In this document: in pieces, positions 1 to 64,000 of the stretch
Layout of the letters: each line of letters opens with the position of its first letter
How positions within the stretch are numbered: position 1 is the stretch's first letter
DNA from: Candidatus Spongiisociaceae bacterium
GTDB taxonomy: Bacteria; Actinomycetota; Acidimicrobiia; Spongiisociales; Spongiisociaceae
DNA length: 64,000 nt
Assembly: GCA_965202675.1 (NCBI GenBank)
Contig: OZ241842.1
Coordinates: 323,188 to 387,187, forward strand
Reading direction: 5' to 3'
Position numbers and translations under genes: made by a program
Notes under the pieces: model-generated
Seen by the model: only the letters and a program-made list of their open reading frames with translations
What the model was told of the DNA's origin: nothing
Database searches by the model: none

Positions 1-812
1 TCGGCCAGTCCGACGGTTACTTCGGGCAGCTGGACGAGGCCGGGCCGGGGGTATTGCTGTTCATCGCCCCGGACAGCAGGATCGACACCCTGTGGGCCGA
101 GATCCGGCGCCAGATGGAAACGTCGGACAAGGGCATCCGGCTGGAGATCATCGAAACCGGTGATCGAACCCGACGAGCCGGGATAGCCGGTTCGGACAAG
201 CAGCTGATGCTGGTCAGCTGGGCCCTCCTGCTCGACGCCCTGGCCGTTGCCGCTTCCGGCGACGCCAAAGTCTCGTCGGACATTCTGCAGCTGCGCGGTC
301 TGGCCCGGCGGGAAGACCAGGAGGCTTTCCTCCCGATCCATCGGGATGAGTTGGCGCCTTCTCTGCCCCGGCGCATCCGGGGGCTCCACCGCCTGATCAA
401 TGACGTGGTCGACGGCCGAGGTGTTCCGCAGGGTTGGATGAGCGTCGAGGGGTTCCGGGCAACTGCAACCAGCGAAGGATACGGGCGGTATTTTCGATTT
501 ACTTTTACGGGCGTTGCTTTTACGGGCGTTCGCGACAATCAGCTTTTCCTGGGCACCAACTTCCGGCGGTGGCAAGAAGGTTCCACACCTTTGTGGCTCC
601 AGATCCGGGTCCCCCGTTTGGGGTTTTGGGACAAGTTCATTCCGATTCATTTGCAAACCGGCCTGGAATACGAAGGGGTCCTGGAGGATGTCGTGCGCCA
701 GGTAAGGGCCGTCGAGGACATGATCGACCGAGAAGGGGTAAGCCTGGGGCGGGTCCGGGCGGACGATGCGCCGCCCGAAGAGGACTCTCCGGCAGAACCC
801 GGGGCGGGGTGA
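1..812 (+). CDS. hypothetical protein, 5' end outside window; region contains a lower-GC stretch and a short direct repeat (tttacgggcgtt x2)
   Basis: ORF runs in frame from base 3 to stop at 812; no recognisable motifs; codon usage partly atypical. Confidence 0.4.
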   Translation, partial: GQSDGYFGQLDEAGPGVLLFIAPDSRIDTLWAEIRRQMETSDKGIRLEIIETGDRTRRAGIAGSDKQLMLVSWALLLDALAVAASGDAKVSSDILQLRGLARREDQEAFLPIHRDELAPSLPRRIRGLHRLINDVVDGRGVPQGWMSVEGFRATATSEGYGRYFRFTFTGVAFTGVRDNQLFLGTNFRRWQEGSTPLWLQIRVPRLGFWDKFIPIHLQTGLEYEGVLEDVVRQVRAVEDMIDREGVSLGRVRADDAPPEEDSPAEPGAG

Positions 813-953
813 TCGGACCCGGGAGGGGGAAACGCCGGACCGCCGGGTGCCTGTTCGGCGGCGCCCCGACCGGACGGTCTGTCCAGACCCGGGGCATCTC
901 GCCATCACCTACACTCAAGCCCACTCAGGGTTACGCGAGGACACGGAGGCGGA

Positions 954-3002
954 ATGGCATCGGAGAAGATCCGTAACGCGGGCCTGTTCGGCCACGGCGG
1001 GGCGGGCAAGACCGCCGTGGCCGAAGCATTGCTCCACAACGCAGGCCTGACGACCCGGGTGGGGTCGGTGGAGGCCGGCAACACCGTCATGGACTTCGAA
1101 CCCGAGGAGATCGAACGCGGCAGCTCGCTCGGGCTGGCGGTCGCCTCCTTCCAGCAGAACGGGGTCAGGGTCAACCTGGTAGACACCCCCGGCTACGCCG
1201 ACTTCGTAGGAGACGCCAAGGCGGCCCTGCGGGCGGTCGACCTGGCCGTGTTCGTGGTTTCCGCCGTGGACGGGGTCGAGGTGCAGACCGAGCTCCTCTG
1301 GGAGGCCGCCGAGGAGGAAGGCGTCGCCAGGGCGTTCTTCATCAACAAGCTCGACCGCGACCGGGCTTCCTTCTCCCGGACCCTCGAGCAGCTGACCGAG
1401 GTCTTCGGCAAGCGGATCGCCCCGGTCCAGGCGCCGATCGGCGAGGAGAGCCGGCTGTCGGGGCTGGTGCGGATGGTGTCGGGGCAGGCCTTCGGTTACT
1501 CCGGCGGCAGCACCGAGGGGGCGCCCATCGACATCCCAGCCGACCTGGCCGGCGGCATGGACGAGATCAGGACCGCGCTGGTCGAAGCGGTGGTGGAGAC
1601 CGACGACGACATGCTCGAGGCCTATTTCGAGGGCGAGGAGCCCTCCCGCGAGAAGATGATCGAGGTGGTGCGCACCACCATGTCGGCCGGAGAGATCTTC
1701 CCGGTGCTGGTCGGATCGGCCGGCGCCCTGGTGGGCATCGACACCCTGGCCGATTTCATCGTCGACTTCGGTCCCTCCCCCATGGAGCGCCCGGCCCCCC
1801 CCACCCGATCGGGAACCCTGCCGCTCGACCCGGACGGGCAGTTCACCGCCTACATCTTCAAGACCTCGGGCGACCAATACGTGGGGCGCATCAACACCTT
1901 CCGGGTCTTCTCCGGCGCCTACAACCCCGACCTCGCCCTGGAAACGCCGGGCGGCGAGAAGTTCAGGATGACCAACCTCTTCGCCCAGCAGGGCAAGCAG
2001 CACATCGACGTAGACGAGGTAACCGCCGGGTCCATCGTTTCGGTGGCCAAGCTGGACAACCTGCGGGCGGGCGACACCATACGTGAGCCGGGAAGCGGCG
2101 TCGCCATCGAGCCGGTGGAAATGCCCCGCCCGGTCCACGAGGTGACCGTATCGCCCCGCTCCACCCAGGACGAGGACAAGCTGTCCACCGCCCTGGCGCG
2201 CGCCCACGAGGAGGATCCGACCATCCTGGTGGAGCGCCGGGCCGAGACCAAGGAGACCGTGCTGTCCGGGCTGGGGGAGGCGCATGTCAATGTAACCCTG
2301 GCCAGGGTGGCCCGCCGCTTCGGGGTGGAGATGGACACCGGGCTGCCGCGCATCCCCTACCGGGAGACCATCCAGGGCCGGGCCGACGTCGAGGGCAAGC
2401 ACAAGAAGCAGTCCGGCGGGCGCGGCCAGTTCGGGGTGGCCTACGTGAAGTTCGAGCCCAACGGGCGCGGGGAGGGGTACGAGTTCATCGACAAGATCAA
2501 GGGGGGTTCCATCCCCCGCAACCTCATCCCGGCGGTCGACAAGGGAATACAGGAGGCTCTGGATCGGGGGATATTGGCCGGTTATCCGGTGATGGACGTG
2601 CGGGCCACCCTCTACGACGGCAAGTTCCACTCGGTCGACTCCGACGAGCTGAGCTTCCGCATGGCGGGCATCATGGCGGTGCGGGCCGCCGGCGCGGACC
2701 TGCGGGCCACCATCCTCGAACCGATCGCGGTCGTCGAGATCAAGGTTCCCGAGTCGTATATGGGCGATGTGATAGGCGACCTGAACTCCAAGCGGGGCCG
2801 GGTGCTGGGCATGGACGCCGACGGACGGAACCGGGTCGTCAGAGCGGAGACCCCGATGTCGGAGATGCAGCGGTATTCTGTCGATCTCCGGTCGATGACC
2901 GGCGGGAGGGGTTCGTTCGAGATCGCTTTCTCCCACTACGAAGCCGCCCCCCCGCAGGAAGTCCAGAAGGTGGTGGCGGCCGCCAAGACCGACTCCGATT
3001 AG
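954..3002 (+). CDS. elongation factor G family GTPase (EF-G paralog)
   Basis: N-terminal G1 motif GHGGAGKT, DTPGYADF G3 motif, NKLDR G4 motif, 682 aa with EF-G domain order. Confidence 0.9.
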   Translation: MASEKIRNAGLFGHGGAGKTAVAEALLHNAGLTTRVGSVEAGNTVMDFEPEEIERGSSLGLAVASFQQNGVRVNLVDTPGYADFVGDAKAALRAVDLAVFVVSAVDGVEVQTELLWEAAEEEGVARAFFINKLDRDRASFSRTLEQLTEVFGKRIAPVQAPIGEESRLSGLVRMVSGQAFGYSGGSTEGAPIDIPADLAGGMDEIRTALVEAVVETDDDMLEAYFEGEEPSREKMIEVVRTTMSAGEIFPVLVGSAGALVGIDTLADFIVDFGPSPMERPAPPTRSGTLPLDPDGQFTAYIFKTSGDQYVGRINTFRVFSGAYNPDLALETPGGEKFRMTNLFAQQGKQHIDVDEVTAGSIVSVAKLDNLRAGDTIREPGSGVAIEPVEMPRPVHEVTVSPRSTQDEDKLSTALARAHEEDPTILVERRAETKETVLSGLGEAHVNVTLARVARRFGVEMDTGLPRIPYRETIQGRADVEGKHKKQSGGRGQFGVAYVKFEPNGRGEGYEFIDKIKGGSIPRNLIPAVDKGIQEALDRGILAGYPVMDVRATLYDGKFHSVDSDELSFRMAGIMAVRAAGADLRATILEPIAVVEIKVPESYMGDVIGDLNSKRGRVLGMDADGRNRVVRAETPMSEMQRYSVDLRSMTGGRGSFEIAFSHYEAAPPQEVQKVVAAAKTDSD

Positions 3003-3018
3003 AAGGTTTCATACACCC

Positions 3019-4302
3019 ATGGCAGAAGCGACGCTCCGGGCGGACGGGGAGGACCTGGCTTCCCTCCCGATCATCGAAGGGACAGAAGGCGGCAAAGCCG
3101 TCGACATAGGGCGTCTGCGCCGGGATGCGGGCCTGGTTGCGTTCGACCGGGGGTACGGCAACACCGCCGAGACCGCCAGCGGCATCACCTTCATCGACGG
3201 CGAGGAGGGAATCCTCCGCTACCGGGGTTATCCGGTCAGCCAGCTGGTGGGGGAATCCTCGTTCCTCGAGACGGCCTGGCTGCTCGACCGGGGCGAACTT
3301 CCTTCCCGCAGCGATCTGGACGGCTATGAGGAGGAGGCCGCCCGCCATGCGGCGCTGCCGGACGGCTTCGCCTCTGTCCTGGAGTCCTTTCCGGCGGGCG
3401 CCCACCCCATGCAGAAGCTGGCCGCCGCCGTGGTGCTGTTGGGGTCGTATTTTCCGGAGGCGGGCGAACCGACCGACCCCGAGTCGGCCCGGTCGGGCGC
3501 GCTGCATCTGATCGCCAAGATGCCCGCCCTGGCCGCCTGGACCTACCGGAGCGGCGCCGACCGCACCTACATCGACCCCCGCCCCGGCCTCGGATACGCG
3601 GCCGACTTCCTCAATATGATGTTCCATCCGGGCGGCAACGCTTCCTACCGGCCCGACCCGCCCAGCGTCGAGGCGATGGAGGCGCTGCTGATCCTGCACG
3701 CCGACCACGGCCAGAACCTTTCCACGTCGGCGGTGCGCCTGGTGGGTTCCAGCCTGACCAACCTCTTCTCCGCCGTCTCGGCGGGGGTCCTGGGCCTGTC
3801 CGGGCCGCTCCACGGCGGGGCCAACCAGCGGGTGATCGAGATGCTCGAAGCCATCCTGGCCGACGGCGGCGACACCCGCCGCTACCTGGAGCGGGCCAAG
3901 GACCGCAGCGACCCGTTCCGGCTGATGGGCTTCGGCCACCGCGTATACCGGAACTTCGACCCCCGGTCGGATCTGATCAAGCACCACGCCCGTTCGCTGC
4001 TCGGCGAGCAGGACGACCCGCTGCTGGCGTTGGCCCTGCGGTTGGAGCAGGAGGCGCTGGCCGACGACTTCTTCATCCAACGCCGCATCTACCCCAACGT
4101 GGACTTCTACTCCGGCATCCTGTACCGGGCGCTCGGCTTCCCCAGCGAGCAGTTCACCGTGCTGTTCGCGCTGGGCCGGCTCCCCGGCTGGCTGGCCCAA
4201 TGGAGGGAGATGGTCGGCGACCCCCAGGTCCGGATCAAACGCCCCCGCCAGATATACACCGGATACACAAGGCGCGACCACACCCCCATCGACCGCCGCT
4301 GA
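3019..4302 (+). CDS. gltA: citrate synthase
   Basis: GYGNTAETASGITFIDGEEGILRYRGYPV and HADHGQNLSTS / GFGHRVY catalytic motifs; 427 aa. Confidence 0.9.
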   Translation: MAEATLRADGEDLASLPIIEGTEGGKAVDIGRLRRDAGLVAFDRGYGNTAETASGITFIDGEEGILRYRGYPVSQLVGESSFLETAWLLDRGELPSRSDLDGYEEEAARHAALPDGFASVLESFPAGAHPMQKLAAAVVLLGSYFPEAGEPTDPESARSGALHLIAKMPALAAWTYRSGADRTYIDPRPGLGYAADFLNMMFHPGGNASYRPDPPSVEAMEALLILHADHGQNLSTSAVRLVGSSLTNLFSAVSAGVLGLSGPLHGGANQRVIEMLEAILADGGDTRRYLERAKDRSDPFRLMGFGHRVYRNFDPRSDLIKHHARSLLGEQDDPLLALALRLEQEALADDFFIQRRIYPNVDFYSGILYRALGFPSEQFTVLFALGRLPGWLAQWREMVGDPQVRIKRPRQIYTGYTRRDHTPIDRR

Positions 4303-4781
4303 TGGACGGCATCCGCATCCCCCGAGAGGAGGCCGAAGCGGCAGGGATGCCCGACGACCTAGATTCGGGAATCCTCGGCGCATACCGCTTTCCTTCCCCC
4401 GCCCGCCGCCGGACCGCCGCCCGCATCTACGCCGCCGCCGCCGGCCTGGCCGCGCTGGGGGCGCTGGCCGGCCTCTCGTCCGGGTTCTGGGCGGTGTCGC
4501 TGGGGCTGCTGGCGATGGCTTTCATCCACACCCAGGCCGCCTGGCCGCTCCGGATCGACCAGGAGGAGGCGTTCCTCTGGGCGGCCGCCGCCGCGCCCTT
4601 TCCGGTCGGCCACGCCTCGGCCGCTCTTGTATTCGTGGGTTTCCGGTCCCGCCCCGTCTGGGCGGTGGTGCTCTACTCGGCCGAGGATCCCCCCCGCCGC
4701 CGGGCGCTGGTGCGCCTGGAGGCCGCCACGGGGGCGCCCCTGGGCGAGACCTACATCGAGGAGCTCCCCCCGCCCGGCTGA
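4302..4781 (+). CDS. hypothetical small membrane protein
   Basis: ATG overlaps gltA stop (ATGA); Ala/Leu-rich predicted TM segments; longer upstream ORF extension overlaps gltA and was trimmed. Confidence 0.4.
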   Translation: MDGIRIPREEAEAAGMPDDLDSGILGAYRFPSPARRRTAARIYAAAAGLAALGALAGLSSGFWAVSLGLLAMAFIHTQAAWPLRIDQEEAFLWAAAAAPFPVGHASAALVFVGFRSRPVWAVVLYSAEDPPRRRALVRLEAATGAPLGETYIEELPPPG

Positions 4782-4855
4782 ACCCTGGGTGTACATCCCT
4801 CAACCACCAGCTGCCGGATCCTAGTTCTGCTCTACGCCGGGAAACCCAACTAGAA

Positions 4856-5503
4856 CTACTCCCCTTGGTGACTCTCCCCTGAATCCGAAGGGACCGTTTT
4901 GCTCTCGAGCCGGATACGCAGCTGGTCGAGGGAACTCAGAGCCCGGTCGAGGCTGGGGGAACGCCGACGAGCCCGGTCGGGGCTCCACGACCCCTGTACA
5001 TATTTCTGCACAATCTCCACATATTCAGGGCCTACCCGCCGCCCGTTGCCCTGACGGGGAGGCACCCCTTCTCTGATCTGCCTCCTTCTTGACTTCCGGC
5101 AGAGGTTGAGCAATGAGATCTTGGGGTCCTCGAGTTCGTCGACCCTGTAGGGAAGCTGACGGCGTACTGCGAAGAAATCGGCAAAGGCCTCGGAGTCGGC
5201 CATAAGCCAGGCTTCGATTGACCGTACAGCCAGGCGGAAGCACATTCCGCCGTTGGCTTGGCCATCGAGAAGGTTTACCCGGAGTTCAGGAACACAGCGG
5301 TCTCGGTCATCTTGATCCAAGTCTCTGATAACCAGCCATGCCGAATGCGCGGCAGATCTGTTGATACCAGGCAACTTCTTGTCGAGTTTTGCCTTCCCTC
5401 CCACTATGAACGGTCGGGCTGGATGCAGTCCCGAGGCTTGAAGAAGTTTCTCAGCCACTGGTTGATCGGTTGGTCCTTCGACCGCGTATCTGACATATAA
5501 CAT
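4856..5503 (-). CDS. DUF4276-like protein, partner of upstream AAA ATPase
   Basis: N-terminal MLYVRYAVEGPTDQ (VEGxTD/E motif typical of DUF4276 family as I recall it); start overlaps ATPase stop by 1 nt; lower GC than flanks. Confidence 0.65.
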   Translation of the reverse strand: MLYVRYAVEGPTDQPVAEKLLQASGLHPARPFIVGGKAKLDKKLPGINRSAAHSAWLVIRDLDQDDRDRCVPELRVNLLDGQANGGMCFRLAVRSIEAWLMADSEAFADFFAVRRQLPYRVDELEDPKISLLNLCRKSRRRQIREGVPPRQGNGRRVGPEYVEIVQKYVQGSWSPDRARRRSPSLDRALSSLDQLRIRLESKTVPSDSGESHQGE

Positions 5504-6657
5504 CAGAATGCCGGAAGACGATCTATATCATCGGGCGCGGTCTCCGGGTTTAGTATTTCAGCAAGATTAAAACCGGCATCCAAGAAAGATTCTATATCGG
5601 GAATCTTTGTTGCCGGCAAGGCGGTCGTTCCTTCTTCACCGGGTTTGAGGATGAGAATTTCGTCCAAGCCCAGACCGGGGTCTTCCAACATCTCGGTGGA
5701 GTGGGTAGACAGGATGAACTGCGAGCGGTTGCCTCTTGCCGCCTTGTGCAAAATGGTGGGAAGCCAGCGCACGATGGCGGTGTGAAGCGACAGCTCCGGC
5801 TCCTCCAGGAGGATCACGCGGCCCTTTTTCCCCGCTTTTTCTTGGATCATCCACAACAATCCGATCAGCCGCAGCGTACCGTCCGAAAGATCGTGCTCGC
5901 TCTGTTTAGCCCCGGATTGCCGCCAGTGTTTGTACCGGGCTGCGAGGTGCGGCTTGCCGGCATCGTCGCGCTCAAAGGACAAATCGTCTAGTTGCGGCAC
6001 TGCGATGCGCAAGGCGGCGTTGATCCGTTTCAGACGCGAATCCCTGGTGCGTTCGGCGGTCCCGGCGAGGCGCACCAGGAAATCACCGCCGAACGGGTCG
6101 TCTTGCCTGCCGTGGCCGAGCTCGGGGTCGCGGATGATCTGGGGCACCAGGTGCATATATCTGACCTCTTCGAGAAACTCTGCGATCGGTCGGAACCCAC
6201 GGTTGGTGTTCACCTGTTCCAGTGCGGTCTGGGTCAGGCGCTCTGCATCTTCTTCGTCGTTCTGATCCGGCCGATCGAGGATGGTTTGGCCGTCTTTGCT
6301 GACTGTCTCCCGTCGAACGCTGGGGCGGTGCAGTCCCCGCTGTTCTGCTGTAAAATGCAACTCATATACCCAGGAAGGGCCGTCGTCCGCGGCTTGTAGC
6401 TCAAGCTTGATCCCTACCCATCCGTGGTTGTAGTTGCGGGCGGCCAGGCACCGCACCCGTTTGAGGCCGCCGCGTACGGCTACGGCGTGTTGAAGTCCGC
6501 CGCCGACGGCGGCTATATCCCGCAGGAAACGAAGGGCGTCCAGCAGGTTCGATTTTCCAGAGGCGTTCGGGCCGACCACCAAGAGGCGATTCCCTACTGC
6601 GGTTTCTACCGACTTGAAGTTGCGCCAGTTCTTCAACGTGAGATGTTCTATCCGCAC
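5503..6657 (-). CDS. AAA family ATPase (AAA_21 / ABC-type, OLD/RecF-like N-terminus)
   Basis: Walker A VVGPNASGKSNLLDAL at N-terminus, ABC signature-like LSDGTLRLIGLL, Walker B ILLEEPELSLH, H-loop STHS; 384 aa. Confidence 0.85.
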   Translation of the reverse strand: MRIEHLTLKNWRNFKSVETAVGNRLLVVGPNASGKSNLLDALRFLRDIAAVGGGLQHAVAVRGGLKRVRCLAARNYNHGWVGIKLELQAADDGPSWVYELHFTAEQRGLHRPSVRRETVSKDGQTILDRPDQNDEEDAERLTQTALEQVNTNRGFRPIAEFLEEVRYMHLVPQIIRDPELGHGRQDDPFGGDFLVRLAGTAERTRDSRLKRINAALRIAVPQLDDLSFERDDAGKPHLAARYKHWRQSGAKQSEHDLSDGTLRLIGLLWMIQEKAGKKGRVILLEEPELSLHTAIVRWLPTILHKAARGNRSQFILSTHSTEMLEDPGLGLDEILILKPGEEGTTALPATKIPDIESFLDAGFNLAEILNPETAPDDIDRLPAF

Positions 6658-6939
6658 CGCGGTTCACCTTCCGGCTGGAGCCAGTGACGGCATTATAGGT
6701 CAGCGGCCCGGGTAATATGGCTCTTCGAAGTTGAGCGGTGAGGGGTGATATGAAGGGAAGGAGGAATCCGCGGGGGTCGGGGTGAGGTCCTCCATTATCG
6801 AACGCCGAAACTTTCCCGTACGCCGCCTCGCGGGACCATCAACATACAAGGAGGAATACCCGCCGCCGCAACAACCACACGCCTCATTCGGAACCGCCTC
6901 ATCCGGTCCGTAACCCTTCCCTCACCTGCCCATCATCCA

Positions 6940-7188
6940 AGAACGCGAAAACCCGCGCACCACCCCCGGCTGCGCCGGGACCCGCCCCCGCCTCCTCCAC
7001 CAGCACCGGATCCATCGCTTGGGCAAGCCGCCCCTGTTCAGGCGCCGGCGCCCGAACAGACAGTATTCCGATAATGACCGCCGCGCTCTCCGGAACTCCG
7101 GCGACGGTGTTTGTGTGTCAGCACACACATAGTACCGCAAACCTATGACAAACCCAATACCCTCATCCCAGAACGCGAAAAATATTCC
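6940..7188 (-). repeat. promoter-bearing intergenic repeat element, copy 1 (minus orientation), bounded by AGAACGCGAAA motifs
   Basis: Shares >80% identical core with copies at 22800-23051, 57601-58215, 62441-63030. Confidence 0.75.
7122..7157 (-). promoter_or_regulatory. sigma70-like promoter TTGGGT-N17-TACTAT reading toward AAA-ATPase/DUF4276 operon
   Basis: -35 at 7152-7157 (rc TTGGGT), 17-bp spacer, -10 at 7129-7134 (rc TACTAT); same architecture conserved in all element copies. Confidence 0.5.
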
Positions 7189-7221
7189 TGCCGGCGCCGG
7201 GAGGGGCCGGCCTGTCCCCGG

Positions 7222-9231
7222 TCAGCGCGGAGGGCGGGCGGCGGCGGACAGCTCCTCCACCGCCTCGTCCAGGGGTACGCCGCGCCGGTCCCGCTTCTCC
7301 CCCCGCAGGCGCAGCCCCACCGTGCCGGCGGCGGCGTCCTGGTCGCCGGTAACCAACAATGCCGGGATCTTCCGGGTGATGGCCGAGCGGACCTTCTCCC
7401 CCAGCCTGCCCGGCCCGCTTCCGGCCTCGACCCGCAGACCCCGCTCCGACAAGGCGGCGGCGGCCTCGGATGCGTAGGCCTCATGGCGGTCGGCCACCGG
7501 GATCACCGCCGCCTGCACCGGCGCCAGCCACATGGGGAACGCCCCGGCGTAGTGCTCGATCAGCACCCCCAGGAACCGCTCCACCGACCCGAACTTGGCG
7601 GAGTGGATCATCACCGGGCGTTCCCGCCCATCGGCGGGGGTCACGTATTCCAGGCCGAAGCGTTCGGGAAGGGAGAAGTCCACCTGGATGGTGGACATCT
7701 GCCAGCGGCGCCCGATGGCGTCTCGGATGTGCACGTCGATCTTCGGGCCGTAGAAGGCCCCCTCCCCCTCCGCCGCCGTGTAGGGGACGCCCGCCTCCCG
7801 CAGGGAATCCTCCAGGGCCTGTTCGGCCAGCTGCCAGAGGCCCAGCTCGCCCACCCACTTCTCCTCGGGGCGGGTGGCCAGCTCCGCCTCGAACTCCTCG
7901 AATCCGAAATCCCGGAGCAGGCCGAGCACGAAGTCGAGGTGCATCAGCAACTCGGAGGGGACCTGCTCCCGGGTGCAGAAGGTGTGGGAGTCGTCCTGGG
8001 TGAACCCCCGGGCCCGCATCAGGCCGTGGACCACGCCCGACCGTTCGTAGCGGTAGACCGCCCCCAGCTCGGACAGGCGCATGGGCAGCTCCCGGTAGGA
8101 ACGGGCCGCCGAACGGTAGATCAGGACATGGAAGGGGCAGTTCATGGGTTTGACCCGGTACTCGTCCTGCTCGTCCATCTCCATGCCCGGGTACATGTTC
8201 TCGGCGTAGAAGTCGAGGTGGCCGGACACGCCCCACAGGCCGGCCCGCGCCAGGTGGGGGGAGTTGACGAAGTCGAAGCCGTAGGCCTCGTGGGCGCGCC
8301 GGCTGTAGCCCTCCACCAGACGGCGCAGCATCCCGCCCTTGGGATGCCACACCGCCAGGCCCGGCCCCAGCTCGTCGGGAAACGAGAACAGGTCCAGCTC
8401 GCGGCCCAGCTTGCGGTGGTCCCGCCGGGCCGCCTCCTCGATCCGATGCAGGTAGTCGTCCAGGGCCCTGCGGCTCTCCCAGGCCGTCCCGTAGATGCGC
8501 TGGAGCTGGGGCCGGCGCTCGTCGCCCCGCCAGTAGGCGCCCGCCGTCCGGGTCAGCTTGACCGCCTTCAGCCGGCCGGTCGAAGGCAGGTGCGGCCCCC
8601 GGCACAGATCCACGAATCCCTCGTTGCGGTAGACCGAGACCGCATCGCCCGACTCCACCTCCGACCCTTCCGCCGAGCGGATGATCTCGGTTTTGTAGGG
8701 GTGGTCCCGGAACAGCTCCAGCCCGGCGGCGCGGGGCATCTCCTCCCGCACGAACGGCTGGTCGGCCTCGATGATCCGCTGCATCTCGGCTTCGATCCTC
8801 TCCAGGTCCTCGGGGGTGAAGGGGCGTCCGACGTCGAAGTCGTAGTAGAAGCCGTCGGCGATCGCCGGGCCGATGGCGAAGGTGGCCCCCTCGAACAGGT
8901 TCAACACCGCCTGGGCCAGCACATGGGCGGCCGAGTGCCGCAGCACCGACCGGCCCTCCTCCGAGGACTCGGTGATCACCGCGAACCGCCCGCCCGCCTC
9001 GATGGGGCGGTCCAGGTCCATCATCACCCCCTCGACCGAAACCGCCACCGCCGCCGCGGCCAGGCGCGGTCCGACCGCCTCGGCCGCCCGGCGGCCGGTT
9101 ACTCCGCGGTCGTGGCGGGCAATGGTCCGGTCGGGAAGGATCAGATCGATGGTCTCGATGGCCACAGCAGGATCGACCTCGGTTCGTTCGGGGCCGCCAT
9201 CGTAACCGCTCCGGGCGCGCCGCCCGGTCAC
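7222..9231 (-). CDS. thrS: threonine--tRNA ligase
   Basis: TGS/editing/class II core motifs (SAAHVLAQAV, MNCPFHV, GAFYGPKIDV, anticodon-binding C-term); exact start uncertain. Confidence 0.9.
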   Translation of the reverse strand: MTGRRARSGYDGGPERTEVDPAVAIETIDLILPDRTIARHDRGVTGRRAAEAVGPRLAAAAVAVSVEGVMMDLDRPIEAGGRFAVITESSEEGRSVLRHSAAHVLAQAVLNLFEGATFAIGPAIADGFYYDFDVGRPFTPEDLERIEAEMQRIIEADQPFVREEMPRAAGLELFRDHPYKTEIIRSAEGSEVESGDAVSVYRNEGFVDLCRGPHLPSTGRLKAVKLTRTAGAYWRGDERRPQLQRIYGTAWESRRALDDYLHRIEEAARRDHRKLGRELDLFSFPDELGPGLAVWHPKGGMLRRLVEGYSRRAHEAYGFDFVNSPHLARAGLWGVSGHLDFYAENMYPGMEMDEQDEYRVKPMNCPFHVLIYRSAARSYRELPMRLSELGAVYRYERSGVVHGLMRARGFTQDDSHTFCTREQVPSELLMHLDFVLGLLRDFGFEEFEAELATRPEEKWVGELGLWQLAEQALEDSLREAGVPYTAAEGEGAFYGPKIDVHIRDAIGRRWQMSTIQVDFSLPERFGLEYVTPADGRERPVMIHSAKFGSVERFLGVLIEHYAGAFPMWLAPVQAAVIPVADRHEAYASEAAAALSERGLRVEAGSGPGRLGEKVRSAITRKIPALLVTGDQDAAAGTVGLRLRGEKRDRRGVPLDEAVEELSAAARPPR

Positions 9232-9240
9232 CGCGTCCGG

Positions 9241-10119
9241 TCAGCGGCCGCGCACCCACCGATAGGCCCGGTCGACGTGCTCGGTCGCAAAACCCAGGCT
9301 CCGGTACAGGCCTGCGGCCGCCTCGTTGGACGAATCCACGTACAGGACGGCCCGGTCCGCCCCCCTCCGGTCCCGCAGGCGCCGCAGGCCTTCCACCGCC
9401 GCCGCCCGCCCCAGCCCCCTCCCCCGGCGGCTCGGGTCCACCCCGATGGCGTAGATCTCGCCCAGAGGCGGCTCCCCCGGCGGGGCTGGGTGGACCTTGG
9501 TCCAGTTGAAGGCGGCCATCCTCCCGTCGATCCAGACGGTCCGCACCCCCTCCGGGTCGAACCACGGCAGGGCGATGCGCTCGTCCAGGTCCCGGAGGGT
9601 CCAGCCGCCCTGTTCGGGATGCCCGGCGAAGGCCCGGTTGTTGAGCTCGAGAAGGGTTTCCCGGTCGCGGTCCGGGCGGAAGGCCCTGATCGACGCCCCC
9701 GCCGGCGGAGGGCGGTCGTCCTCCAGGGGCAGGTCGACGGCCATGCGGTGGAGCTCCCGCTCCGGGCGGACCAGATCCGGCGGGGGTTCCAACGCCGGGG
9801 CGTGCACCCAGAGGACCGCTTCGGCCACCCCCTCCGCCGCCAGCATTTCCAGGAACCCGCCCAGGAACCATCCGTACTCCTCCGCCGACAGGGCGGCTAT
9901 CTCCAGGGTCCACGCCCGCCCGTCGGGGTTGGGCGCCGCGTATCCGTACGCCGCCGGGGCCCCGGCGCGTTCCCCCACCGCGCCGAAGCCGCGGCCGGGC
10001 GCGGCCATCGCGGTGAGCAGCGCCTCGCCGAAAGGAGGGGCTCCCTGCCTGCGCTCCGCCTCGGCGATGAGCCCGTCCGCCTCCGCGGGGGCGGCGGGGC
10101 GGACGGTCATCCGGTTCAT
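9241..10119 (-). CDS. GNAT family N-acetyltransferase with tandem GNAT folds, mycothiol synthase (MshD)-like
   Basis: C-terminal IGVDPSRRGRGLGRAA...LYVDSSNEAAAGLYRSLGF acetyl-CoA binding motif; ~290 aa two-domain layout. Confidence 0.6.
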   Translation of the reverse strand: MNRMTVRPAAPAEADGLIAEAERRQGAPPFGEALLTAMAAPGRGFGAVGERAGAPAAYGYAAPNPDGRAWTLEIAALSAEEYGWFLGGFLEMLAAEGVAEAVLWVHAPALEPPPDLVRPERELHRMAVDLPLEDDRPPPAGASIRAFRPDRDRETLLELNNRAFAGHPEQGGWTLRDLDERIALPWFDPEGVRTVWIDGRMAAFNWTKVHPAPPGEPPLGEIYAIGVDPSRRGRGLGRAAAVEGLRRLRDRRGADRAVLYVDSSNEAAAGLYRSLGFATEHVDRAYRWVRGR

Positions 10120-10261
10120 CCGACAGAGGGTAGACGGGGGCGGCCGCGGGCTTCGAGGCCCTTTGCGGGGCTGATTACCCGTTCGGCGCGCCTGCGCTCA
10201 CTATTCTCAATGTCCGTACCGAAAGCGGTTCCGTGAGAGGTGACAACCGAGGAACGGTATT

Positions 10262-11242
10262 TTGACCGGTTCAGACGAGACCACCCTGCCGGATGATAAC
10301 TTCGGCCGCTCCGACCAGGACCCGCGGCGCGAATCCATCGCGAGGGCCGCCCCCCCGCCGGTGACCGAGGCGATGATAACGCCCCGCACGGTTCCCCTGG
10401 ACCCGGAGGAAGCCGCCGAGTTGGAGGCCCGCGTCTGTGATGTCTGCGGGGAGCTGAACGACCCGGGCCGTTCGGCCTGCCTGCTCTGCGGCGCCCGCAT
10501 CACTGCGTCCGAACCCCCCGGGGGCGACCGCCCCGGAACCGGGGAAATGTCCGCCTGGGAGCGGCCCGAACCCGACTGGGCCCCCGGGGTCGATGAGGAC
10601 CCGGTCGCCCTGTGGGACGAGGAGATAGACGGGCGGATCGGGGTCCGCTACAAGGGGGCTTCCCGGAAGCGCTGGATCAGGATCCTGCTGGTACTGGTCA
10701 CCGCGGTTGCGGTCCTGGTGGTGGGCGTCGACTACCTGCTGAACCGGGGCGGTGCGCCGGCGGAGCCCGATCCCGCGACCACCACGACCGTCTCCGCCGC
10801 CGTCGAGCCGCCCCCCGCCCCCCGGAACGACACGTTGGAGTCCTTCGCCCTGCGGGCCTATGCGGAACAGATCGCGGAAATGGCCGACGACGTGGAGTTG
10901 CTGGAGACCTCCGGGCGGCTGATCAACGACCGGTGGGAAGCCCGCATCGTCGGCTTCGACACCACCATAGCGGCTCTGGACGAGCTGGCCCCGCAGGCGG
11001 AGGAGGTGTTCCTGCGGTTCAGAGAGATAACCCCCCCGGACGCCGCCGGCGTTGCCGACCACCGGCAGATGCTCGAGGAGATCGCGAACATGGTCACAGC
11101 GGTGAAGGGGATGCTGTCCGGGCTGCGGTCTACGGATTCGGGCGAGTCCCGCCGGGAGCAGCTGTCCATGTTCGAGAGGGCCGCCGCCGATTTCAGACGG
11201 CTGGCGAACCGGATCACCGTACTCCTGGAAACCGGGCAATGA
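10262..11242 (+). CDS. hypothetical protein with N-terminal zinc-ribbon (CDVCG...CLLCG) and one TM helix
   Basis: Protein-like composition versus GC-artefact ORF on opposite strand; CxxC-x15-CxxC then hydrophobic RILLVLVTAVAVLVVGV. Confidence 0.5.
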   Translation: MTGSDETTLPDDNFGRSDQDPRRESIARAAPPPVTEAMITPRTVPLDPEEAAELEARVCDVCGELNDPGRSACLLCGARITASEPPGGDRPGTGEMSAWERPEPDWAPGVDEDPVALWDEEIDGRIGVRYKGASRKRWIRILLVLVTAVAVLVVGVDYLLNRGGAPAEPDPATTTTVSAAVEPPPAPRNDTLESFALRAYAEQIAEMADDVELLETSGRLINDRWEARIVGFDTTIAALDELAPQAEEVFLRFREITPPDAAGVADHRQMLEEIANMVTAVKGMLSGLRSTDSGESRREQLSMFERAAADFRRLANRITVLLETGQ

Positions 11243-11286
11243 AGTACCCCGCCCGGTATGCGGTCCCGGCCGCCGTCGAATGACGG

Positions 11287-12108
11287 TCAGGATCGGCCCC
11301 GGCGGGCGGATCCTGCCCGGTGTTTTATCCACTCCGCCAGGTCGTCGACCATCGGGGCGCCGGCGGGTTCGTTGATCGACCCGTGCCGTAGGCCCGGATA
11401 GACCCGCCGCTCCACGCTCGGCCGCCTGCCCAGCGGGGCGCTGGCCTCCGGCGGAACGACGGTGTCGCCGCTCCCGTGCAGCACCAGGGTGGGGGCGCGG
11501 TAGAGGTCGAGGGAGCGGCCCGCCCCTTCCATACAGCGGAACAGGAGGGCGCCCAGGCGGACGGTGGAGCGGGTTACAACCAGCGGATCGGTCCGATAGT
11601 CCTCGGCCATGGCCGGATCGACGTACAGATCCCGGGGGTGGATCGGGTTGGGGAGGGCCAGGCGGGGCGCCGCCCTGGCCAGGAGCGGGGCCGCCCGCCG
11701 CTGCCAGGCGGGGACGGACGCGTCCAGCGCCGGGGCGCTGAGCACCACCAGGTCCGGTTGGCGGCGGCGCGACAGGGCGTAGTCGACCGCCAGCAGGCCG
11801 CCCATCGAGTGGCCGAGCAACACCGTGGGCAGCCCGGAGGCGAAGGGCTGCACCAGGTTGTCGAAGATCTGGTTCCGGTAATCGTCGAGCCCGCCGATGT
11901 CGGCCCGCCGCCCCGCCGAGGAACCGAACCCCTGGAGGTCGAAGGCGTATACGTCTACCCCGGCGGCGGCCAGCCGGGCGCCGGTGCGCTCGTAACGGCC
12001 CGAATGTTCGGCGATCCCGTGGACGATGAGCAACGCCGCCCGGGGATCCGAAGCCGGCCAACGGCGGCGCAGCTCGGTAACCCCGGTGCGGGTCAGACCG
12101 ACTTCGAG
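11287..12108 (-). CDS. alpha/beta hydrolase (lysophospholipase / monoacylglycerol lipase-like)
   Basis: LLIVHGIAEHSGRY, nucleophile elbow GHSMGG, C-terminal VLHGSGDTVVP; start uncertain (no in-frame ATG after MerR stop; possible CTG/GTG start). Confidence 0.6.
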   Translation of the reverse strand, partial: LEVGLTRTGVTELRRRWPASDPRAALLIVHGIAEHSGRYERTGARLAAAGVDVYAFDLQGFGSSAGRRADIGGLDDYRNQIFDNLVQPFASGLPTVLLGHSMGGLLAVDYALSRRRQPDLVVLSAPALDASVPAWQRRAAPLLARAAPRLALPNPIHPRDLYVDPAMAEDYRTDPLVVTRSTVRLGALLFRCMEGAGRSLDLYRAPTLVLHGSGDTVVPPEASAPLGRRPSVERRVYPGLRHGSINEPAGAPMVDDLAEWIKHRAGSARRGRS

Positions 12109-12143
12109 GAGGCTGGTGCGGCCCTCCCCGGGGCGGCGGCCGC

Positions 12144-12653
12144 TCAGGTCGCCGCCGCCTCCGCCCTCGATTCCTGTTCCGCGTACCTGGCGGCGGGCGG
12201 GAACATCTCCAGGATCTCGCCCTCCAGGTCCCGCTGCACCTGTCCGATGGCGATGCCGAATACGCCCTGGCCCCGCTTCAGCAGGTCCAGGAAGAGCGCC
12301 GCCGCCTCGTCCGCCTGGTCCCTGACCCATATATCGGTTCCGTCCGACACGAGGGTGAAGTCCACCAGCGGGTGTTCGGTTCCCATCTCGTCCCGCATCC
12401 ACTCCACTGCCTTCCTTATCTTCTGGAGGCTGAGGCCGGCATCCAGCAGCCTCTTGACGACCCGCAGCCGGAGCAGGTCGGTGAAGGAATACAGGCGCTG
12501 GGTTCCCGACCCCCTCGCCTTCCGGAGGGAGGGCATGAGCAGGCCGGTGCGCGCCCAATGGTCGAGCTGGCGGTAGGAAATGCCCACCAGCTTGCATACC
12601 TGGGGGGCCCGGTAACCGGCGGCCACTTCGTTGTCGGTGATGGCGTTGTGCAT
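12144..12653 (-). CDS. MerR family transcriptional regulator
   Basis: HTH YRAPQVCKLVGISYRQLDHWARTGLL; 169 aa; syntenic with mycobacterial Rv1830-like gene. Confidence 0.8.
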   Translation of the reverse strand: MHNAITDNEVAAGYRAPQVCKLVGISYRQLDHWARTGLLMPSLRKARGSGTQRLYSFTDLLRLRVVKRLLDAGLSLQKIRKAVEWMRDEMGTEHPLVDFTLVSDGTDIWVRDQADEAAALFLDLLKRGQGVFGIAIGQVQRDLEGEILEMFPPAARYAEQESRAEAAAT

Positions 12654-13070
12654 TGAGCCGTTCCCTTCGCGGCTGCGCCCTGCGGCTGCGGGGTTCCGCC
12701 GGGATGCCGGAGCGCCCCGCCCTCCTGACAGACCGATGACCGACAGGCCGTCGGTCCGTGTCTTGGGGGGCCGGGCGCACCCTCCCGGGGCGCCGCAGGT
12801 TTACACCGCCGTAATTATATGAAGAGCGTACTCTAGACGAGGGAGGCCGCCGTAATCAACGATTCCGCCGATCACGCTCCCCCGGCGCCTCGAGCGGCGG
12901 CCTTCCGGCAGGACGGGAAGGGCCCGGCGGCGGGTTGCGGCGAACCCGAACCCGACTGCTCCCTGCCGGCGCCGCGCAAGCCCGAACCCTTTCTGCGAAC
13001 CCGCCGGTCGAGCCCTGCCCCGCCCCACCGATCTGCTGACAACGAACCGCCTTCGGGCCTTTCTGTGAAC

Positions 13071-13250
13071 CCACCGGTTGGGCCTTTGCCGTCCTGTACG
13101 GCCAGTTCGTCGGGCAGTCCATTGCCCGCTGTTTTTTTGTGGGCCCGTCGGTTGGGCCTTTGCCGTCCTGTACGGCCAGTTCGTCGGGCAGCAGTCCATT
13201 ATCCGCTGTTTTTTTGCGGGCCCGTCGGTTGGGCCTTCACCGGGTCAGCC
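13071..13250. repeat. ~75-bp tandem direct repeat (2.3 copies) containing hairpin GCCCGC-TGTTTTTTT-GCGGGC
   Basis: Units at 13071-13144, 13145-13221, partial 13222-13250; near identical. Confidence 0.7.
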
Positions 13251-13354
13251 CCAAACACCCCAACCACCCCTGCAGGACCTTCTGTGAACCCCGGTCAAGC
13301 CCCTCTCCCACCCCAAGACCCCAAGCCCTCTTCCCACCCCAAGACACCCGGGCA

Positions 13355-13591
13355 AGAACGCGAAAAAAGCCGCCCCCTCGCCCCGCTTCACGGGCCCGGC
13401 CCCCACCTCCGCCACCTGGATTCCGGACGCGGTCGGTCAGTACCCCGGAGGGCCGCGTTCGGAAGATGATCCCTGTCACGGTCTGCGCCGGCTGCGGACC
13501 GGAGGTGCTTTCGGCTCCTCCATTGATACAGCATCGGTGCGACAAGGTCAATACCCTTGTGCGGGATCCGGCGGGATTTTTTTGTCATTCC
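13355..13591 (-). repeat. promoter-bearing repeat element, variant family, copy 5 (~90% identical to 52906-53140)
   Basis: AGAACGCGAAAAA...TTTTTTTGTCATTCC boundaries; internal GGTATTGACC-N17-TATCAA on minus strand. Confidence 0.7.
13516..13551 (-). promoter_or_regulatory. sigma70-like promoter TTGACC-N17-TATCAA reading toward MerR gene
   Basis: -35 rc at 13546-13551, -10 rc at 13523-13528. Confidence 0.45.
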
Positions 13592-13642
13592 GCGGTTTTA
13601 TCCGATGAGCCCCCTCGACCACTGTCCGTTTCGGGTTCGGGG

Positions 13643-14140
13643 TCAGGTGCGGAAGTCCTCCGGGGTGAGGTCTTCGAGGAATTCCTTGAAGCGCTCCACC
13701 TCGGCCTCCTGGGCCTCTTCGTCGTTCTCGTCCCTTATCTGGATCCCGGCGCTGTCGAGCACCTCGGGGGTGGCGTAGAGGGGGGCGCCGGTCCGGGCCG
13801 CCAGGGCTATCGCGTCGGAGGGGCGGGAGCTGACATGCATCTCCTCCCCGTTCCGGCTCAGCACCAGATCGGCGTAGTAGACGTTGTCCCGCAGCTCGGT
13901 GACGGTTACCCGGTCGACCCGCCCCCCCAGCATCTCGGTGGTGATGCGGAGCAGGTCGTGGGTGAAGGGGCGCGGGGTGGACACCCCCTCCAGGGCGTAG
14001 GCGATGGCGGTCGCTTCCATCCTCCCGATCCAGATCGCCAGATAGCGCCGCCCCCGGGCTTCGCGGAGCAGGACGATGGGCTGCTGGGTCGGGTACTCGA
14101 TCCGCACCCCGATCAGATCCATAGGAACCACATCGCTCAT
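13643..14140 (-). CDS. bifunctional nuclease family protein (DUF151)
   Basis: 165 aa, conserved in actinobacterial garA neighbourhood (Rv1829-like). Confidence 0.7.
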   Translation of the reverse strand: MSDVVPMDLIGVRIEYPTQQPIVLLREARGRRYLAIWIGRMEATAIAYALEGVSTPRPFTHDLLRITTEMLGGRVDRVTVTELRDNVYYADLVLSRNGEEMHVSSRPSDAIALAARTGAPLYATPEVLDSAGIQIRDENDEEAQEAEVERFKEFLEDLTPEDFRT

Positions 14141-14195
14141 GGCATGAGCCTATCACCGCCTGCGGCGTGTGCAACCCCCCGTGAGCGCGGCGGGG

Positions 14196-15410
14196 TCATC
14201 CGAATATCCAGTTCCAGTAGCGCCCCGCCCAGGACAGCGCGTCGAGCATTCCGGGCAGAACGGGCCGCCTCTCCAGCTCTTGCACGATCACCGGTTCCGG
14301 CGGGGGCGCCTGCTCCGCCGGTTCTGTGTACACCGGCGCGGGCGCGGGCGGTTCCTCCTGCTCCGGGGCGGGGACCGCCTCCGCCGGCGGCGCCTCCTCG
14401 CCGGCGGGCTCGGCCGGGAACAGCTCGAAGCCGTCCGCCGGTTCTTCCGGGCCCGGGTCGAGCAGGCCCACCGCCAGCGGCCTGCGTTCGCCGCCGCCGA
14501 ACGGGGTCAGGGTCACGGGCGAGAACTCCTCGAATCCGTAGTCCAGCAGGGCGGCCGCATCGGCGAAATGGCCGGTGGAGCCGAGCACCACCGCATAGAG
14601 CCGCCTTCCGCCCCGTTCGGCCGCGGCCACCAGCGTCAGGAGGGCGTCGTCGGTGTAGCCGGTCTTGACGCCGACCGCGCCCGGATAGCCCTCCAGCAGC
14701 TGGTTGCTGTTGAGCGCAACCCTCGGCCGGCCTCCGGGGGCGGCGGGAAGGTCGGTGCTGCGGGTCCCGACCAGCCGGGCGAAACGCTCGTCTTCCATGC
14801 CGGACAGGGCCATGAACAGCAGGTCCCGCGCCGAGCTGTAGTGATCGGGGTGGTCGAGGCCGTGGGGGTTGACGAAGTTCGTGTTCCGGAGGCCCATCTC
14901 CACCGCCTTCGAGTTCATCAGGAAGGCGAAGCCCTCCACCGTTCCGGCCGTGTGTTCGGCCAGCGCCACCGCCGCGTCGTTGGCGCTCCGCACCAGCAGG
15001 GCGGCCAGCAGGTCCTCCACCGTCCACCCCGGCTCGCCGGGCGTGAGGTCGACCTCCGATTCCCCTATCAGGGTGGCGTTCTCCGAGATTTCCACCGGTT
15101 CGCCGGGGCCGGCCTCGTCGAGCACCACCAGGGCGGTCATGATCTTGGTGGTGGAGGCCACGGCCCGCTGCTGGTCGGCCCGGTGTTCGGCCAGCACCCG
15201 CCGGTAGGTGTCGTCGTACAGTATCCAGGCCTCGGCGGTCAGCTCGGGGGGCGGCGGGGCGGCCAGCCCGTCGGCGGGGGGCAGGGCGGCGCCGGCGGCT
15301 TGGAGGAGGCCCGCCGATGCGGACAGCAGGGCGGCCGCCAACAGGAGGGCGGCCCGGGTGCGCGCCGCCGTCCGGCGGAACGACCCTGCGGCTCCCCCGG
15401 GGCTACCCAT
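14196..15410 (-). CDS. D-alanyl-D-alanine carboxypeptidase (serine peptidase S11)
   Basis: Signal-like N-terminus, active-site SxxK (ASTTKIM), SGN/KTG-like motifs (VKTGYTD); Pro/Glu-rich C-terminal tail. Confidence 0.8.
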   Translation of the reverse strand: MGSPGGAAGSFRRTAARTRAALLLAAALLSASAGLLQAAGAALPPADGLAAPPPPELTAEAWILYDDTYRRVLAEHRADQQRAVASTTKIMTALVVLDEAGPGEPVEISENATLIGESEVDLTPGEPGWTVEDLLAALLVRSANDAAVALAEHTAGTVEGFAFLMNSKAVEMGLRNTNFVNPHGLDHPDHYSSARDLLFMALSGMEDERFARLVGTRSTDLPAAPGGRPRVALNSNQLLEGYPGAVGVKTGYTDDALLTLVAAAERGGRRLYAVVLGSTGHFADAAALLDYGFEEFSPVTLTPFGGGERRPLAVGLLDPGPEEPADGFELFPAEPAGEEAPPAEAVPAPEQEEPPAPAPVYTEPAEQAPPPEPVIVQELERRPVLPGMLDALSWAGRYWNWIFG

Positions 15411-16164
15411 CGATGAGGGTTTCCACCTCCGCGGCGAACAGCAGCTCGGTCAGCCGCATCACGGCTTCGGCGTTGCGGCTCAGGGCCTGGGCGGCCCGGC
15501 GGCGGACCTCCGGGTAGCGGTTCTTGTGGATGTCGACGTTGAGGCCGGCCAGCATATCCAGATGGCGGACCACGGCGTGGCGGATGGTGCGCAGGTGCCG
15601 GGGTTCCAGGCCGTGCCGCAGCAACAGGCTGCATTGACGGGCGATGGCGGCGTCCCTGGTCCCGAATCTGGCCGCCCCGTCCACCTCCGCCGGCCTGACC
15701 AGCCCGTGGTCGATGAGACCCCGCACCTGCTCCCTGGTGAGGTCGGCCCGGCGCGCCAGCTCGTGGATCTCGAAGACCTCCTCGTATTCCTCCTCCCCGG
15801 TGTCGGGGCCGTCCGCCTGCTGCGCCGGGGAGCTCTGCCCGGGGGTGCCCTGCACGGGCGGAGCGCCCTTCTGCGGCGCCCGGGGTTTCCTGTCCGGCCT
15901 GTTCGGCGCCTCTCCCCGGTCCCAGCGCGCCAGCTGCGACTTGATCACCTTGAGGGGCAGGAAATGGTCCCGCTGCCGGCGGAGGATGAACTGCAGGCGT
16001 TCGACGTCGGCGGAGAGGTACTGCCGGTATCCGGAGGACGACCTCGACGGGTTGATCAGTCCCTGGGTTTCGAGGAACCGCACCTTCGACATGGTTACAT
16101 CGGGAAACTCGTGCTTGAGCAGGTCGGTCACCTCCCCGATGCTCAGGGCCGGGGGATCCGTCAT
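15403..16164 (-). CDS. MerR family transcriptional regulator (FtsR / Rv1828-like)
   Basis: HTH LSIGEVTDLLKHEFPDVTMSKVRFLETQGLI; ATG at 16164 overlaps garA stop; long upstream ORF extension rejected. Confidence 0.75.
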   Translation of the reverse strand: MTDPPALSIGEVTDLLKHEFPDVTMSKVRFLETQGLINPSRSSSGYRQYLSADVERLQFILRRQRDHFLPLKVIKSQLARWDRGEAPNRPDRKPRAPQKGAPPVQGTPGQSSPAQQADGPDTGEEEYEEVFEIHELARRADLTREQVRGLIDHGLVRPAEVDGAARFGTRDAAIARQCSLLLRHGLEPRHLRTIRHAVVRHLDMLAGLNVDIHKNRYPEVRRRAAQALSRNAEAVMRLTELLFAAEVETLIDG

Positions 16165-16583
16165 CGCCCTTGGGTTACCAGCAGATGGAACTTCCCGATC
16201 ATCAGCCGGTCGCCGGAGGTCAGCCGCGCCTCCTCGACCAGCGTTTCGTTCACGTAGCTTCCGTTGGTGGAACCCAGATCTTCGAGGATCAGGCGCCCGT
16301 CGGAATCGAGCAGCATCCGGCAGTGGCGCCGGGAGACGGTTATGTCGTCGAGGGTGATGTCGTTGGACGGATGCCGCCCGATCCTGGTGGCGCCGGGCGA
16401 AAGGCTCCACTTGCGGCCGGCGTGCATGCCCCGCTGCACGGTGAGCGTGTACCCCGGCAGCTCCTCCGCCGAATCCTCCGGGCCGGGCCCGGGCTTCGTC
16501 GACCACCCCGCCTCCTCGGCAGGGTCGAAGATCATGGTCGCTTCAAATTCGTCCGAATGCCGAAGCTCGTCTCGACCCATCAT
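16161..16583 (-). CDS. garA: FHA domain protein GarA/OdhI-like
   Basis: C-terminal FHA motif GRHPSNDITLDDITVSRRHCRM...GSTNGSYVN; 140 aa. Confidence 0.8.
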   Translation of the reverse strand: MMGRDELRHSDEFEATMIFDPAEEAGWSTKPGPGPEDSAEELPGYTLTVQRGMHAGRKWSLSPGATRIGRHPSNDITLDDITVSRRHCRMLLDSDGRLILEDLGSTNGSYVNETLVEEARLTSGDRLMIGKFHLLVTQGR

Positions 16584-16691
16584 GACCTCCTGTCCGGTTC
16601 CGAGTGTAGTTGGCCCGCCGCGGCTGCGCCCCCTGTTTTCGCCGGCGCCCGCCGGCGTTCTGCCCGCCGGCGCCCCGGGTCTTGCTCCGGC

Positions 16692-17321
16692 CTACTCCCG
16701 GCGCTGATCGCGCAGGGTCGGGCTGCGGCGCATATCCCCTATATATTGCCAGGTGACCGCCAGGTACAGCAACAGGCCCGCCCCTCCCGACCAGGCGCCG
16801 AGCCCCTGCCAGAGGCGGGGGTTGGTTCCCGCCGCCGCCAGGTAATAGAAGGGCACGGCCGCGAACACCAGACCGGTGGCCAGCTTGCCGATCCACCTAA
16901 CCTTCACCTTGAGGTTGAACCTGAACAAGAAGTATAGGGCCGCCGCCCCCACCGCCGCCTCCCGGGCCAGCAGCGGCCACCCCAGCCATCCCGGGACCAC
17001 CCCGGCCAGGAGGCCCCCCGCCACCGAGGCGAACACCACCAGGCGGTCGGCGAGCGGGTCGAGGAACTTGCCTATCTCCGAGACCTGGCCGAGCTGGCGG
17101 GCCAGCACCCCGTCCAGGTAGTCGGTCAGGGCGGCGGCGGCCAGCAGCCAGGCGGCCAGGCTGTAGTCCTCCCGCCCGAGCAGCACCCACAGGAACACCG
17201 GAACGGCGGCGATCCGCAGCGCCGAGATCAGGTTGGGGATCGTCCACAGCCCCGCGTCGGGCCCGGTTGCTTCCGGTCGGCCGGTCGGCTTGCTTCTCAG
17301 CCGGGCGCTCCTTTTTTCCAT
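16692..17321 (-). CDS. pgsA: CDP-alcohol phosphatidyltransferase (phosphatidylglycerophosphate synthase-like)
   Basis: DYLDGVLAR...GKFLDPLADR CDP-OH transferase motif; multiple TM helices. Confidence 0.75.
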   Translation of the reverse strand: MEKRSARLRSKPTGRPEATGPDAGLWTIPNLISALRIAAVPVFLWVLLGREDYSLAAWLLAAAALTDYLDGVLARQLGQVSEIGKFLDPLADRLVVFASVAGGLLAGVVPGWLGWPLLAREAAVGAAALYFLFRFNLKVKVRWIGKLATGLVFAAVPFYYLAAAGTNPRLWQGLGAWSGGAGLLLYLAVTWQYIGDMRRSPTLRDQRRE

Positions 17322-17387
17322 CGCCGTTTACCTTAACCCCGCGCGCCGGCCGGAAGCGGCGTTCGGGTGGTACAATTCTTCGGGCCG

Positions 17388-17461
17388 CGGGCTGTGGCGC
17401 AGCTTGGCAGCGCGCTTGACTGGGGGTCAAGAGGTCGCGGGTTCAAATCCCGCCAGCCCGA
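17388..17461 (+). tRNA. tRNA-Pro (anticodon GGG)
   Basis: Cloverleaf by hand: acceptor CGGGCTG/CAGCCCG, D-arm GCGC-AGCTTGGCA-GCGC, anticodon stem CTTGA/TCAAG with loop CTGGGGG, T-arm GCGGG-TTCAAAT-CCCGC. Confidence 0.85.
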
Positions 17462-17654
17462 CCGGAATACCCGAATCGCCCGCCGCGGCGGCGCCGTGCG
17501 GCGGGGCGGCAGGGTCAGGTGACCCACCGGATCAGGGCGGTCACCCCCTGCACCAGCCTCCACCCCAGATACAGGGCGGCCAGCCCCGCCAGCAGCTTGA
17601 AGCCGAAGGGCGTCCGGGGGGGCTCCTGATCCTCCGGCGGGGCCGGCGGGCCGT

Positions 17655-18986
17655 TCACCGCCCCGCCCTCCTCCGGCCCGACCCCCGGCGCACCGTTACA
17701 CGGACGGGCGTGCCCATGAAGTCGTAGGCCCGGCGCGCCCGCCGCTCCAGGTAGCGGAGATAGGTGCTGTCCAGCGTCCCTCCCTTCACGAAGAGCGCCA
17801 GGGTGGGCGGGTCGGTCCTCGACTGGACCCCGTAGAGAATCCTGGGGCGGCGCCCCTTCCTCACCGGGGGCGGGTGTTCCCCGGTCCACTCCGCCAGCAG
17901 ACGGTTGAGAGCGGGGGTCGGGATCCGCCGCCCCCGGTTGGCGAGCACCGTTTCCAGGGCCGCCCCCAGCCGGTGGAGGCGCGCCCCCGTCAGAGCCGAG
18001 ATGCGCAGCACGGGCGCCCAGCCGGCGAACCCCAGCCTGTCCCCCACCTCCTCGGCGGTGCTCTCCCGCCGTTCGAGGCCGGCCGCGTCCCACTTGTTGA
18101 GCAGGACGATCAACGCCGCCCCCGACCGGACCGCCTCCTCGGCGATCCGCTGGTCCTGATGGGTAACCCCTTCGAGGGCGTCCACCAGCAGCAGCGCGGC
18201 GTCGGCCCGCCCCAGCGCCTCGCGGGCGCGCAGCACCGAGTAGTACTCCGCATCCTCGGAAATCCTGGGCCGGCGGCGCATCCCGGCGGTGTCGATCAGC
18301 CGGTAGGGGGCGCCGTCGATCTCGATGTCGGCGTCGATCGGATCGCGGGTGGTACCCGGAACCGGCGACACCACCACCCGCTCCTCGCCGGTCAGGCGGT
18401 TCATGAGGGTCGACTTCCCCGCGTTGGGGCGCCCGATGATGGCCACTTCGGGGATCCGCCCCCCGCCGGCCTCTTCCGCCTCGGCGGGCAGCCGGGCGGC
18501 GGCGTCGTCGAGCAGCTCCGCCACCCCCCGCCCGTGGATGGCCGACACCGGAGCGGGGGCGCCCAAGCCCAGCCTTCCGAACTCCCCCGAAGCCCGGGCG
18601 ATGTCCTCGTTGTCGGCCTTGTTGGCCGCCACCAGCACCCGCTCCCGCACCGGGCGGAGCAGGCCCGCCACCTCCGCGTCGTCGGAGGTGATAATCCCCT
18701 GGGCGTCCACCACGAACACGATCAGGTCGGCGGCGGCGATGGCCATCTCGGCCTGGGCGCGGATGTCCTCGACCAGCTCGGCGCCGGGGCTGCGCTGCCA
18801 CCCCCCCGTATCGACCACGGTGAAGCGCCGCCCGTTCCATTCCGCCTCGAAGAAGCGGCGGTCCCTGGTGATGCCCGGCTTCTCCTGGACGACGGCCGCC
18901 CGCCGCCCCACGATCCGGTTCACCAGGGTCGATTTTCCCACGTTGGGCCGGCCCACGATGGCGATGAGGGGTTTTGTGCTGCTCAT
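17655..18986 (-). CDS. der: ribosome biogenesis GTPase Der (EngA), tandem GTPase domains
   Basis: Two G domains (GRPNVGKST and GRPNAGKST), KH-like C-term; ATG at 18986 inside longer artefactual ORF. Confidence 0.9.
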   Translation of the reverse strand: MSSTKPLIAIVGRPNVGKSTLVNRIVGRRAAVVQEKPGITRDRRFFEAEWNGRRFTVVDTGGWQRSPGAELVEDIRAQAEMAIAAADLIVFVVDAQGIITSDDAEVAGLLRPVRERVLVAANKADNEDIARASGEFGRLGLGAPAPVSAIHGRGVAELLDDAAARLPAEAEEAGGGRIPEVAIIGRPNAGKSTLMNRLTGEERVVVSPVPGTTRDPIDADIEIDGAPYRLIDTAGMRRRPRISEDAEYYSVLRAREALGRADAALLLVDALEGVTHQDQRIAEEAVRSGAALIVLLNKWDAAGLERRESTAEEVGDRLGFAGWAPVLRISALTGARLHRLGAALETVLANRGRRIPTPALNRLLAEWTGEHPPPVRKGRRPRILYGVQSRTDPPTLALFVKGGTLDSTYLRYLERRARRAYDFMGTPVRVTVRRGSGRRRAGR

Positions 18987-19088
18987 GACCGCCCCGCCGC
19001 GATTCCGGCGCCTCCCCGGCCAGTCTAAAGAGCAGGACGGCGGGCGGGCCTGCGCGGGCGGAGCGGGGCGGCGGGGTACGATTGGCCG

Positions 19089-20210
19089 ATGCCTCCGACG
19101 ACCGGGTCCGGTCCCCCCACGCCCCCCCGCCGGGGCAGCCCGCCCTCCGGTTCCCGCCGGCCCGCCAAGGTGCTGTTGGCCGAGCCGCGCGGTTTCTGCG
19201 CCGGGGTGGACATGGCCATCAAGGCCCTCGCATGGATGGTCAAGATATTCGACCCCCCGGTGTACTGCTATCACGAGATCGTCCACAACCGGTTCGTGGT
19301 CGAGGCCTTCGAGCGGGCCGGGGTGGTGTTCGTGGATTCGATCCGCCGGGTTCCCCGAGGCGCCCCGGTGATGCTGTCCGCCCACGGATCGGCGCCCGAG
19401 GTGGCGGACGGGGCGGCGGAGCGGGCCGGGGTGGTCATAGACGCGGTGTGCCCGCTGGTTACCAAGGTCCATCACGAGGTCAGGAAAGCCGCCAACCGGG
19501 GCTTCGACATCCTGTTCGTGGGCCACGAGGGCCACGACGAGGCGGTGGGCACCCTGGCGGAGGCCCCCTCGTCCATCACGCTGGTGGAGCCGGAGACCGG
19601 GCTGGCCGATTTCACCCCCGAGGACCCCGGACGGGTGGCCCTCTTCGCCCAGACCACCCTCGGCCTCCACGAATGGGAGGAGGTGCTGTCCGAGGCGTCC
19701 CGGCGCTACCCCGGCCTGGTGACCGCCCGCAAGAGCGACCTCTGTTACGCCACCACCAACCGCCAGGCGGCGGTGCGGGAGATGAGCGGGCGGTGCGACC
19801 TGATCCTCGTGGTGGGTTCGGACAACTCGTCCAACACCAGGGCGCTGGTGCGCACCGCCCGGGTGCTCGGCGCCCCCGCCCACCGGGTGGACTCGGCGGA
19901 CGCCGTCCGCGACGAATGGCTGGACGGCGCCGAGGTGGTGGGGGTGACCGCCGGGGCCTCGGCCCCCGACAACCTGGTGCGGGAGGTGGTGGAGCGCATC
20001 CGCCCCTCCGAGGGCTGGGAGCTGCTCCGCATCACCGAGGAAGACGAATACTTCCCCCTCCCCCGCCGCCTCCGATCCTTCCTCACCGCCCTCGAAGCCG
20101 CCCTCGCCCTCGGTTTCACCGCCCGCCCCGGCGCCCCCGGCCCCCTTTCCCAGGACCGCCAAGCCACCGCCGCCCGCGCCCTGTCCGCCCTGTCCGCCCC
20201 CCAACCCTGA
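19089..20210 (+). CDS. ispH: 4-hydroxy-3-methylbut-2-enyl diphosphate reductase
   Basis: VLLAEPRGFCAGVDMAI and conserved Cys ligands; start may lie slightly downstream of 19089. Confidence 0.85.
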   Translation: MPPTTGSGPPTPPRRGSPPSGSRRPAKVLLAEPRGFCAGVDMAIKALAWMVKIFDPPVYCYHEIVHNRFVVEAFERAGVVFVDSIRRVPRGAPVMLSAHGSAPEVADGAAERAGVVIDAVCPLVTKVHHEVRKAANRGFDILFVGHEGHDEAVGTLAEAPSSITLVEPETGLADFTPEDPGRVALFAQTTLGLHEWEEVLSEASRRYPGLVTARKSDLCYATTNRQAAVREMSGRCDLILVVGSDNSSNTRALVRTARVLGAPAHRVDSADAVRDEWLDGAEVVGVTAGASAPDNLVREVVERIRPSEGWELLRITEEDEYFPLPRRLRSFLTALEAALALGFTARPGAPGPLSQDRQATAARALSALSAPQP

Positions 20211-20317
20211 TCACCCTGTCCCCGCGTTTCGCGAAGCCTCAAATAATTCCCCGCTCTGCCCGCCCGCGTCCACTTCGTGTTCTATAATCCACCCGGATGG
20301 GTGGCAGGAGCTGAGAC

Positions 20318-21007
20318 GTGATAGATGAGGGTACACAAGAGCGCCTGCTGGAGGCGACCAGACAATTTTGGTCTTATCATGTGACGACCGATGAGTTTCA
20401 GAGTCTCGCATCCGGCAAAGAGATCGGACACCGTATCGCCGACTATGTTGAAGAACACACTGTTGGCTTGATCGATGCAGAGTTTTCGACCGGGTATCAA
20501 CTGAAAAGGGATGGACAACGGGCGGCTCGAGGAATGGGCGACGTATGGGTCAAGTCCAATGACATCTTCAATCCGATTAATATAAAGTCCGGAGAATTAT
20601 TCAAAAAAGGTCAACCCAACATGGTATCTCTCAAAAAGCTTCTACGCGGTGTGCTTGAAAGAAAGATTGACTCCTATTACCTGCTCATAGTAAAATTTGA
20701 TCCGATAAACAAACGGGCAGATATAAATTTGGTTGATCTTCTAGACTATCTGGATTATACACATTTTGATTCAGGACCGGGGCAGATAATGCTCCGCGAG
20801 CGAGACTTCTATGAGGTTCTTGATTCCGATTATGAACCACCGCTCTTGACGTTACGAGAAAAGGTGGATATCCTCTTGAAAACACTACAGGAAGGCGACG
20901 AGAGACTGCAAAAGAACCGCGAAAAGGCACAAAAAGAGCTTATGGGACTGGCAGAACAGTTTGACATTGAAATGCCGATCAACCAGCAATCTCTGAATAT
21001 CGGATGA
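20318..21007 (+). CDS. hypothetical protein; candidate restriction endonuclease partner of downstream methyltransferase
   Basis: 229 aa, AT-rich codons, stop overlaps MTase start by 4 nt; no confident nuclease motif seen by eye. Confidence 0.45.
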   Translation: MIDEGTQERLLEATRQFWSYHVTTDEFQSLASGKEIGHRIADYVEEHTVGLIDAEFSTGYQLKRDGQRAARGMGDVWVKSNDIFNPINIKSGELFKKGQPNMVSLKKLLRGVLERKIDSYYLLIVKFDPINKRADINLVDLLDYLDYTHFDSGPGQIMLRERDFYEVLDSDYEPPLLTLREKVDILLKTLQEGDERLQKNREKAQKELMGLAEQFDIEMPINQQSLNIG

Positions 21008-22656
21008 GCCAGGCAAAAGATAAGCGCGTTCCGAAACGGCAGAAGGGGCAGTTTCTTACCCCTCAGCCTCTGGCGCTGGACGTACTGTCCGATATCGAGT
21101 TCAAAAGAACCGATCGTGTACTCGAGCCGGGCTTTGGAGAGGGGTCCTTTCTCCTTCCCTTGATTGAGGCATTTCTGGAACTGTATGATGGTCCGACTGC
21201 CAGCCGACTCGACCATATATTGAACAACAATGTTTGGGGTGTCGAGATAGACCCTGCTATGTATGACAAGGCCCTTTCGAATATTGAAGAAAGAATAGCT
21301 CCACTTCCTGCTTCACATAATCTTTTACTAGAAGACTATTTTGAAACAACTTTTGATAGTAATACTTTGCGCTCTGATTTCGCTAGCGGCTCATTTCGGT
21401 CCAGCCTGGACTTTACGCATGTTATCGGCAATCCACCGTTTGGCGGAACAATTGCGTCCTATTTACAGGATTCACTCGACAAAGTGCTTGGTTGGCGTCA
21501 TGGAATAAAGATCAAAAAGGAGACCTACGCTTGGTTTATAATAAAGAGTCTAGATCTATTAGCGGATGATGGAATACTCAGGTTCATATGCAGTGACACC
21601 TTTCTTACGATATATACAATGCGCGGCCTTCGCAATGCTTTGGCGCTGGAAGGACAACCCACTGTATGGCCACTCAATAAATTTTCGGAAGAAACTTCTT
21701 ATCCGATGGTAGTTCTCGATTGGGTAAAAACAGGCTCTGCAGACCACGTACTAATAGATGGAGATCCTATACCTATTACAGATATTGAGCGGACTGCCAA
21801 TCTATCTTGGGGGTTGAATCGAGACATGGTTCCATATTTTCAAGGGCCGTCCCTCGGTGAATTCATGGTTGCGACGAGTGGAATGACAACAGGAAACAAT
21901 TCTCTGTTTATACGTGAAGTTCACGATAATATTATTTCAGAACCGTATGAGTTCACTTTTGAGGAGGCGCCGATTACTTTGGGCAAAGAGATACAGCGAG
22001 CAAGACTGGGCCGCTTATCTGCCAAAAGGATAAAGCAAATCAAAGAGTTGGAAAAACAAGGAAAGACCAGGCGTGAGCTGAAACCCCTTAGATTGCCTTC
22101 TCCTAACGTTATCGACCTGCCGAACGAAGACTATCTGCCTTATAATAAAGCTACCGGCAGTCTTGTATACAGTCGTCCTACTCACTATATATATTGGAAA
22201 GATGATGGAGATGCTGTTCTGACATATAAGAAAACCGGCAACTGGTATCTTCATGGAATAGGAGGCGCCAAGTATTTCGGCAGAGAAGGTTTGACCTGGC
22301 GGCTGATCTCTGGCACTCTCGATGTCAGATACCTTCCTACAGGATACATACTCGACAGCGGCGCTCCTTGCGCCTTCCCGCGTCCTGGAGTATCGCAAGA
22401 AGAAATGCTGTTCATCATGGGATGGACGCTGACCGACAAATGTACTCAGATCCTCAAGCAGGTCATAAACCATACGATGAACATTCAAGGCAAGGACTTC
22501 GAGCGGTTGCCGTACCCCTTTTGGGTAGGCAGCGACGAACGCTCCGAAGCAGTATCGTTGGTTATGAGTATGCTCGATGAAGGTTTCGATGGGCGTCAAT
22601 TCTCAAGACAGGACCCGGAGTTCGATGCTTTGGAATCTCTATTCAGGATGGCATAG
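21004..22656 (+). CDS. N6-adenine-specific DNA methyltransferase (gamma-class, TaqI/Eco57I-like) with C-terminal target-recognition region
   Basis: Motif I VLEPGFGEGSF, motif IV IGNPPFGG; 550 aa; very low GC relative to genome. Confidence 0.8.
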   Translation: MSQAKDKRVPKRQKGQFLTPQPLALDVLSDIEFKRTDRVLEPGFGEGSFLLPLIEAFLELYDGPTASRLDHILNNNVWGVEIDPAMYDKALSNIEERIAPLPASHNLLLEDYFETTFDSNTLRSDFASGSFRSSLDFTHVIGNPPFGGTIASYLQDSLDKVLGWRHGIKIKKETYAWFIIKSLDLLADDGILRFICSDTFLTIYTMRGLRNALALEGQPTVWPLNKFSEETSYPMVVLDWVKTGSADHVLIDGDPIPITDIERTANLSWGLNRDMVPYFQGPSLGEFMVATSGMTTGNNSLFIREVHDNIISEPYEFTFEEAPITLGKEIQRARLGRLSAKRIKQIKELEKQGKTRRELKPLRLPSPNVIDLPNEDYLPYNKATGSLVYSRPTHYIYWKDDGDAVLTYKKTGNWYLHGIGGAKYFGREGLTWRLISGTLDVRYLPTGYILDSGAPCAFPRPGVSQEEMLFIMGWTLTDKCTQILKQVINHTMNIQGKDFERLPYPFWVGSDERSEAVSLVMSMLDEGFDGRQFSRQDPEFDALESLFRMA

Positions 22657-22799
22657 GGAGCGCGTATCCGTAATGGAACCCCAATTTTCGCCTTGCCGGT
22701 CATACCCCAAGCCCCCCAGTATTACAGATTCTTGCGGCCCCGGTCCAACTTCGAATCATTCCCGGAAGCTCCCTGGCGAACACATCCCGTGAACCGCCG

Positions 22800-23051
22800 A
22801 GAACGCGAAAAACCTGCGCCCCCCCGCCCGGCTCCGCCGGGCACCCTCCCCCGCCGCCACCGCCAGCCATCGGATCTCCGCCTGGACGCGCCGCCCCTGT
22901 TCGGGCGCCGGCGCCCGGCCTGACAAGATTCCCATGATGACCGCCGCGCACTCCGGAACCCGGCGGCGGTGTTTGTGTGTCAGCGAACACATAGTACCGC
23001 AAACCTATGACAGAGTCAATACCCTCATCATAGAACGCTAAAAATAATTCC
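22800..23051 (-). repeat. promoter-bearing repeat element, copy 2
   Basis: AGAACGCGAAAAA start, AAAAATAATTCC end, core identical to copy 1. Confidence 0.75.
22984..23019 (-). promoter_or_regulatory. sigma70-like promoter TTGACT-N17-TACTAT (reads toward 3' end of MTase gene, convergent)
   Basis: -35 rc at 23014-23019, -10 rc at 22991-22996. Confidence 0.45.
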
Positions 23052-23143
23052 GGTCCGGGCTGCCCGGCCTCCTGCGCGCAACCCCCGGAATCCGTCTGCC
23101 GAGGCCGGCGCGGCGGCGCGGGGACCCTGCTTCCATCTGCAGG

Positions 23144-23836
23144 TCAGGCAGGGCGGATGCCCCGTTCGGCGCACAGCCGCAGGACTTCTTCGACGGCCTC
23201 CCCGGCGCTCATGTCGGAAGCGTCGATCACCACCGCGTCCTCCGCCCTGGCCAGCGGCGAGAACGCCCGGGTCGAGTCCAGGCGGTCGCGGCGGGCCAGC
23301 CCCTCCCGCGCCGCTGCCACGCCGGTGGCGTCCTGGCCGGCCCGCCGGGCGGCCCTCACCTCCGGCCGGGCGGTCAGGAACACCTTCGGGTCGGCGCCGG
23401 GGAACACGACCGTGCCGATGTCCCGGCCCTCCACCACCCCCCTCCCGCCGCGGGCGGCCAGCCACCGGCGCTGCCATCCCGCCATGATCAGCCGCAGGCC
23501 CGCCAGCGCCGCCGCCTGGCTCACCTCCGCCGTCACCGCCTCGCTGCGGATCGCCCGGCTCACGTCGACCCCCTCCACCAGCATCGCGCCGTCCTCGTAG
23601 TCGAAGCCGGCCCCGGCCGCCGCCGCCATGACCGCGGCCTCGTCGGAGAGGTCCACCCGGTGCATCATGGCGACCAGGGTGGCGGCCCGGTAGCAGGCGC
23701 CGGTGTCCAGGTGGGCGCATCCCAGGGCGGCGGCGACCGCCTGCGAAAGGGTGGTCTTGCCGACGCCCCCCGGCCCGTCCACGGCCACCACGAACCGCCG
23801 CCCCCCGCCGCCCGCGCCCCCTCCGGCGCCGGTCAC
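23144..23836 (-). CDS. cmk: cytidylate kinase
   Basis: P-loop VAVDGPGGVGKTT; GTG start overlaps aroA stop (GTGA). Confidence 0.85.
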   Translation of the reverse strand: MTGAGGGAGGGGRRFVVAVDGPGGVGKTTLSQAVAAALGCAHLDTGACYRAATLVAMMHRVDLSDEAAVMAAAAGAGFDYEDGAMLVEGVDVSRAIRSEAVTAEVSQAAALAGLRLIMAGWQRRWLAARGGRGVVEGRDIGTVVFPGADPKVFLTARPEVRAARRAGQDATGVAAAREGLARRDRLDSTRAFSPLARAEDAVVIDASDMSAGEAVEEVLRLCAERGIRPA

Positions 23837-25089
23837 AGCGACTCCAGCATGCCGAAGAAGCCCGGCCAGGTCTTGGCCGCGCACCCCGGATCCTCGATCA
23901 GGATCCCCGGCTGCGCCAGGCCCGCCACCGCGAAGGACATGGCCATCCGGTGGTCGTCGTAGGTGCGGATGCGGGCCGGGCGGAGCGGGCCGGGGCGGAC
24001 GGCGATCCAGTCCCCCCCGGCGGACGCCTGCGCCCCCATCCTGTTCAGCTCGTTCTCCAGCGCCGCCAGCCGGTCGGTTTCCTTGATCCGCAGGTTGGCG
24101 AGGCCGGTGAAGCGGCTCGGCCCGGAGGCGAAGGCCGCCGCCACCGCCAGCCCCAGCGAGGCGTCCGGGCAGTCTCTCAGGTCGGCCTCCACCCCCCCGA
24201 GCGGGGAGGCGCCGGCCACGGTGATGCCGCCCGCCCCCGCCCGGACGCCGCAGCCCATCCGTTCGAGCACCCCGAGGGCGGCCATGTCGGCCTGGGTGCT
24301 GGCCGGGTCGATCCCCGTAACCGTCACCGACGCGCCGGTCACGGCGGCCGCCGTCCACGGATAAACGGCGGCGGAGGCGTCGGCTTCCACGGTGAAGGAA
24401 GCGGGCCGGTACCCGCCGGCCGCCGCCTCGACGGTGCGGCGGTCCAGCCACCGGGCCCCGGCGCCGAACGCCGCCATCACCTCCAGGGTGGTGTCCAGGT
24501 AGGGGCGGGACGCCAGGTCGTCCCCCAGATCGAGGGTGACCGTCCGCCCGGCCCGGGGGGCGCTCAGCAGCACCGCCGAGATGAACTGGCTGGACCGGGA
24601 TCCGTCGACCGCGGCCCTCCCCCCCGCCAGCCCTCCCCCCGCCGTCCTCACCGGCGGGTACCTTCCGCCCCGGGCGGCGTCCACCCCGGCGCCGAGGGAG
24701 CGCAGGGCGTCCACCAGCTCCCCGATCGGGCGTTCCCGCATGCGGGGCGTCCCGTCGATCACGCAGGGGCCGTCGGCCAGGGCGGCGGCGGCGGTGATGA
24801 AACGGGCGGTGGTTCCCGAAGCCCGGGCGTCGAGGCGCCCCCCTCCCCGCAGGCGGCCCGTCGACCGCACCCGTAGCCCGCCTTCCGGCGCCTCCTCGAT
24901 ATGCACCCCCATGCGCCGCAGGCATCCGGCCATCGCCTCGGTGTCGTCGCTGCGCAGGGCCCCGGCGATCAGCGACTCCCCCTCGGCCAGGGCGGCGGCC
25001 GCCAGCGCCCGGTTGGTGATGCTCTTCGACCCCGGCGGCCTCACGGACGCATCCCGGATCCGCCGGGGCCGCACCTCGTACCAGCTCAC
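23833..25089 (-). CDS. aroA: 3-phosphoshikimate 1-carboxyvinyltransferase (EPSP synthase)
   Basis: PGSKSITNRAL and LGxG.. motifs; start set at GTG overlapping rluB stop; ORF extension upstream is artefact. Confidence 0.85.
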   Translation of the reverse strand: MSWYEVRPRRIRDASVRPPGSKSITNRALAAAALAEGESLIAGALRSDDTEAMAGCLRRMGVHIEEAPEGGLRVRSTGRLRGGGRLDARASGTTARFITAAAALADGPCVIDGTPRMRERPIGELVDALRSLGAGVDAARGGRYPPVRTAGGGLAGGRAAVDGSRSSQFISAVLLSAPRAGRTVTLDLGDDLASRPYLDTTLEVMAAFGAGARWLDRRTVEAAAGGYRPASFTVEADASAAVYPWTAAAVTGASVTVTGIDPASTQADMAALGVLERMGCGVRAGAGGITVAGASPLGGVEADLRDCPDASLGLAVAAAFASGPSRFTGLANLRIKETDRLAALENELNRMGAQASAGGDWIAVRPGPLRPARIRTYDDHRMAMSFAVAGLAQPGILIEDPGCAAKTWPGFFGMLESL

Positions 25090-25832
25090 GCGCCCCCCCC
25101 GGCCCGGATCCCGTAGAAGGCCCGCACCTCGCCGACCTCCAGCCTGCGCCATTCCCCGGGACGCAGGGCGCCGGCCCGCAGCGGGCCGATCGAGGAGCGG
25201 TGGAGCCGGACCACCGGAAAGCCCGCCGCCGCGCACATCCGCCTGACCTCCCGGTTGCGGCCCTCCCCCATGTCTATCTCCAGGTGGGTGCGGCGCCCGT
25301 CCGATCCGATCCTGCGCACCGCCAGCGCCCGGGCCGGCCCGTCCTCCAGATCCACGCCCCGCCGCAGGGCCGCCAGCTCCCGCCGGCCGGGCGCGCCCTC
25401 CACCAGCGCCTCGTAGGTCTTGGCGACCCCGTAGCGCGGATGGGTGACCAGGTCGGCGAAATCGCCGTCGTTGGTCAACAGCAGCAGGCCGGTGGTGTCG
25501 GAGTCGAGGCGCCCCGCCGGAAACACCCGGGGGCGGGGCGGGACCATCTCCACCACCGTCGGCCGGCCCCGGGGGTCGCGGGCGGTGCTGATCACCCCGG
25601 CCGGCTTGTTCACCAGGTAATGGACCAGCCCGGGGTCGGCGGGGAGCCGGATCCCGTCCACCAGGATCTCGGCCCCGGCCGGGTCGACCCGCAGGCCCGG
25701 CGAAGCCGTCCGCCCGTCCACGGCGACCCGGCCGTCCTGGATCATCCGGTCGGCGGCCCGGCGCGAGGCCAGGCCGCTCCGGGCGATGACCTTCTGCAGC
25801 CGCTCAGCCTTCGGGGGCGGGCCGGCGGTCAC
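25086..25832 (-). CDS. rluB: 23S rRNA pseudouridine synthase, RsuA/RluB family
   Basis: S4 domain RLQKVIARSGLASRR, catalytic GRLDSDTTGLLLLTNDG. Confidence 0.85.
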   Translation of the reverse strand: MTAGPPPKAERLQKVIARSGLASRRAADRMIQDGRVAVDGRTASPGLRVDPAGAEILVDGIRLPADPGLVHYLVNKPAGVISTARDPRGRPTVVEMVPPRPRVFPAGRLDSDTTGLLLLTNDGDFADLVTHPRYGVAKTYEALVEGAPGRRELAALRRGVDLEDGPARALAVRRIGSDGRRTHLEIDMGEGRNREVRRMCAAAGFPVVRLHRSSIGPLRAGALRPGEWRRLEVGEVRAFYGIRAGGGA

Positions 25833-26394
25833 CGGAGGTACCGGAGGAGAAGGAGGCCTGCTCGAGCGACTCGGCCGCCTCGGGGCTGGGCATGTGATCG
25901 GTGATGGGCGGAAGGTCGGAGAGCGACCCCATGCCGAGCGCCTCCAGGAACAGGCCGGTCGTCCCGTACAGGGCGGGGGTGCCGGGGCCAGGCAGGCGCC
26001 CGGTCTCTTCGACCAGGCCCCGGCGGGCCAGGGTGCGGAGGGCGGATCCGGAATCCACCCCCCGCAGCTCGGCGATCCGGCTGCGGGTGACCGGCTGGCG
26101 GTAGGCCACCACCGCCAGCACCTCGAGGGCGGCCTTGGAGAGCCGGGCCGCTCCGTCCGTCTCGGAGTACCGCTCCAGGTAGGGAAGGGCCTCCGGCTTG
26201 GTGTAGAGGCGCCACCCCCCCGCCGCATAGCGGAGAACGATCCCCCGGCTTTCATCTTCCAGCTGCTCCGCCAGGGCGGCCAGGACGGCCTTCACCTCCG
26301 CCGGCGGCAGCTCCAGCACCTCGGCCAGCTCCGCCTCCGGCACGGGGGCCTCGGCCACGAACAGGACCGCTTCGAGAGCCGCTTCCGGGTTCAT
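25804..26394 (-). CDS. scpB: segregation and condensation protein B
   Basis: ScpB winged-helix repeats, AYRQPVTRSRI motif. Confidence 0.85.
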   Translation of the reverse strand: MNPEAALEAVLFVAEAPVPEAELAEVLELPPAEVKAVLAALAEQLEDESRGIVLRYAAGGWRLYTKPEALPYLERYSETDGAARLSKAALEVLAVVAYRQPVTRSRIAELRGVDSGSALRTLARRGLVEETGRLPGPGTPALYGTTGLFLEALGMGSLSDLPPITDHMPSPEAAESLEQASFSSGTSGDRRPAPEG

Positions 26395-27179
26395 GAGCCG
26401 TACCCGTATCCGTCGGCCGCGGCCGGGACCGCAGGAGCGTCATCCCTCCGCCGCACCTCGATCTCGGAGGGGTGCTCCTGCGCCACCGACAGCACCCCCC
26501 ACCGGGCCAGCTCCAGCACGGCCAGGAAGTAGGCCGCCACCTCCACCCGGCGGCGGCAGTGGGACACCAGCCTGCTGAAGGTGGATTCCAGCTCGGCGGT
26601 CATGCGCGCCCTGATCTCCTCCATGGCGCCGCCGATCGACGGCAGGTCGAAGTCCAGGTGGTCGACTTCGAGTTCGGGTTCTACTTCAGGTGCATCCTCA
26701 ACCTCTAGCAGAGCTTCATAGACGGCGGCCAGGGCGTCCGGCGTGACCGCCGGGGGCAGGGCGGGCGCCGCCCGGGCGGCCGTTTCCCGGTCCATCCCCG
26801 CGGTGCGGCCCCGGTAACGGGCCGTTCCGGCCAACCGCCGCCCGAACACGGCCGCCATGTCCTCGAAGGTGAGGAAGGCCAGCAGCCGGGCCAGCAACCG
26901 GTCCCGCTCGTCCAGCAGGGCCAGCTCCTCCTCCAGATCGGGGAGGCTGCGGTCGGCCAGCAGGAAGCGGGCCTTGATCTGGAGGAGCATGGCGGCCATC
27001 AGGAGGAACCCGGAGGCGGCGTTGAGGTCGATGATGCTCATGGCCTCCGCCTCCGCCAGGTAATCGTCCACGATCCCGGCGATGTCCACCCTCGTCACGT
27101 CCACGTGGCGCTGGTTCACGAGCTGGATCAGCAGCTCGAAGGGCCCCTCGAACACCTCCGTCTTCACTTCGTACGCCAT
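26391..27179 (-). CDS. scpA: segregation and condensation protein A
   Basis: N-terminal FEGPFELLIQLV kleisin motif; start at internal ATG 27179. Confidence 0.8.
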   Translation of the reverse strand: MAYEVKTEVFEGPFELLIQLVNQRHVDVTRVDIAGIVDDYLAEAEAMSIIDLNAASGFLLMAAMLLQIKARFLLADRSLPDLEEELALLDERDRLLARLLAFLTFEDMAAVFGRRLAGTARYRGRTAGMDRETAARAAPALPPAVTPDALAAVYEALLEVEDAPEVEPELEVDHLDFDLPSIGGAMEEIRARMTAELESTFSRLVSHCRRRVEVAAYFLAVLELARWGVLSVAQEHPSEIEVRRRDDAPAVPAAADGYGYGS

Positions 27180-27775
27180 GTTCCCGCCTGGCCCGCCTGA
27201 CGCCGCCATCGTAGGCGGCGGAGCCGCCCGGCCGGGGTCTTTCGGGCGGCGGCGCGCCCGGCAAAGGCGCGCAGCCCGGGCAGGCGCGCCCGGTCCGCCG
27301 CCTGCAGCACCGCCCAGTCCCCGGGGGAGATCGAATCCGGCCGCCCGCCGTGGTGGTGGCGGGCGTAGTCGGCCGCCAGGGTCCCGGTGCCCGCCGCGGC
27401 CAGCTCCTCGGCCCCCAGCCGTCCGTGGTCGAGATAGGCGGCCCCCCGTTCCGAGGGGGGAAGCCCCAGCCCGGAGCGGATTACCGTCAGGGCCCGGCCC
27501 GCCGCCCCCAGCCGGGCGCGCCGCTTGCCCGCGTCGTGGAGCAGGGCCGCCCGGATCAGGTCGGTCCGGCCGGGGCGGGACAAGGCAACCGCCCGGGCGG
27601 CGGCCAGCCCGTGCCGCCGGTCCGCCCCGGACTGGCCCCAGAACATCGCCCGTTCGGCGTCCGAGGCCAGCAGGCGGGCGGCCTCGTCCTGCTCGGACGG
27701 GGAGAGCCGCCCGGCCAGCACCGCGTCCGCATACCGGGCCGCCAGATGGGCGAGGCGGGAGAGGCGTTCTCGCAA
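27164..27775 (-). CDS. HD domain-containing hypothetical protein
   Basis: H...HD motif (LLHDAGK) and downstream DH; 203 aa. Confidence 0.5.
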   Translation of the reverse strand: MRERLSRLAHLAARYADAVLAGRLSPSEQDEAARLLASDAERAMFWGQSGADRRHGLAAARAVALSRPGRTDLIRAALLHDAGKRRARLGAAGRALTVIRSGLGLPPSERGAAYLDHGRLGAEELAAAGTGTLAADYARHHHGGRPDSISPGDWAVLQAADRARLPGLRAFAGRAAARKTPAGRLRRLRWRRQAGQAGTWRTK

Positions 27776-27801
27776 AAGGTGCCGTTGCCGGGGCCGGGCG
27801 G

Positions 27802-28146
27802 TCAGCGCCTAGCCGATTTGCATTTCACGCACAGGCGGGACCTGGGGCGCGCCTCCATCCGCTCCGGCGAGATCCGGTTCGAGCACCGGGCGCAGATGCC
27901 GTAGGTGTTGTCGGCGATCCGGCCCAGGGAGGCGTCCACCTCGTCGAGATGGACCTTCAGCGATTCCACGATGCCCAGCACCTCGGTGCGCTCGGTGATG
28001 ACGGTGCCCGCATCGGAGAACCCCTCCCCGAAGTCCAGATCGCTGCGCAGGTCGCCGGACTCGGTGGCGCCCAGCTCCTTCAGCTGGTGCACCAGCTTCT
28101 CCCGCTCCTTCAGCAGAATCTCACGGGCCGCTGCGTAGTCGGCCAT
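27802..28146 (-). CDS. TraR/DksA family C4-type zinc finger protein
   Basis: C-terminal CxxC-x17-CxxC (CARCSNRI...CVKC), coiled-coil N-terminus. Confidence 0.75.
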   Translation of the reverse strand: MADYAAAREILLKEREKLVHQLKELGATESGDLRSDLDFGEGFSDAGTVITERTEVLGIVESLKVHLDEVDASLGRIADNTYGICARCSNRISPERMEARPRSRLCVKCKSARR

Positions 28147-28175
28147 GCGACGCCCCTCTCCGGTAGACCTGTTCC

Positions 28176-29081
28176 TTACCGCAGGGCCCGGGGATGGGCC
28201 TCCACGTACACTTCGTGCAGGTGCCGGAGCGACATGCGCGTGTACACCTGCGTGGTGGAAACACTAGCGTGTCCGAGGATTTCCTGTACGGTGCGCAGGT
28301 CGGCGCCCCCCTCCACCATGTGGGTGGCGGCCGAATGGCGCAGGACATGGGGCGAGATGCGGGCGGCGGGGATGCCCGCCCGTTGCGCATGCTTGCGCAC
28401 GATTCCGAAGACCCCCTGGCGGGTCAGCCGCCCCCCCCTGGCGTTGAGGAACACCGCCCCCGGATCATCCCCCGGGCGGCGCAGCTCCAGCCGGTCCGGA
28501 AGGTAACCCTCGATGGCCTCCGCGGCGGGCCGGCCCAGCGGCACCATCCGCTGCTTCGACCCCTTGCCGGTGACCAGGGCGCTGCGGGTGTCCAGATCCA
28601 GCTCCGCCAGATCGAGGCCCACCAGCTCGCTCACCCGCACCCCCGTCCCGTACAGGGTCTCCAGCATGGCCCTGTCCCGCCTGCCCAGCACCGTGTCCGC
28701 GGGGGGCGCCTCCACCAGGCCGATCGCCTCGTGCACATCGAGCGCCTTGGGGAAACCCAGCCGGCTGCGGGGCGTCTCGGCGAACCGGGTGGGGTCCTCC
28801 TCCGCCTCCCCCTCCGCCACCAGAAACCGATGGAACCCCCGCACCGCCGCCAGCTTGCGGGCCACGGTGGAAACCTCCATGCCCCGCTCATGCAGCGAGG
28901 CCAGATACCCGTCCACCAGCTCCGGCGTGGGCTCCTCCCCCTCCAGAAACGCCAGATACCCCTCCAGGTCCCCCCGGTAGGCGGTAACCGTGTTGCGGCT
29001 CAGCCCCCTCTCCACCGCCAACGCAGACAGATACCCCTCCGTCTGGGGTTCAAGTGGATGGGGTTCGACCTTCTGCGTCAT
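28176..29081 (-). CDS. xerD: site-specific tyrosine recombinase XerD
   Basis: Catalytic R..HxxR..Y block (PHVLRHSAATHM, LGHASVSTTQVYT); chromosomal context next to pyrG as in other actinobacteria. Confidence 0.85.
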   Translation of the reverse strand: MTQKVEPHPLEPQTEGYLSALAVERGLSRNTVTAYRGDLEGYLAFLEGEEPTPELVDGYLASLHERGMEVSTVARKLAAVRGFHRFLVAEGEAEEDPTRFAETPRSRLGFPKALDVHEAIGLVEAPPADTVLGRRDRAMLETLYGTGVRVSELVGLDLAELDLDTRSALVTGKGSKQRMVPLGRPAAEAIEGYLPDRLELRRPGDDPGAVFLNARGGRLTRQGVFGIVRKHAQRAGIPAARISPHVLRHSAATHMVEGGADLRTVQEILGHASVSTTQVYTRMSLRHLHEVYVEAHPRALR

Positions 29082-29397
29082 GCAAGCCCCTATGCAGGTG
29101 ATTAATGCAGTCTCCCCATGTTACGGCCGTAAGGCCGTGATCAGTGGAACATTCTGCCGCGCTCATCGCCTGCCTCGACTCGAAGGCCACCGAGCGAATT
29201 GCGCTCTCATGTATTCCGGGGATACGAAGCTCTTCATCACGGATCAGCTGCTGGCAAGTCTCGACCCGTGTACACTGGACGAAGGGACAGAAGCGGTGTG
29301 CACATCCCCGCGTGGTCGGATGCTTCTCCGGATGTAACATTGCCGCTCGTTTGGGAACCCACTGGATGATTCAGCGGGGAGGAAGGATGAAGGAACG

Positions 29398-29634
29398 ATG
29401 ACTGTCGCTGACGTGTTTTACGACATCACCGAAACCGCCGAAGGCTGGGAAGTCGCCGCTGGCGGCCGGGGCGGCAACTGGAAACGGATGTACCCTACCG
29501 CTCATGCCGCGCAACAAGCCGTCCTCGCCGCCGAGGAAGAACAAACCGCCGCGGAAGGCCGTGACCGGACAGCAGTGATCGACTGGACGCCGGTCACCGC
29601 CGTCGGGAGGGCGGTCGTCGCGGCTATCACCTGA
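29398..29634 (+). CDS. small hypothetical protein (78 aa)
   Basis: Good RBS GGAGGAAGG upstream; lower-GC island. Confidence 0.4.
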   Translation: MTVADVFYDITETAEGWEVAAGGRGGNWKRMYPTAHAAQQAVLAAEEEQTAAEGRDRTAVIDWTPVTAVGRAVVAAIT

Positions 29635-29649
29635 AAGGAACCAAGAACG

Positions 29650-29877
29650 ATGACAAACCATCTGTCTTTCTTCGAGTACCTTGACCGGGCGGCCTGCGAC
29701 GAGCCGTACACCGACGAGGATTGGCGTCTTGCAACAGAGCGGGTGCGGGCAATCCGCGAAAGAGTGTTGGCCGATCCCAGGATCGCCGAACTCGAAGACC
29801 GTAAATATGCCGAGATTACCAGGCGAGTCCAAAAGCTCAAGGCGGTTCGCCGCGACGGCGGACGGCTCGAGTCATAG
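29650..29877 (+). CDS. small hypothetical protein (75 aa)
   Basis: RBS AAAGGAA upstream; 15-nt gap to previous gene. Confidence 0.4.
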   Translation: MTNHLSFFEYLDRAACDEPYTDEDWRLATERVRAIRERVLADPRIAELEDRKYAEITRRVQKLKAVRRDGGRLES

Positions 29878-29937
29878 ATGTTGGTTCGTCCCGAATCACC
29901 AATGAGCGGCGGAGCGGTTGTTTGTATTCGCTTACGA

Positions 29938-30876
29938 CTATCGACGGCCGCCCAATCGGGCGAGCGAGCGGTGAGGCCTGACAAAGAGGTTGTAATAGTG
30001 CCAATTAACATAAGGAATAGCAGGCGGATCATATCCGGCCTGCGGCATTCGCATATGAGATCCTATCAGCTCCATGACAGGTAACTGCGCCTCCCCTCCC
30101 CGCGTAATCATGTGCTGGCTAACGAGTATTCGATGATCTTGGTCCAGTCCTAGAGCTCCGCGGTCGAACAGCCGGTGATGGAACACACAAAGCGCCATTC
30201 CATTGGTGATGTGGTCGGGCCCGTGATATGAACGCATCTTTACGTGGGCGGCATCGATCGCCAATGGTCGGCCCTTGAGACTCCCATTGAATCCACAGAA
30301 CGAACATTGGTTCTCATAAGCCAGCAGAACAGTGCGCCTGAAGTCGGGATCTCTGGGAGCCGCGACTGTCGTGACAAGATGCCCCAGATTGACCTCTTCA
30401 AGAATTTCAGCATGGAGAGTGTCCGGGAACTCCATATCCAATAGGGTGTTGACCACCCTGGAACGCACTTGCGGGCTCTGCAAAGCCAGCTCGAAATCGG
30501 GGGCCAAATAGCCGGTGGCCTCTTGCCGCAGGAACGGTGTACTTTCCCGTACATTCTGCGGCATGGCGGCTATATCGTTGCCGTTGGTATCCTCTACCCT
30601 CCACAGATCGCGTTCGGTTCCGAGGTATACGAAGGGGTTGGCCACTCGAAGCACGGTGCCCAGGCGATGCTTGTCCATCAATTGTTTCAAGTCCTCCTCA
30701 GCATCTTGGAAGGAGATTCGGGTAGGCAATCTTGCGGCTTGTCGTCCGATGAGCCACAGCAACAACAACGGTTTGTACGGCGCGCGTCTGTCCCCGCCGG
30801 CAAATCGCCTTATCGATCTGACCTTGTCGGCCCAATGTCTGGCGCTCTCCGGATCTGTCGTTCTTATGCGCTGCAC
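29938..30876 (-). CDS. HNH endonuclease family protein (HNH_2-like C-terminus), candidate modification-dependent restriction enzyme
   Basis: CSFCG...AAHVKMRSYHGPDHITNGMALCVFHHRLFDRGALGLD HNH signature at C-terminus; ~200-aa uncharacterised N-terminal domain. Confidence 0.75.
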   Translation of the reverse strand: MQRIRTTDPESARHWADKVRSIRRFAGGDRRAPYKPLLLLWLIGRQAARLPTRISFQDAEEDLKQLMDKHRLGTVLRVANPFVYLGTERDLWRVEDTNGNDIAAMPQNVRESTPFLRQEATGYLAPDFELALQSPQVRSRVVNTLLDMEFPDTLHAEILEEVNLGHLVTTVAAPRDPDFRRTVLLAYENQCSFCGFNGSLKGRPLAIDAAHVKMRSYHGPDHITNGMALCVFHHRLFDRGALGLDQDHRILVSQHMITRGGEAQLPVMELIGSHMRMPQAGYDPPAIPYVNWHYYNLFVRPHRSLARLGGRR

Positions 30877-30928
30877 GTCGAGGGTAAATCTAGCTCATGC
30901 AGAAAAGGCCTGCTCTGCGGGATCGGGG

Positions 30929-32236
30929 TCAACGCCGCTCCTCTCCCTCCGTCCGCTCCTCGGACGCCTCCGCGTCCGCCGCCCAGATGATGAGGCGCAG
31001 CTCGCTGTCGTCGATCACGGTGTACTCGGGCCGCCGCCCCGACAGGGCGCGGCTCTCGTCGAGGATGATCGGCACCCCGTCCCCCCGCCGCTCCATCATG
31101 TAGGTACGGTTCAGGCGCTCGTTGTCGACGGGGCATCTGACCAGGAGGGAGGCGATCAGCTCGTTTCTGCTGTGCTGCCGATACTGCATGCCTTCCGTTG
31201 TCAGCGTGTTGGTGAGGCCGCCCGGAACGTACAGCTCGATCCGATCCTTGAACATATGCAGCCTGATCCGGGCACCCGCCATCGAATAATCACGGTGCGC
31301 CACCGCGTTCACGAGCGCCTCGAACACGGCGCGCTCGCTGTATTGCGGCCGCTCCGTCCGGGCCAGTTTCTTTGCAGCTCTGGTGAACATGTTCTTGCGG
31401 ACAAAGCCAAGAGCCTCCATAACCTGGGTGTCCAGAGGGCCGACAATGTCGCGGGCGTCTGGTTGATAGTTGATATCTGATCTCTCTCCGGTGTAACTGA
31501 CTGCTTGAATGTATGCATGAGGTATCCGGTCGCTCGGTGTTCGGGTACACATCAGAACCCCGGCTACTGTGATACCGGCATTGCCGCTTCTATCGTAAGC
31601 GATGATCCTCATGTTGCTCAGTGTTTCCTCGGTCATATCAATATTGTGCCGGAGATATTTACCGACCAAAACAGGGTCCAGCATATCCGGTGTGGTTCTA
31701 GGAACTATCAATTCATCAAATCTTATCATTCTATTTTGACTGTGTTCTTGAAATATCCTCGAAAGCAATTCTGGCCTCATTTTACGGTTGGAGTTTCCTG
31801 TTCTACGAAAGTAACCGTTTGGACTACTGTGTACAAACATACTGCGGGCGACATCAATATAGATTATTGGAACGGGGTTGCCCTCGAAATCAGGCAGTTT
31901 GACCTTGCGGATCAATACATCTAGCGGAGGATCCACAGAATCGCCGCATATTCCGCTTGCCCATTCTTCTACAGCCGCTAGGTGTTCGATAGGGATTCCC
32001 AGGACTTCATTATCTTTATCAGAGGCTCCCAGAACAACAGTCCCGCCTCTGCTGTTTGCCATGCCCGCCATGGTGTCTGCCAGGTCATTGCGCCTTGGGC
32101 CGACCACTTTGGAACCGCTCAAGAAAACTTGTTGAAGCTCCAGGTTCAAATCTTCACCGAGCCGTATACGGCTCGCCAAACTTCTGGTGTCTACCATGTT
32201 CCTGTACCTCGTTTTCTGCGCCCGGTGGCAAGCCAA
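30929..32236 (-). CDS. AlbA_2 (Schlafen-like) + HATPase_c_4 domain protein (COG2865-type putative DNA-binding ATPase/regulator)
   Basis: N-terminal GGTVVLG...DNEVLGI divergent-AAA/AlbA_2 block, C-terminal NAVAHRDY histidine-kinase-like ATPase motif; 435 aa. Confidence 0.65.
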   Translation of the reverse strand: MACHRAQKTRYRNMVDTRSLASRIRLGEDLNLELQQVFLSGSKVVGPRRNDLADTMAGMANSRGGTVVLGASDKDNEVLGIPIEHLAAVEEWASGICGDSVDPPLDVLIRKVKLPDFEGNPVPIIYIDVARSMFVHSSPNGYFRRTGNSNRKMRPELLSRIFQEHSQNRMIRFDELIVPRTTPDMLDPVLVGKYLRHNIDMTEETLSNMRIIAYDRSGNAGITVAGVLMCTRTPSDRIPHAYIQAVSYTGERSDINYQPDARDIVGPLDTQVMEALGFVRKNMFTRAAKKLARTERPQYSERAVFEALVNAVAHRDYSMAGARIRLHMFKDRIELYVPGGLTNTLTTEGMQYRQHSRNELIASLLVRCPVDNERLNRTYMMERRGDGVPIILDESRALSGRRPEYTVIDDSELRLIIWAADAEASEERTEGEERR

Positions 32237-32248
32237 CGCCGCTTGGGG

Positions 32249-34324
<2,076 letters not shown>

Positions 34325-34783
34325 CTAGTTGGTTTCGCGTAAGTGAAGGAAGTTAATCGCTGTGTTGTCGTCCTTGCCTTCTAGGTAAAGGTACAAGTCT
34401 ACAGTGAGGAGCGGTGTTTCCGGTTTGGCGGCCTCGAGAAGCGCCGCATCCGTCAACCCAAGCCGCTTGAACTCGCTGTTCTGTGAAGCCGTCCGACTTG
34501 CAATGACGATTTCTTCACTTCTTTGTATTAGTAGTTGAAGCTGTTCAAAGAGCGCAGATCTTTCAGGCTCTCTGTGCTGGGCTAGTAGATTTGATGCTTC
34601 TGTGAGGGTGTTCGGTGTTACATATACATGCTTGACAGGTTTCAATAGCTCGCGCAAAAGCCTGTAATCATCAGATGTATAACCGCCGAGCCTGCGATGT
34701 TTGTATATCAAACCAATATCTACATCACCTGCGACCAGCAGCGTCAGCAGGTTTGCATCTATAAAGTATCCGATAGGTGACAC
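34325..34783 (-). CDS. PIN-like domain protein
   Basis: N-terminal FIDANLL (Asp1), TEAS, LTDAALL acidic residues in PIN-like spacing; GTG start 4 nt after upstream gene stop; low GC. Confidence 0.5.
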   Translation of the reverse strand: MSPIGYFIDANLLTLLVAGDVDIGLIYKHRRLGGYTSDDYRLLRELLKPVKHVYVTPNTLTEASNLLAQHREPERSALFEQLQLLIQRSEEIVIASRTASQNSEFKRLGLTDAALLEAAKPETPLLTVDLYLYLEGKDDNTAINFLHLRETN

Positions 34784-34787
34784 TGGC

Positions 34788-35072
34788 TTAGTTAGGTGCA
34801 GGCAAGATTCGATCTTCGACCGATAAGATCTTACCTTCTTTATCGTCGATGCAAACTACTTTATAGGCGCGGCCTTCGGCTCTGGTCATTATTGGATGAC
34901 CGAGCGGACCATTTACCTGTTCCCACTCTCTATTGAAGCCGACAGTTATGAACCAATTATCCGAGTCATAATCAAGCTTGATCTCTTCGAGCCCGACAAA
35001 GTTTATGCCTTCTTCACCGAAGAGCTCGATGATGTGCTGCTTGGCTGCTCTTGCGGCTTCTTTGACATCCAC
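34788..35072 (-). CDS. hypothetical protein, upstream partner of PIN-like gene
   Basis: GTG start with AAGGAG RBS; 93 aa; translationally coupled to PIN-like gene. Confidence 0.4.
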   Translation of the reverse strand: MDVKEAARAAKQHIIELFGEEGINFVGLEEIKLDYDSDNWFITVGFNREWEQVNGPLGHPIMTRAEGRAYKVVCIDDKEGKILSVEDRILPAPN

Positions 35073-35225
35073 CGTCGGCTCCTTGTTTATTGGCTGCGGC
35101 CCTCTGCCGCAACTATGGTAACTGCCGAGGGCGGGCTCGGCAAGCGCGAAAATCGACCGCACCAGCACGTATGGAGGCGGCTTCCTTTCAACGATTCTGT
35201 GCCGCATGAGCTTACAGGGCGGGGG

Positions 35226-36824
35226 TCAGCCGGCCCGGCGGCGGGCCTGGGCGACGGCGCGCAGCTCGCCGGCGTGGCGGTGGCCGCGTTCGGAATCGGC
35301 CAGGCCCGACAGCATTCTCGACAGCTCGCGGAGGCGTTCTTGCTCGTCGAGCATCCGCACCGAGGCGGCGGGGCCGTCCCGCTCCACCGTGATGTGGGAA
35401 TCGGCGAAGGCGGCCACCTGCGGGAGGTGGCTGACGCAGAGCGCCTGGCGGCCCCGGGAGAGCCGGGCGAGCTTGGCGCCCATCTCCAGCGCCGCGGCGC
35501 CGCCCACGCCGGTGTCGATCTCGTCGAAGGCCACCACCCGGGCGGCGTCCGCCCCGGCCGCCAGCCGGAGCGACAGCACCAGGCGGCTCAGCTCCCCGCC
35601 CGACGCCACCCGGCCCACCGGGCCCGCCTTCAGCCGGGAATCCGAGGCGAACAGCAGCTCCACGGTGTCCGCCCCCGCCGACCGGGGCGCCGTCTCCCCC
35701 ACCTCGATGAGCACCACCGGATCGCTGAAGCCCAGCTCCCGCAGATGGGCGGCGGCCTCCTCCGCCAGACGGGAGGCGGCCTCCCCGCGGGCTTCCCGGA
35801 GGGCCTGCCCGGCCCGGTCCAGCGCCCGGGAAGCCTCGGCCCGGTCCGCGTCGAGGGAGGCGGCCCGCTCGAGCAGCCCACCCACCTCGGCGTGGCGGGC
35901 GCGGGCGGCCTCCCCGAACGACAGTATCTCCTCGATCCCCGCCCCGTACTTGCGCCGCAGGTCCCCCAGCAGGGCCAGGCGTTCGTTCACCGCGGCGAGC
36001 TTCTCGGGATCGTTTTCTATTCCTTCCCAGGCTTCCCGCACCCCGGATGCGGCCTCGGACAGCCCGGCGTCCAGGTTCTCCAGGGTCTCCCGCAGGGCGT
36101 TCTGGGAGGGGTCGAGGAGGCGCACCTCCCGGAGTATCGACACCGCCGGCCCCGTCCGCTCCCCGGCCTCCGCCAGCTCCTTGCGGGCTTCCCCCAGCAG
36201 CTCCCTGATCTGCTCGGCGTTGCCCAGGCGGCCGGCCAGCCGTTCCAGCTCGGCGTCCTCGCCGATCCGGAATCCGGCCTGCTCGATTTCCTCTGCCTGA
36301 TAGGAGAGCAGGTCCTGTTCCCTTTCCAGGGCGCGCAGGCCGCCCCCCAGCGCGGCGCGGTCCGACTCCAGCTCCCGGACCCTTTCCCAGGCCGCCCGGT
36401 ATTCCTCCAGCGGCTCTGGCGATTCCAGGCGCAGATCGATCAGGCCCCGGAGGGTGCCGGGCCGGGTCAGCGACAGGGGGTCGTGCTGGCCCACGATCTC
36501 CACCCGGCCGTCGAGGTGTTCGGCCAGCGCCCGGGCCGGAACCATCCCGCCGTCGATGTAGGCCCGGCTGCCGCGGGCGTGGATGCGCCGGGCGGCCACC
36601 ATCTCCCCGCCGTCCAGGACGAACCTTCCCTCCACCGCCGCTTCGGGGCCGCCGGGGCCGATGAGGCCGGCCCGGGCGGGGGCGCCGGTGAGCAGCCGCA
36701 GGGCGCCCAGCAGCAGCGTCTTGCCCGCCCCCGTCTCCCCGCTGACCACCACCATGCCGGGGCCGGGCGTGATCCGGGCCGACGAGATGATGCCCAGGTT
36801 GGTCACCGACAGCTCGTCAAGCAC
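35226..36824 (-). CDS. recN: DNA repair protein RecN
   Basis: N-terminal Walker A SGETGAGKT, coiled-coil centre, C-terminal signature/Walker B. Confidence 0.9.
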   Translation of the reverse strand: MLDELSVTNLGIISSARITPGPGMVVVSGETGAGKTLLLGALRLLTGAPARAGLIGPGGPEAAVEGRFVLDGGEMVAARRIHARGSRAYIDGGMVPARALAEHLDGRVEIVGQHDPLSLTRPGTLRGLIDLRLESPEPLEEYRAAWERVRELESDRAALGGGLRALEREQDLLSYQAEEIEQAGFRIGEDAELERLAGRLGNAEQIRELLGEARKELAEAGERTGPAVSILREVRLLDPSQNALRETLENLDAGLSEAASGVREAWEGIENDPEKLAAVNERLALLGDLRRKYGAGIEEILSFGEAARARHAEVGGLLERAASLDADRAEASRALDRAGQALREARGEAASRLAEEAAAHLRELGFSDPVVLIEVGETAPRSAGADTVELLFASDSRLKAGPVGRVASGGELSRLVLSLRLAAGADAARVVAFDEIDTGVGGAAALEMGAKLARLSRGRQALCVSHLPQVAAFADSHITVERDGPAASVRMLDEQERLRELSRMLSGLADSERGHRHAGELRAVAQARRRAG

Positions 36825-36827
36825 CGG

Positions 36828-37649
36828 TCATTCCAGGGAGAACTTGTGTTTGACCGCGGCGGGGAAACTGCGGTCGCTCAGGCTGGCGAACGCGACGTGT
36901 CCGGCGCTTTCCACGGTTACACGGCCGCCGGGCGGGACGGTGGCGATCTCGACCCCGTCCACCCCCACCCCCACCGAGAGATCCTCCATCACCTCGAAGC
37001 GGAGGGGCAGGCCGGGCGGGAACACCATGGAGCGGGAGAAGAGGGAATGGGGGGCGACCGGGGTGACCAACAGCAGATCCAGGGCGGGATCCACCAGCGG
37101 TCCGCCCGCCGACAGGTTGTAGGCGGTGGAGCCGGTGGGGGTGGCGGCCACCACCCCGTCCCCCCGGTAGGTGGTGAAGAGGTCCCCCTCCAGCGACAGC
37201 GCTAGGCGGATGATCCGTTGGTTCTCGACCTTTTCGATCACCACGTCGTTGAGCCCCACCGTGGGCGGCCCCCCGTTCACGGAGGCGGACAGCAGCATCC
37301 GCTCCGAGGTGTACCACTCCCCCGACACCAGCCGGTCGAGAATGTGCGGCAGGCCGCCGGGGGTTCCCTCGGCCAGGAAACCCAGCCGGCCGTCGTTCAC
37401 CCCGAAGATGGGGGCCCTGCTCTCCCGGCTGATCCGCACCGCCTTGAGGACGGTTCCGTCTCCGCCCACGGCGATCACCAGATCGAGGCCGGAGCCGGCG
37501 CCGAAACCGGTGGGTTCCACCCCCAGGGCGGAGGCGTTCTTCGGCGACGACAGCACCTCCGCCCCCCGGCTGCGGATCTCGGCGGCCAGGCGGCGGCACA
37601 GCGACAGGGTGCGTTCCCGGTCCTTGTGCGGCACCAGGGCGATCCTCAT
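36828..37649 (-). CDS. nadK: NAD kinase
   Basis: GGDGT motif (AVGGDGTVLKA), NDGRLGFL; ATG at 37649 overlaps tlyA stop. Confidence 0.9.
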   Translation of the reverse strand: MRIALVPHKDRERTLSLCRRLAAEIRSRGAEVLSSPKNASALGVEPTGFGAGSGLDLVIAVGGDGTVLKAVRISRESRAPIFGVNDGRLGFLAEGTPGGLPHILDRLVSGEWYTSERMLLSASVNGGPPTVGLNDVVIEKVENQRIIRLALSLEGDLFTTYRGDGVVAATPTGSTAYNLSAGGPLVDPALDLLLVTPVAPHSLFSRSMVFPPGLPLRFEVMEDLSVGVGVDGVEIATVPPGGRVTVESAGHVAFASLSDRSFPAAVKHKFSLE

Positions 37650-38419
37650 CCGGCCGCCTCCCGCACCTGTTCCGGGCCGACCGCCGGTGCCCCCGCCCGG
37701 AACCACCCGAACACCTCCCGGTTCCCCTTGGCGCCTTCGATCGGCGACGGCATCAGGTTCAGCGCGCCCAGGCCCGCCTCGGCCAGGCCGGACACTGCGC
37801 CGGTTACCGCCTGCGCCCGGACCTCCGCGTCCCGCAGCACGCCCCGGCGGTCGACCGCCCCCCGCCCGGCTTCGAACTGCGGTTTGATCAGCAGCAGGTA
37901 GTCGGCGCCGGCGCCGCCCAGCCCGGCCAGCGCCCGGGCGATGGTGCGCAGGGAGATGAACGAGACGTCGGCGGCGACCAGATCGAAGGGCACCCCCAGG
38001 CGGGCGGGGTCTGCGTACCGGATGTTGGTGCGCTCCACCACGGAGACCCGGGGGTCGCGGCGCAGGGACAGGTGCAGCTGGCCGTACCCCACGTCCACCG
38101 CCGTTACATGGACGGCCCCGTGTTCGAGCAGGCAATGGGTGAACCCCCCGGTGGAGGCCCCCACGTCCACCGCCCGGCGCCCGGCTGCGGACACCCCGAA
38201 TCCGCGCAGGGCGGCCTCCAGCTTCAGGCCGCCCCGGCTCACGTAGCGGGGGCGGTCCGCCGCTATGCGCACCGCCGCCCCGGCGTCGATCATGGTGGCC
38301 GGTTTGGGGGCGGGGATGCCCGCCACCACCACCTTGCCCTCGCGGATGAACCGGGCGGCGGCGGTGCGCGAATCGGCCAGGCGGCGGCGCACCAGCTCGG
38401 CGTCGAGGCGGCGCCTCAT
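37646..38419 (-). CDS. tlyA: TlyA family rRNA (cytidine-2'-O)-methyltransferase
   Basis: S4 domain N-terminus, SAM motif VDVGASTGGFT, FtsJ-like fold. Confidence 0.85.
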   Translation of the reverse strand: MRRRLDAELVRRRLADSRTAAARFIREGKVVVAGIPAPKPATMIDAGAAVRIAADRPRYVSRGGLKLEAALRGFGVSAAGRRAVDVGASTGGFTHCLLEHGAVHVTAVDVGYGQLHLSLRRDPRVSVVERTNIRYADPARLGVPFDLVAADVSFISLRTIARALAGLGGAGADYLLLIKPQFEAGRGAVDRRGVLRDAEVRAQAVTGAVSGLAEAGLGALNLMPSPIEGAKGNREVFGWFRAGAPAVGPEQVREAAG

Positions 38420-38643
38420 GACTGGTCCTCCGGGCCGGGGTGCCCGGCGGGCGGGTCGAGAACGGCCCGCGCCTCGGGGTCGTCGGCCCCCTCCAGCCGG
38501 GCGGCCAGCAGCTCGGCCAGGGCGGCGGCCGGCTCGGGGGCGTCCTCCGCGTCGGTCTGCTCCAGGGCCCTCAGGTAACGGTCGAGGTCCTCGTCGGTCG
38601 CGCCGCCGCCGGACGGGGCCGGGGTGTCTCCTGGTCGGTCCAT
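38416..38643 (-). CDS. small acidic hypothetical protein (75 aa)
   Basis: Start overlaps tlyA stop region (coupled); Asp/Glu/Ala-rich. Confidence 0.4.
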   Translation of the reverse strand: MDRPGDTPAPSGGGATDEDLDRYLRALEQTDAEDAPEPAAALAELLAARLEGADDPEARAVLDPPAGHPGPEDQS

Positions 38644-38804
38644 GCCGCCATTATCGCGCCTCCGGGCGGCCTGTAAGCCGATTCGGGGAGGTGTTTTTTC
38701 GCGAACCGCGGGGCTGTCCGCCGCCGATCGACAAGGGAGCGGCCCGGCGGGGCAGCCTCCGGTCGTATCATCGGCGCCTTCGGGGGTTGAACAAGGAGGG
38801 CGGC

Positions 38805-39761
38805 GTGACAGGGAGGACGGTTGTTGTTCCGGTGCGGGCCGACGCGGAGCGGGCGGCGGCGGCGTTGTCTGACGCCGGGGTGGGCCGGGTGGTGCTGTTC
38901 GGCTCGGTGGCGCGCGGCGAAGCCACCGAGCGAAGCGACATCGACCTGATGGCCATCTACGACGACCTCGACTACGGGGAGCGGTGGAAGATGCGCTGCG
39001 AGTTGAAAGAGTTGGCCGAGCAGGCGGCGGGTTTCTCGGTGGATGTGAGCGTGACCGACCGGGCGGAGTGGAGGATGCGCACCACCCGGGTGCTTACGTC
39101 GTTCGAGGGGCGCGTCGACCGTCAGGGGGTGGTGCTGGTGGACCGCCCCGCCGATGATGTGGATTGGGGCAAGGAGATGGTGCTGCCCGCCGGCGACTGC
39201 GAGGAAGCCCTCGACCGGCTGGGGCGCACAAGAGTCGCGCTGGGCGAGCTGCTCGACCATCTCCGGCCCAGCCCGGTCGAGCAGGGCGGTCTCGGGGTAG
39301 ATGTGCGGGCGCGGCTGATGGGCCGGTTGCAGAGCGGCTGCGGAAACGCCCGTACGGCGGTCGAGCTGGCGGTCAAAGCGCTCATCCATCTCGGGGCCGA
39401 CCCCGCCAAGACACCGCGGGGGCATGACATCGAGAAGCTCTGCGCCCAGCTGTCCGAGCCCCATCGCAGCGTCCTGACATCAATGCTGGAACCGCTCGGT
39501 GCCCGGAGGATCACACCCCGGCGCACCGACGCTATCTACGGCAGGTCGGGCCGGGATCCCGGCGCCGCTCCGGAGCTGCTGGGTGAAATGGCGCGCACAG
39601 CCTGCCGGGTGGCTGTATACGCCGCCGACCTGTTCCCCGCCGATGCACCCGCCGCGTCTGATATCCGCGTGTACGCCGCCTACATAGAGGACTATCTCGA
39701 CAGTTTCGCCGTCGACACCGGCGAACCTCTCCGGCGCGGCGGCCCCGGCCGCCGGGAGTGA
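38805..39761 (+). CDS. nucleotidyltransferase (Pol-beta/MNT-like) fused to C-terminal HEPN-like domain
   Basis: GTG with AAGGAGGG RBS; LFGSVARGEATERSDIDLM NTase motif; C-terminal helical domain with R...H (RGHDIEKL) HEPN-like motif. Confidence 0.6.
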   Translation: MTGRTVVVPVRADAERAAAALSDAGVGRVVLFGSVARGEATERSDIDLMAIYDDLDYGERWKMRCELKELAEQAAGFSVDVSVTDRAEWRMRTTRVLTSFEGRVDRQGVVLVDRPADDVDWGKEMVLPAGDCEEALDRLGRTRVALGELLDHLRPSPVEQGGLGVDVRARLMGRLQSGCGNARTAVELAVKALIHLGADPAKTPRGHDIEKLCAQLSEPHRSVLTSMLEPLGARRITPRRTDAIYGRSGRDPGAAPELLGEMARTACRVAVYAADLFPADAPAASDIRVYAAYIEDYLDSFAVDTGEPLRRGGPGRRE

Positions 39762-39765
39762 ACGA

Positions 39766-40071
39766 TCAGCCTCCGGGGGTTGCTGTACGCGACTCTCGGA
39801 CGTAGTCGATGAGCGCCTCGGCGCGTCTTTCGTCCAGGCCCGGGTGGTCGTCCAGCCGGGCCGCCCTCCCTTGCCGGAGGGCCTCTTGGAGGCCGGCTGC
39901 GGCGTTCAGCGCCCCGGCGGCCCGGCGCACCCGCAACGCGTCGGGCCGCACCATCACCGCCGCCGCCTCGCCGCGGCGGGTAAGCGTTATTTCCTCACCC
40001 GCCGTTACGCGTTCGATTATCCGGGCAAGATCGGCCTGCGCCTCGCTGATGGGAACCGTCGCAGCCGTCAT
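39766..40071 (-). CDS. type II toxin-antitoxin Phd/YefM family antitoxin (no cognate toxin adjacent)
   Basis: PISEAQADLARIIERVTAGEEITLTRRGEAAAVMV Phd/YefM fold signature; 101 aa. Confidence 0.75.
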   Translation of the reverse strand: MTAATVPISEAQADLARIIERVTAGEEITLTRRGEAAAVMVRPDALRVRRAAGALNAAAGLQEALRQGRAARLDDHPGLDERRAEALIDYVRESRTATPGG

Positions 40072-40121
40072 AAGGCGTCAGTATACAAATGCCCGTCGGC
40101 GTCCAACAATGCTTTTACCCC

Positions 40122-41489
40122 CTACAGGCCGTTGCTTCCACCCCATTCCGAAGAGGCGATGATGCGGCTCAGCAGCCGGGCGGTCATACCCAGAGAGGCT
40201 ACGCCGACCCGTTCGTCGTTGCCGTGGAAGAGGCCGAGGAACTCGCTGAAGGCGATGCGGTCGTCGTACAGCCCCACGCCGTAGGAGGCCGCTCCCCGGG
40301 CTCGGAAAAAGCGGCCGTCGGTGGCCACCGGGGTGAGGGCGGGGACGATCCGGCGGCTTCCGGCCACGGATTCGTAGGCGTCGGCGATGGCCTCCCACAT
40401 CGGACCCCCGGCGGGCGAGGACGAGGCGCGGACGCTGATGATGTCCTCCACCTCCATCTCCTCGTAAAGCGGCCCCAGAGCCTTGCGCAGGTGGTCGTTG
40501 GCGTCCTGTCCGGTCTGGCCGGGGAGCAGGCGGACATCCAGCTGCACCTCCGCCCGGTCGGCCACGATATTGGCCTTGGTGCCCCCGTGGAAGACATTGG
40601 GGCTGAAGGTGGTGTGGGTGCAGGCGTGCACCCATCGGGCCAGCAGCAGATCCTCCGCCGCCATGTTCTCTATCTCGTCGTCCACCCGGTCGACGTCCAA
40701 CAGGGCGGCCGATCTGCCCGGATCCCACACCGCCTCCGCGAAGGCCCGCCATTCCGGGGTGATCACCGCCGGACCGCCGGAACGGGCGATTGCCGCCGCG
40801 GCCTCCGCCGCCTTGACCACCGCATTGTCGGTTCCGTAGGGCTGGCTCCCGTGCGAGGGCGCGCCGGACGCCCGGATGAACCGCCAAGCGGGGCCCTTCT
40901 CGCCCGCGGTCACCGGATAGACCGGCGGGCGGCCCGGGAGGCGGATGGCCGGAAAGGCCACCTCGGTCAGGACGTAATCGCATTCGACCAGCTCCGGGCG
41001 GTGTTCGGTGATCCATCCGGCGCCCAGACCCCCGCCGTTCTCCTCGTCGGCCGCCCCGAAGAACAGCAGGTCTCCCGCCGGCGGGGGCTTCTCCCCCGTC
41101 AGATAGGGCTTGAAGACGACCGCCATCGCCGCGGTGATGTTGAGCATGTCCACCGCCCCCCTCCCCCACACCATCCCGTCGATGACCTCGGCCCCGAACG
41201 GATCCACCGACCACCCCTCCTCCGTGACCGGCACCACGTCCAGGTGGCCCATCAGCATCAGGGCGGGGGCGGACGGGTCGCGCCCCGGAACCCGGTACAC
41301 CACGCTCTGCCGTCCGGGGGCCGGTTCCACCACCTCGCCCGGCTCTCCGAAATACGCCTCCAGCGAAGCCGCCGAGCGCTCCTCATGGCCGGAAGCCTCC
41401 GTCCCGTCGTTCACGCAGCGGTTGCGGATCAGGACCTGCAGCAGCTCCAACACTTCGCCTTCGAGGAGGGCGCCGGCGCGGCCGCTCAT
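40122..41489 (-). CDS. M20 family metallopeptidase (succinyl-diaminopimelate desuccinylase-like)
   Basis: [15 protein letters not shown], metal-binding His/Asp/Glu pattern; 455 aa. Confidence 0.8.
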
Positions 41490-41893
41490 ATCCCCAGCTT
41501 CTCCAGCAGGCCGTACATGGTCGGGGTGAGCGGCAGCGAGCGCACCTCCTCGAGCGGCACGAAAGCGGCGTCCCTGGCGTCGCCGCCCGCCTTCAGCTCC
41601 CCGCCGGTCACCCGGCCCGTGAAGTCCACCAGCGACGCGTGGTAATCAGGGGGGTCTCCTTCCCCGATGGCGTCGCCCGCCCAGATCACCTCCCCGAGGG
41701 CGACCTCCAGGCCGGTTTCCTCCCGGATCTCCCGAACCGCCGCCTCGGTCAGCCGCTCCCCCCAGCGCACCTTGCCGCCCGGCACCGCCCAGTATCCGGA
41801 AAGGGCCCCGCCGCCCCGCTCCACCAGCAGCAGGCGGCCCCGGTCCACGACCACCACCCCCACCCCCACCAGCGGCCGGGCGCGGTCGGTCAT
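41486..41893 (-). CDS. NUDIX hydrolase
   Basis: Nudix box [24 protein letters not shown]. Confidence 0.8.
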
Positions 41894-41900
41894 GGCCGGG

Positions 41901-42419
41901 TCATCCCGGATAGGCCTCTCTTATGCGGCGGCCGCCGTCGGGCCGGTCGCTGTGGTGCATGACGATTGACCGGGCCGCGAAGCCGCCCGCCTCGAAGAAG
42001 TTCTTGGCCAGGCGGTGGCCGGGCAGCACATGGGCGTCGAACAGGTGATGGCCCGAGCGGCGGAACTCCTCCATCAGGGCGTCGCGCATGACCTCCCCCA
42101 CCCCCGCCGCCCTGGCTTCTTCCTCCACGAACACCAGCCGGATCGCAGCCACCCGGACTCCCTCCTCATGGGCCAGGATCGGTTCGGAGCGCCCATAGAT
42201 GAAACCGAGCGGGAAGCCGTCCACCTCGCCGATGAAAACCCGGACGTCCTTGTCATCGATCCCGTCCAGGAAGGACTGCTCCACCGGTTCGTCCAGGCCG
42301 TCGGCGCGGGGCCACATCGGATGGAGGGAGGTCATCTCCGCCTCCAGCTTGCGGTAGAGATCCTCCAGGACGGGGGCGTCCTCGGATCGGGCGGGGCGGG
42401 CGGTTACCGAGTTATCCAT
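41901..42419 (-). CDS. GNAT family N-acetyltransferase
   Basis: 172 aa, acetyl-CoA binding-like [16 protein letters not shown]. Confidence 0.65.
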
Positions 42420-42467
42420 CTTCGGGCCGAGGGTAGCCGCGACCGGCCCCTCCGCCGGCCCCTTGCC

Positions 42468-42971
42468 TCAGGTGCAGTCGGCGCAGAGCATATTTTTGGG
42501 GTCGGCCAGCTGAACGTTCTTGCGCAGCAAGAAACACGAGGTGCAGACGAACTCGTCTACCCGCCGGCTGTCCGCTTCGACGTCGATGGCCATCTCTTTC
42601 CGGCGGAGGGCCTTGATCTCGGAGGCTTCGTCGACCAGGATGGTGGCGGGGTCGTTGGTTTCTACGGTTTCCAGTTCCTCCGCCTCCAAGGCGTCGAGGG
42701 TCACCGTTTTCTGATCGTCCTCGTCTTCATCGTCTTCGTCGTCGTCTTCGTCCTGATCGCCCCCGTTGATGTCATCCTCATCGAGATCATTGTCGTCGAG
42801 GTCCCCTTCGTCGAGGTCGTCGTCCTCGTCGATGTCTTCGTCGGGATCGAGGTCGTCTTCTTCGAGGTCCTCGTCGGGGTCGAGGTCGTCTTCTTCATCG
42901 ACATCAGGGGCGTCCTCGAACTTATCCCGGGGTTTTTTCGCCAAACCGATCCCTTGTTGCGGCGGCGGCAT
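42468..42971 (-). CDS. DUF4193-like protein (poly-acidic N-terminus, C-terminal Cys pairs)
   Basis: Extreme D/E run then EFVCTSCFLL...CADC. Confidence 0.55.
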   Translation of the reverse strand: MPPPQQGIGLAKKPRDKFEDAPDVDEEDDLDPDEDLEEDDLDPDEDIDEDDDLDEGDLDDNDLDEDDINGGDQDEDDDEDDEDEDDQKTVTLDALEAEELETVETNDPATILVDEASEIKALRRKEMAIDVEADSRRVDEFVCTSCFLLRKNVQLADPKNMLCADCT

Positions 42972-42995
42972 TATAGGCTCTCCGGAGGCGGGCCG

Positions 42996-43883
42996 TCAGA
43001 CTTTCAGCGCAATCCGTCCGGCCTGGACCCGCACCAACAGGGGCGAGTCGCCGAGCGGTTCCCCGTCTGCCTCCACCGGCCAGGGCTCCTCGGCCTCGAT
43101 CCGCACCTCGGCCGCCTGATACCGCCGGACGCCGGGGTCGGAGAGATGGTTCCCTCCCCGCGCCCTGGCCGCCAGCCGCCCCATCCGCCGTCTGGAGGAG
43201 GTGATCACCTGCACGTCTAGCAGGCCGTCCGCCATCGAGGCGCGGGGGGCGATGTTGTACCCCGCCCCGATGAACTGTCCGTTGGCCAGGATCACCGCCG
43301 CCGCCCTTCCCTCGAAGCTCCGTCCGTCCGCCTCCAGGCGGATGTCCCCGCCCCGGAACCCGGCCAGCGCCAGCGCCGCCGCCCCGGCGTAACGGAAGCG
43401 GCCCCATCCGGCGGGCAGGCGCAGGGCGGCGGACGCCGCGGCCGCGGTCAGTCCGGCCCCCGCCGCGTTCAGGAAGTAGCGCCTCCCCCACTCCCCGACC
43501 GCCAGCGCCGCATCCACCGGATAGACATCCCCCGCCGCCAGCCGGTCGGCGGCGGTTTCCAGGTCGGGGCCGATCCCGAAGGTGCGGAGCAGGTCGCCGG
43601 CCCCGGCGGCGGGCAGCACCCCCAGAACGGGGGTCTCCTCCCATGGGTGATCGAGGACGGCGTTGAGCACCGCGTTGACGGTTCCCCCTCCCCCCGCCGC
43701 CGCCAGCCTGCTCCGGCCCTCGGCGGCCGCCCGCCCCACCGCCTCCCGCAGCTCCTCCAAGCCGTCGGCGGCCACTATGTCGGCGGGTATCTTCCTGCGC
43801 CGCAGGACATCCTCCACGCGGGGCAGGATACGGCGGCCCCGGCCGGCGCGGGGGTTGACCAGCACCAGCCAGGCCTCGGTCAC
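42996..43883 (-). CDS. diacylglycerol kinase family lipid kinase
   Basis: GTG start overlapping helicase stop; LVNPRAG...GGGGTVN DAGK catalytic motif. Confidence 0.75.
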   Translation of the reverse strand: MTEAWLVLVNPRAGRGRRILPRVEDVLRRRKIPADIVAADGLEELREAVGRAAAEGRSRLAAAGGGGTVNAVLNAVLDHPWEETPVLGVLPAAGAGDLLRTFGIGPDLETAADRLAAGDVYPVDAALAVGEWGRRYFLNAAGAGLTAAAASAALRLPAGWGRFRYAGAAALALAGFRGGDIRLEADGRSFEGRAAAVILANGQFIGAGYNIAPRASMADGLLDVQVITSSRRRMGRLAARARGGNHLSDPGVRRYQAAEVRIEAEEPWPVEADGEPLGDSPLLVRVQAGRIALKV

Positions 43884-45913
43884 ACCGCTCCGCCCGCCGT
43901 CACCACTCCCCGGTCCACCGCCGCCAGGGCCTGGGAAGCCGTCCGGTCCAGCCCGCCGATCCCCAGCGCCCCGGCCGCATCCCTGAGCTGGCGCAGCACA
44001 TCCATTATCTGGCGGGAGGTGCGCACGAAGTCCCCGGGATCCAGGGAGGTGTCCTCCAGGAGGTCCTCCAGGTCGCGGAACTGCGCCCAGGCGTAGGCGA
44101 GCGGGCCGAAGCCGGGCTGGGGAGGGCGGGTGGCGGCCAGCCCGTGCGCCTGCTCGGCGGCGGTGTGGCGCTCCCACAGGTCGACCAGCAGGCCCCATCG
44201 CTGCTCCAGGGTCACGGACGGCCAGTCCCCGCCCGGTTCGGCATCCCGCCGCGGCTCGTACACGAAAGTCGAGGCCAGGGCGGCCAGCTCCGGGGGGGAG
44301 ACATCCTCGAAAACGCCCGCCTGCGCCGCCTCCACCAGCAGGAAGTCCATCTCGTTGTAGACCTTTCGCAGCGCCTGGCCCGGCGGCAGCAGGTTCCAGC
44401 CGTCCAGGTAGCCCCGCTCCGCCAGCAGGTTCCGGGTGCGGTGGAAGAAACCCACCAGGTCATCCGAGGCGCCCGACCGTTCGAGGCCCGGACTGCTCCG
44501 CACCACCCGCGCCCCCCTGAGCCGGAACTGGGCGAACGAGGCCTCGAGCAGCCGCTCGGCCTGCCGGCGGGGGTAGTTGGCCACCAGGTTCACCGCCATG
44601 TTGTAGGTGGGGCGGAAGTTGGAGCGCAGCGGATGGCTGCCCATCTGGGCGATGGCCGCCGCCCGCTCGAACGGTACGTAGGGCGAGTGCAGCACCACGC
44701 CGTGGCCCACCTCGTCGATTCCCCGCCGCCCGGCCCGCCCGGTCAGCTGCGTGAACTCGCCCGGGAGCATCAGCTCGTGGCCCTCGCCGGTGAACTTGGT
44801 GAGGCTGTCGAGCACCACGGTGCGGGCGGGCATGTTGATGCCGAGGGACAGCGTCTCGGTGGCGAACACCAGCTTTACCAACCCGTCGCAGAAGAGCTGC
44901 TCCACCACCTCCTTGAAGGCGGGGACCAGCCCGGCGTGGTGGGCGGCCACTCCTTTTTCCAGGGCGGCCAGCCACCGGCCGTAGCCGAGGGCCCGCAGGT
45001 CGGCGGCCTCCAGGCGGGCGGCGCCCTGCTCGGCCCGGCGGCGTATCTCCTCCTGTTCCTCCCGGTCGGTCAGCCTGATCCCGGTTACCGACGCCCGGGC
45101 CGCCGACTCGTCGCACCCCGCCCGGGAGAACACGAAGTAGATGGCCGGCAGCATGTCGAGGGCGGCCAGGCGCTCCACCATCTCCAGCCTTCTGGGGGTT
45201 GCGAAGCGCCGCCGGCGGCCGCCGCGGCGGGCCAGCATCCCCGAAATCGACCTGTTGGGGAGGGTTCCCCGGGCGGCCTCCTCGAACAGCGGAAGGGTGT
45301 GGATCTTGGCTTCGAAGCGGTCTTTCACCGCCCACCATCTCTCCAGGGGGACGGGCCGGTGGTCTTCGATCACCAGCTCGGCGCGCCCCCTCCGGGACCG
45401 CAGCCAGTCGGTGAACTCGCCGGCGTTGGCCACGGTGGCCGACAGGCACACCAGCCGGATGTGCCGGGGGGCGTGGATGATCACCTCCTCCCAGACCGCC
45501 CCCCGGAAGCGGTCCTGGAGGTAATGGACCTCGTCGAGCACCGCAGTATCCACCGAGGACAGGTCGGCGCCGGCGTAGATCATGTTCCGCAGCACCTCGG
45601 TGGTCATGACCACGATCGGCGCCTCTCCGTTGATGGTGTTGTCTCCGGTCAGCAGGCCCACCCGCTCGGCGCCATACGCCGCCGTGAAATCGCGGAACTT
45701 CTGGTTGGACAGGGCCTTCAGGGGGGTGGTGTAGAACACCCGGCGGCCTCTTTCCAGGCTCAGATGGACCGCCGCCTCGGCCACCAGGGTCTTGCCCGCC
45801 CCGGTGGGGGCCGTCACCACCACCGACGACCCCCGCTCCACCGCCTCGGCCGCCATGGTCTGGAACGGGTCGGGCCGGAACGGGAGGGACTCGAAGAACC
45901 GGTCGACCCTCAT
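43880..45913 (-). CDS. helY: DEAD/DEAH box helicase, HelY/Ski2-like
   Basis: Motif I APTGAGKT, DEVH, SAT, HHAGL, QLTGRAGRRG; ATG at 45913 overlaps tatC stop. Confidence 0.8.
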   Translation of the reverse strand: MRVDRFFESLPFRPDPFQTMAAEAVERGSSVVVTAPTGAGKTLVAEAAVHLSLERGRRVFYTTPLKALSNQKFRDFTAAYGAERVGLLTGDNTINGEAPIVVMTTEVLRNMIYAGADLSSVDTAVLDEVHYLQDRFRGAVWEEVIIHAPRHIRLVCLSATVANAGEFTDWLRSRRGRAELVIEDHRPVPLERWWAVKDRFEAKIHTLPLFEEAARGTLPNRSISGMLARRGGRRRRFATPRRLEMVERLAALDMLPAIYFVFSRAGCDESAARASVTGIRLTDREEQEEIRRRAEQGAARLEAADLRALGYGRWLAALEKGVAAHHAGLVPAFKEVVEQLFCDGLVKLVFATETLSLGINMPARTVVLDSLTKFTGEGHELMLPGEFTQLTGRAGRRGIDEVGHGVVLHSPYVPFERAAAIAQMGSHPLRSNFRPTYNMAVNLVANYPRRQAERLLEASFAQFRLRGARVVRSSPGLERSGASDDLVGFFHRTRNLLAERGYLDGWNLLPPGQALRKVYNEMDFLLVEAAQAGVFEDVSPPELAALASTFVYEPRRDAEPGGDWPSVTLEQRWGLLVDLWERHTAAEQAHGLAATRPPQPGFGPLAYAWAQFRDLEDLLEDTSLDPGDFVRTSRQIMDVLRQLRDAAGALGIGGLDRTASQALAAVDRGVVTAGGAV

Positions 45914-46629
45914 TTCTTGAGGAACCATCTCACCAGCCAGATGGTGCCCTCGTAGAACAGATACAGGGGCGCGGAGAGCAGCAGCAGGGTCAGGGGGTCG
46001 CCGGTGGGGGTGAGCGCCGCCCCCACCGTGACGATGATCAGCACCGCCCAGCGCCGCCCGGCGGCCAGCCTGGCCGAAGACACCGCCCCCGCCGCCGCCG
46101 CCGCAAACAGAAAAACCGGGAACTGGAAGGAGACGCCGAACAGCAGCAGGAAGCGCACCGTGAACCTGGTGTAGTGCTCGACGGTGACGAAGGTCTCCAG
46201 GTCGTCGAAGATGGTCAGCAGGAACCCCAGGGCCCGCTCCATGCTCCAGTAGGCGAACGCCACCCCCAGCCCGAACAGGACCACCATGGCGCCGACCACC
46301 GGGAAGGCCCACTTGCGTTCCCTGGGGGTGAGGCCGGGGTTCACGAAGGCCCAGATCTGGTAGGTGATCACCGGGCTGGCCAGCACCGCCCCGCCGAACA
46401 GGGACATCCGCATGGCGATGGAGAAAGGCTCGGTGGGTCCGGTGACGATCAGCGGCTTGTCGGACACCAACAGGTAGGGCCCCTGCAGGACGGCGAGCAT
46501 CCAGTCCCGGAAGAAGAAGGCCGCCGCCGCGCCCACCGCCAGGGCGGCCATGACCTTGACCAGCCGCGACCGCAGCTCGGTCAGATGGCCCATGAGGGGC
46601 TGGCTGGACAGGTCGGCCTGTTCGGTCAT
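45910..46629 (-). CDS. tatC: twin-arginine translocase subunit TatC
   Basis: Six TM segments, MGHLTELRSRL N-terminus. Confidence 0.9.
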   Translation of the reverse strand: MTEQADLSSQPLMGHLTELRSRLVKVMAALAVGAAAAFFFRDWMLAVLQGPYLLVSDKPLIVTGPTEPFSIAMRMSLFGGAVLASPVITYQIWAFVNPGLTPRERKWAFPVVGAMVVLFGLGVAFAYWSMERALGFLLTIFDDLETFVTVEHYTRFTVRFLLLFGVSFQFPVFLFAAAAAGAVSSARLAAGRRWAVLIIVTVGAALTPTGDPLTLLLLSAPLYLFYEGTIWLVRWFLKK

Positions 46630-47306
46630 GATTCCGCCGCCCGGCCGTCCGCCCCGGCGCCGTCTGTCTCGCCGGCGGGCCGGGTATCCGCGGTTTCTTC
46701 ATCGGGGGCGGCGTCTCGGGAGGCTTCGCCTCCGGCGGCGGGGGCCGCTGCGGGCGGCGGGTGCACCACGGCGGGCATCGGATCTCCCATACCCCGGCGG
46801 GATTCACTCGGGGGCACCCCCACCGGAGGGTCGGGGGCTATCCATCGCGCCCCGGGGGCCTGCCCGCCGCCGGACGCATCATCGGCCGGGCTGTCCGCCC
46901 CGGCGCCCTCCGCGGCGTCCGGTTCGGGGGCCGGCGCGGCGCCGCCCGCCTCCTTGCCCGCTCCGTCCGCGGCCGCCGCTCCGTCCGCCCCGGGCGTCGG
47001 GGGCGGGTTCTTGGCGGCCTGCCTTATCTCCCGCTCGGCTGCCCTGGCGGTCTCGGCCGTCTCCCTGAAGGTGCGGCGGACGTCCGCCGCCGGCTGGGAA
47101 AGTTCCTGCCGGATCTCCTTGATGGGCTCTCGGATCGGCCCCACCTCCTGCTCGATTCCCCGCCGCAGATCGGTTACCGCCTGCCGCAGCTCCCGCACGT
47201 ACCGGCCGATGGAGCGGGCGAGGTCGGGAAGGCGGTTGGGGCCGAACACCACCAGCGCGATGACCGCGATGGTGAGGATCTCGGCGCCGCTCAGGGAATC
47301 GAACAC
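46626..47306 (-). CDS. tatA: Sec-independent translocase TatA/TatB family protein with long Ala/Pro/Gly-rich tail
   Basis: N-terminal TM + amphipathic helix ILTIAVIALVVFGPNRLPDLARSIG. Confidence 0.75.
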   Translation of the reverse strand: MFDSLSGAEILTIAVIALVVFGPNRLPDLARSIGRYVRELRQAVTDLRRGIEQEVGPIREPIKEIRQELSQPAADVRRTFRETAETARAAEREIRQAAKNPPPTPGADGAAAADGAGKEAGGAAPAPEPDAAEGAGADSPADDASGGGQAPGARWIAPDPPVGVPPSESRRGMGDPMPAVVHPPPAAAPAAGGEASRDAAPDEETADTRPAGETDGAGADGRAAES

Positions 47307-47356
47307 GGTCCCATGGTACAGCCGTATATGCCCCTGCTATGCCCCGTTCGCCCGGG

Positions 47357-48295
47357 TCAGGCCTCCCCGTACCGGGACAGGATGGCCCGCCTGAGCCGCT
47401 CCGTTTCCTGCGACACCTCTTCTCCCTCCACCAGGCGCGCCCGGTCTCCGAGGCGGATCAGCAGGCGGGCCGTCACCCTGGGGTCGGCGGCGGCGAAGCG
47501 CACCACCAGCTCGCCGCCGTCGTCCGAGACGGTCTCCACCGGGTAGTACTCGGCCGCCCAGCGGGCCTCTTCTCCGAGGGCCAGCACCGCGTAGACGCTG
47601 TCGGCGGAGGGGGTGAAAGCCACCGTCGGCGGGCCGCCGCCCGGGGCGGATTCGAAGGTCTCGTCGAGGACGGTCAGCGACCTGATCCGGTCCACCCGGA
47701 AGGTGCGCCGGTCCCCGGCCAGGCGGCAATGGGCCAGCAGGTACCACCAGCCCAGGGAGGCATGCACCATCGCAGGCTCCACCACCCGGTCGGTGGTGCG
47801 GTTGGCGCCCCCCGACAGATAGGTGAGGAGCACCGCCCGGCGGTCCGCCGCCGCCCGCCGCAGGGCGTCCAGATGTTCGGGTTCGGGGGGGAGCTCCGCA
47901 TCCAGGGCTTCGGGGGCGTCGGGGAAGAGCGCCGCGGTCAACTTCTCGACCGCCCGGCCCAGGGCGGGGTTGGGCGGGTCCAGGCCGGCCGCCGCCATTC
48001 CGGCGCTCAGCAGGCCGAGGGCTTCGGGAGGGGTGAGGCGCAGAGGCCGGGAGAAATAGTCGGCCATGTCCAGCACCACCAGGTCGTCTTCTATGGAGGC
48101 CCACATCAGGTCCTCGGGTCCGTATCCGGGAAGCCCGCACACGAACAGCAGTTCCAGGTCCTTGGCCAGCTGTTTCTCTTCCCGGTAGCCGAACCGTTCC
48201 ATCACCTCGGAGACACGCGGGTAGGGGTTGGCGATGATCCAGGGAACCATGGCCAGGATCCGGTTCAGGCGGCGGCTGGTGGAGTCGGCGCTCAC
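47357..48295 (-). CDS. pafC: proteasome accessory factor PafC (WYL-domain regulator)
   Basis: GTG overlaps pafB stop (GTGA); WYL-like WWYLLAHCRLAGDRRTFRVDRI. Confidence 0.8.
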   Translation of the reverse strand: MSADSTSRRLNRILAMVPWIIANPYPRVSEVMERFGYREEKQLAKDLELLFVCGLPGYGPEDLMWASIEDDLVVLDMADYFSRPLRLTPPEALGLLSAGMAAAGLDPPNPALGRAVEKLTAALFPDAPEALDAELPPEPEHLDALRRAAADRRAVLLTYLSGGANRTTDRVVEPAMVHASLGWWYLLAHCRLAGDRRTFRVDRIRSLTVLDETFESAPGGGPPTVAFTPSADSVYAVLALGEEARWAAEYYPVETVSDDGGELVVRFAAADPRVTARLLIRLGDRARLVEGEEVSQETERLRRAILSRYGEA

Positions 48296-49218
48296 GCTCC
48301 GCTCCTCACCCGGCTGATCACCGACCGGCGCAGCCCGGACGGAGCCAGTACCTCCGCCGCGTCGTCCAGGGCGAGGATCTGGTTGACGAAGTTCCTCTCC
48401 GCCCAGTAGGGGATGTCCAGCAGCGTCCAGCCCTCCGGGTCCCGGCCCGCCTTCCGGGCGCCGGGGAAACGGCTCTCCGCCCACCAGGCCGCGTCGGGGT
48501 GGCACCGCACCCGGGCCGTCAGCTCGGGCCCCGTCTCCCAGGGCAGGGAGGACATGATGTCGCGGGCGGCGAACCCGCCGGGGCGCTCGAAGGCGCCGGC
48601 GGGGCCGGCCGCCTCCAGGCCCTCGGCCCGGTCCAGCCGGTAGGTGCGGATATCTTCCGCCGGCCGGCCCTCCTCCGCACCGGCGAAATACCAGTGGCCC
48701 CGGTAATAGCGCATCCCGTACGGTTCGACGGTCCGCCGCCTTTCCCGGTAGGTGAAGCGCAGCCGCCGCCGTTCGAACACCGCCTCGAACACGGCGCTGG
48801 GCCGTTCACCCGGGGCGAGGTCGGCGCCCATCGGGGCCGCCGCCTCGACGAAGCGCGCCCCTCCCAGCTTCAGCAGGGCGTCCGACCCGGAGGGGCCGTC
48901 CCCGGTCCTCATCATGTGGACGGCCAACGCCAGGGCGGCGCGCTCCTCTTCGGTCAGGTCCGGGTCGATGGTGCGGTAGGCCTCGTCGGGGATCACATAG
49001 CCTTTCTCCACCTCCCAGACATCGGTGGAGCGCATCTCCAGCTTCACCCCCAGCCGCCGCAGGGTGTCCTTGTCCCGCTCGAACATGCGGCGGAAGGCCA
49101 GGTCGGAGTCCTGTCCGTAGCCGTGCACCGTGCGGCGGATCTCCCGGGCGGTCACCGGCCGTCCGGAATCGATGAGGAAGGCCAGCAGGTTGATCAGGCG
49201 CTCGATGACTGCACTCAT
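48292..49218 (-). CDS. pafB: proteasome accessory factor PafB (WYL-domain regulator)
   Basis: HTH N-terminus, YRGHWYFAGAEEG WYL motif. Confidence 0.8.
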   Translation of the reverse strand: MSAVIERLINLLAFLIDSGRPVTAREIRRTVHGYGQDSDLAFRRMFERDKDTLRRLGVKLEMRSTDVWEVEKGYVIPDEAYRTIDPDLTEEERAALALAVHMMRTGDGPSGSDALLKLGGARFVEAAAPMGADLAPGERPSAVFEAVFERRRLRFTYRERRRTVEPYGMRYYRGHWYFAGAEEGRPAEDIRTYRLDRAEGLEAAGPAGAFERPGGFAARDIMSSLPWETGPELTARVRCHPDAAWWAESRFPGARKAGRDPEGWTLLDIPYWAERNFVNQILALDDAAEVLAPSGLRRSVISRVRSGA

Positions 49219-49242
49219 GGACTTCTCCGGCCTACCCTTTCC

Positions 49243-50628
49243 CTACAGCCTCTCGATCAACCGCTCGACCCGATCGTCGTCTTCCCGGCATCCGAACGGA
49301 TCCTTGCAGATCACGGTCTGTTGGGCTTGGTCGTTCACCTTCAGATGCACCCAGTCGACCGTTACCTGCCGGTTCTTGGCCTTGGCGGCGGCGATGAACC
49401 TGCCCCGCAGCCGGGCCCTGGTGTCCTGGGGCGGGCTCATGACGGCGGCGGCCACCGCGGCGTCGGTGACCATCCGCCGCACCGCCCCCCGCCGGGCCAG
49501 CAGGTTGTAGAGGCCCCGCTCCTCGGAGACGTCGTGGTAGCTCAGATCCAGCAGCATCACCCGCGGGTGGGACAGGGGAAGGCGGAACCGGCTGCGGTAG
49601 TGCTCGATCAGGTGGTACTTGGTTACCCAGTCGACCTCCCGGACGAGGGACAGGGGTTCCTCCTCCAGGCGGGTGAGCAGGTACCCCCACCCTTTGACCG
49701 CCTGGCTGATGCCCGGCTGCCCGCCGGCCGCCTCCCGGCGGAAACCGGGGTTGCGGGCGTACTTTTCGACCCGTTCCCAGTATTCCCACTGGATGTCGAG
49801 GGCCGACATGACCCGTCCGTTGGCCATCTCCATCTTGTGGTCGCGGCAGGAGAGATCCTTGCTGATTTCCCTGATGGCCATGATCGGGTCCTTGAGGGTC
49901 ATGTCGCGGAAGATGGCGCCGCCCTCGATCATCTCGAGCAGGGCCGCGACCGTTCCCACCTTGACGAAGGTGGCGAACTCGTTCATGTTCGAGTCCCCGG
50001 CTATTACGTGGAGCCGCCGGTAGCGCTCGGCGTCGGCGTGGGGTTCGTCCCTGGTGTTGATGATCGGGCGCGACCTCGTGGTGGCCGAGGAGTCGGTGTC
50101 CCAGATGTGCTCGGCGCGCTGGGATATCGTGAATACGGGGCCCCGGGGGGTCTGGTGCAGCTTCCCCGCCCCGGTGTAGATCTGGCGGGTGACCAGGAAG
50201 GGGATCAGGACGTCCAATATCTTGTTGAAATCCGCCTTCCGGTCCACCAGATAGTTCTCGTGGCAGCCGTAGGAGTTGCCCGCCGTGTCGGTGTTGTTCT
50301 TGTAGAGGAAGATGTCGCCCCGGATGCCCTCCCCCGCCAGGCGCTGCTCGGCCGAGCGCCGGAGTTTCTCCAGCACCCGGTCCCCGGCCTTGTCGTGGGC
50401 CACCAGGTCCTCGAGTCTGAGGCATTCGGGGGTGGCGTATTCGGGGTGGCTGCCCACGTCCAGGTAGAGGCGGGCGCCGTTCTCAAGGAAGGTGTTGGAG
50501 GAACGGCCGCCCGAGGCCACGCCCCTGAAAAGGTGCCGGGCCACCTCGTCCGGGCTCAGCCGGCGCTGGCCGCGCAGGGTGCAGGTAACGCCGTATTCGT
50601 TCTCGATCCCGAAGATGCGCCTGTCCAC
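49243..50628 (-). CDS. pafA: Pup--protein ligase PafA
   Basis: [14 protein letters not shown]-terminus, glutamine-synthetase-like fold motifs. Confidence 0.9.
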
Positions 50629-50679
50629 ACTTCTAGATTAGGCGCGGAGGGGCCGCCCGGGGTTCGGCGGCCGCCCGGG

Positions 50680-51360
50680 TCAGACGCTGTCCAGCTCTTC
50701 GCGCGTCAGCCGGCGGAACCGGCGGTTGGTTCCCGCCGCCGGGGAGGCCCGTTCGAGCAGGGCGCCCTCCCAGCCGTCGATGTCGCGTTCCTCGACCACC
50801 CGGAAGGCTTCGGCCGCCTGCCTGAGGGCGTCCCCGAGGGCGGGGGTTTCTTCGTAGGACTCGCCTAGCTTGTCCGCCAGCTCGTCCGACGGGCCGCCGA
50901 TGGCGGTGTAGCCGGTCTTGTCGTAGAGGGTGCCGTCGTAGGTGACCTTGAACAGGCGGTCGTCGGCGGTGGTGCGGCCCACCTCGGCGATCAGGACCTC
51001 CACCTCGAACGGTTTGGGGCCCTGGACGAAGATGGTGCCCAGGGTCTGGGAGAAAGCCGAGGCCAGGCTCTTGGCGGTGACGTCCTCCCGCCCGTACTGG
51101 TAGCCCTTCACGTCGGCGTAGCGGATGCCGGCCACCCGCAGCGACTCGAACTCGTTGTACTTGCCGACCCCGGCGAAGGCGATGCGGTCGTAGATCTCGG
51201 AGATCTTGGTGAGGGTGCGGCTGGGGTTCTCGGCCAGGATCACCACCCCCTCCCGAACCGCCAGCGCCGCGATCGAACGGCCCCGGGCGATGCCCTTGCG
51301 GGCGTATTCGGCCCGGTCCTTGACCAGCTGCTCGGGCGGAACGTAGAAGGGAAGGGTCAC
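50680..51360 (-). CDS. prcA: proteasome subunit alpha
   Basis: GTG start overlapping prcB stop; PrcA-like sequence throughout. Confidence 0.85.
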   Translation of the reverse strand: MTLPFYVPPEQLVKDRAEYARKGIARGRSIAALAVREGVVILAENPSRTLTKISEIYDRIAFAGVGKYNEFESLRVAGIRYADVKGYQYGREDVTAKSLASAFSQTLGTIFVQGPKPFEVEVLIAEVGRTTADDRLFKVTYDGTLYDKTGYTAIGGPSDELADKLGESYEETPALGDALRQAAEAFRVVEERDIDGWEGALLERASPAAGTNRRFRRLTREELDSV

Positions 51361-52148
51361 GAAACCACCCGGACGGCCCGCTCGGCGGCGGCCGCCACCT
51401 CCTCTTCGGGCGCTTCCTCGAGGCCCGCCTCGGTTACGGTAACCACGTTCGGGTAGATGCCGCGCCGGAAGTCGGGTCCGCCGGTGGCCAGGTCCTGCCC
51501 GGACGCCGCCACCAGAGCCTGCATGGCGTGGTCGACGGCCCGGCCCCGGTCGGAGCCGGGGCGGTAGACGGTGCGCAGGTAGGCCCGCGCCTCGCGGCTG
51601 CCCGACCCCGCCGCCCCGAAGTCCTGCTCCTCGTACCGGCCCCCCACCGCATCGAAGGTAAACACATGCCCGGTCCCGGCCGGCGGCTCGTACCCGCAGA
51701 AGATCGGTACAACCAGGAACCCCCGAAGGGCCAACGGCAGATGCATGCGCACCATCCGGGCCAGGTAGGTGGCCTTCCCGTCCAGGCTGAGGCGCACCCC
51801 CTCCAGCTTCTCGTAGTGCTCCAGCTCGGTCTGGAACAGCCTGACCAGCTCGATCGCCAGACCCGCCGTGCCGGAGATGGCCACCGCCGAGTAGGCGTCG
51901 GCGGCGAACACCTTCTGGATGCGCCGGTGCGACACGTCGTATCCGGCCGTGGCCTGGCGGTCGCCCGCCATCATCACCCCCCCGTCGTAGCGCAGGGCCA
52001 GCACGGTGGTGGCTTCCGGAGCGGCGACGTTCGAGGGTCCGGCCTCCGCCGGAAGGTCCCACCGGGGGGCGAGGTCGAGGGAGCGGGCCAGCTCGGTGAA
52101 GCCGGCCCCGGGATAGGGCTCGCCGTACGAGAGCAGGGCGCCGTTCAC
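51357..52148 (-). CDS. prcB: proteasome subunit beta
   Basis: Propeptide then TTVLALRYDGGVMMAGD (catalytic Thr), GSGS; GTG start overlapping pup stop. Confidence 0.85.
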   Translation of the reverse strand: MNGALLSYGEPYPGAGFTELARSLDLAPRWDLPAEAGPSNVAAPEATTVLALRYDGGVMMAGDRQATAGYDVSHRRIQKVFAADAYSAVAISGTAGLAIELVRLFQTELEHYEKLEGVRLSLDGKATYLARMVRMHLPLALRGFLVVPIFCGYEPPAGTGHVFTFDAVGGRYEEQDFGAAGSGSREARAYLRTVYRPGSDRGRAVDHAMQALVAASGQDLATGGPDFRRGIYPNVVTVTEAGLEEAPEEEVAAAAERAVRVVS

Positions 52149-52330
52149 TCCCCGCCTTTCTGCACGTAGTTCTTCACGAACTCCTCGGCGTTCTCCTCGA
52201 GCACCGAATCTATCTCTTCCAGCAGGTCGTCGATCTTGGCGATCGAACCGGCGGCGCCCGACGGCGGCGGCCCGGCGCCCGATGTTTCCTCGCGCTCGGT
52301 GCGCCTTCTGGGCAGACGCTCTTGGGCCAT
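52145..52330 (-). CDS. pup: prokaryotic ubiquitin-like protein Pup (C-terminal GGE)
   Basis: 61 aa, ...IDDLLEEIDSVLEENAEEFVKNYVQKGGE. Confidence 0.85.
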   Translation of the reverse strand: MAQERLPRRRTEREETSGAGPPPSGAAGSIAKIDDLLEEIDSVLEENAEEFVKNYVQKGGE

Positions 52331-52905
52331 ATCTCCTCCTAACGGGAACCCGGGCGCACCCCCGGCAGGGGCGGCCCGGCGGGTCCGTAAATCGTCGGCG
52401 CCGCCATGATAATCGGGGCCGCCCGGTTTTCAGGAGACATCGGCGGCGGATGCTCGCGCCGCCGCCGGTGATTTCGGCGCCGGCCGGGCCGGGAACCCGG
52501 AATCGAGGACCCCGCCGGGGTTGCCGCCGATCGGGGCGCGGCGCGCGCGGACAGGAAAGCCGGAAGGCGTTCGGCGCAAGCAGCTGTTGGACGCTCTGCC
52601 CGATGAGCACGGTCGGCCGGGCGCCGCCCCCGCCGACGAAACGGCGAAGGCAACCCCATCCGCGCATCCTCTTGCAAGCGCAGCACCCTTCAGCAGAGCT
52701 CGGGGGCCTTTCTGCGAACCCCCTGGTCAAAACCCCTCTCCCGCCCCCACCGATCTGCTGGACAATGAACCCGCCTCCGGGCCTTTTCTGCGAACCCGCC
52801 TGTCAAACCCCTCTCGCACCGGCTTCCGCCCAGGTCAACCCCCAGGCAACAGATGCTTTCTGCGAACCCCTGGTCAAGCCCCTGCCCCGACCCCGGACCC
52901 CGGCC

Positions 52906-53140
52906 AGAACGCGAAAAACCCCGCCCCGCGCCCCGCTTCGCGGGCCCGGCCCCCACCGCCTCCACCAGATGTCCGGACGCGTTCGGTCAGTACCCGGCAG
53001 GTCGCGTTCGGAAGATGATCCCTGTCACGGTCTGCGGCGCCTGCCGACCGGAGGTGCTTGCGGCTCTTCCATTGATACAGCATCGGTGCGACATCGTCAA
53101 TACCCTTGTCAGGGATCCGACGGGATTTTTTTGTCATTCC
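52906..53140 (-). repeat. promoter-bearing repeat element, variant family, copy 6, inside a ~780-bp dop-pup intergenic insertion
   Basis: ~90% identical to 13355-13591; left flank 52690-52905 carries three CTTTCTGCGAACCC motifs as in 12975-13300. Confidence 0.7.
53066..53101 (-). promoter_or_regulatory. sigma70-like promoter TTGACG-N17-TATCAA reading toward pup-prcB-prcA
   Basis: -35 rc at 53096-53101, -10 rc at 53073-53078. Confidence 0.45.
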
Positions 53141-54635
53141 GTGATTTGTCCGGACCGCCGGCGGCCTCACCCAGGGCTTCGAGCAGGTCGACGGCTTCCC
53201 CGGCGGCGTCGAGCAGCCCTCCCACCAGCTCCGCGCTGCCCCGCAGGGGTTCCTTCATGGGCACCCGCTTGAGGGTCTCCCCCCCGATGTCGAACACCAG
53301 GGAGTCCCAGTTGGCGGCGACCAACGATTCGGGGAACTGCCCCACGCACCGCCCCCGGAAGTAGGCCCTGGTGCCGGCGGGCGGGTGCAGGGCGGCGCGG
53401 TCCAGCGCCTCGTCGGTGAACAGGCGGCGGAGCAGCCCGCCCTCCTGCAGGCGGTAGGAGAGGCCCCGGGCGGGGTCGGTGTCGTGGTACTGGAGGGCGG
53501 CCAGGGCCAGCTTGGGGTGGCTCCATTCCAGGTCGTCGCGCCGGCGGAACCCGTTCAGCATGCGGAGCTTGGCCGACCAGTCGAGCCGGTCGGAGGTGCG
53601 CATGAAGTCGATCTCCAGGTCGTGGAGCACCGCCCCCCACTCGCGGATCACGTCGGCCCAGATCTCCCCGGGAAGGTGCTCGTCGGCGTACTTCGACAGC
53701 CGCTCGTGATACCGGAGCTGCAGCTCGAGGGCGGTGGCCGTCCCCCCGTCGGCCAGCCGCAAGGGCTCGGCCAGGGTGAGGTCGTGGCTGGTGCGCCAGG
53801 TCGCCTCCACCGGGTCGGCCAGGGTCAGGGGGTCGTGGACGGCGCCGTCCTCGACGGCCGCCAGCAGCAGGGCGGTTGCGCCCAGCTTGATGAAGGTCTG
53901 CACCTCCGACATGTTGGCGTCGCCGATGATTACGTGGAACCGCCGGTACTTGGAGGGCTCCCCATGGGGCTCGTCGCGGGTGTTGACGATGGGCCGCCGC
54001 AGGGTGGTCTCGAGACCCACCGCCTCCTCGAAGAAGTCGGCCCGCTGGGTGATCTGGTACCCGACGCCCGGACGTCCGTTCTCGGCGCCGAGCTTGCCCG
54101 AACCGGTGAATATCTGGCGGGTTACCAGCCAGGTGGTGGCGTAGCGGATGAGGTCGGCGAAGGGCGCGGCCCGCGAAACCAGATAGTTCTCGTGGTAACC
54201 GTAGGAGTTGCCCTTCCCGTCGCTGTTGTTCTTGTGTATGTACAGCTCCTCCTCCGGACGGAAGCCGCGGTACGCGGCGGCCGCGTCCGCCAGCACCCGC
54301 TCCCCCGCCTTGTCGTACAGTGCGGCCTGCAGGGGGTCGGAGCACTCCGGGCTGGAGTATTCGGGGTGGGCGTGGTCTACGTAGAAGCGGGCGCCGTTGG
54401 ACAGGACCACGTTGACCATGTTGTTGTTCGCCTCGGCGGGTCCGTACAGCTCGTACTCCAGGCCGCGGGCGTCCCGGTCGGGGGTTTCCTCGTCGTATGA
54501 CCACTGGACCCGCACCCGGTCGCCCCGGTAGGAGTTCACCACCCAGGAGGAGGCCAGGGTGGGGTGGAGGTCGGGGTTGTTGCGGACCGTGATCCCGTAT
54601 TCCGTCTCGGTCCCTATGACCGTGGGGACCGCCAT
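53109..54635 (-). CDS. dop: Pup deamidase/depupylase Dop
   Basis: MAVPTVIGTETEYG N-terminus, PafA/Dop fold; 3' end runs into repeat element. Confidence 0.85.
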   Translation of the reverse strand: MAVPTVIGTETEYGITVRNNPDLHPTLASSWVVNSYRGDRVRVQWSYDEETPDRDARGLEYELYGPAEANNNMVNVVLSNGARFYVDHAHPEYSSPECSDPLQAALYDKAGERVLADAAAAYRGFRPEEELYIHKNNSDGKGNSYGYHENYLVSRAAPFADLIRYATTWLVTRQIFTGSGKLGAENGRPGVGYQITQRADFFEEAVGLETTLRRPIVNTRDEPHGEPSKYRRFHVIIGDANMSEVQTFIKLGATALLLAAVEDGAVHDPLTLADPVEATWRTSHDLTLAEPLRLADGGTATALELQLRYHERLSKYADEHLPGEIWADVIREWGAVLHDLEIDFMRTSDRLDWSAKLRMLNGFRRRDDLEWSHPKLALAALQYHDTDPARGLSYRLQEGGLLRRLFTDEALDRAALHPPAGTRAYFRGRCVGQFPESLVAANWDSLVFDIGGETLKRVPMKEPLRGSAELVGGLLDAAGEAVDLLEALGEAAGGPDKSRNDKKIPSDP

Positions 54636-54637
54636 GC

Positions 54638-56413
54638 CTACAGGTACTGGCCGGTTCCGACCGCCTCTATGGTCCTCGACTCGTCCTCGCCCTCGATCAG
54701 GGTGCGCACGTAGACGATCCGCTCCCCCTTCTTGCCCGAGATCTTCGCCCAGTCGTCGGGGTTGGTGGTGTTGGGGAGGTCCTCGTGTTCCCGGAACTCC
54801 TGCTTGATGGCCGACAGCAGGTCGTTCAAGGTGATGCCGCCGGAGGCGCCGCCGATCCGGCGCTTGATGGCGTCTTTCTTGGCCCGGCGCACGATGTTTT
54901 CGATCATGGCCCCCGAAGAGAAATCCCGGAAGTAGAGCACTTCCCGGTCCCCGTTCTGGTAGGTGACCTCGAGGAAACGGTTGCCGTCGCTGTCCTCGTA
55001 CATGGCCTCGACCACCCGGTCGACCATCTGCTTCACCAGGGCCCGGCCGTCTCCCCCGGCTTTTTCCAGGGCTTGCTCGTCGTAGGGCAGGTCCGGGCTC
55101 AGGTAGATGCGGAAGATCTGCTTGGCGGCCTCGGCGTCCGGGCGGGCGATCTTGATCTTCACATCCAGGCGCCCCGGACGGAGGATGGCCGGATCGATCA
55201 GGTCCTCGCGGTTGGAGGCGCCGATCACTATGACGTTCTTGAGCTGCTCCACCCCGTCCAGCTCGGAGAGCAGCTGCGGGACGATGGTCGACTCCACGTC
55301 GGAGGAGATGCCGGAGCCCCTGGTGCGGAACAGGGAGTCCATCTCGTCGAAGAAGACGATGACCGGAACCCCCTCGTCGGCTTTTTCCTTGGCCCGCTGG
55401 AAGATCAGCCTTATCTGGCGTTCGGTCTCCCCCACGTACTTGTTGAGCAGCTCCGGGCCCTTGATGTTGAGGAAGTAGGAGCGGGCGTCCTCGTTGCGGG
55501 CACGCTCGGCCACCGCTTCGGCCAGGCTGTTGGCCACCGCCTTGGCGATGAGGGTCTTGCCGCACCCCGGCGGCCCGTAGAGCAGCACCCCCTTGGGGGA
55601 GACCAGCCCGTATTCCTCGAAGAGCTCGCGGTGGATGAAGGGCAGCTCCACCGCATCCCGGATCGCCTCTATCTGGTCCCGCAGGCCCCCCACCTCCCCG
55701 TAGGTGATGTCGGGCACCTCTTCGAGCACCAGCTCCTCGACCTCGGGGCGGAACAGCTTCTCGTAGGCCAGGCCGGTGCGGTTCTCCAGGAGCACGTGGT
55801 CTCCCGCCCGCAGATGGGTTTCCGACAGGGGGCCGGCCCGCTCCACCACCCGTTCCTCGTCGGTGTGGGCCAACACCAGCAGCCGGTTGTCCTCCATCAC
55901 CTCCTTGATGGAGACCACCTGGCCCTGGCGGGTGAAATCCCGCACCTCCACGATGGACATGGAATCGTTCACCAGCACCTGCTGGCCCGGCTGCAGCTGC
56001 TTGATCTCGATGGAGGGCGAGGCGTTGACCCGCATCCGGCGGTCCCCGCTCATTACGTCGACGGTGCTGTCGCTGTTGACCCCCAGCACGGTGGCGAAGG
56101 GGTTGGGGGCGGCGGTGAGCTTCTCGACCTCTTCGCGCATCATGGCCACCTGCTCGCGGATGTCCTCGATCACCTCGGTGAGTTTCCGGTTCTTGAGGCG
56201 GGCCTTCTCCAGCTGGGCCCTGGTTTCGGCCAACCGGGATTCCACCATCCTGACCGGGCGGGGTCCGGTCTGGAGCTGGCGGCGGAGCATCGCTATCTCC
56301 TCCCGCATGGCGTCCATCTGGCGCTGGTTGTCGTACGGCTGCCGCCGGCCGGACGCGGGTTCCATCCAGCGTTGGTAGTCGTACGGTTCCCGCTTGTCAG
56401 GCAACGGCGGCAC
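54638..56413 (-). CDS. arc: proteasome-associated AAA ATPase ARC/Mpa
   Basis: Coiled-coil, OB inter-domain, Walker [10 protein letters not shown]-terminal GQYL; N-terminal start uncertain. Confidence 0.9.
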
Positions 56414-56554
56414 CTCGGCTCTCCCGGCTTGTCGGGCGCCGGGCTTGCTGTTTTCTCGGGCTAACGCAGTATAGGAGGGTAGCGGTGGGAGAACAGGGGG
56501 TTTCCCGGCGGGGGCCCGCCCCGTTTTCCGAAGGCGGTCCGGGCGGGCCGGGGA

Positions 56555-57406
56555 TCAGGCCGGCCGGACGCAGCGCGCCGAGGTCACGAAGCCGGTATGC
56601 CCCACCATCCCGTGGTCGGGGCGCACCGAACGCCCGGTTACATTCCAGGTGCGGAGCAGCACCTCGAACGTCTCCACGTCGGCGAACCGGCCGCTGCCCC
56701 GGAGCGCCCTATGCAGCTGCTCGAGCTGGGGCACGGTGGGCAGGTAGCAGCACAGGACGCCGCCCGTGCGCAGGCCCCGCAGGGCGGGAATGACCACCTC
56801 CCACGGCTCGGGGATGTCCAGCACCAAGCGGTCGTGCTCGATCTCCGCCGCCGTTTCGGCCACGTCGCCCACCCGGAGATCCAACCACTCCGGCACCTCC
56901 CCGAAGCGGCGGACGACGGCGGCCCGGGCGTGGGCGGCGTGATCCTCCCTGATCTCGCAGGAGGCCACCCGCCCGGCCGGCCCCACCGCCCTGGCGAGGG
57001 TCATGGCCAGGGCGCCGGATCCGGTGCCGCCCTCGACCACGGTCAGGCCGGGGTGGATGTCGGCGTACATGAGAACGGCGCCCAGGTCCTTGGGGTAGAC
57101 GATCTGGGGGCCGCGCCGCATCTTGAGGAGGTAGTCCCCCAGCCGGGGGCGGAGGGCGGTCAGGGGCGCCCCTTTGGAGGACCGCAGGCGGGCGCCGTCC
57201 GGGGCGCCGATCAGCTCGGCGTGGGCCAGGGCGCCCAGGTGGTACTGGAACACCCCGTCCGCCCGCAGGTGGAGCAGGTACTTGCGTCCCTTGCCGTCGA
57301 TCAGGAGGACCGGTTCGCCCTCGGCCAGGGGGCGCCCCCGGGGCAACGGCGCATCGGACGACTCGGGCGGGCCGGGCGCGTCGGGCGGGCCGGGGGCGGC
57401 GGCCAC
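56555..57406 (-). CDS. trmI: tRNA (adenine58-N1)-methyltransferase TrmI-like
   Basis: SAM motif VVEGGTGSGALAMTLA; Rv2118c-like position beside arc. Confidence 0.8.
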   Translation of the reverse strand: MAAAPGPPDAPGPPESSDAPLPRGRPLAEGEPVLLIDGKGRKYLLHLRADGVFQYHLGALAHAELIGAPDGARLRSSKGAPLTALRPRLGDYLLKMRRGPQIVYPKDLGAVLMYADIHPGLTVVEGGTGSGALAMTLARAVGPAGRVASCEIREDHAAHARAAVVRRFGEVPEWLDLRVGDVAETAAEIEHDRLVLDIPEPWEVVIPALRGLRTGGVLCCYLPTVPQLEQLHRALRGSGRFADVETFEVLLRTWNVTGRSVRPDHGMVGHTGFVTSARCVRPA

Positions 57407-57678
57407 GATTCAGTCGAAGCCTATGGAGATGACGCCGGCCAGCAGGGTGAGGATCATGCCGGCCACGGTTACCCACACCACTGTCTGCACCCATCTCGGA
57501 GTCCGCCTCATGGGTATGCACTCTATAGCCTCCCGCCGCCGATCCCCCCGGCGGACGCCCGGGCGACGAACAACCCCCTTGCGACGCACCCATCCGGATG
57601 CGCAGTCTTGCGCTCAGTGCAGGAACCCGGCTGCGGCAAAGAACGGCAAAGAATTTTTCGCATTCCAGGATGAGGGTA

Positions 57679-57714
57679 TTGAACTTGTCATAGGTTTGCG
57701 GTACTATGTGTGCG
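57679..57714 (+). promoter_or_regulatory. sigma70-like promoter TTGAAC-N17-TACTAT
   Basis: -35 57679-57684, -10 57702-57707, predicted TSS ~57714 followed by hairpin GTGTG-CGCTGA-CACAC. Confidence 0.5.
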
Positions 57715-57887
57715 CTGACACACAAACACCGCCGCCGGAGTTCCGGAGCGCGCGGCGGTCATGATCGGAACCTTGTCTGTCCGGGCGCCGGCGCCCGGTG
57801 CAGGGCGGCTCGCCCGAGCGGCGGATCCGATGCCGGTGGAGGAGGCGGGGGAGGGTCCCGGCGCAGCCGGGGGCGGTGCGCCCGGAT

Positions 57888-57955
57888 TTCGCGTTCTCGA
57901 ATGGCGGGCGTTCTCGAATGGCGGGCGTTCTCGAATGTTGGGCGTTCTCGAATGC
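57888..57955 (+). repeat. 4 x 17-bp tandem iterons CGGGCGTTCTCGAATGG
   Basis: Direct count in sequence; derived from element terminal motif TTTCGCGTTCTCGAATGG. Confidence 0.85.
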
Positions 57956-58215
57956 CGGGGTCGGGTGAAGAAAAGGGCGCGTCCCGGATGAGGCGGTTCC
58001 GAGTGCGCACGGCTGCTGCGGAACGAGAACTCCCTGGGTTCGCGGACGACTTCGGGAGATGGACGGCTCCGGGATGCGTATGATTGCCGCGGCGGCGGGC
58101 ATTCCGCCCCGGTGTTGTTGATGATTCTGCCGCGCGGCGCGGCGCACGGCAACCAGAAGCGTTGCGCGCCTGTACCGGCAGTGCATACACCGGTCTACCG
58201 GTAGAAATGAGGAAC

Positions 58216-58431
58216 ATGTCGGGACGCAGACGCATCGGCTATGTCCTGCTGCGCCGCGGGCTGCGGAAGGGCAATGTCCTGCTCCAGGCGGCGGGGGCGT
58301 TCCTGATCCTGCTCCATTGGGCCAGGCGCCGCCGGGCGGCCGTTTTCGACCTGGAAGCGGGGCAGAAGGCGGGGCTGGCGGTCAACCGGCCCGGAGACGG
58401 CCCGATTGCCTTCCGCATAGAATCGGCCTGA
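58216..58431 (+). CDS. small hypothetical membrane protein (72 aa) downstream of repeat element
   Basis: GAGGA RBS before ATG; one TM helix; weak. Confidence 0.3.
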   Translation: MSGRRRIGYVLLRRGLRKGNVLLQAAGAFLILLHWARRRRAAVFDLEAGQKAGLAVNRPGDGPIAFRIESA

Positions 58432-58481
58432 CCGCAGACGGCGCCCGCGTTGTCGGGCCCGGGAACCTGCGGGCAGGCGGG

Positions 58482-58676
58482 TCAGAGGCGGTGTATCTCG
58501 ATCCTCGCCCCCCGGCGGCGCCTCCCCCGCCTGCGCCCCGCCAGGAAGACGGCGGCGAGGGCGGCGGCGGCCCCCAGGGTATTCTTCACCGCGGAAGAGC
58601 GCACGGCCTCGCCCGCTTCGAAGACGGCTTCTTCCAGCTCCCTGGCTTTCGCCTCTATGTCGCCGCGTTCGATCAC
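58482..58676 (-). CDS. DUF3618-like small protein
   Basis: GTG overlapping upstream gene stop (GTGA); commonly paired with actinobacterial holin-X-like genes. Confidence 0.35.
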   Translation of the reverse strand: MIERGDIEAKARELEEAVFEAGEAVRSSAVKNTLGAAAALAAVFLAGRRRGRRRRGARIEIHRL

Positions 58677-58978
58677 GGCGAGGCCTTCGAGCGGGAAGCG
58701 GCTTTCACAACCAGGAAAGCGGCGGCCAGGGCGGCCAGCCCTCCGATCAGGTAGGCCAGGGCGCTCCACAGCTGGGTGTCCGGCAGCAGGTCCTGGAGGA
58801 GGCGCAGACCCGCCACCGCCAGGAACAGCCATCCCGCGGCCAGCAGCAGACCCCCCAGCAGGCTGACGCCGGCGAAGCGGGCGGTGCGGCGCAGGGGCGC
58901 TACGGCCTCCTGTTCGAGGTAGCTCTTCGACATCTCGAACAGCTCGGACGCCAGTTTGGGTATCTCGGTTGTTTTCAT
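58673..58978 (-). CDS. phage holin family (actinobacterial Holin-X-like) membrane protein
   Basis: MKTTEIPKLASELFEMSKSYLEQE then two TM helices; ~100 aa. Confidence 0.55.
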   Translation of the reverse strand: MKTTEIPKLASELFEMSKSYLEQEAVAPLRRTARFAGVSLLGGLLLAAGWLFLAVAGLRLLQDLLPDTQLWSALAYLIGGLAALAAAFLVVKAASRSKASP

Positions 58979-59201
58979 GCGGAAACCGGGTGGGCTCGGG
59001 GTTGCGCTTCCGATTCTACCAGCCGGGGCGGTTGCCTTCCGGGAGCCGGATTCGATGGTTCGACCGGTCCGGGGGCCGGTTTGGTTACCCTCCCGCCCCA
59101 TGCCCCCGCCGCCCCCCTCCGCCGGCCGCCACGGCCGGGCCTATGTGTTCTCCACCTCCCAGGGATCGCGGCGCGGGCCCTTCGGGTGGGTGGAATGGGC
59201 G

Positions 59202-60032
59202 ATGCTGTGCGGGGTGACCCTGTTCTGGGGGTCGGCCTACTCGCTCATCGACCTGGGGTTGGAGGGCTTCGCACCCCCCGCCATCACCTGGGTGAGGATC
59301 GTGCTCGGCTTCGTGATCCTGCTGTCCTTCAAGACCTCCCGCCGTCCGGTGGAGCGGGCCGACTGGGGCCGCATCGCCGTGCTGGGAATAACCTGGTTCA
59401 CCGTACCCTTTCTTCTGTTTCCCATCGCCCAGCAGCACATCGACTCGGCCCTGGCCGGGATGCTGACCTCCATGGTGCCCATCTACAGCACCGTCATCGC
59501 GTCGGTGATGCTGTCCGCGCTCCCCAGGGCCCGCCAGGCGGCGGGGATAGTCCTGGGGGCCGCAGGAGGTGCCGGCATCAGCATCCCCGCCCTCGGAGGT
59601 TCGGAATCCAGCGCCTGGGGGGTGATGCTGATCACCGCCGCCACCATCACCTACGGGCTGTCGATCGCCCTGGCCGTGCCGCTGCAGCAGCGCTACGGGG
59701 CTCCGGCGGCGATGATGCGGGCGATGGGGGTGGCCGCCGTCATCACCATGCCCACGGGGATCATCGGGCTGGCCGGCTCCGAATGGCAGGCCGCTTCGGC
59801 GGCGGCGGTGGCGGGCCTGGGCGTCTTCAGCACCGGAACGGCCTTCGTGCTCATGACCGCCCTGGTCGGAAGGGTGGGACCCACCCGGGGCGCCGCCCCC
59901 ATCTACATCCTCCCGGCGGTCGCCATGGTGATCGGCATGACCTTCCGGGGCGACGTGATAGCGCCCCTCCAATGGGCCGGCACCGCCCTGGTAACCCTGG
60001 GCGCCTGGCTGACCAGCCGCCGCGAGGCCTGA
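59202..60032 (+). CDS. EamA/DMT family transporter
   Basis: Ten predicted TM helices in two EamA repeats; alternative GTG start at 59190. Confidence 0.75.
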   Translation: MLCGVTLFWGSAYSLIDLGLEGFAPPAITWVRIVLGFVILLSFKTSRRPVERADWGRIAVLGITWFTVPFLLFPIAQQHIDSALAGMLTSMVPIYSTVIASVMLSALPRARQAAGIVLGAAGGAGISIPALGGSESSAWGVMLITAATITYGLSIALAVPLQQRYGAPAAMMRAMGVAAVITMPTGIIGLAGSEWQAASAAAVAGLGVFSTGTAFVLMTALVGRVGPTRGAAPIYILPAVAMVIGMTFRGDVIAPLQWAGTALVTLGAWLTSRREA

Positions 60033-60260
60033 CCCCGGGCCGGTCCGCTCCGACCGGGCTGCATCCCGGCGCCCCCCAACCGGTGTGTTCCTGCGGACAA
60101 GGGTCTAGACCTTAGCGATATTTTATGATATACAGTAGATTATGATACTCAACACTCTACTCAAGCACTCGGTAAGTTCGGGAGCGCCCTGGTCCGGGGC
60201 GCGGGCCGACGGGCGGCGTTGCGGACCGATGAACAAGCCGGCCGGCGGGGGGAGGCGGGC

Positions 60261-60998
60261 ATGACCCGGATCGTGACCGAGCAGGATTCCATCAGGTTCG
60301 GGGACGCCACCATCGACTTCGACGTGCGCCGCAGCTCCCGCCGCCGCAAGACCATCGAGATATCGGTGGGCAGCAGCGGCGTCCTGGTGGCCGCCCCGAT
60401 GGACGTTCCCGGCGCCGAGGTGCGGGCGTTCGTCCGCAAGCGGGCGCCCTGGATCATCCGGCACCGCGCCGAGGCGCAGAAACGGGTGCACAACCGGTTC
60501 CTGGACGGCGAGACCCTCCCCTATCTGGGCCGCCCCGCCCCGATGACCTTCGAGGCGTCCGGCGTGCAAGACCCGGAGGTCTATTTCGAGGGCGGATGCT
60601 TCAGGGTGGCCGAACCCCCCGGTCTGGACGGCCAGGAGCGGGTCCGGGCGATCGAGGAGGCCGTGTCGAACTGGTTCTTCTACCGGGCCATGGAGCGGCT
60701 GCCGGACGACGTGGACCGCTGGTGGCCGCATCTCGCCTACGGCCGGAAGCCGAGGGTGCTGGTGCGCAGCCAGCGCAGACGCTGGGGCAGCTGCGCCAGC
60801 GACGGAACCATCCGCCTCAACTGGCGGCTGATGATGCTGCCCCCCGGCCTGATCGACTATGTAGTGGTGCACGAGCTGGCCCACCTCCGGGTCAGAAACC
60901 ACTCCCCCGACTTCTGGAACGTGGTGCGCGGGGTGATGCCCGACGTGCAGGAGCGCCGCCGCCTGCTCAGAGAAGCCGAAAAGACCCTCCCCCTGTGA
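60261..60998 (+). CDS. M48/DUF45 (YgjP/WLM-like) zinc metallohydrolase
   Basis: HExxH (VVHELAHL) near C-terminus; RBS GGAGG before ATG. Confidence 0.75.
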   Translation: MTRIVTEQDSIRFGDATIDFDVRRSSRRRKTIEISVGSSGVLVAAPMDVPGAEVRAFVRKRAPWIIRHRAEAQKRVHNRFLDGETLPYLGRPAPMTFEASGVQDPEVYFEGGCFRVAEPPGLDGQERVRAIEEAVSNWFFYRAMERLPDDVDRWWPHLAYGRKPRVLVRSQRRRWGSCASDGTIRLNWRLMMLPPGLIDYVVVHELAHLRVRNHSPDFWNVVRGVMPDVQERRRLLREAEKTLPL

Positions 60999-61156
60999 CT
61001 GCGCCGCCGCCGGGCCGGGCTCCGGCGGACCGTTCGGCGGAACAGGAGGGCCGGGGCCGGATTGCCGCTGTTCCGGGCCCTCGGGGGGATATCATCATCG
61101 GCGGCGCAGCACCGGAACCGGAATGCGCATCCATTGCCTGGCGTTGCGGGAGCAGT

Positions 61157-62434
61157 ATGGAACTATTCGGCAAGCGGCCGCCCCGGAGATACGGGAGGAA
61201 CATAATCCCCCACGTGTTTCTCGGTTTGGCGGTCGCGGCGGTGATCGTGTTGATCTTCACCCGCGGGGGTTCCGATCAGCCCGATCCTCCCCCGGAGAGC
61301 CGGCCGGCCGCCGAGGCCGCCGCCCCGTCCTCCGTTCCGGGCAGCTCCGGTGCCGACGACGCCGTCCGGCCCGCCGCGTCGGACACCGCAGCCGCCGCCG
61401 GCGAGGGCCCCCCGGAAGAAGCCGAGGCACCCGTTGCATCCGGGACGACGGTTGTTACAACCGAGACGATTGTTGCATCCCCGGCGCCCGCGCCGGACGA
61501 GCCGGAGGAGGAAACCGCAGCGGTTCTGAGCGCGGAAGCCTCCCGTTACCTGCTCGGCCTGTCGGCGTTCCAGGCGGCGCTGGACGGGCTGGCGTCGGAC
61601 ATGGGCGCCGTCAACCGCTCCTGGGACGCCGAGAAGGGGGACGCGCCGGACGAGCAGAGCTACCGGGTCAGGTACAGGCAGGCCGAATCCGCCCTGGAGA
61701 ACATCCTCGACCGGGTGCGGGGCTTCCGCGCCGACGTACGGGCTCACCCGGTTCCCGCCCCGGTCGCCGAGCAGGGGCTGGCGCTGTCGGGGCTGGCCGC
61801 CGGGATGGTCGACTCGGCGGAGGGCGTACTGGCCGGGCTCCGCCGCCCCCGCCCCGACGACGGGTCGGCGCGCCGGGCCGCCCTGGCCGATTTCGAGGCC
61901 GAGGCGGCCGACTTCAGCCGCCGCGCCGCCGGCCTCGCCGTTCTCATCCAACAGAACGCCTCCGCCCTGGGGCTGACCGCCGCCGGCGCTGGGGCCGCCG
62001 CGGCGCCGGACGAAGCCGCGGCCGACTACTTGAGAGGCTTGGCGGATTTCAGGGGAGAGCTGGACGGGCTGGCGGCGGAAATGGGCGCCGTCAACCGGTC
62101 CTGGGACGCCGAGAAGGGGGACGCGCCGGACGAGCAGAGCTACCGGGCGAGGTACCGGCAGGCCGAGTCCGCCCTGGAGAACATCCTCAACCGGGTGCGC
62201 GGCTTCCACACCAGGGTGCAGGCCCATCCGATCCCGGCTTCGGTGCGGGCGACCGGGGCGGGGCCGGAGGCTTTGACCGCCGGGCTGGTCGACTCGGCGG
62301 AGGGCGTACTGGCAGGGCTCCGCCGCCCCCGCCCCGACGACGGGTCGGCGCGCCGGGCCGCCCTGTCCGATTTCAACGACGCCGTCCGGGAATTCGGCCG
62401 CAGGGTGGACGAGCGGGCGGCGGCTGCCGGCTAG
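61157..62434 (+). CDS. membrane-anchored hypothetical protein with internal ~150-aa duplicated module
   Basis: N-terminal TM (IIPHVFLGLAVAAVIVLIF), two near-identical modules MGAVNRSWDAEKGDAPDEQSYR...VDSAEGVLAGLRRPRPDDGSARRAAL. Confidence 0.6.
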   Translation: MELFGKRPPRRYGRNIIPHVFLGLAVAAVIVLIFTRGGSDQPDPPPESRPAAEAAAPSSVPGSSGADDAVRPAASDTAAAAGEGPPEEAEAPVASGTTVVTTETIVASPAPAPDEPEEETAAVLSAEASRYLLGLSAFQAALDGLASDMGAVNRSWDAEKGDAPDEQSYRVRYRQAESALENILDRVRGFRADVRAHPVPAPVAEQGLALSGLAAGMVDSAEGVLAGLRRPRPDDGSARRAALADFEAEAADFSRRAAGLAVLIQQNASALGLTAAGAGAAAAPDEAAADYLRGLADFRGELDGLAAEMGAVNRSWDAEKGDAPDEQSYRARYRQAESALENILNRVRGFHTRVQAHPIPASVRATGAGPEALTAGLVDSAEGVLAGLRRPRPDDGSARRAALSDFNDAVREFGRRVDERAAAAG

Positions 62435-62510
62435 ATGCGCAGTTCCTGCGCCCCTCCGCGCAGGAACCCGGCGGCGGCAAGAATATTTTTCGCGTTCCGG
62501 GATAAGGGTA

Positions 62511-62546
62511 TTGAATTTGTCGCAGGTTTGCGGTACTATGTGTGCG
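62511..62546 (+). promoter_or_regulatory. sigma70-like promoter TTGAAT-N17-TACTAT
   Basis: -35 62511-62516, -10 62534-62539. Confidence 0.5.
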
Positions 62547-62716
62547 CTGACACACAAAACCGCCGCCGGGGTTCCGGAGTGCGCGGCGGTCATCATGGGA
62601 TCTTTGTCTGTTCGGGCCCGGCGCCCGAACAGGGGCGGCATGCCACAACGACGGATCCGATGCTGGTGGAGGAGGCGGGGGAGGGTCCCGGCGCAGCCGG
62701 GGGCGGTGCGCGGGAT

Positions 62717-62815
62717 TTTCGCGTTCTCGAATGGCGGGGGCGGTCTCGAAGGGTGGGGGTGTCTCGAATGGCGGGGGGTGTCTCGAATGGCGGGGGGTGT
62801 CTCGAATGGCGGGCG
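62717..62815 (+). repeat. 5 x ~19-bp tandem iterons GGTGTCTCGAATGGCGGGG
   Basis: Direct count; variant of the 17-bp iteron in copy 3. Confidence 0.85.
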
Positions 62816-63098
62816 GGCGTTGGAGGAAAGGGAACGCGTCCGGATGAGGCGTTTCCAAAAGATGTGTGCGGTTGCTGCGGCCCGAGGACGCTCCTGGATG
62901 CTCGGAGGGGCGGGGATGAGCGGTTCCGGGGATGCGTATGGTCGGTTGCGGCGGCGGGCATTGCCCCCGTGCTGCCGATGATTTCCGCCGCGCGGCGGCA
63001 GCGCGTACGGTAGAAGTATCAACACACGGGATAGAGGGGCGGGTGCCCACGGACGGCGCAGGGCAGCCCCTGGGTCCCGGCGGGAACGGAGGCAGAAG

Positions 63099-64000
63099 AT
63101 GGCGGAGCGGCTGGTGGTCATCGGGGGCGACGCGGCGGGGATGTCGGCGGCCAGCCAGGCGCGCCGCCGCCGCCCGGCGGACGATCTGGAGATCATCGCC
63201 CTGGAACGCTCCGGCTGGGTCAGCTACTCGGCCTGCGGGGAGCCCTACTACGTAGCGGGTTACGTCGAGCCGTTGGAGCGCCTGGTGGCCCGCACCCCCG
63301 AGCAGTTCGCCCGGATGGACATCGAGGTGCGTACCCGCCACGAGGCCGCCGCCGTCGACCTGGACCGGCGCCGGGTAGGAGTCGTCGACCTCGCGTCGGG
63401 GGACCGCACGGAGCTGGGTTTCGACCTCCTGATGATCGGGACGGGCGCCCGGCCGATCCGCCCCGCCATCGACGGCGCCCGGCTGCCCGGCGTGTACGGC
63501 CTCCATACCCTGGACGACGCCGCCGTCCTCAGGGAGGCCGCCGACCGCGGCCCCGGCAATGCGGTGGTGGTGGGCGGAGGGTACGTCGGGCTGGAAGCGG
63601 CCGAGGCCTTCCACAGCAGGGGCTGGAAGACGACCGTGCTGACCTCGGGGCGGGCGGTGCTCGACCGCACCCTCGACCCCGACCTGGGGGCGCTGGTGGT
63701 GTCGGCGATGGAGCGGATGGGAATCCGGGTGGTTACGGGCACCAGGGTGCAATGCATCAACGGGGCGGCGCAGGTGGAGAGCGTGGGGTGCGACGACGAG
63801 ACCCATCCGGCCGAGGCGGTGGTGCTCGGCCTGGGGTTCCGCCCCGAGTCGGGCCTCGCCGCCCGGGCCGGGATCGGGCTGGGGCCGACCGGAGCGGTCG
63901 CGGTGGACGACCGCCAGCGCACCGACGCCAGTGGGGTGTGGGCGGGCGGCGACTGCGCCGAGGCCCGGCACCGGCTGACCGGGCGTCCGGTCAACTTCCA
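63099..64000 (+). CDS. FAD-dependent pyridine nucleotide-disulfide oxidoreductase (CoA-disulfide reductase/NADH oxidase-like), 3' end outside window
   Basis: N-terminal VVIGGDAAGMSAA dinucleotide-binding motif, SYSACGEPYY redox-active Cys, second GGGYVGLE Rossmann motif. Confidence 0.7.
   Translation, partial: MAERLVVIGGDAAGMSAASQARRRRPADDLEIIALERSGWVSYSACGEPYYVAGYVEPLERLVARTPEQFARMDIEVRTRHEAAAVDLDRRRVGVVDLASGDRTELGFDLLMIGTGARPIRPAIDGARLPGVYGLHTLDDAAVLREAADRGPGNAVVVGGGYVGLEAAEAFHSRGWKTTVLTSGRAVLDRTLDPDLGALVVSAMERMGIRVVTGTRVQCINGAAQVESVGCDDETHPAEAVVLGLGFRPESGLAARAGIGLGPTGAVAVDDRQRTDASGVWAGGDCAEARHRLTGRPVNF

Follow-up and report, generated by a model that had tools for sequence, protein, structure and literature searches.

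What kind of element occupies positions 57601-58215, where a sequence lies that recurs with variation through the 64-kb stretch of DNA analysed here (the window)? A preliminary description offered a Correia-like MITE or a multicopy small-RNA gene, and suggested a mobile promoter donor. We lean, with some reserve, towards a lineage-specific, amplified family of self-contained small-RNA genes; on our best reading the element is neither a Correia-like MITE nor a riboswitch nor a donor of promoters.

The unit is about 250 nt long, oriented, and carries a promoter-like block. An nhmmer profile built from the cores detects exactly six full copies in the window (E 1e-54 to 1e-76) and no further matches there, and separate searches with the 5' module and the 3' module revealed no solo fragments in the window. 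The number of copies, their division into four and two, and their approximate positions agree with the preliminary description. The profile matches are:

57646-57905, plus strand: core of the 57k copy, variant 1
62475-62735, plus strand: core of the 62k copy, variant 1, with repeats and tail to about 63030
6932-7192, minus strand: 7k copy, variant 1
22793-23052, minus strand: 23k copy, variant 1
13347-13588, minus strand: 13k copy, variant 2
52899-53137, minus strand: dop-pup copy, variant 2

Pairwise identity is 82-87% among the four variant-1 copies and about 87-90% between the two of variant 2. Two motifs mark the family within the window: the GGTATTGAMNTTGTC block occurs 6 times against 0.17 expected, and the end signature TTTTCGCGTTCT occurs 9 times against 0.09 expected, each time at an element. 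In the window and about 330 kb of related loci the signature is confined to elements; it stands at the unit end and, in variant 1, on both sides, in direct rather than inverted orientation. Shared homology begins about 90 nt upstream of the -35 hexamer in the 57k, 62k and 23k copies, and in the 57k and 62k copies it extends through the tail, so the long extents first proposed for these two (57601-58215 and 62441-63030) are real. A 99.5%-identical genome has a seventh copy 9 kb upstream, which gives a density of about one copy per 10 kb across 73 kb, and 20.8 kb of a strain with 97% TrmI nucleotide identity holds four copies.

Known classes were considered by direct search. Rfam 15, applied to the whole window at the gathering threshold and at E<=5, gave no match at any copy, nor did Rfam at a related split copy, which bears out the earlier remark that no recognised family is present. 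The only tRNAs that ARAGORN and Rfam report are those at 17388 and 26409, with no tRNA- or tmRNA-like domain at the elements; a tRNA/tmRNA-like reading of the opposite-strand CCACCA was dropped, as ARAGORN finds nothing. Coding potential was rejected as well, in agreement with the earlier claim of non-conserved reading frames: 1-nt indels from copy to copy interrupt the frames, and the GGN tract does not stay in frame.

Like MITEs, the family is multicopy and non-coding, and a site that is occupied in one genome can be empty in another. An inverted-repeat search of the six units and their flanks, however, found no terminal inverted repeats common to the copies (one 16-nt inverted pair flanks the 13k unit only), and no copy-specific direct repeats were seen at the borders of units whose exact ends cannot be fixed, because the empty-site genomes are only 73-79% relatives with intergenic DNA that is not alignable. 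With neither shared terminal inverted repeats nor a target-site duplication in evidence, the label of a Correia-like MITE does not fit. REP, BIME and REPIN elements are imperfect palindromes of about 20-40 nt, often in inverted pairs and linked to a RAYT transposase; the present unit has no paired inverted arrangement and measures about 250 nt, as against those short palindromes.

The architecture is best followed in the 57k copy, all on the plus strand:

57601-57653: G+C-rich, hairpin-like upstream flank common to variant-1 copies, at the start of homology
57654-57666: TTTTTCGCATTCC, the end signature in its 5' copy, some 13 nt before the -35
57679-57707: sigma-70-like promoter, recognised by sequence and by recurrence in all copies
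57714-57900: predicted small RNA of about 180-187 nt, placed by promoter geometry, with an inferred start and an uncertain 3' end
57728-57759: hairpin H2, arms 57728-57735 and 57752-57759, loop including UCCGGA at 57742-57747
57757-57834: helix H3, 5' strand at about 57757-57772 and 3' strand at about 57822-57834
57835-57855: G-rich tract GGTGGAGGAGGCGGGGGAGGG, that is (GGN)4GGGGG, from family alignments
57857-57899: 3' module of hairpin T1, a purine-rich segment, the signature and predicted hairpin T2
57891-57958: four tandem 17-nt units GCGTTCTCGAATGGCGG, which begin within the end signature
57959-58215: non-coding tail, ending at a conserved 71-aa ORF (58216-58431)

The upstream flank lies inside the repeated unit, ahead of the promoter. 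The 5' signature copy that follows reads TTTTTCGCGTTC in the remaining variant-1 copies and is particular to that variant, variant 2 having an A-run in its place.

The promoter-like block is the best conserved part of the element. In the 57k copy the conserved AGGGTA precedes a -35 of TTGAAC (57679-57684), a 17-nt spacer and a -10 of TACTAT (57702-57707); the 62k copy has TTGAAT (62511-62516) and TACTAT (62534-62539), plus strand, and the 23k copy TTGACT-17-TACTAT. A promoter-like block is present in each copy, as was first proposed, but to call it near-consensus was an overstatement, since the hexamers match 8-9 of the 12 consensus positions and a single window copy, 23k (9/12), passes the threshold of the promoter scan; the 57k copy, with 8/12, is under the cut-off of the tool. 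At the sequence level, the positions of -35, 17-nt spacer and -10 are unchanged throughout the family, even where members share no more than about 60% identity. Scanning public genome and metagenome contigs with the promoter pattern returned chance matches only.

Transcription from this block would be expected to start 6-8 nt after the -10 hexamer, and within the predicted RNA the strongest evidence comes from H2. This hairpin, which the preliminary description had not listed, is the sole helix with clean covariation. In the MAFFT alignment A7, built without structural information, all 80 of 80 cells are paired and four of the eight pairs show changes on both sides; none of 500 shuffles equals its pairing and compensation, and slid controls are 20-70% paired. 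Pairing stays perfect across five or so independent double substitutions. Support for H2 is strong.

Support for H3 is moderate. Its cores, AUCGGA (57764-57769) and UCCGAU (57826-57831), pair with each other, and the helix, preceded by a conserved GAUCAU-type linker, encloses a variable domain with the CCGGGCGCCGGCGCCCGG palindrome (57781-57798). Because cross-variant MAFFT alignments were out of register here, H3 was tested by comparing matched with unmatched duplex partners: in 10 of 14 sequences the matched strands outpair those taken from other groups. At the core pair, variant 1 has G-C, relatives L9, L15a and L15b have A-U, and L4b has G.U. Wobble changes occur in both helices of w7 (U.G) and in L4b and L10 (G.U); on the opposite strand they would be A.C mismatches, and only the promoter strand fits. 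The maintenance of H2 pairing together with these strand-specific wobbles points to selection on an RNA or a single-stranded fold, and not only on the ends of the unit.

Other helices fared less well. The GTGTG-CGCTGA-CACAC hairpin, previously placed in the transcript, probably lies outside the RNA: its 5' arm sits between the -10 and the expected start, two copies (w23 and L4a) have it in broken form, and the other variants lack it. It shows no covariation, and the palindrome and the CCCGGC hairpin, also put forward for such a check, are nearly invariant. A long-range helix between CACCNCC and the GGN tract, proposed by RNAalifold, was rejected for its inconsistent register, its central position pairing in 5 of 13 sequences by eye; covariation of T2 was rejected by the partner test, in which its G-rich arms pair equally with non-cognate partners. 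Folding energies carry no thermodynamic signal on either strand (MFE z +0.2 to +0.6 against dinucleotide shuffles).

Towards the 3' end, the G positions of (GGN)4GGGGG are invariant in every family member and the N positions variable. T1 (CCCGGC-GCA-GCCGGG, 57857-57871) and T2, whose loop contains the U-run, appear in the minimum-energy folds of most copies, and the signature reads TTTCGCGTTCT at 57887-57897. The hairpin CCCGGCGCAGCCGGG had been thought to end in a T-run, yet the T-run does not directly adjoin it: a canonical hairpin-then-U6 terminator is found in the L7 relative alone, 13-18 nt separate hairpin and U-run elsewhere, and the scan tool called no intrinsic terminator at the scanned copies. 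Scans with the 3'-signature pattern gave chance matches in viral contigs only. Beyond the signature the 17-nt units vary from 1 to about 5 among copies, and the 57k tail, partly homologous to the 62k and 7k tails, is hypervariable among strains; in the 96% relative L004 the core is conserved and the tails are not alignable. Tails were also considered as decayed second copies of the core, an idea rejected because local alignment scores equal those of shuffled sequence.

Taken together, promoter architecture, compensation in H2, strand-specific wobbles, broken frames and the negative Rfam search fit the earlier suggestion of a multicopy small-RNA gene. The family shares two features with sibling small RNAs: a promoter geometry of its own conserved among paralogues (in sequence, 8-9/12), and a secondary structure supported by covariation (H2, and moderately H3). 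Candidates for an unpaired seed that would pair with target mRNAs are three invariant motifs: GAUCAU, the loop UCCGGA and the tract (GGN)4G5.

Could the element instead serve the gene downstream? The copies are intergenic and usually begin 0-85 nt past the stop codon of the preceding gene, with 144-700 nt to the next. The 7k copy lies 30 nt past the thrS stop (thrS 7222-9231, minus), and 283 nt beyond it comes an AAA_21 ATPase gene (5503-6657, minus). The 13k copy is situated after a bifunctional-nuclease gene (13643-14140, minus). Its tail, about 700 nt long, includes three GGTTCRCAGAA units as well as a stretch of about 75-80 nt that is duplicated, and reaches a MerR gene (12144-12653, minus). 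The 23k copy follows the stop, at about 23144, of a gene called by eye as cytidylate-kinase-like, and faces a DNA methylase gene (21004-22656, plus) in convergent orientation. The gene for a 425-aa repeat protein has its stop codon at 62432-62434, and the 62k copy begins immediately past it; a pyridine-nucleotide-disulphide oxidoreductase gene starts downstream at 63099. At the dop-pup copy the dop reading frame enters the 5' flank and stops at 53109-53111; the insertion has lengthened Dop by about 17 residues, replacing the last three with 20 new ones. The tail of this copy runs for about 570 nt with three GGTTCGCAGAAA units, and downstream of the insertion a promoter-like TATCAT site adjoining pup (about 52406-52433) is retained. 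Two gene pairs, dop-pup and pgk-tpiA, are split by the element.

A mobile promoter donor, or a long 5' leader of attenuator or riboswitch-like type, would find support in these arrangements, since five of the six copies in the window run in the same direction as the gene that follows, as had been counted before. Alternative pairings are available among the C-rich 5' segment, the 3' arm of H2 and the G-rich tract, and homologous promoters before non-homologous genes have already been described (PMC3488235). Even so, we consider this quite improbable. The genes downstream (ATPase, MerR, pup, the 71-aa ORF, oxidoreductase) are unrelated and share no function, there is no conserved downstream gene class as expected of a riboswitch or leader, no Rfam riboswitch or leader matches, and the five co-directional copies do not fire closely into a gene but across gaps of 280-700 nt of fast-evolving sequence. 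Several copies are convergent with or antisense to their neighbours, namely 23k, the one in L019, L7, L9/L10 and the one at pgk-tpiA in L025. The promoter-like site adjoining pup also counts against a donated promoter, and the intergenic dop-pup DNA of element-free relatives carries a similar pup-proximal segment. The convergent and antisense copies, the long tails and the site kept by pup lead us to set aside the promoter donor of the preliminary description.

Comparison with relatives raises a stronger rival. The dop-pup, 57k and 62k sites are occupied in 96-97% relatives and empty in 73-79% relatives, the 62k site being a 104-nt gap in L006/L007, and the relatives at 76-79% TrmI identity in which these three sites are empty carry diverged copies elsewhere. 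Insertion sites that differ between genomes, together with short-read contigs of close relatives that stop at the element, could reflect a dispersed DNA repeat that is either selfish or neutral. It would be a non-autonomous cassette, mobile or spread by recombination, with a functionless RNA and with promoter-like and hairpin features that serve propagation or insulation by ending the upstream gene and firing outward. Such a repeat is also favoured by its habit of starting at or just past stop codons, once extending the Dop frame, and by the TTTTCGCGTTCT boundaries and variable-number tandem repeats of the tails. Orthologous cores outpace synonymous sites in divergence, differing by 12-13% against 5.6% at third codon positions of the adjacent TrmI gene, and a close strain has a copy that is interrupted and has lost part of its sequence with no obvious harm; both observations are consistent with weak constraint of the kind seen in selfish repeats. 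Copies within a genome are more alike, which suggests gene conversion. We hold this explanation to be unlikely overall, with a substantial chance of being right nonetheless. Against it, no terminal inverted repeats or target-site duplications common to the copies were seen, no transposase or recombinase is linked to them, H2 pairing survives double substitutions, the wobbles favour one strand, and the promoter geometry persists at about 60% identity.

The repeats in the tails invite a further possibility, that the element is mainly a DNA-level protein-binding module of decoy or insulator sites. The sites would be the AGGGnnTTGAC..TGTCGCA block, the -35-like units of variant-2 tails and the TTC-N2-3-GAA tail units, bound by a regulator, a nucleoid protein or RNA polymerase. 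Variant-2 tails do contain 3-4 units of GGGGCTTGACCAGGGGTTCGCAGAAAGG, resembling the -35 half of the variant-2 promoter, and variant-1 tails 1-5 units of GCGTTCTCGAATGG, motifs found nowhere else in the window. We judge this very improbable, since the tail units are lineage-specific, hypervariable and missing from diverged members in relatives, and H2 covaries as a folded strand does, with arms asymmetric around the UCCGGA palindrome, unlike a dimer site.

We therefore return to the family of small-RNA genes and propose a model where each core is one transcription unit. The expected transcript, about 170-240 nt long, would be driven by a sigma-70-type promoter made of the conserved AGGGnnTTGAnnnTGTC, a 17-nt spacer and a TAnnnT-like -10. 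It would open with a conserved 5' end, GCYGNAAGCAC...CACCNCC, continue through H2 with its UCCGGA loop, the GAUCAU linker and H3 closing the variable domain, and finish with the (GGN)4GGGGG tract, which is invariant, then a hairpin of the GGGCCC type, and lastly a U-run with CGCGUUCU after it. Most likely it would act in trans through its invariant unpaired motifs, as a regulator or as a protein- or ribosome-binding decoy. Copies would have been duplicated at the DNA level, promoter and flanks included; within a genome they would exchange sequence, and single copies would decay.

A simple small-RNA gene explains neither the signature CGCGTTCT beyond the U-run, nor the long, repeat-bearing tails, nor the second, upstream signature of variant 1. 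It is tempting to speculate that the family is a new non-autonomous mobile unit carrying a whole small-RNA gene, lacking inverted repeats and target duplications and homing past stop codons, although we give this only a small chance. A candidate recombinase would then recognise TTTTCGCGTTCT and/or the RNA, as in RNA- or hairpin-guided transposition; the (GGN)4GGGGG tract might fold into a G-quadruplex, and copies might make kissing contacts through the palindromic UCCGGA loop.

If transcribed, these copies would make up an undescribed family of structured small RNAs, very densely represented in the genome of a single abundant, uncultured lineage of Acidimicrobiia (3.0-3.2 Mb genome, 406x assembly coverage in one sample). 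Units recently multiplied and differently placed in close relatives would provide a natural system for the birth, copying and loss of small-RNA genes, and would let one ask whether a whole promoter-RNA cassette can act as a mobile element. In practical terms, the repeat breaks short-read assemblies and alters gene ends.

How does the cassette compare with known systems? Like the MITE-type intergenic repeats, among them the Correia elements of Neisseria, RUP, ERIC and bcr1 (reviewed by Delihas, PMC3184786), it is small, non-coding, multicopy and intergenic, with sites that vary by strain. Correia elements and their kind can act as promoters or terminators, and transcripts of them can occur, but they are defined by terminal inverted repeats and target-site duplication, neither seen here, and the cassette is a complete, oriented promoter-to-hairpin unit with a covarying internal hairpin. 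The Betaproteobacterial repeat element (BRE), which overlaps the Bordetella small-RNA genes bprJ1 and bprJ2, is about 90 bp long with no promoter of its own described (PMC3110155). It too is a dispersed intergenic repeat, found through a small-RNA locus, strain-variable in copy number per locus and suspected of mobility by no known mechanism; the cassette differs in its length of about 250 bp, its conserved promoter and its phylum, and has no sequence relationship to BRE. The BRE paper also names the MIRU repeats of mycobacteria. Putative mobile promoters are homologous promoter-containing intergenic sequences beside non-homologous genes in one genome (PMC3488235). In the cassette, by contrast, about 180 nt of conserved structured sequence follows the promoter, then hundreds of bases before any gene, and several copies cannot drive a neighbour because they are convergent or antisense.

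MIRU-type mycobacterial minisatellites are intergenic tandem repeats of tens of bases, variable in number, between operon genes. Only the tails of the cassette are alike (17-19-nt units in 1-5 copies); its core is single-copy per site, with promoter and hairpins. Sibling, or multicopy, trans-acting small-RNA families include LhrC1-5, Qrr1-5, the csRNAs and RsmX1-5. Compared with these the cassette is far denser, at about one copy per 10 kb over 73 kb, occupies sites that differ between close relatives, lacks a canonical terminator, and has had promoter, flanks and repeat-bearing tails copied together. What it has in common with them is several putative paralogous genes with their own conserved promoters, hairpin-rich 3' ends, shared motifs and variable interiors.

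The cassette of about 250 nt repeated in this genome most likely represents self-contained small-RNA genes that have been amplified. Searched with a profile of the six cores, the window returned exactly six matches (E 1e-54 to 1e-76), at the positions of the preliminary description: four copies of variant 1 (57k, 62k, 7k and 23k) and two of variant 2 (13k and 53k). Separate profiles of the 5' and 3' modules detected no solo fragments of the element in the window. The promoter block, for which 0.17 occurrences are expected in the window, is present 6 times, and TTTTCGCGTTCT, with 0.09 expected, is present 9 times: once at the 3' end of every copy and in three cases upstream of a variant-1 promoter. 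Among variant-1 copies, pairwise identity is 82-87%; the two variants have the promoter block, GATCAT, the G-tract, the GGGCCC hairpin and the end signature in common and differ in the middle. The longer extents of about 600 nt first assigned to the 57k and 62k copies also hold, because the homology of these two continues through the tail.

From its sequence, the RNA of the 57k copy is predicted to start at about 57714, 6-8 nt past the -10 hexamer.

Features of the 57k copy (plus strand)
57679-57684, -35 hexamer TTGAAC
17-nt spacer between the -35 and -10 hexamers
57702-57707, -10 hexamer TACTAT
57728-57735 and 57752-57759, arms of helix H2
57742-57747, UCCGGA in the H2 loop
57764-57769 (AUCGGA) and 57826-57831 (UCCGAU), core of helix H3
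57781-57798, palindrome CCGGGCGCCGGCGCCCGG within the H3 domain
57835-57855, (GGN)4GGGGG tract (the G-tract)
57857-57871, T1 hairpin
57887-57897, end signature TTTCGCGTTCT
57891-57958, four 17-nt tandem units
57959-58215, tail, reaching a 71-aa ORF at 58216

With this start, the GTGTG arm of a hairpin earlier assigned to the RNA lies upstream of it; in addition, two copies have a disrupted form of this hairpin, and the other variants lack it. The near-consensus promoter proposed for every copy was accepted by the scan tool only at 23k (9/12), the others matching at 8/12. No terminators were called by the scan tool at the ends of the window copies.

Ten sequences of three lineages (six of variant 1, and the copies L9, L10, L7 and L6 of relatives) were aligned over their 5' parts with MAFFT, and an 8-bp helix, H2, occupies identical columns in all ten. 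Its arms (ACCGCCGC/GCGGCGGU, AUCACCGC/GCGGUGAU and AUCGCAGU/ACUGCGAU) flank the conserved UCCGGA loop, with 80 of 80 cells paired and both sides changed in four of the eight pairs. The observed pairing or covariation score was reached in 0 of 500 shuffles, and slid registers pair only 20-70%. Automatic alignments did not keep H3 in register, and duplex energies with a sequence's own 3' strand were instead compared with those for the 3' strands of other groups. The own partner was best or near-best in 10 of 14 sequences, a preference not seen in L10, L15b and L7, and the central pair is G-C in variant 1, A-U in L9, L15a and L15b, and G.U in L4b. Read from the opposite strand, the wobble substitutions (the 7k copy in both H2 and H3, L4b, L10) would become A.C mismatches, which favours an RNA from the promoter strand. 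Minimum free energies of the copies equalled those of shuffles. A T2 hairpin, predicted in most copies, would account for the conserved CGCGUUCU, and a partner-specificity test gave it no signal. Variant 2 and the L015 copies would form another local hairpin (CGGUCCG/CGGACCG) at the H2 position, the evidence being conservation. A long-range helix proposed by RNAalifold was rejected, its register being inconsistent.

The window has a G+C content of 68.5% and contains a Pup-proteasome neighbourhood of actinobacterial type, comprising TrmI, mpa, dop and pup; TrmI homologues with a source name are annotated as Acidimicrobiia.

Genes of the Pup-proteasome neighbourhood
56555-57406 (-), TrmI
54638-56413 (-), mpa
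52145-52330 (-), pup

Of this genome's seven copies, six start 0-85 nt past a stop codon. We propose a model in which the cassette would be copied as DNA, promoter and flanks included, into the space just past stop codons. The frame of dop (Pup deamidase) enters the 53k element by 20 codons (53109-53170, minus strand): in relatives dop stops at ...LGGG*, whereas in the window it continues into the 5' flank of the element, gaining about 17 residues, with EAAGGPDKSRNDKKIPSDP* following ...LG. The layout is the same in L004 (96%). The suggestion of a mobile promoter donor, and likewise a riboswitch, is not borne out, as the copies lie beside unrelated genes, several of them convergent or antisense, gaps are long and a promoter-like TATCAT site adjoins pup. 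Nor does a Correia-like MITE fit: inverted termini common to the copies were not found, and in variant 1 the flanking signature repeats in direct orientation. A sequence pattern search of IMG/VR gave no phage association.

Public genome and metagenome contigs, scanned for exact patterns, yielded chance hits only; relatives were found via TrmI and their loci fetched for comparison. The dop-pup, 57k and 62k sites are all occupied in L004 and L025 (96-97% identity). In relatives at 73-79% identity the intergenic regions at all three sites are short (dop-pup spacer 85-212 nt, versus 837 nt in the window), and some of these relatives carry diverged family members at other loci. Copies lie directly after a conserved small ORF in L007 (the window copy precedes it), between pafC and tatA on the opposite strand in L009 and L010, and beside an EamA gene in L015; L014, L017 and L018 have none within the ~16-21 kb examined in each. 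The seventh copy, of variant 2, lies 9 kb upstream of the window in L019 (a 3.16 Mb contig at 406x coverage, 99.5% identical to the window's first 4.8 kb), after the yebC stop and convergent with the next gene. L025 has a variant-2 copy in the pgk-tpiA gap, antisense to both genes, and its dop-pup copy is interrupted by a ~2.7 kb insertion (L025 14437-17170), with the G-tract and T1 replaced or lost. That insertion carries small ORFs of 146 and 66 aa, and the L026 version adds an SLH-domain ORF; together they mark the dop-pup spacer as a hot spot for insertions. In close relatives, short-read contigs terminate within or beside the element, as expected of a multicopy repeat.

A split family member occurs in L015 (19538-20224, minus), identical in L016 (10718-11404). 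Its promoter-like block and the start of a small ORF resembling an HNH endonuclease (CRRCG..EVDHV..NLQTLCRACH) overlap; the ORF is apparently frameshifted, in a low-coverage assembly. An A+T-richer ~230 nt with long-range complementarity (GGGGGGTAACGGCCC...GGGCCGTTACCCCCC) follows, then the element body. An insertion of intron-like or homing-endonuclease type may account for this arrangement, which had no Rfam match.

The main rival is a selfish DNA repeat with the RNA incidental; in its favour are the fast divergence, the decay of copies and an end signature that is unexplained. The 57k and 62k copies differ by 12-13% from their positional orthologues L4a and L4b in L004; in the adjacent TrmI gene, the same genome pair differs at 3.5% of all positions and at 5.6% of third codon positions. 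With 90% identity to each other, L4a and L4b are closer than either is to its orthologue. Such sequence comparisons point to fast evolution and exchange between copies within one genome. Tails are unalignable between the two genomes, and the core is thus the more constrained part.

In variant-1 copies, 17-19-nt tandem repeats of GCGTTCTCGAATGGCGG begin within the end signature (57891-57958 and 62721-62815, plus strand), with four units at 57k, about five at 62k and one each at 7k and 23k; the orthologous copies of L004 have different unit numbers again. Variant-2 tails have 3-4 units of GGGGCTTGACCAGGGGTTCGCAGAAAGG(CCC), often with short complementary G/C runs at their flanks (window 12990-13290 and 52709-52868, both minus; L019 3409-3420; L025 ~380-590, minus). 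These units are similar to the -35 half of that variant's promoter (GGGTATTGACCTTGTCGCA) and are found nowhere else in the window. The 13k tail contains a tandem duplication of ~75-80 nt (13090-13245, minus; GGCCCAACCGACGGGCCCGCAAAAAAACAGCGG.TAATGGACTGC...), which on the plus strand resembles an intrinsic terminator, CGGGCAGTCCATTGCCCG then a T-run (13111-13128).

Several neighbours of the element deserve mention. The 23k copy abuts an A+T-richer segment (20500-22700) with many promoter-like hits, which encodes a protein of the Eco57I/N6-methylase type (21004-22656, plus) and is probably a restriction-modification island gained by horizontal transfer. A 425-aa protein without a Pfam match (61157-62434, plus) has an internal duplication of ~160 aa (DNA repeat 61515-61814/61995-62294, 77% identical); its gene adjoins a YgjP-like gene, an arrangement kept in relatives. 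The conserved small ORF (58216-58431, plus; L007 9529-9768, minus) encodes 71-79 aa, basic with a hydrophobic stretch, in a position conserved across relatives; the element is upstream of it in the window and downstream in L007. Between citrate synthase and an AAA_21 ATPase, an island is replaced between genomes 99.5% identical (window 4782-5514, L019 13828-15782): in L019 it contains an ORF of 513 aa that matches HNH weakly, and in the window one of 215 aa adjoining the ATPase. From sequence, the ATPase and adjacent small gene look like a defence pair.

A coding role was rejected on 1-nt indels between copies, a known RNA family for want of an Rfam match, and a tRNA-like identity by a tRNA search of the window. 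For the small-RNA genes that we favour, we infer a function rather than show it; candidate elements are the invariant unpaired GAUCAU, the palindromic UCCGGA loop and the (GGN)4G5 tract, the last of which could form a G-quadruplex or act as a Shine-Dalgarno-like decoy. It seems improbable that the family is a mobile sRNA cassette moving by a new mechanism, and we file it under the broad kind of multicopy sRNA genes and transcribed intergenic repeats. Its general behaviour is similar to that of the closest described systems, namely sibling sRNA families, the transcribed intergenic repeats Correia, bcr1 and BRE (PMC3184786, PMC3110155) and putative mobile promoters (PMC3488235). The family is without MITE hallmarks and apparently forms a complete, oriented transcription unit.
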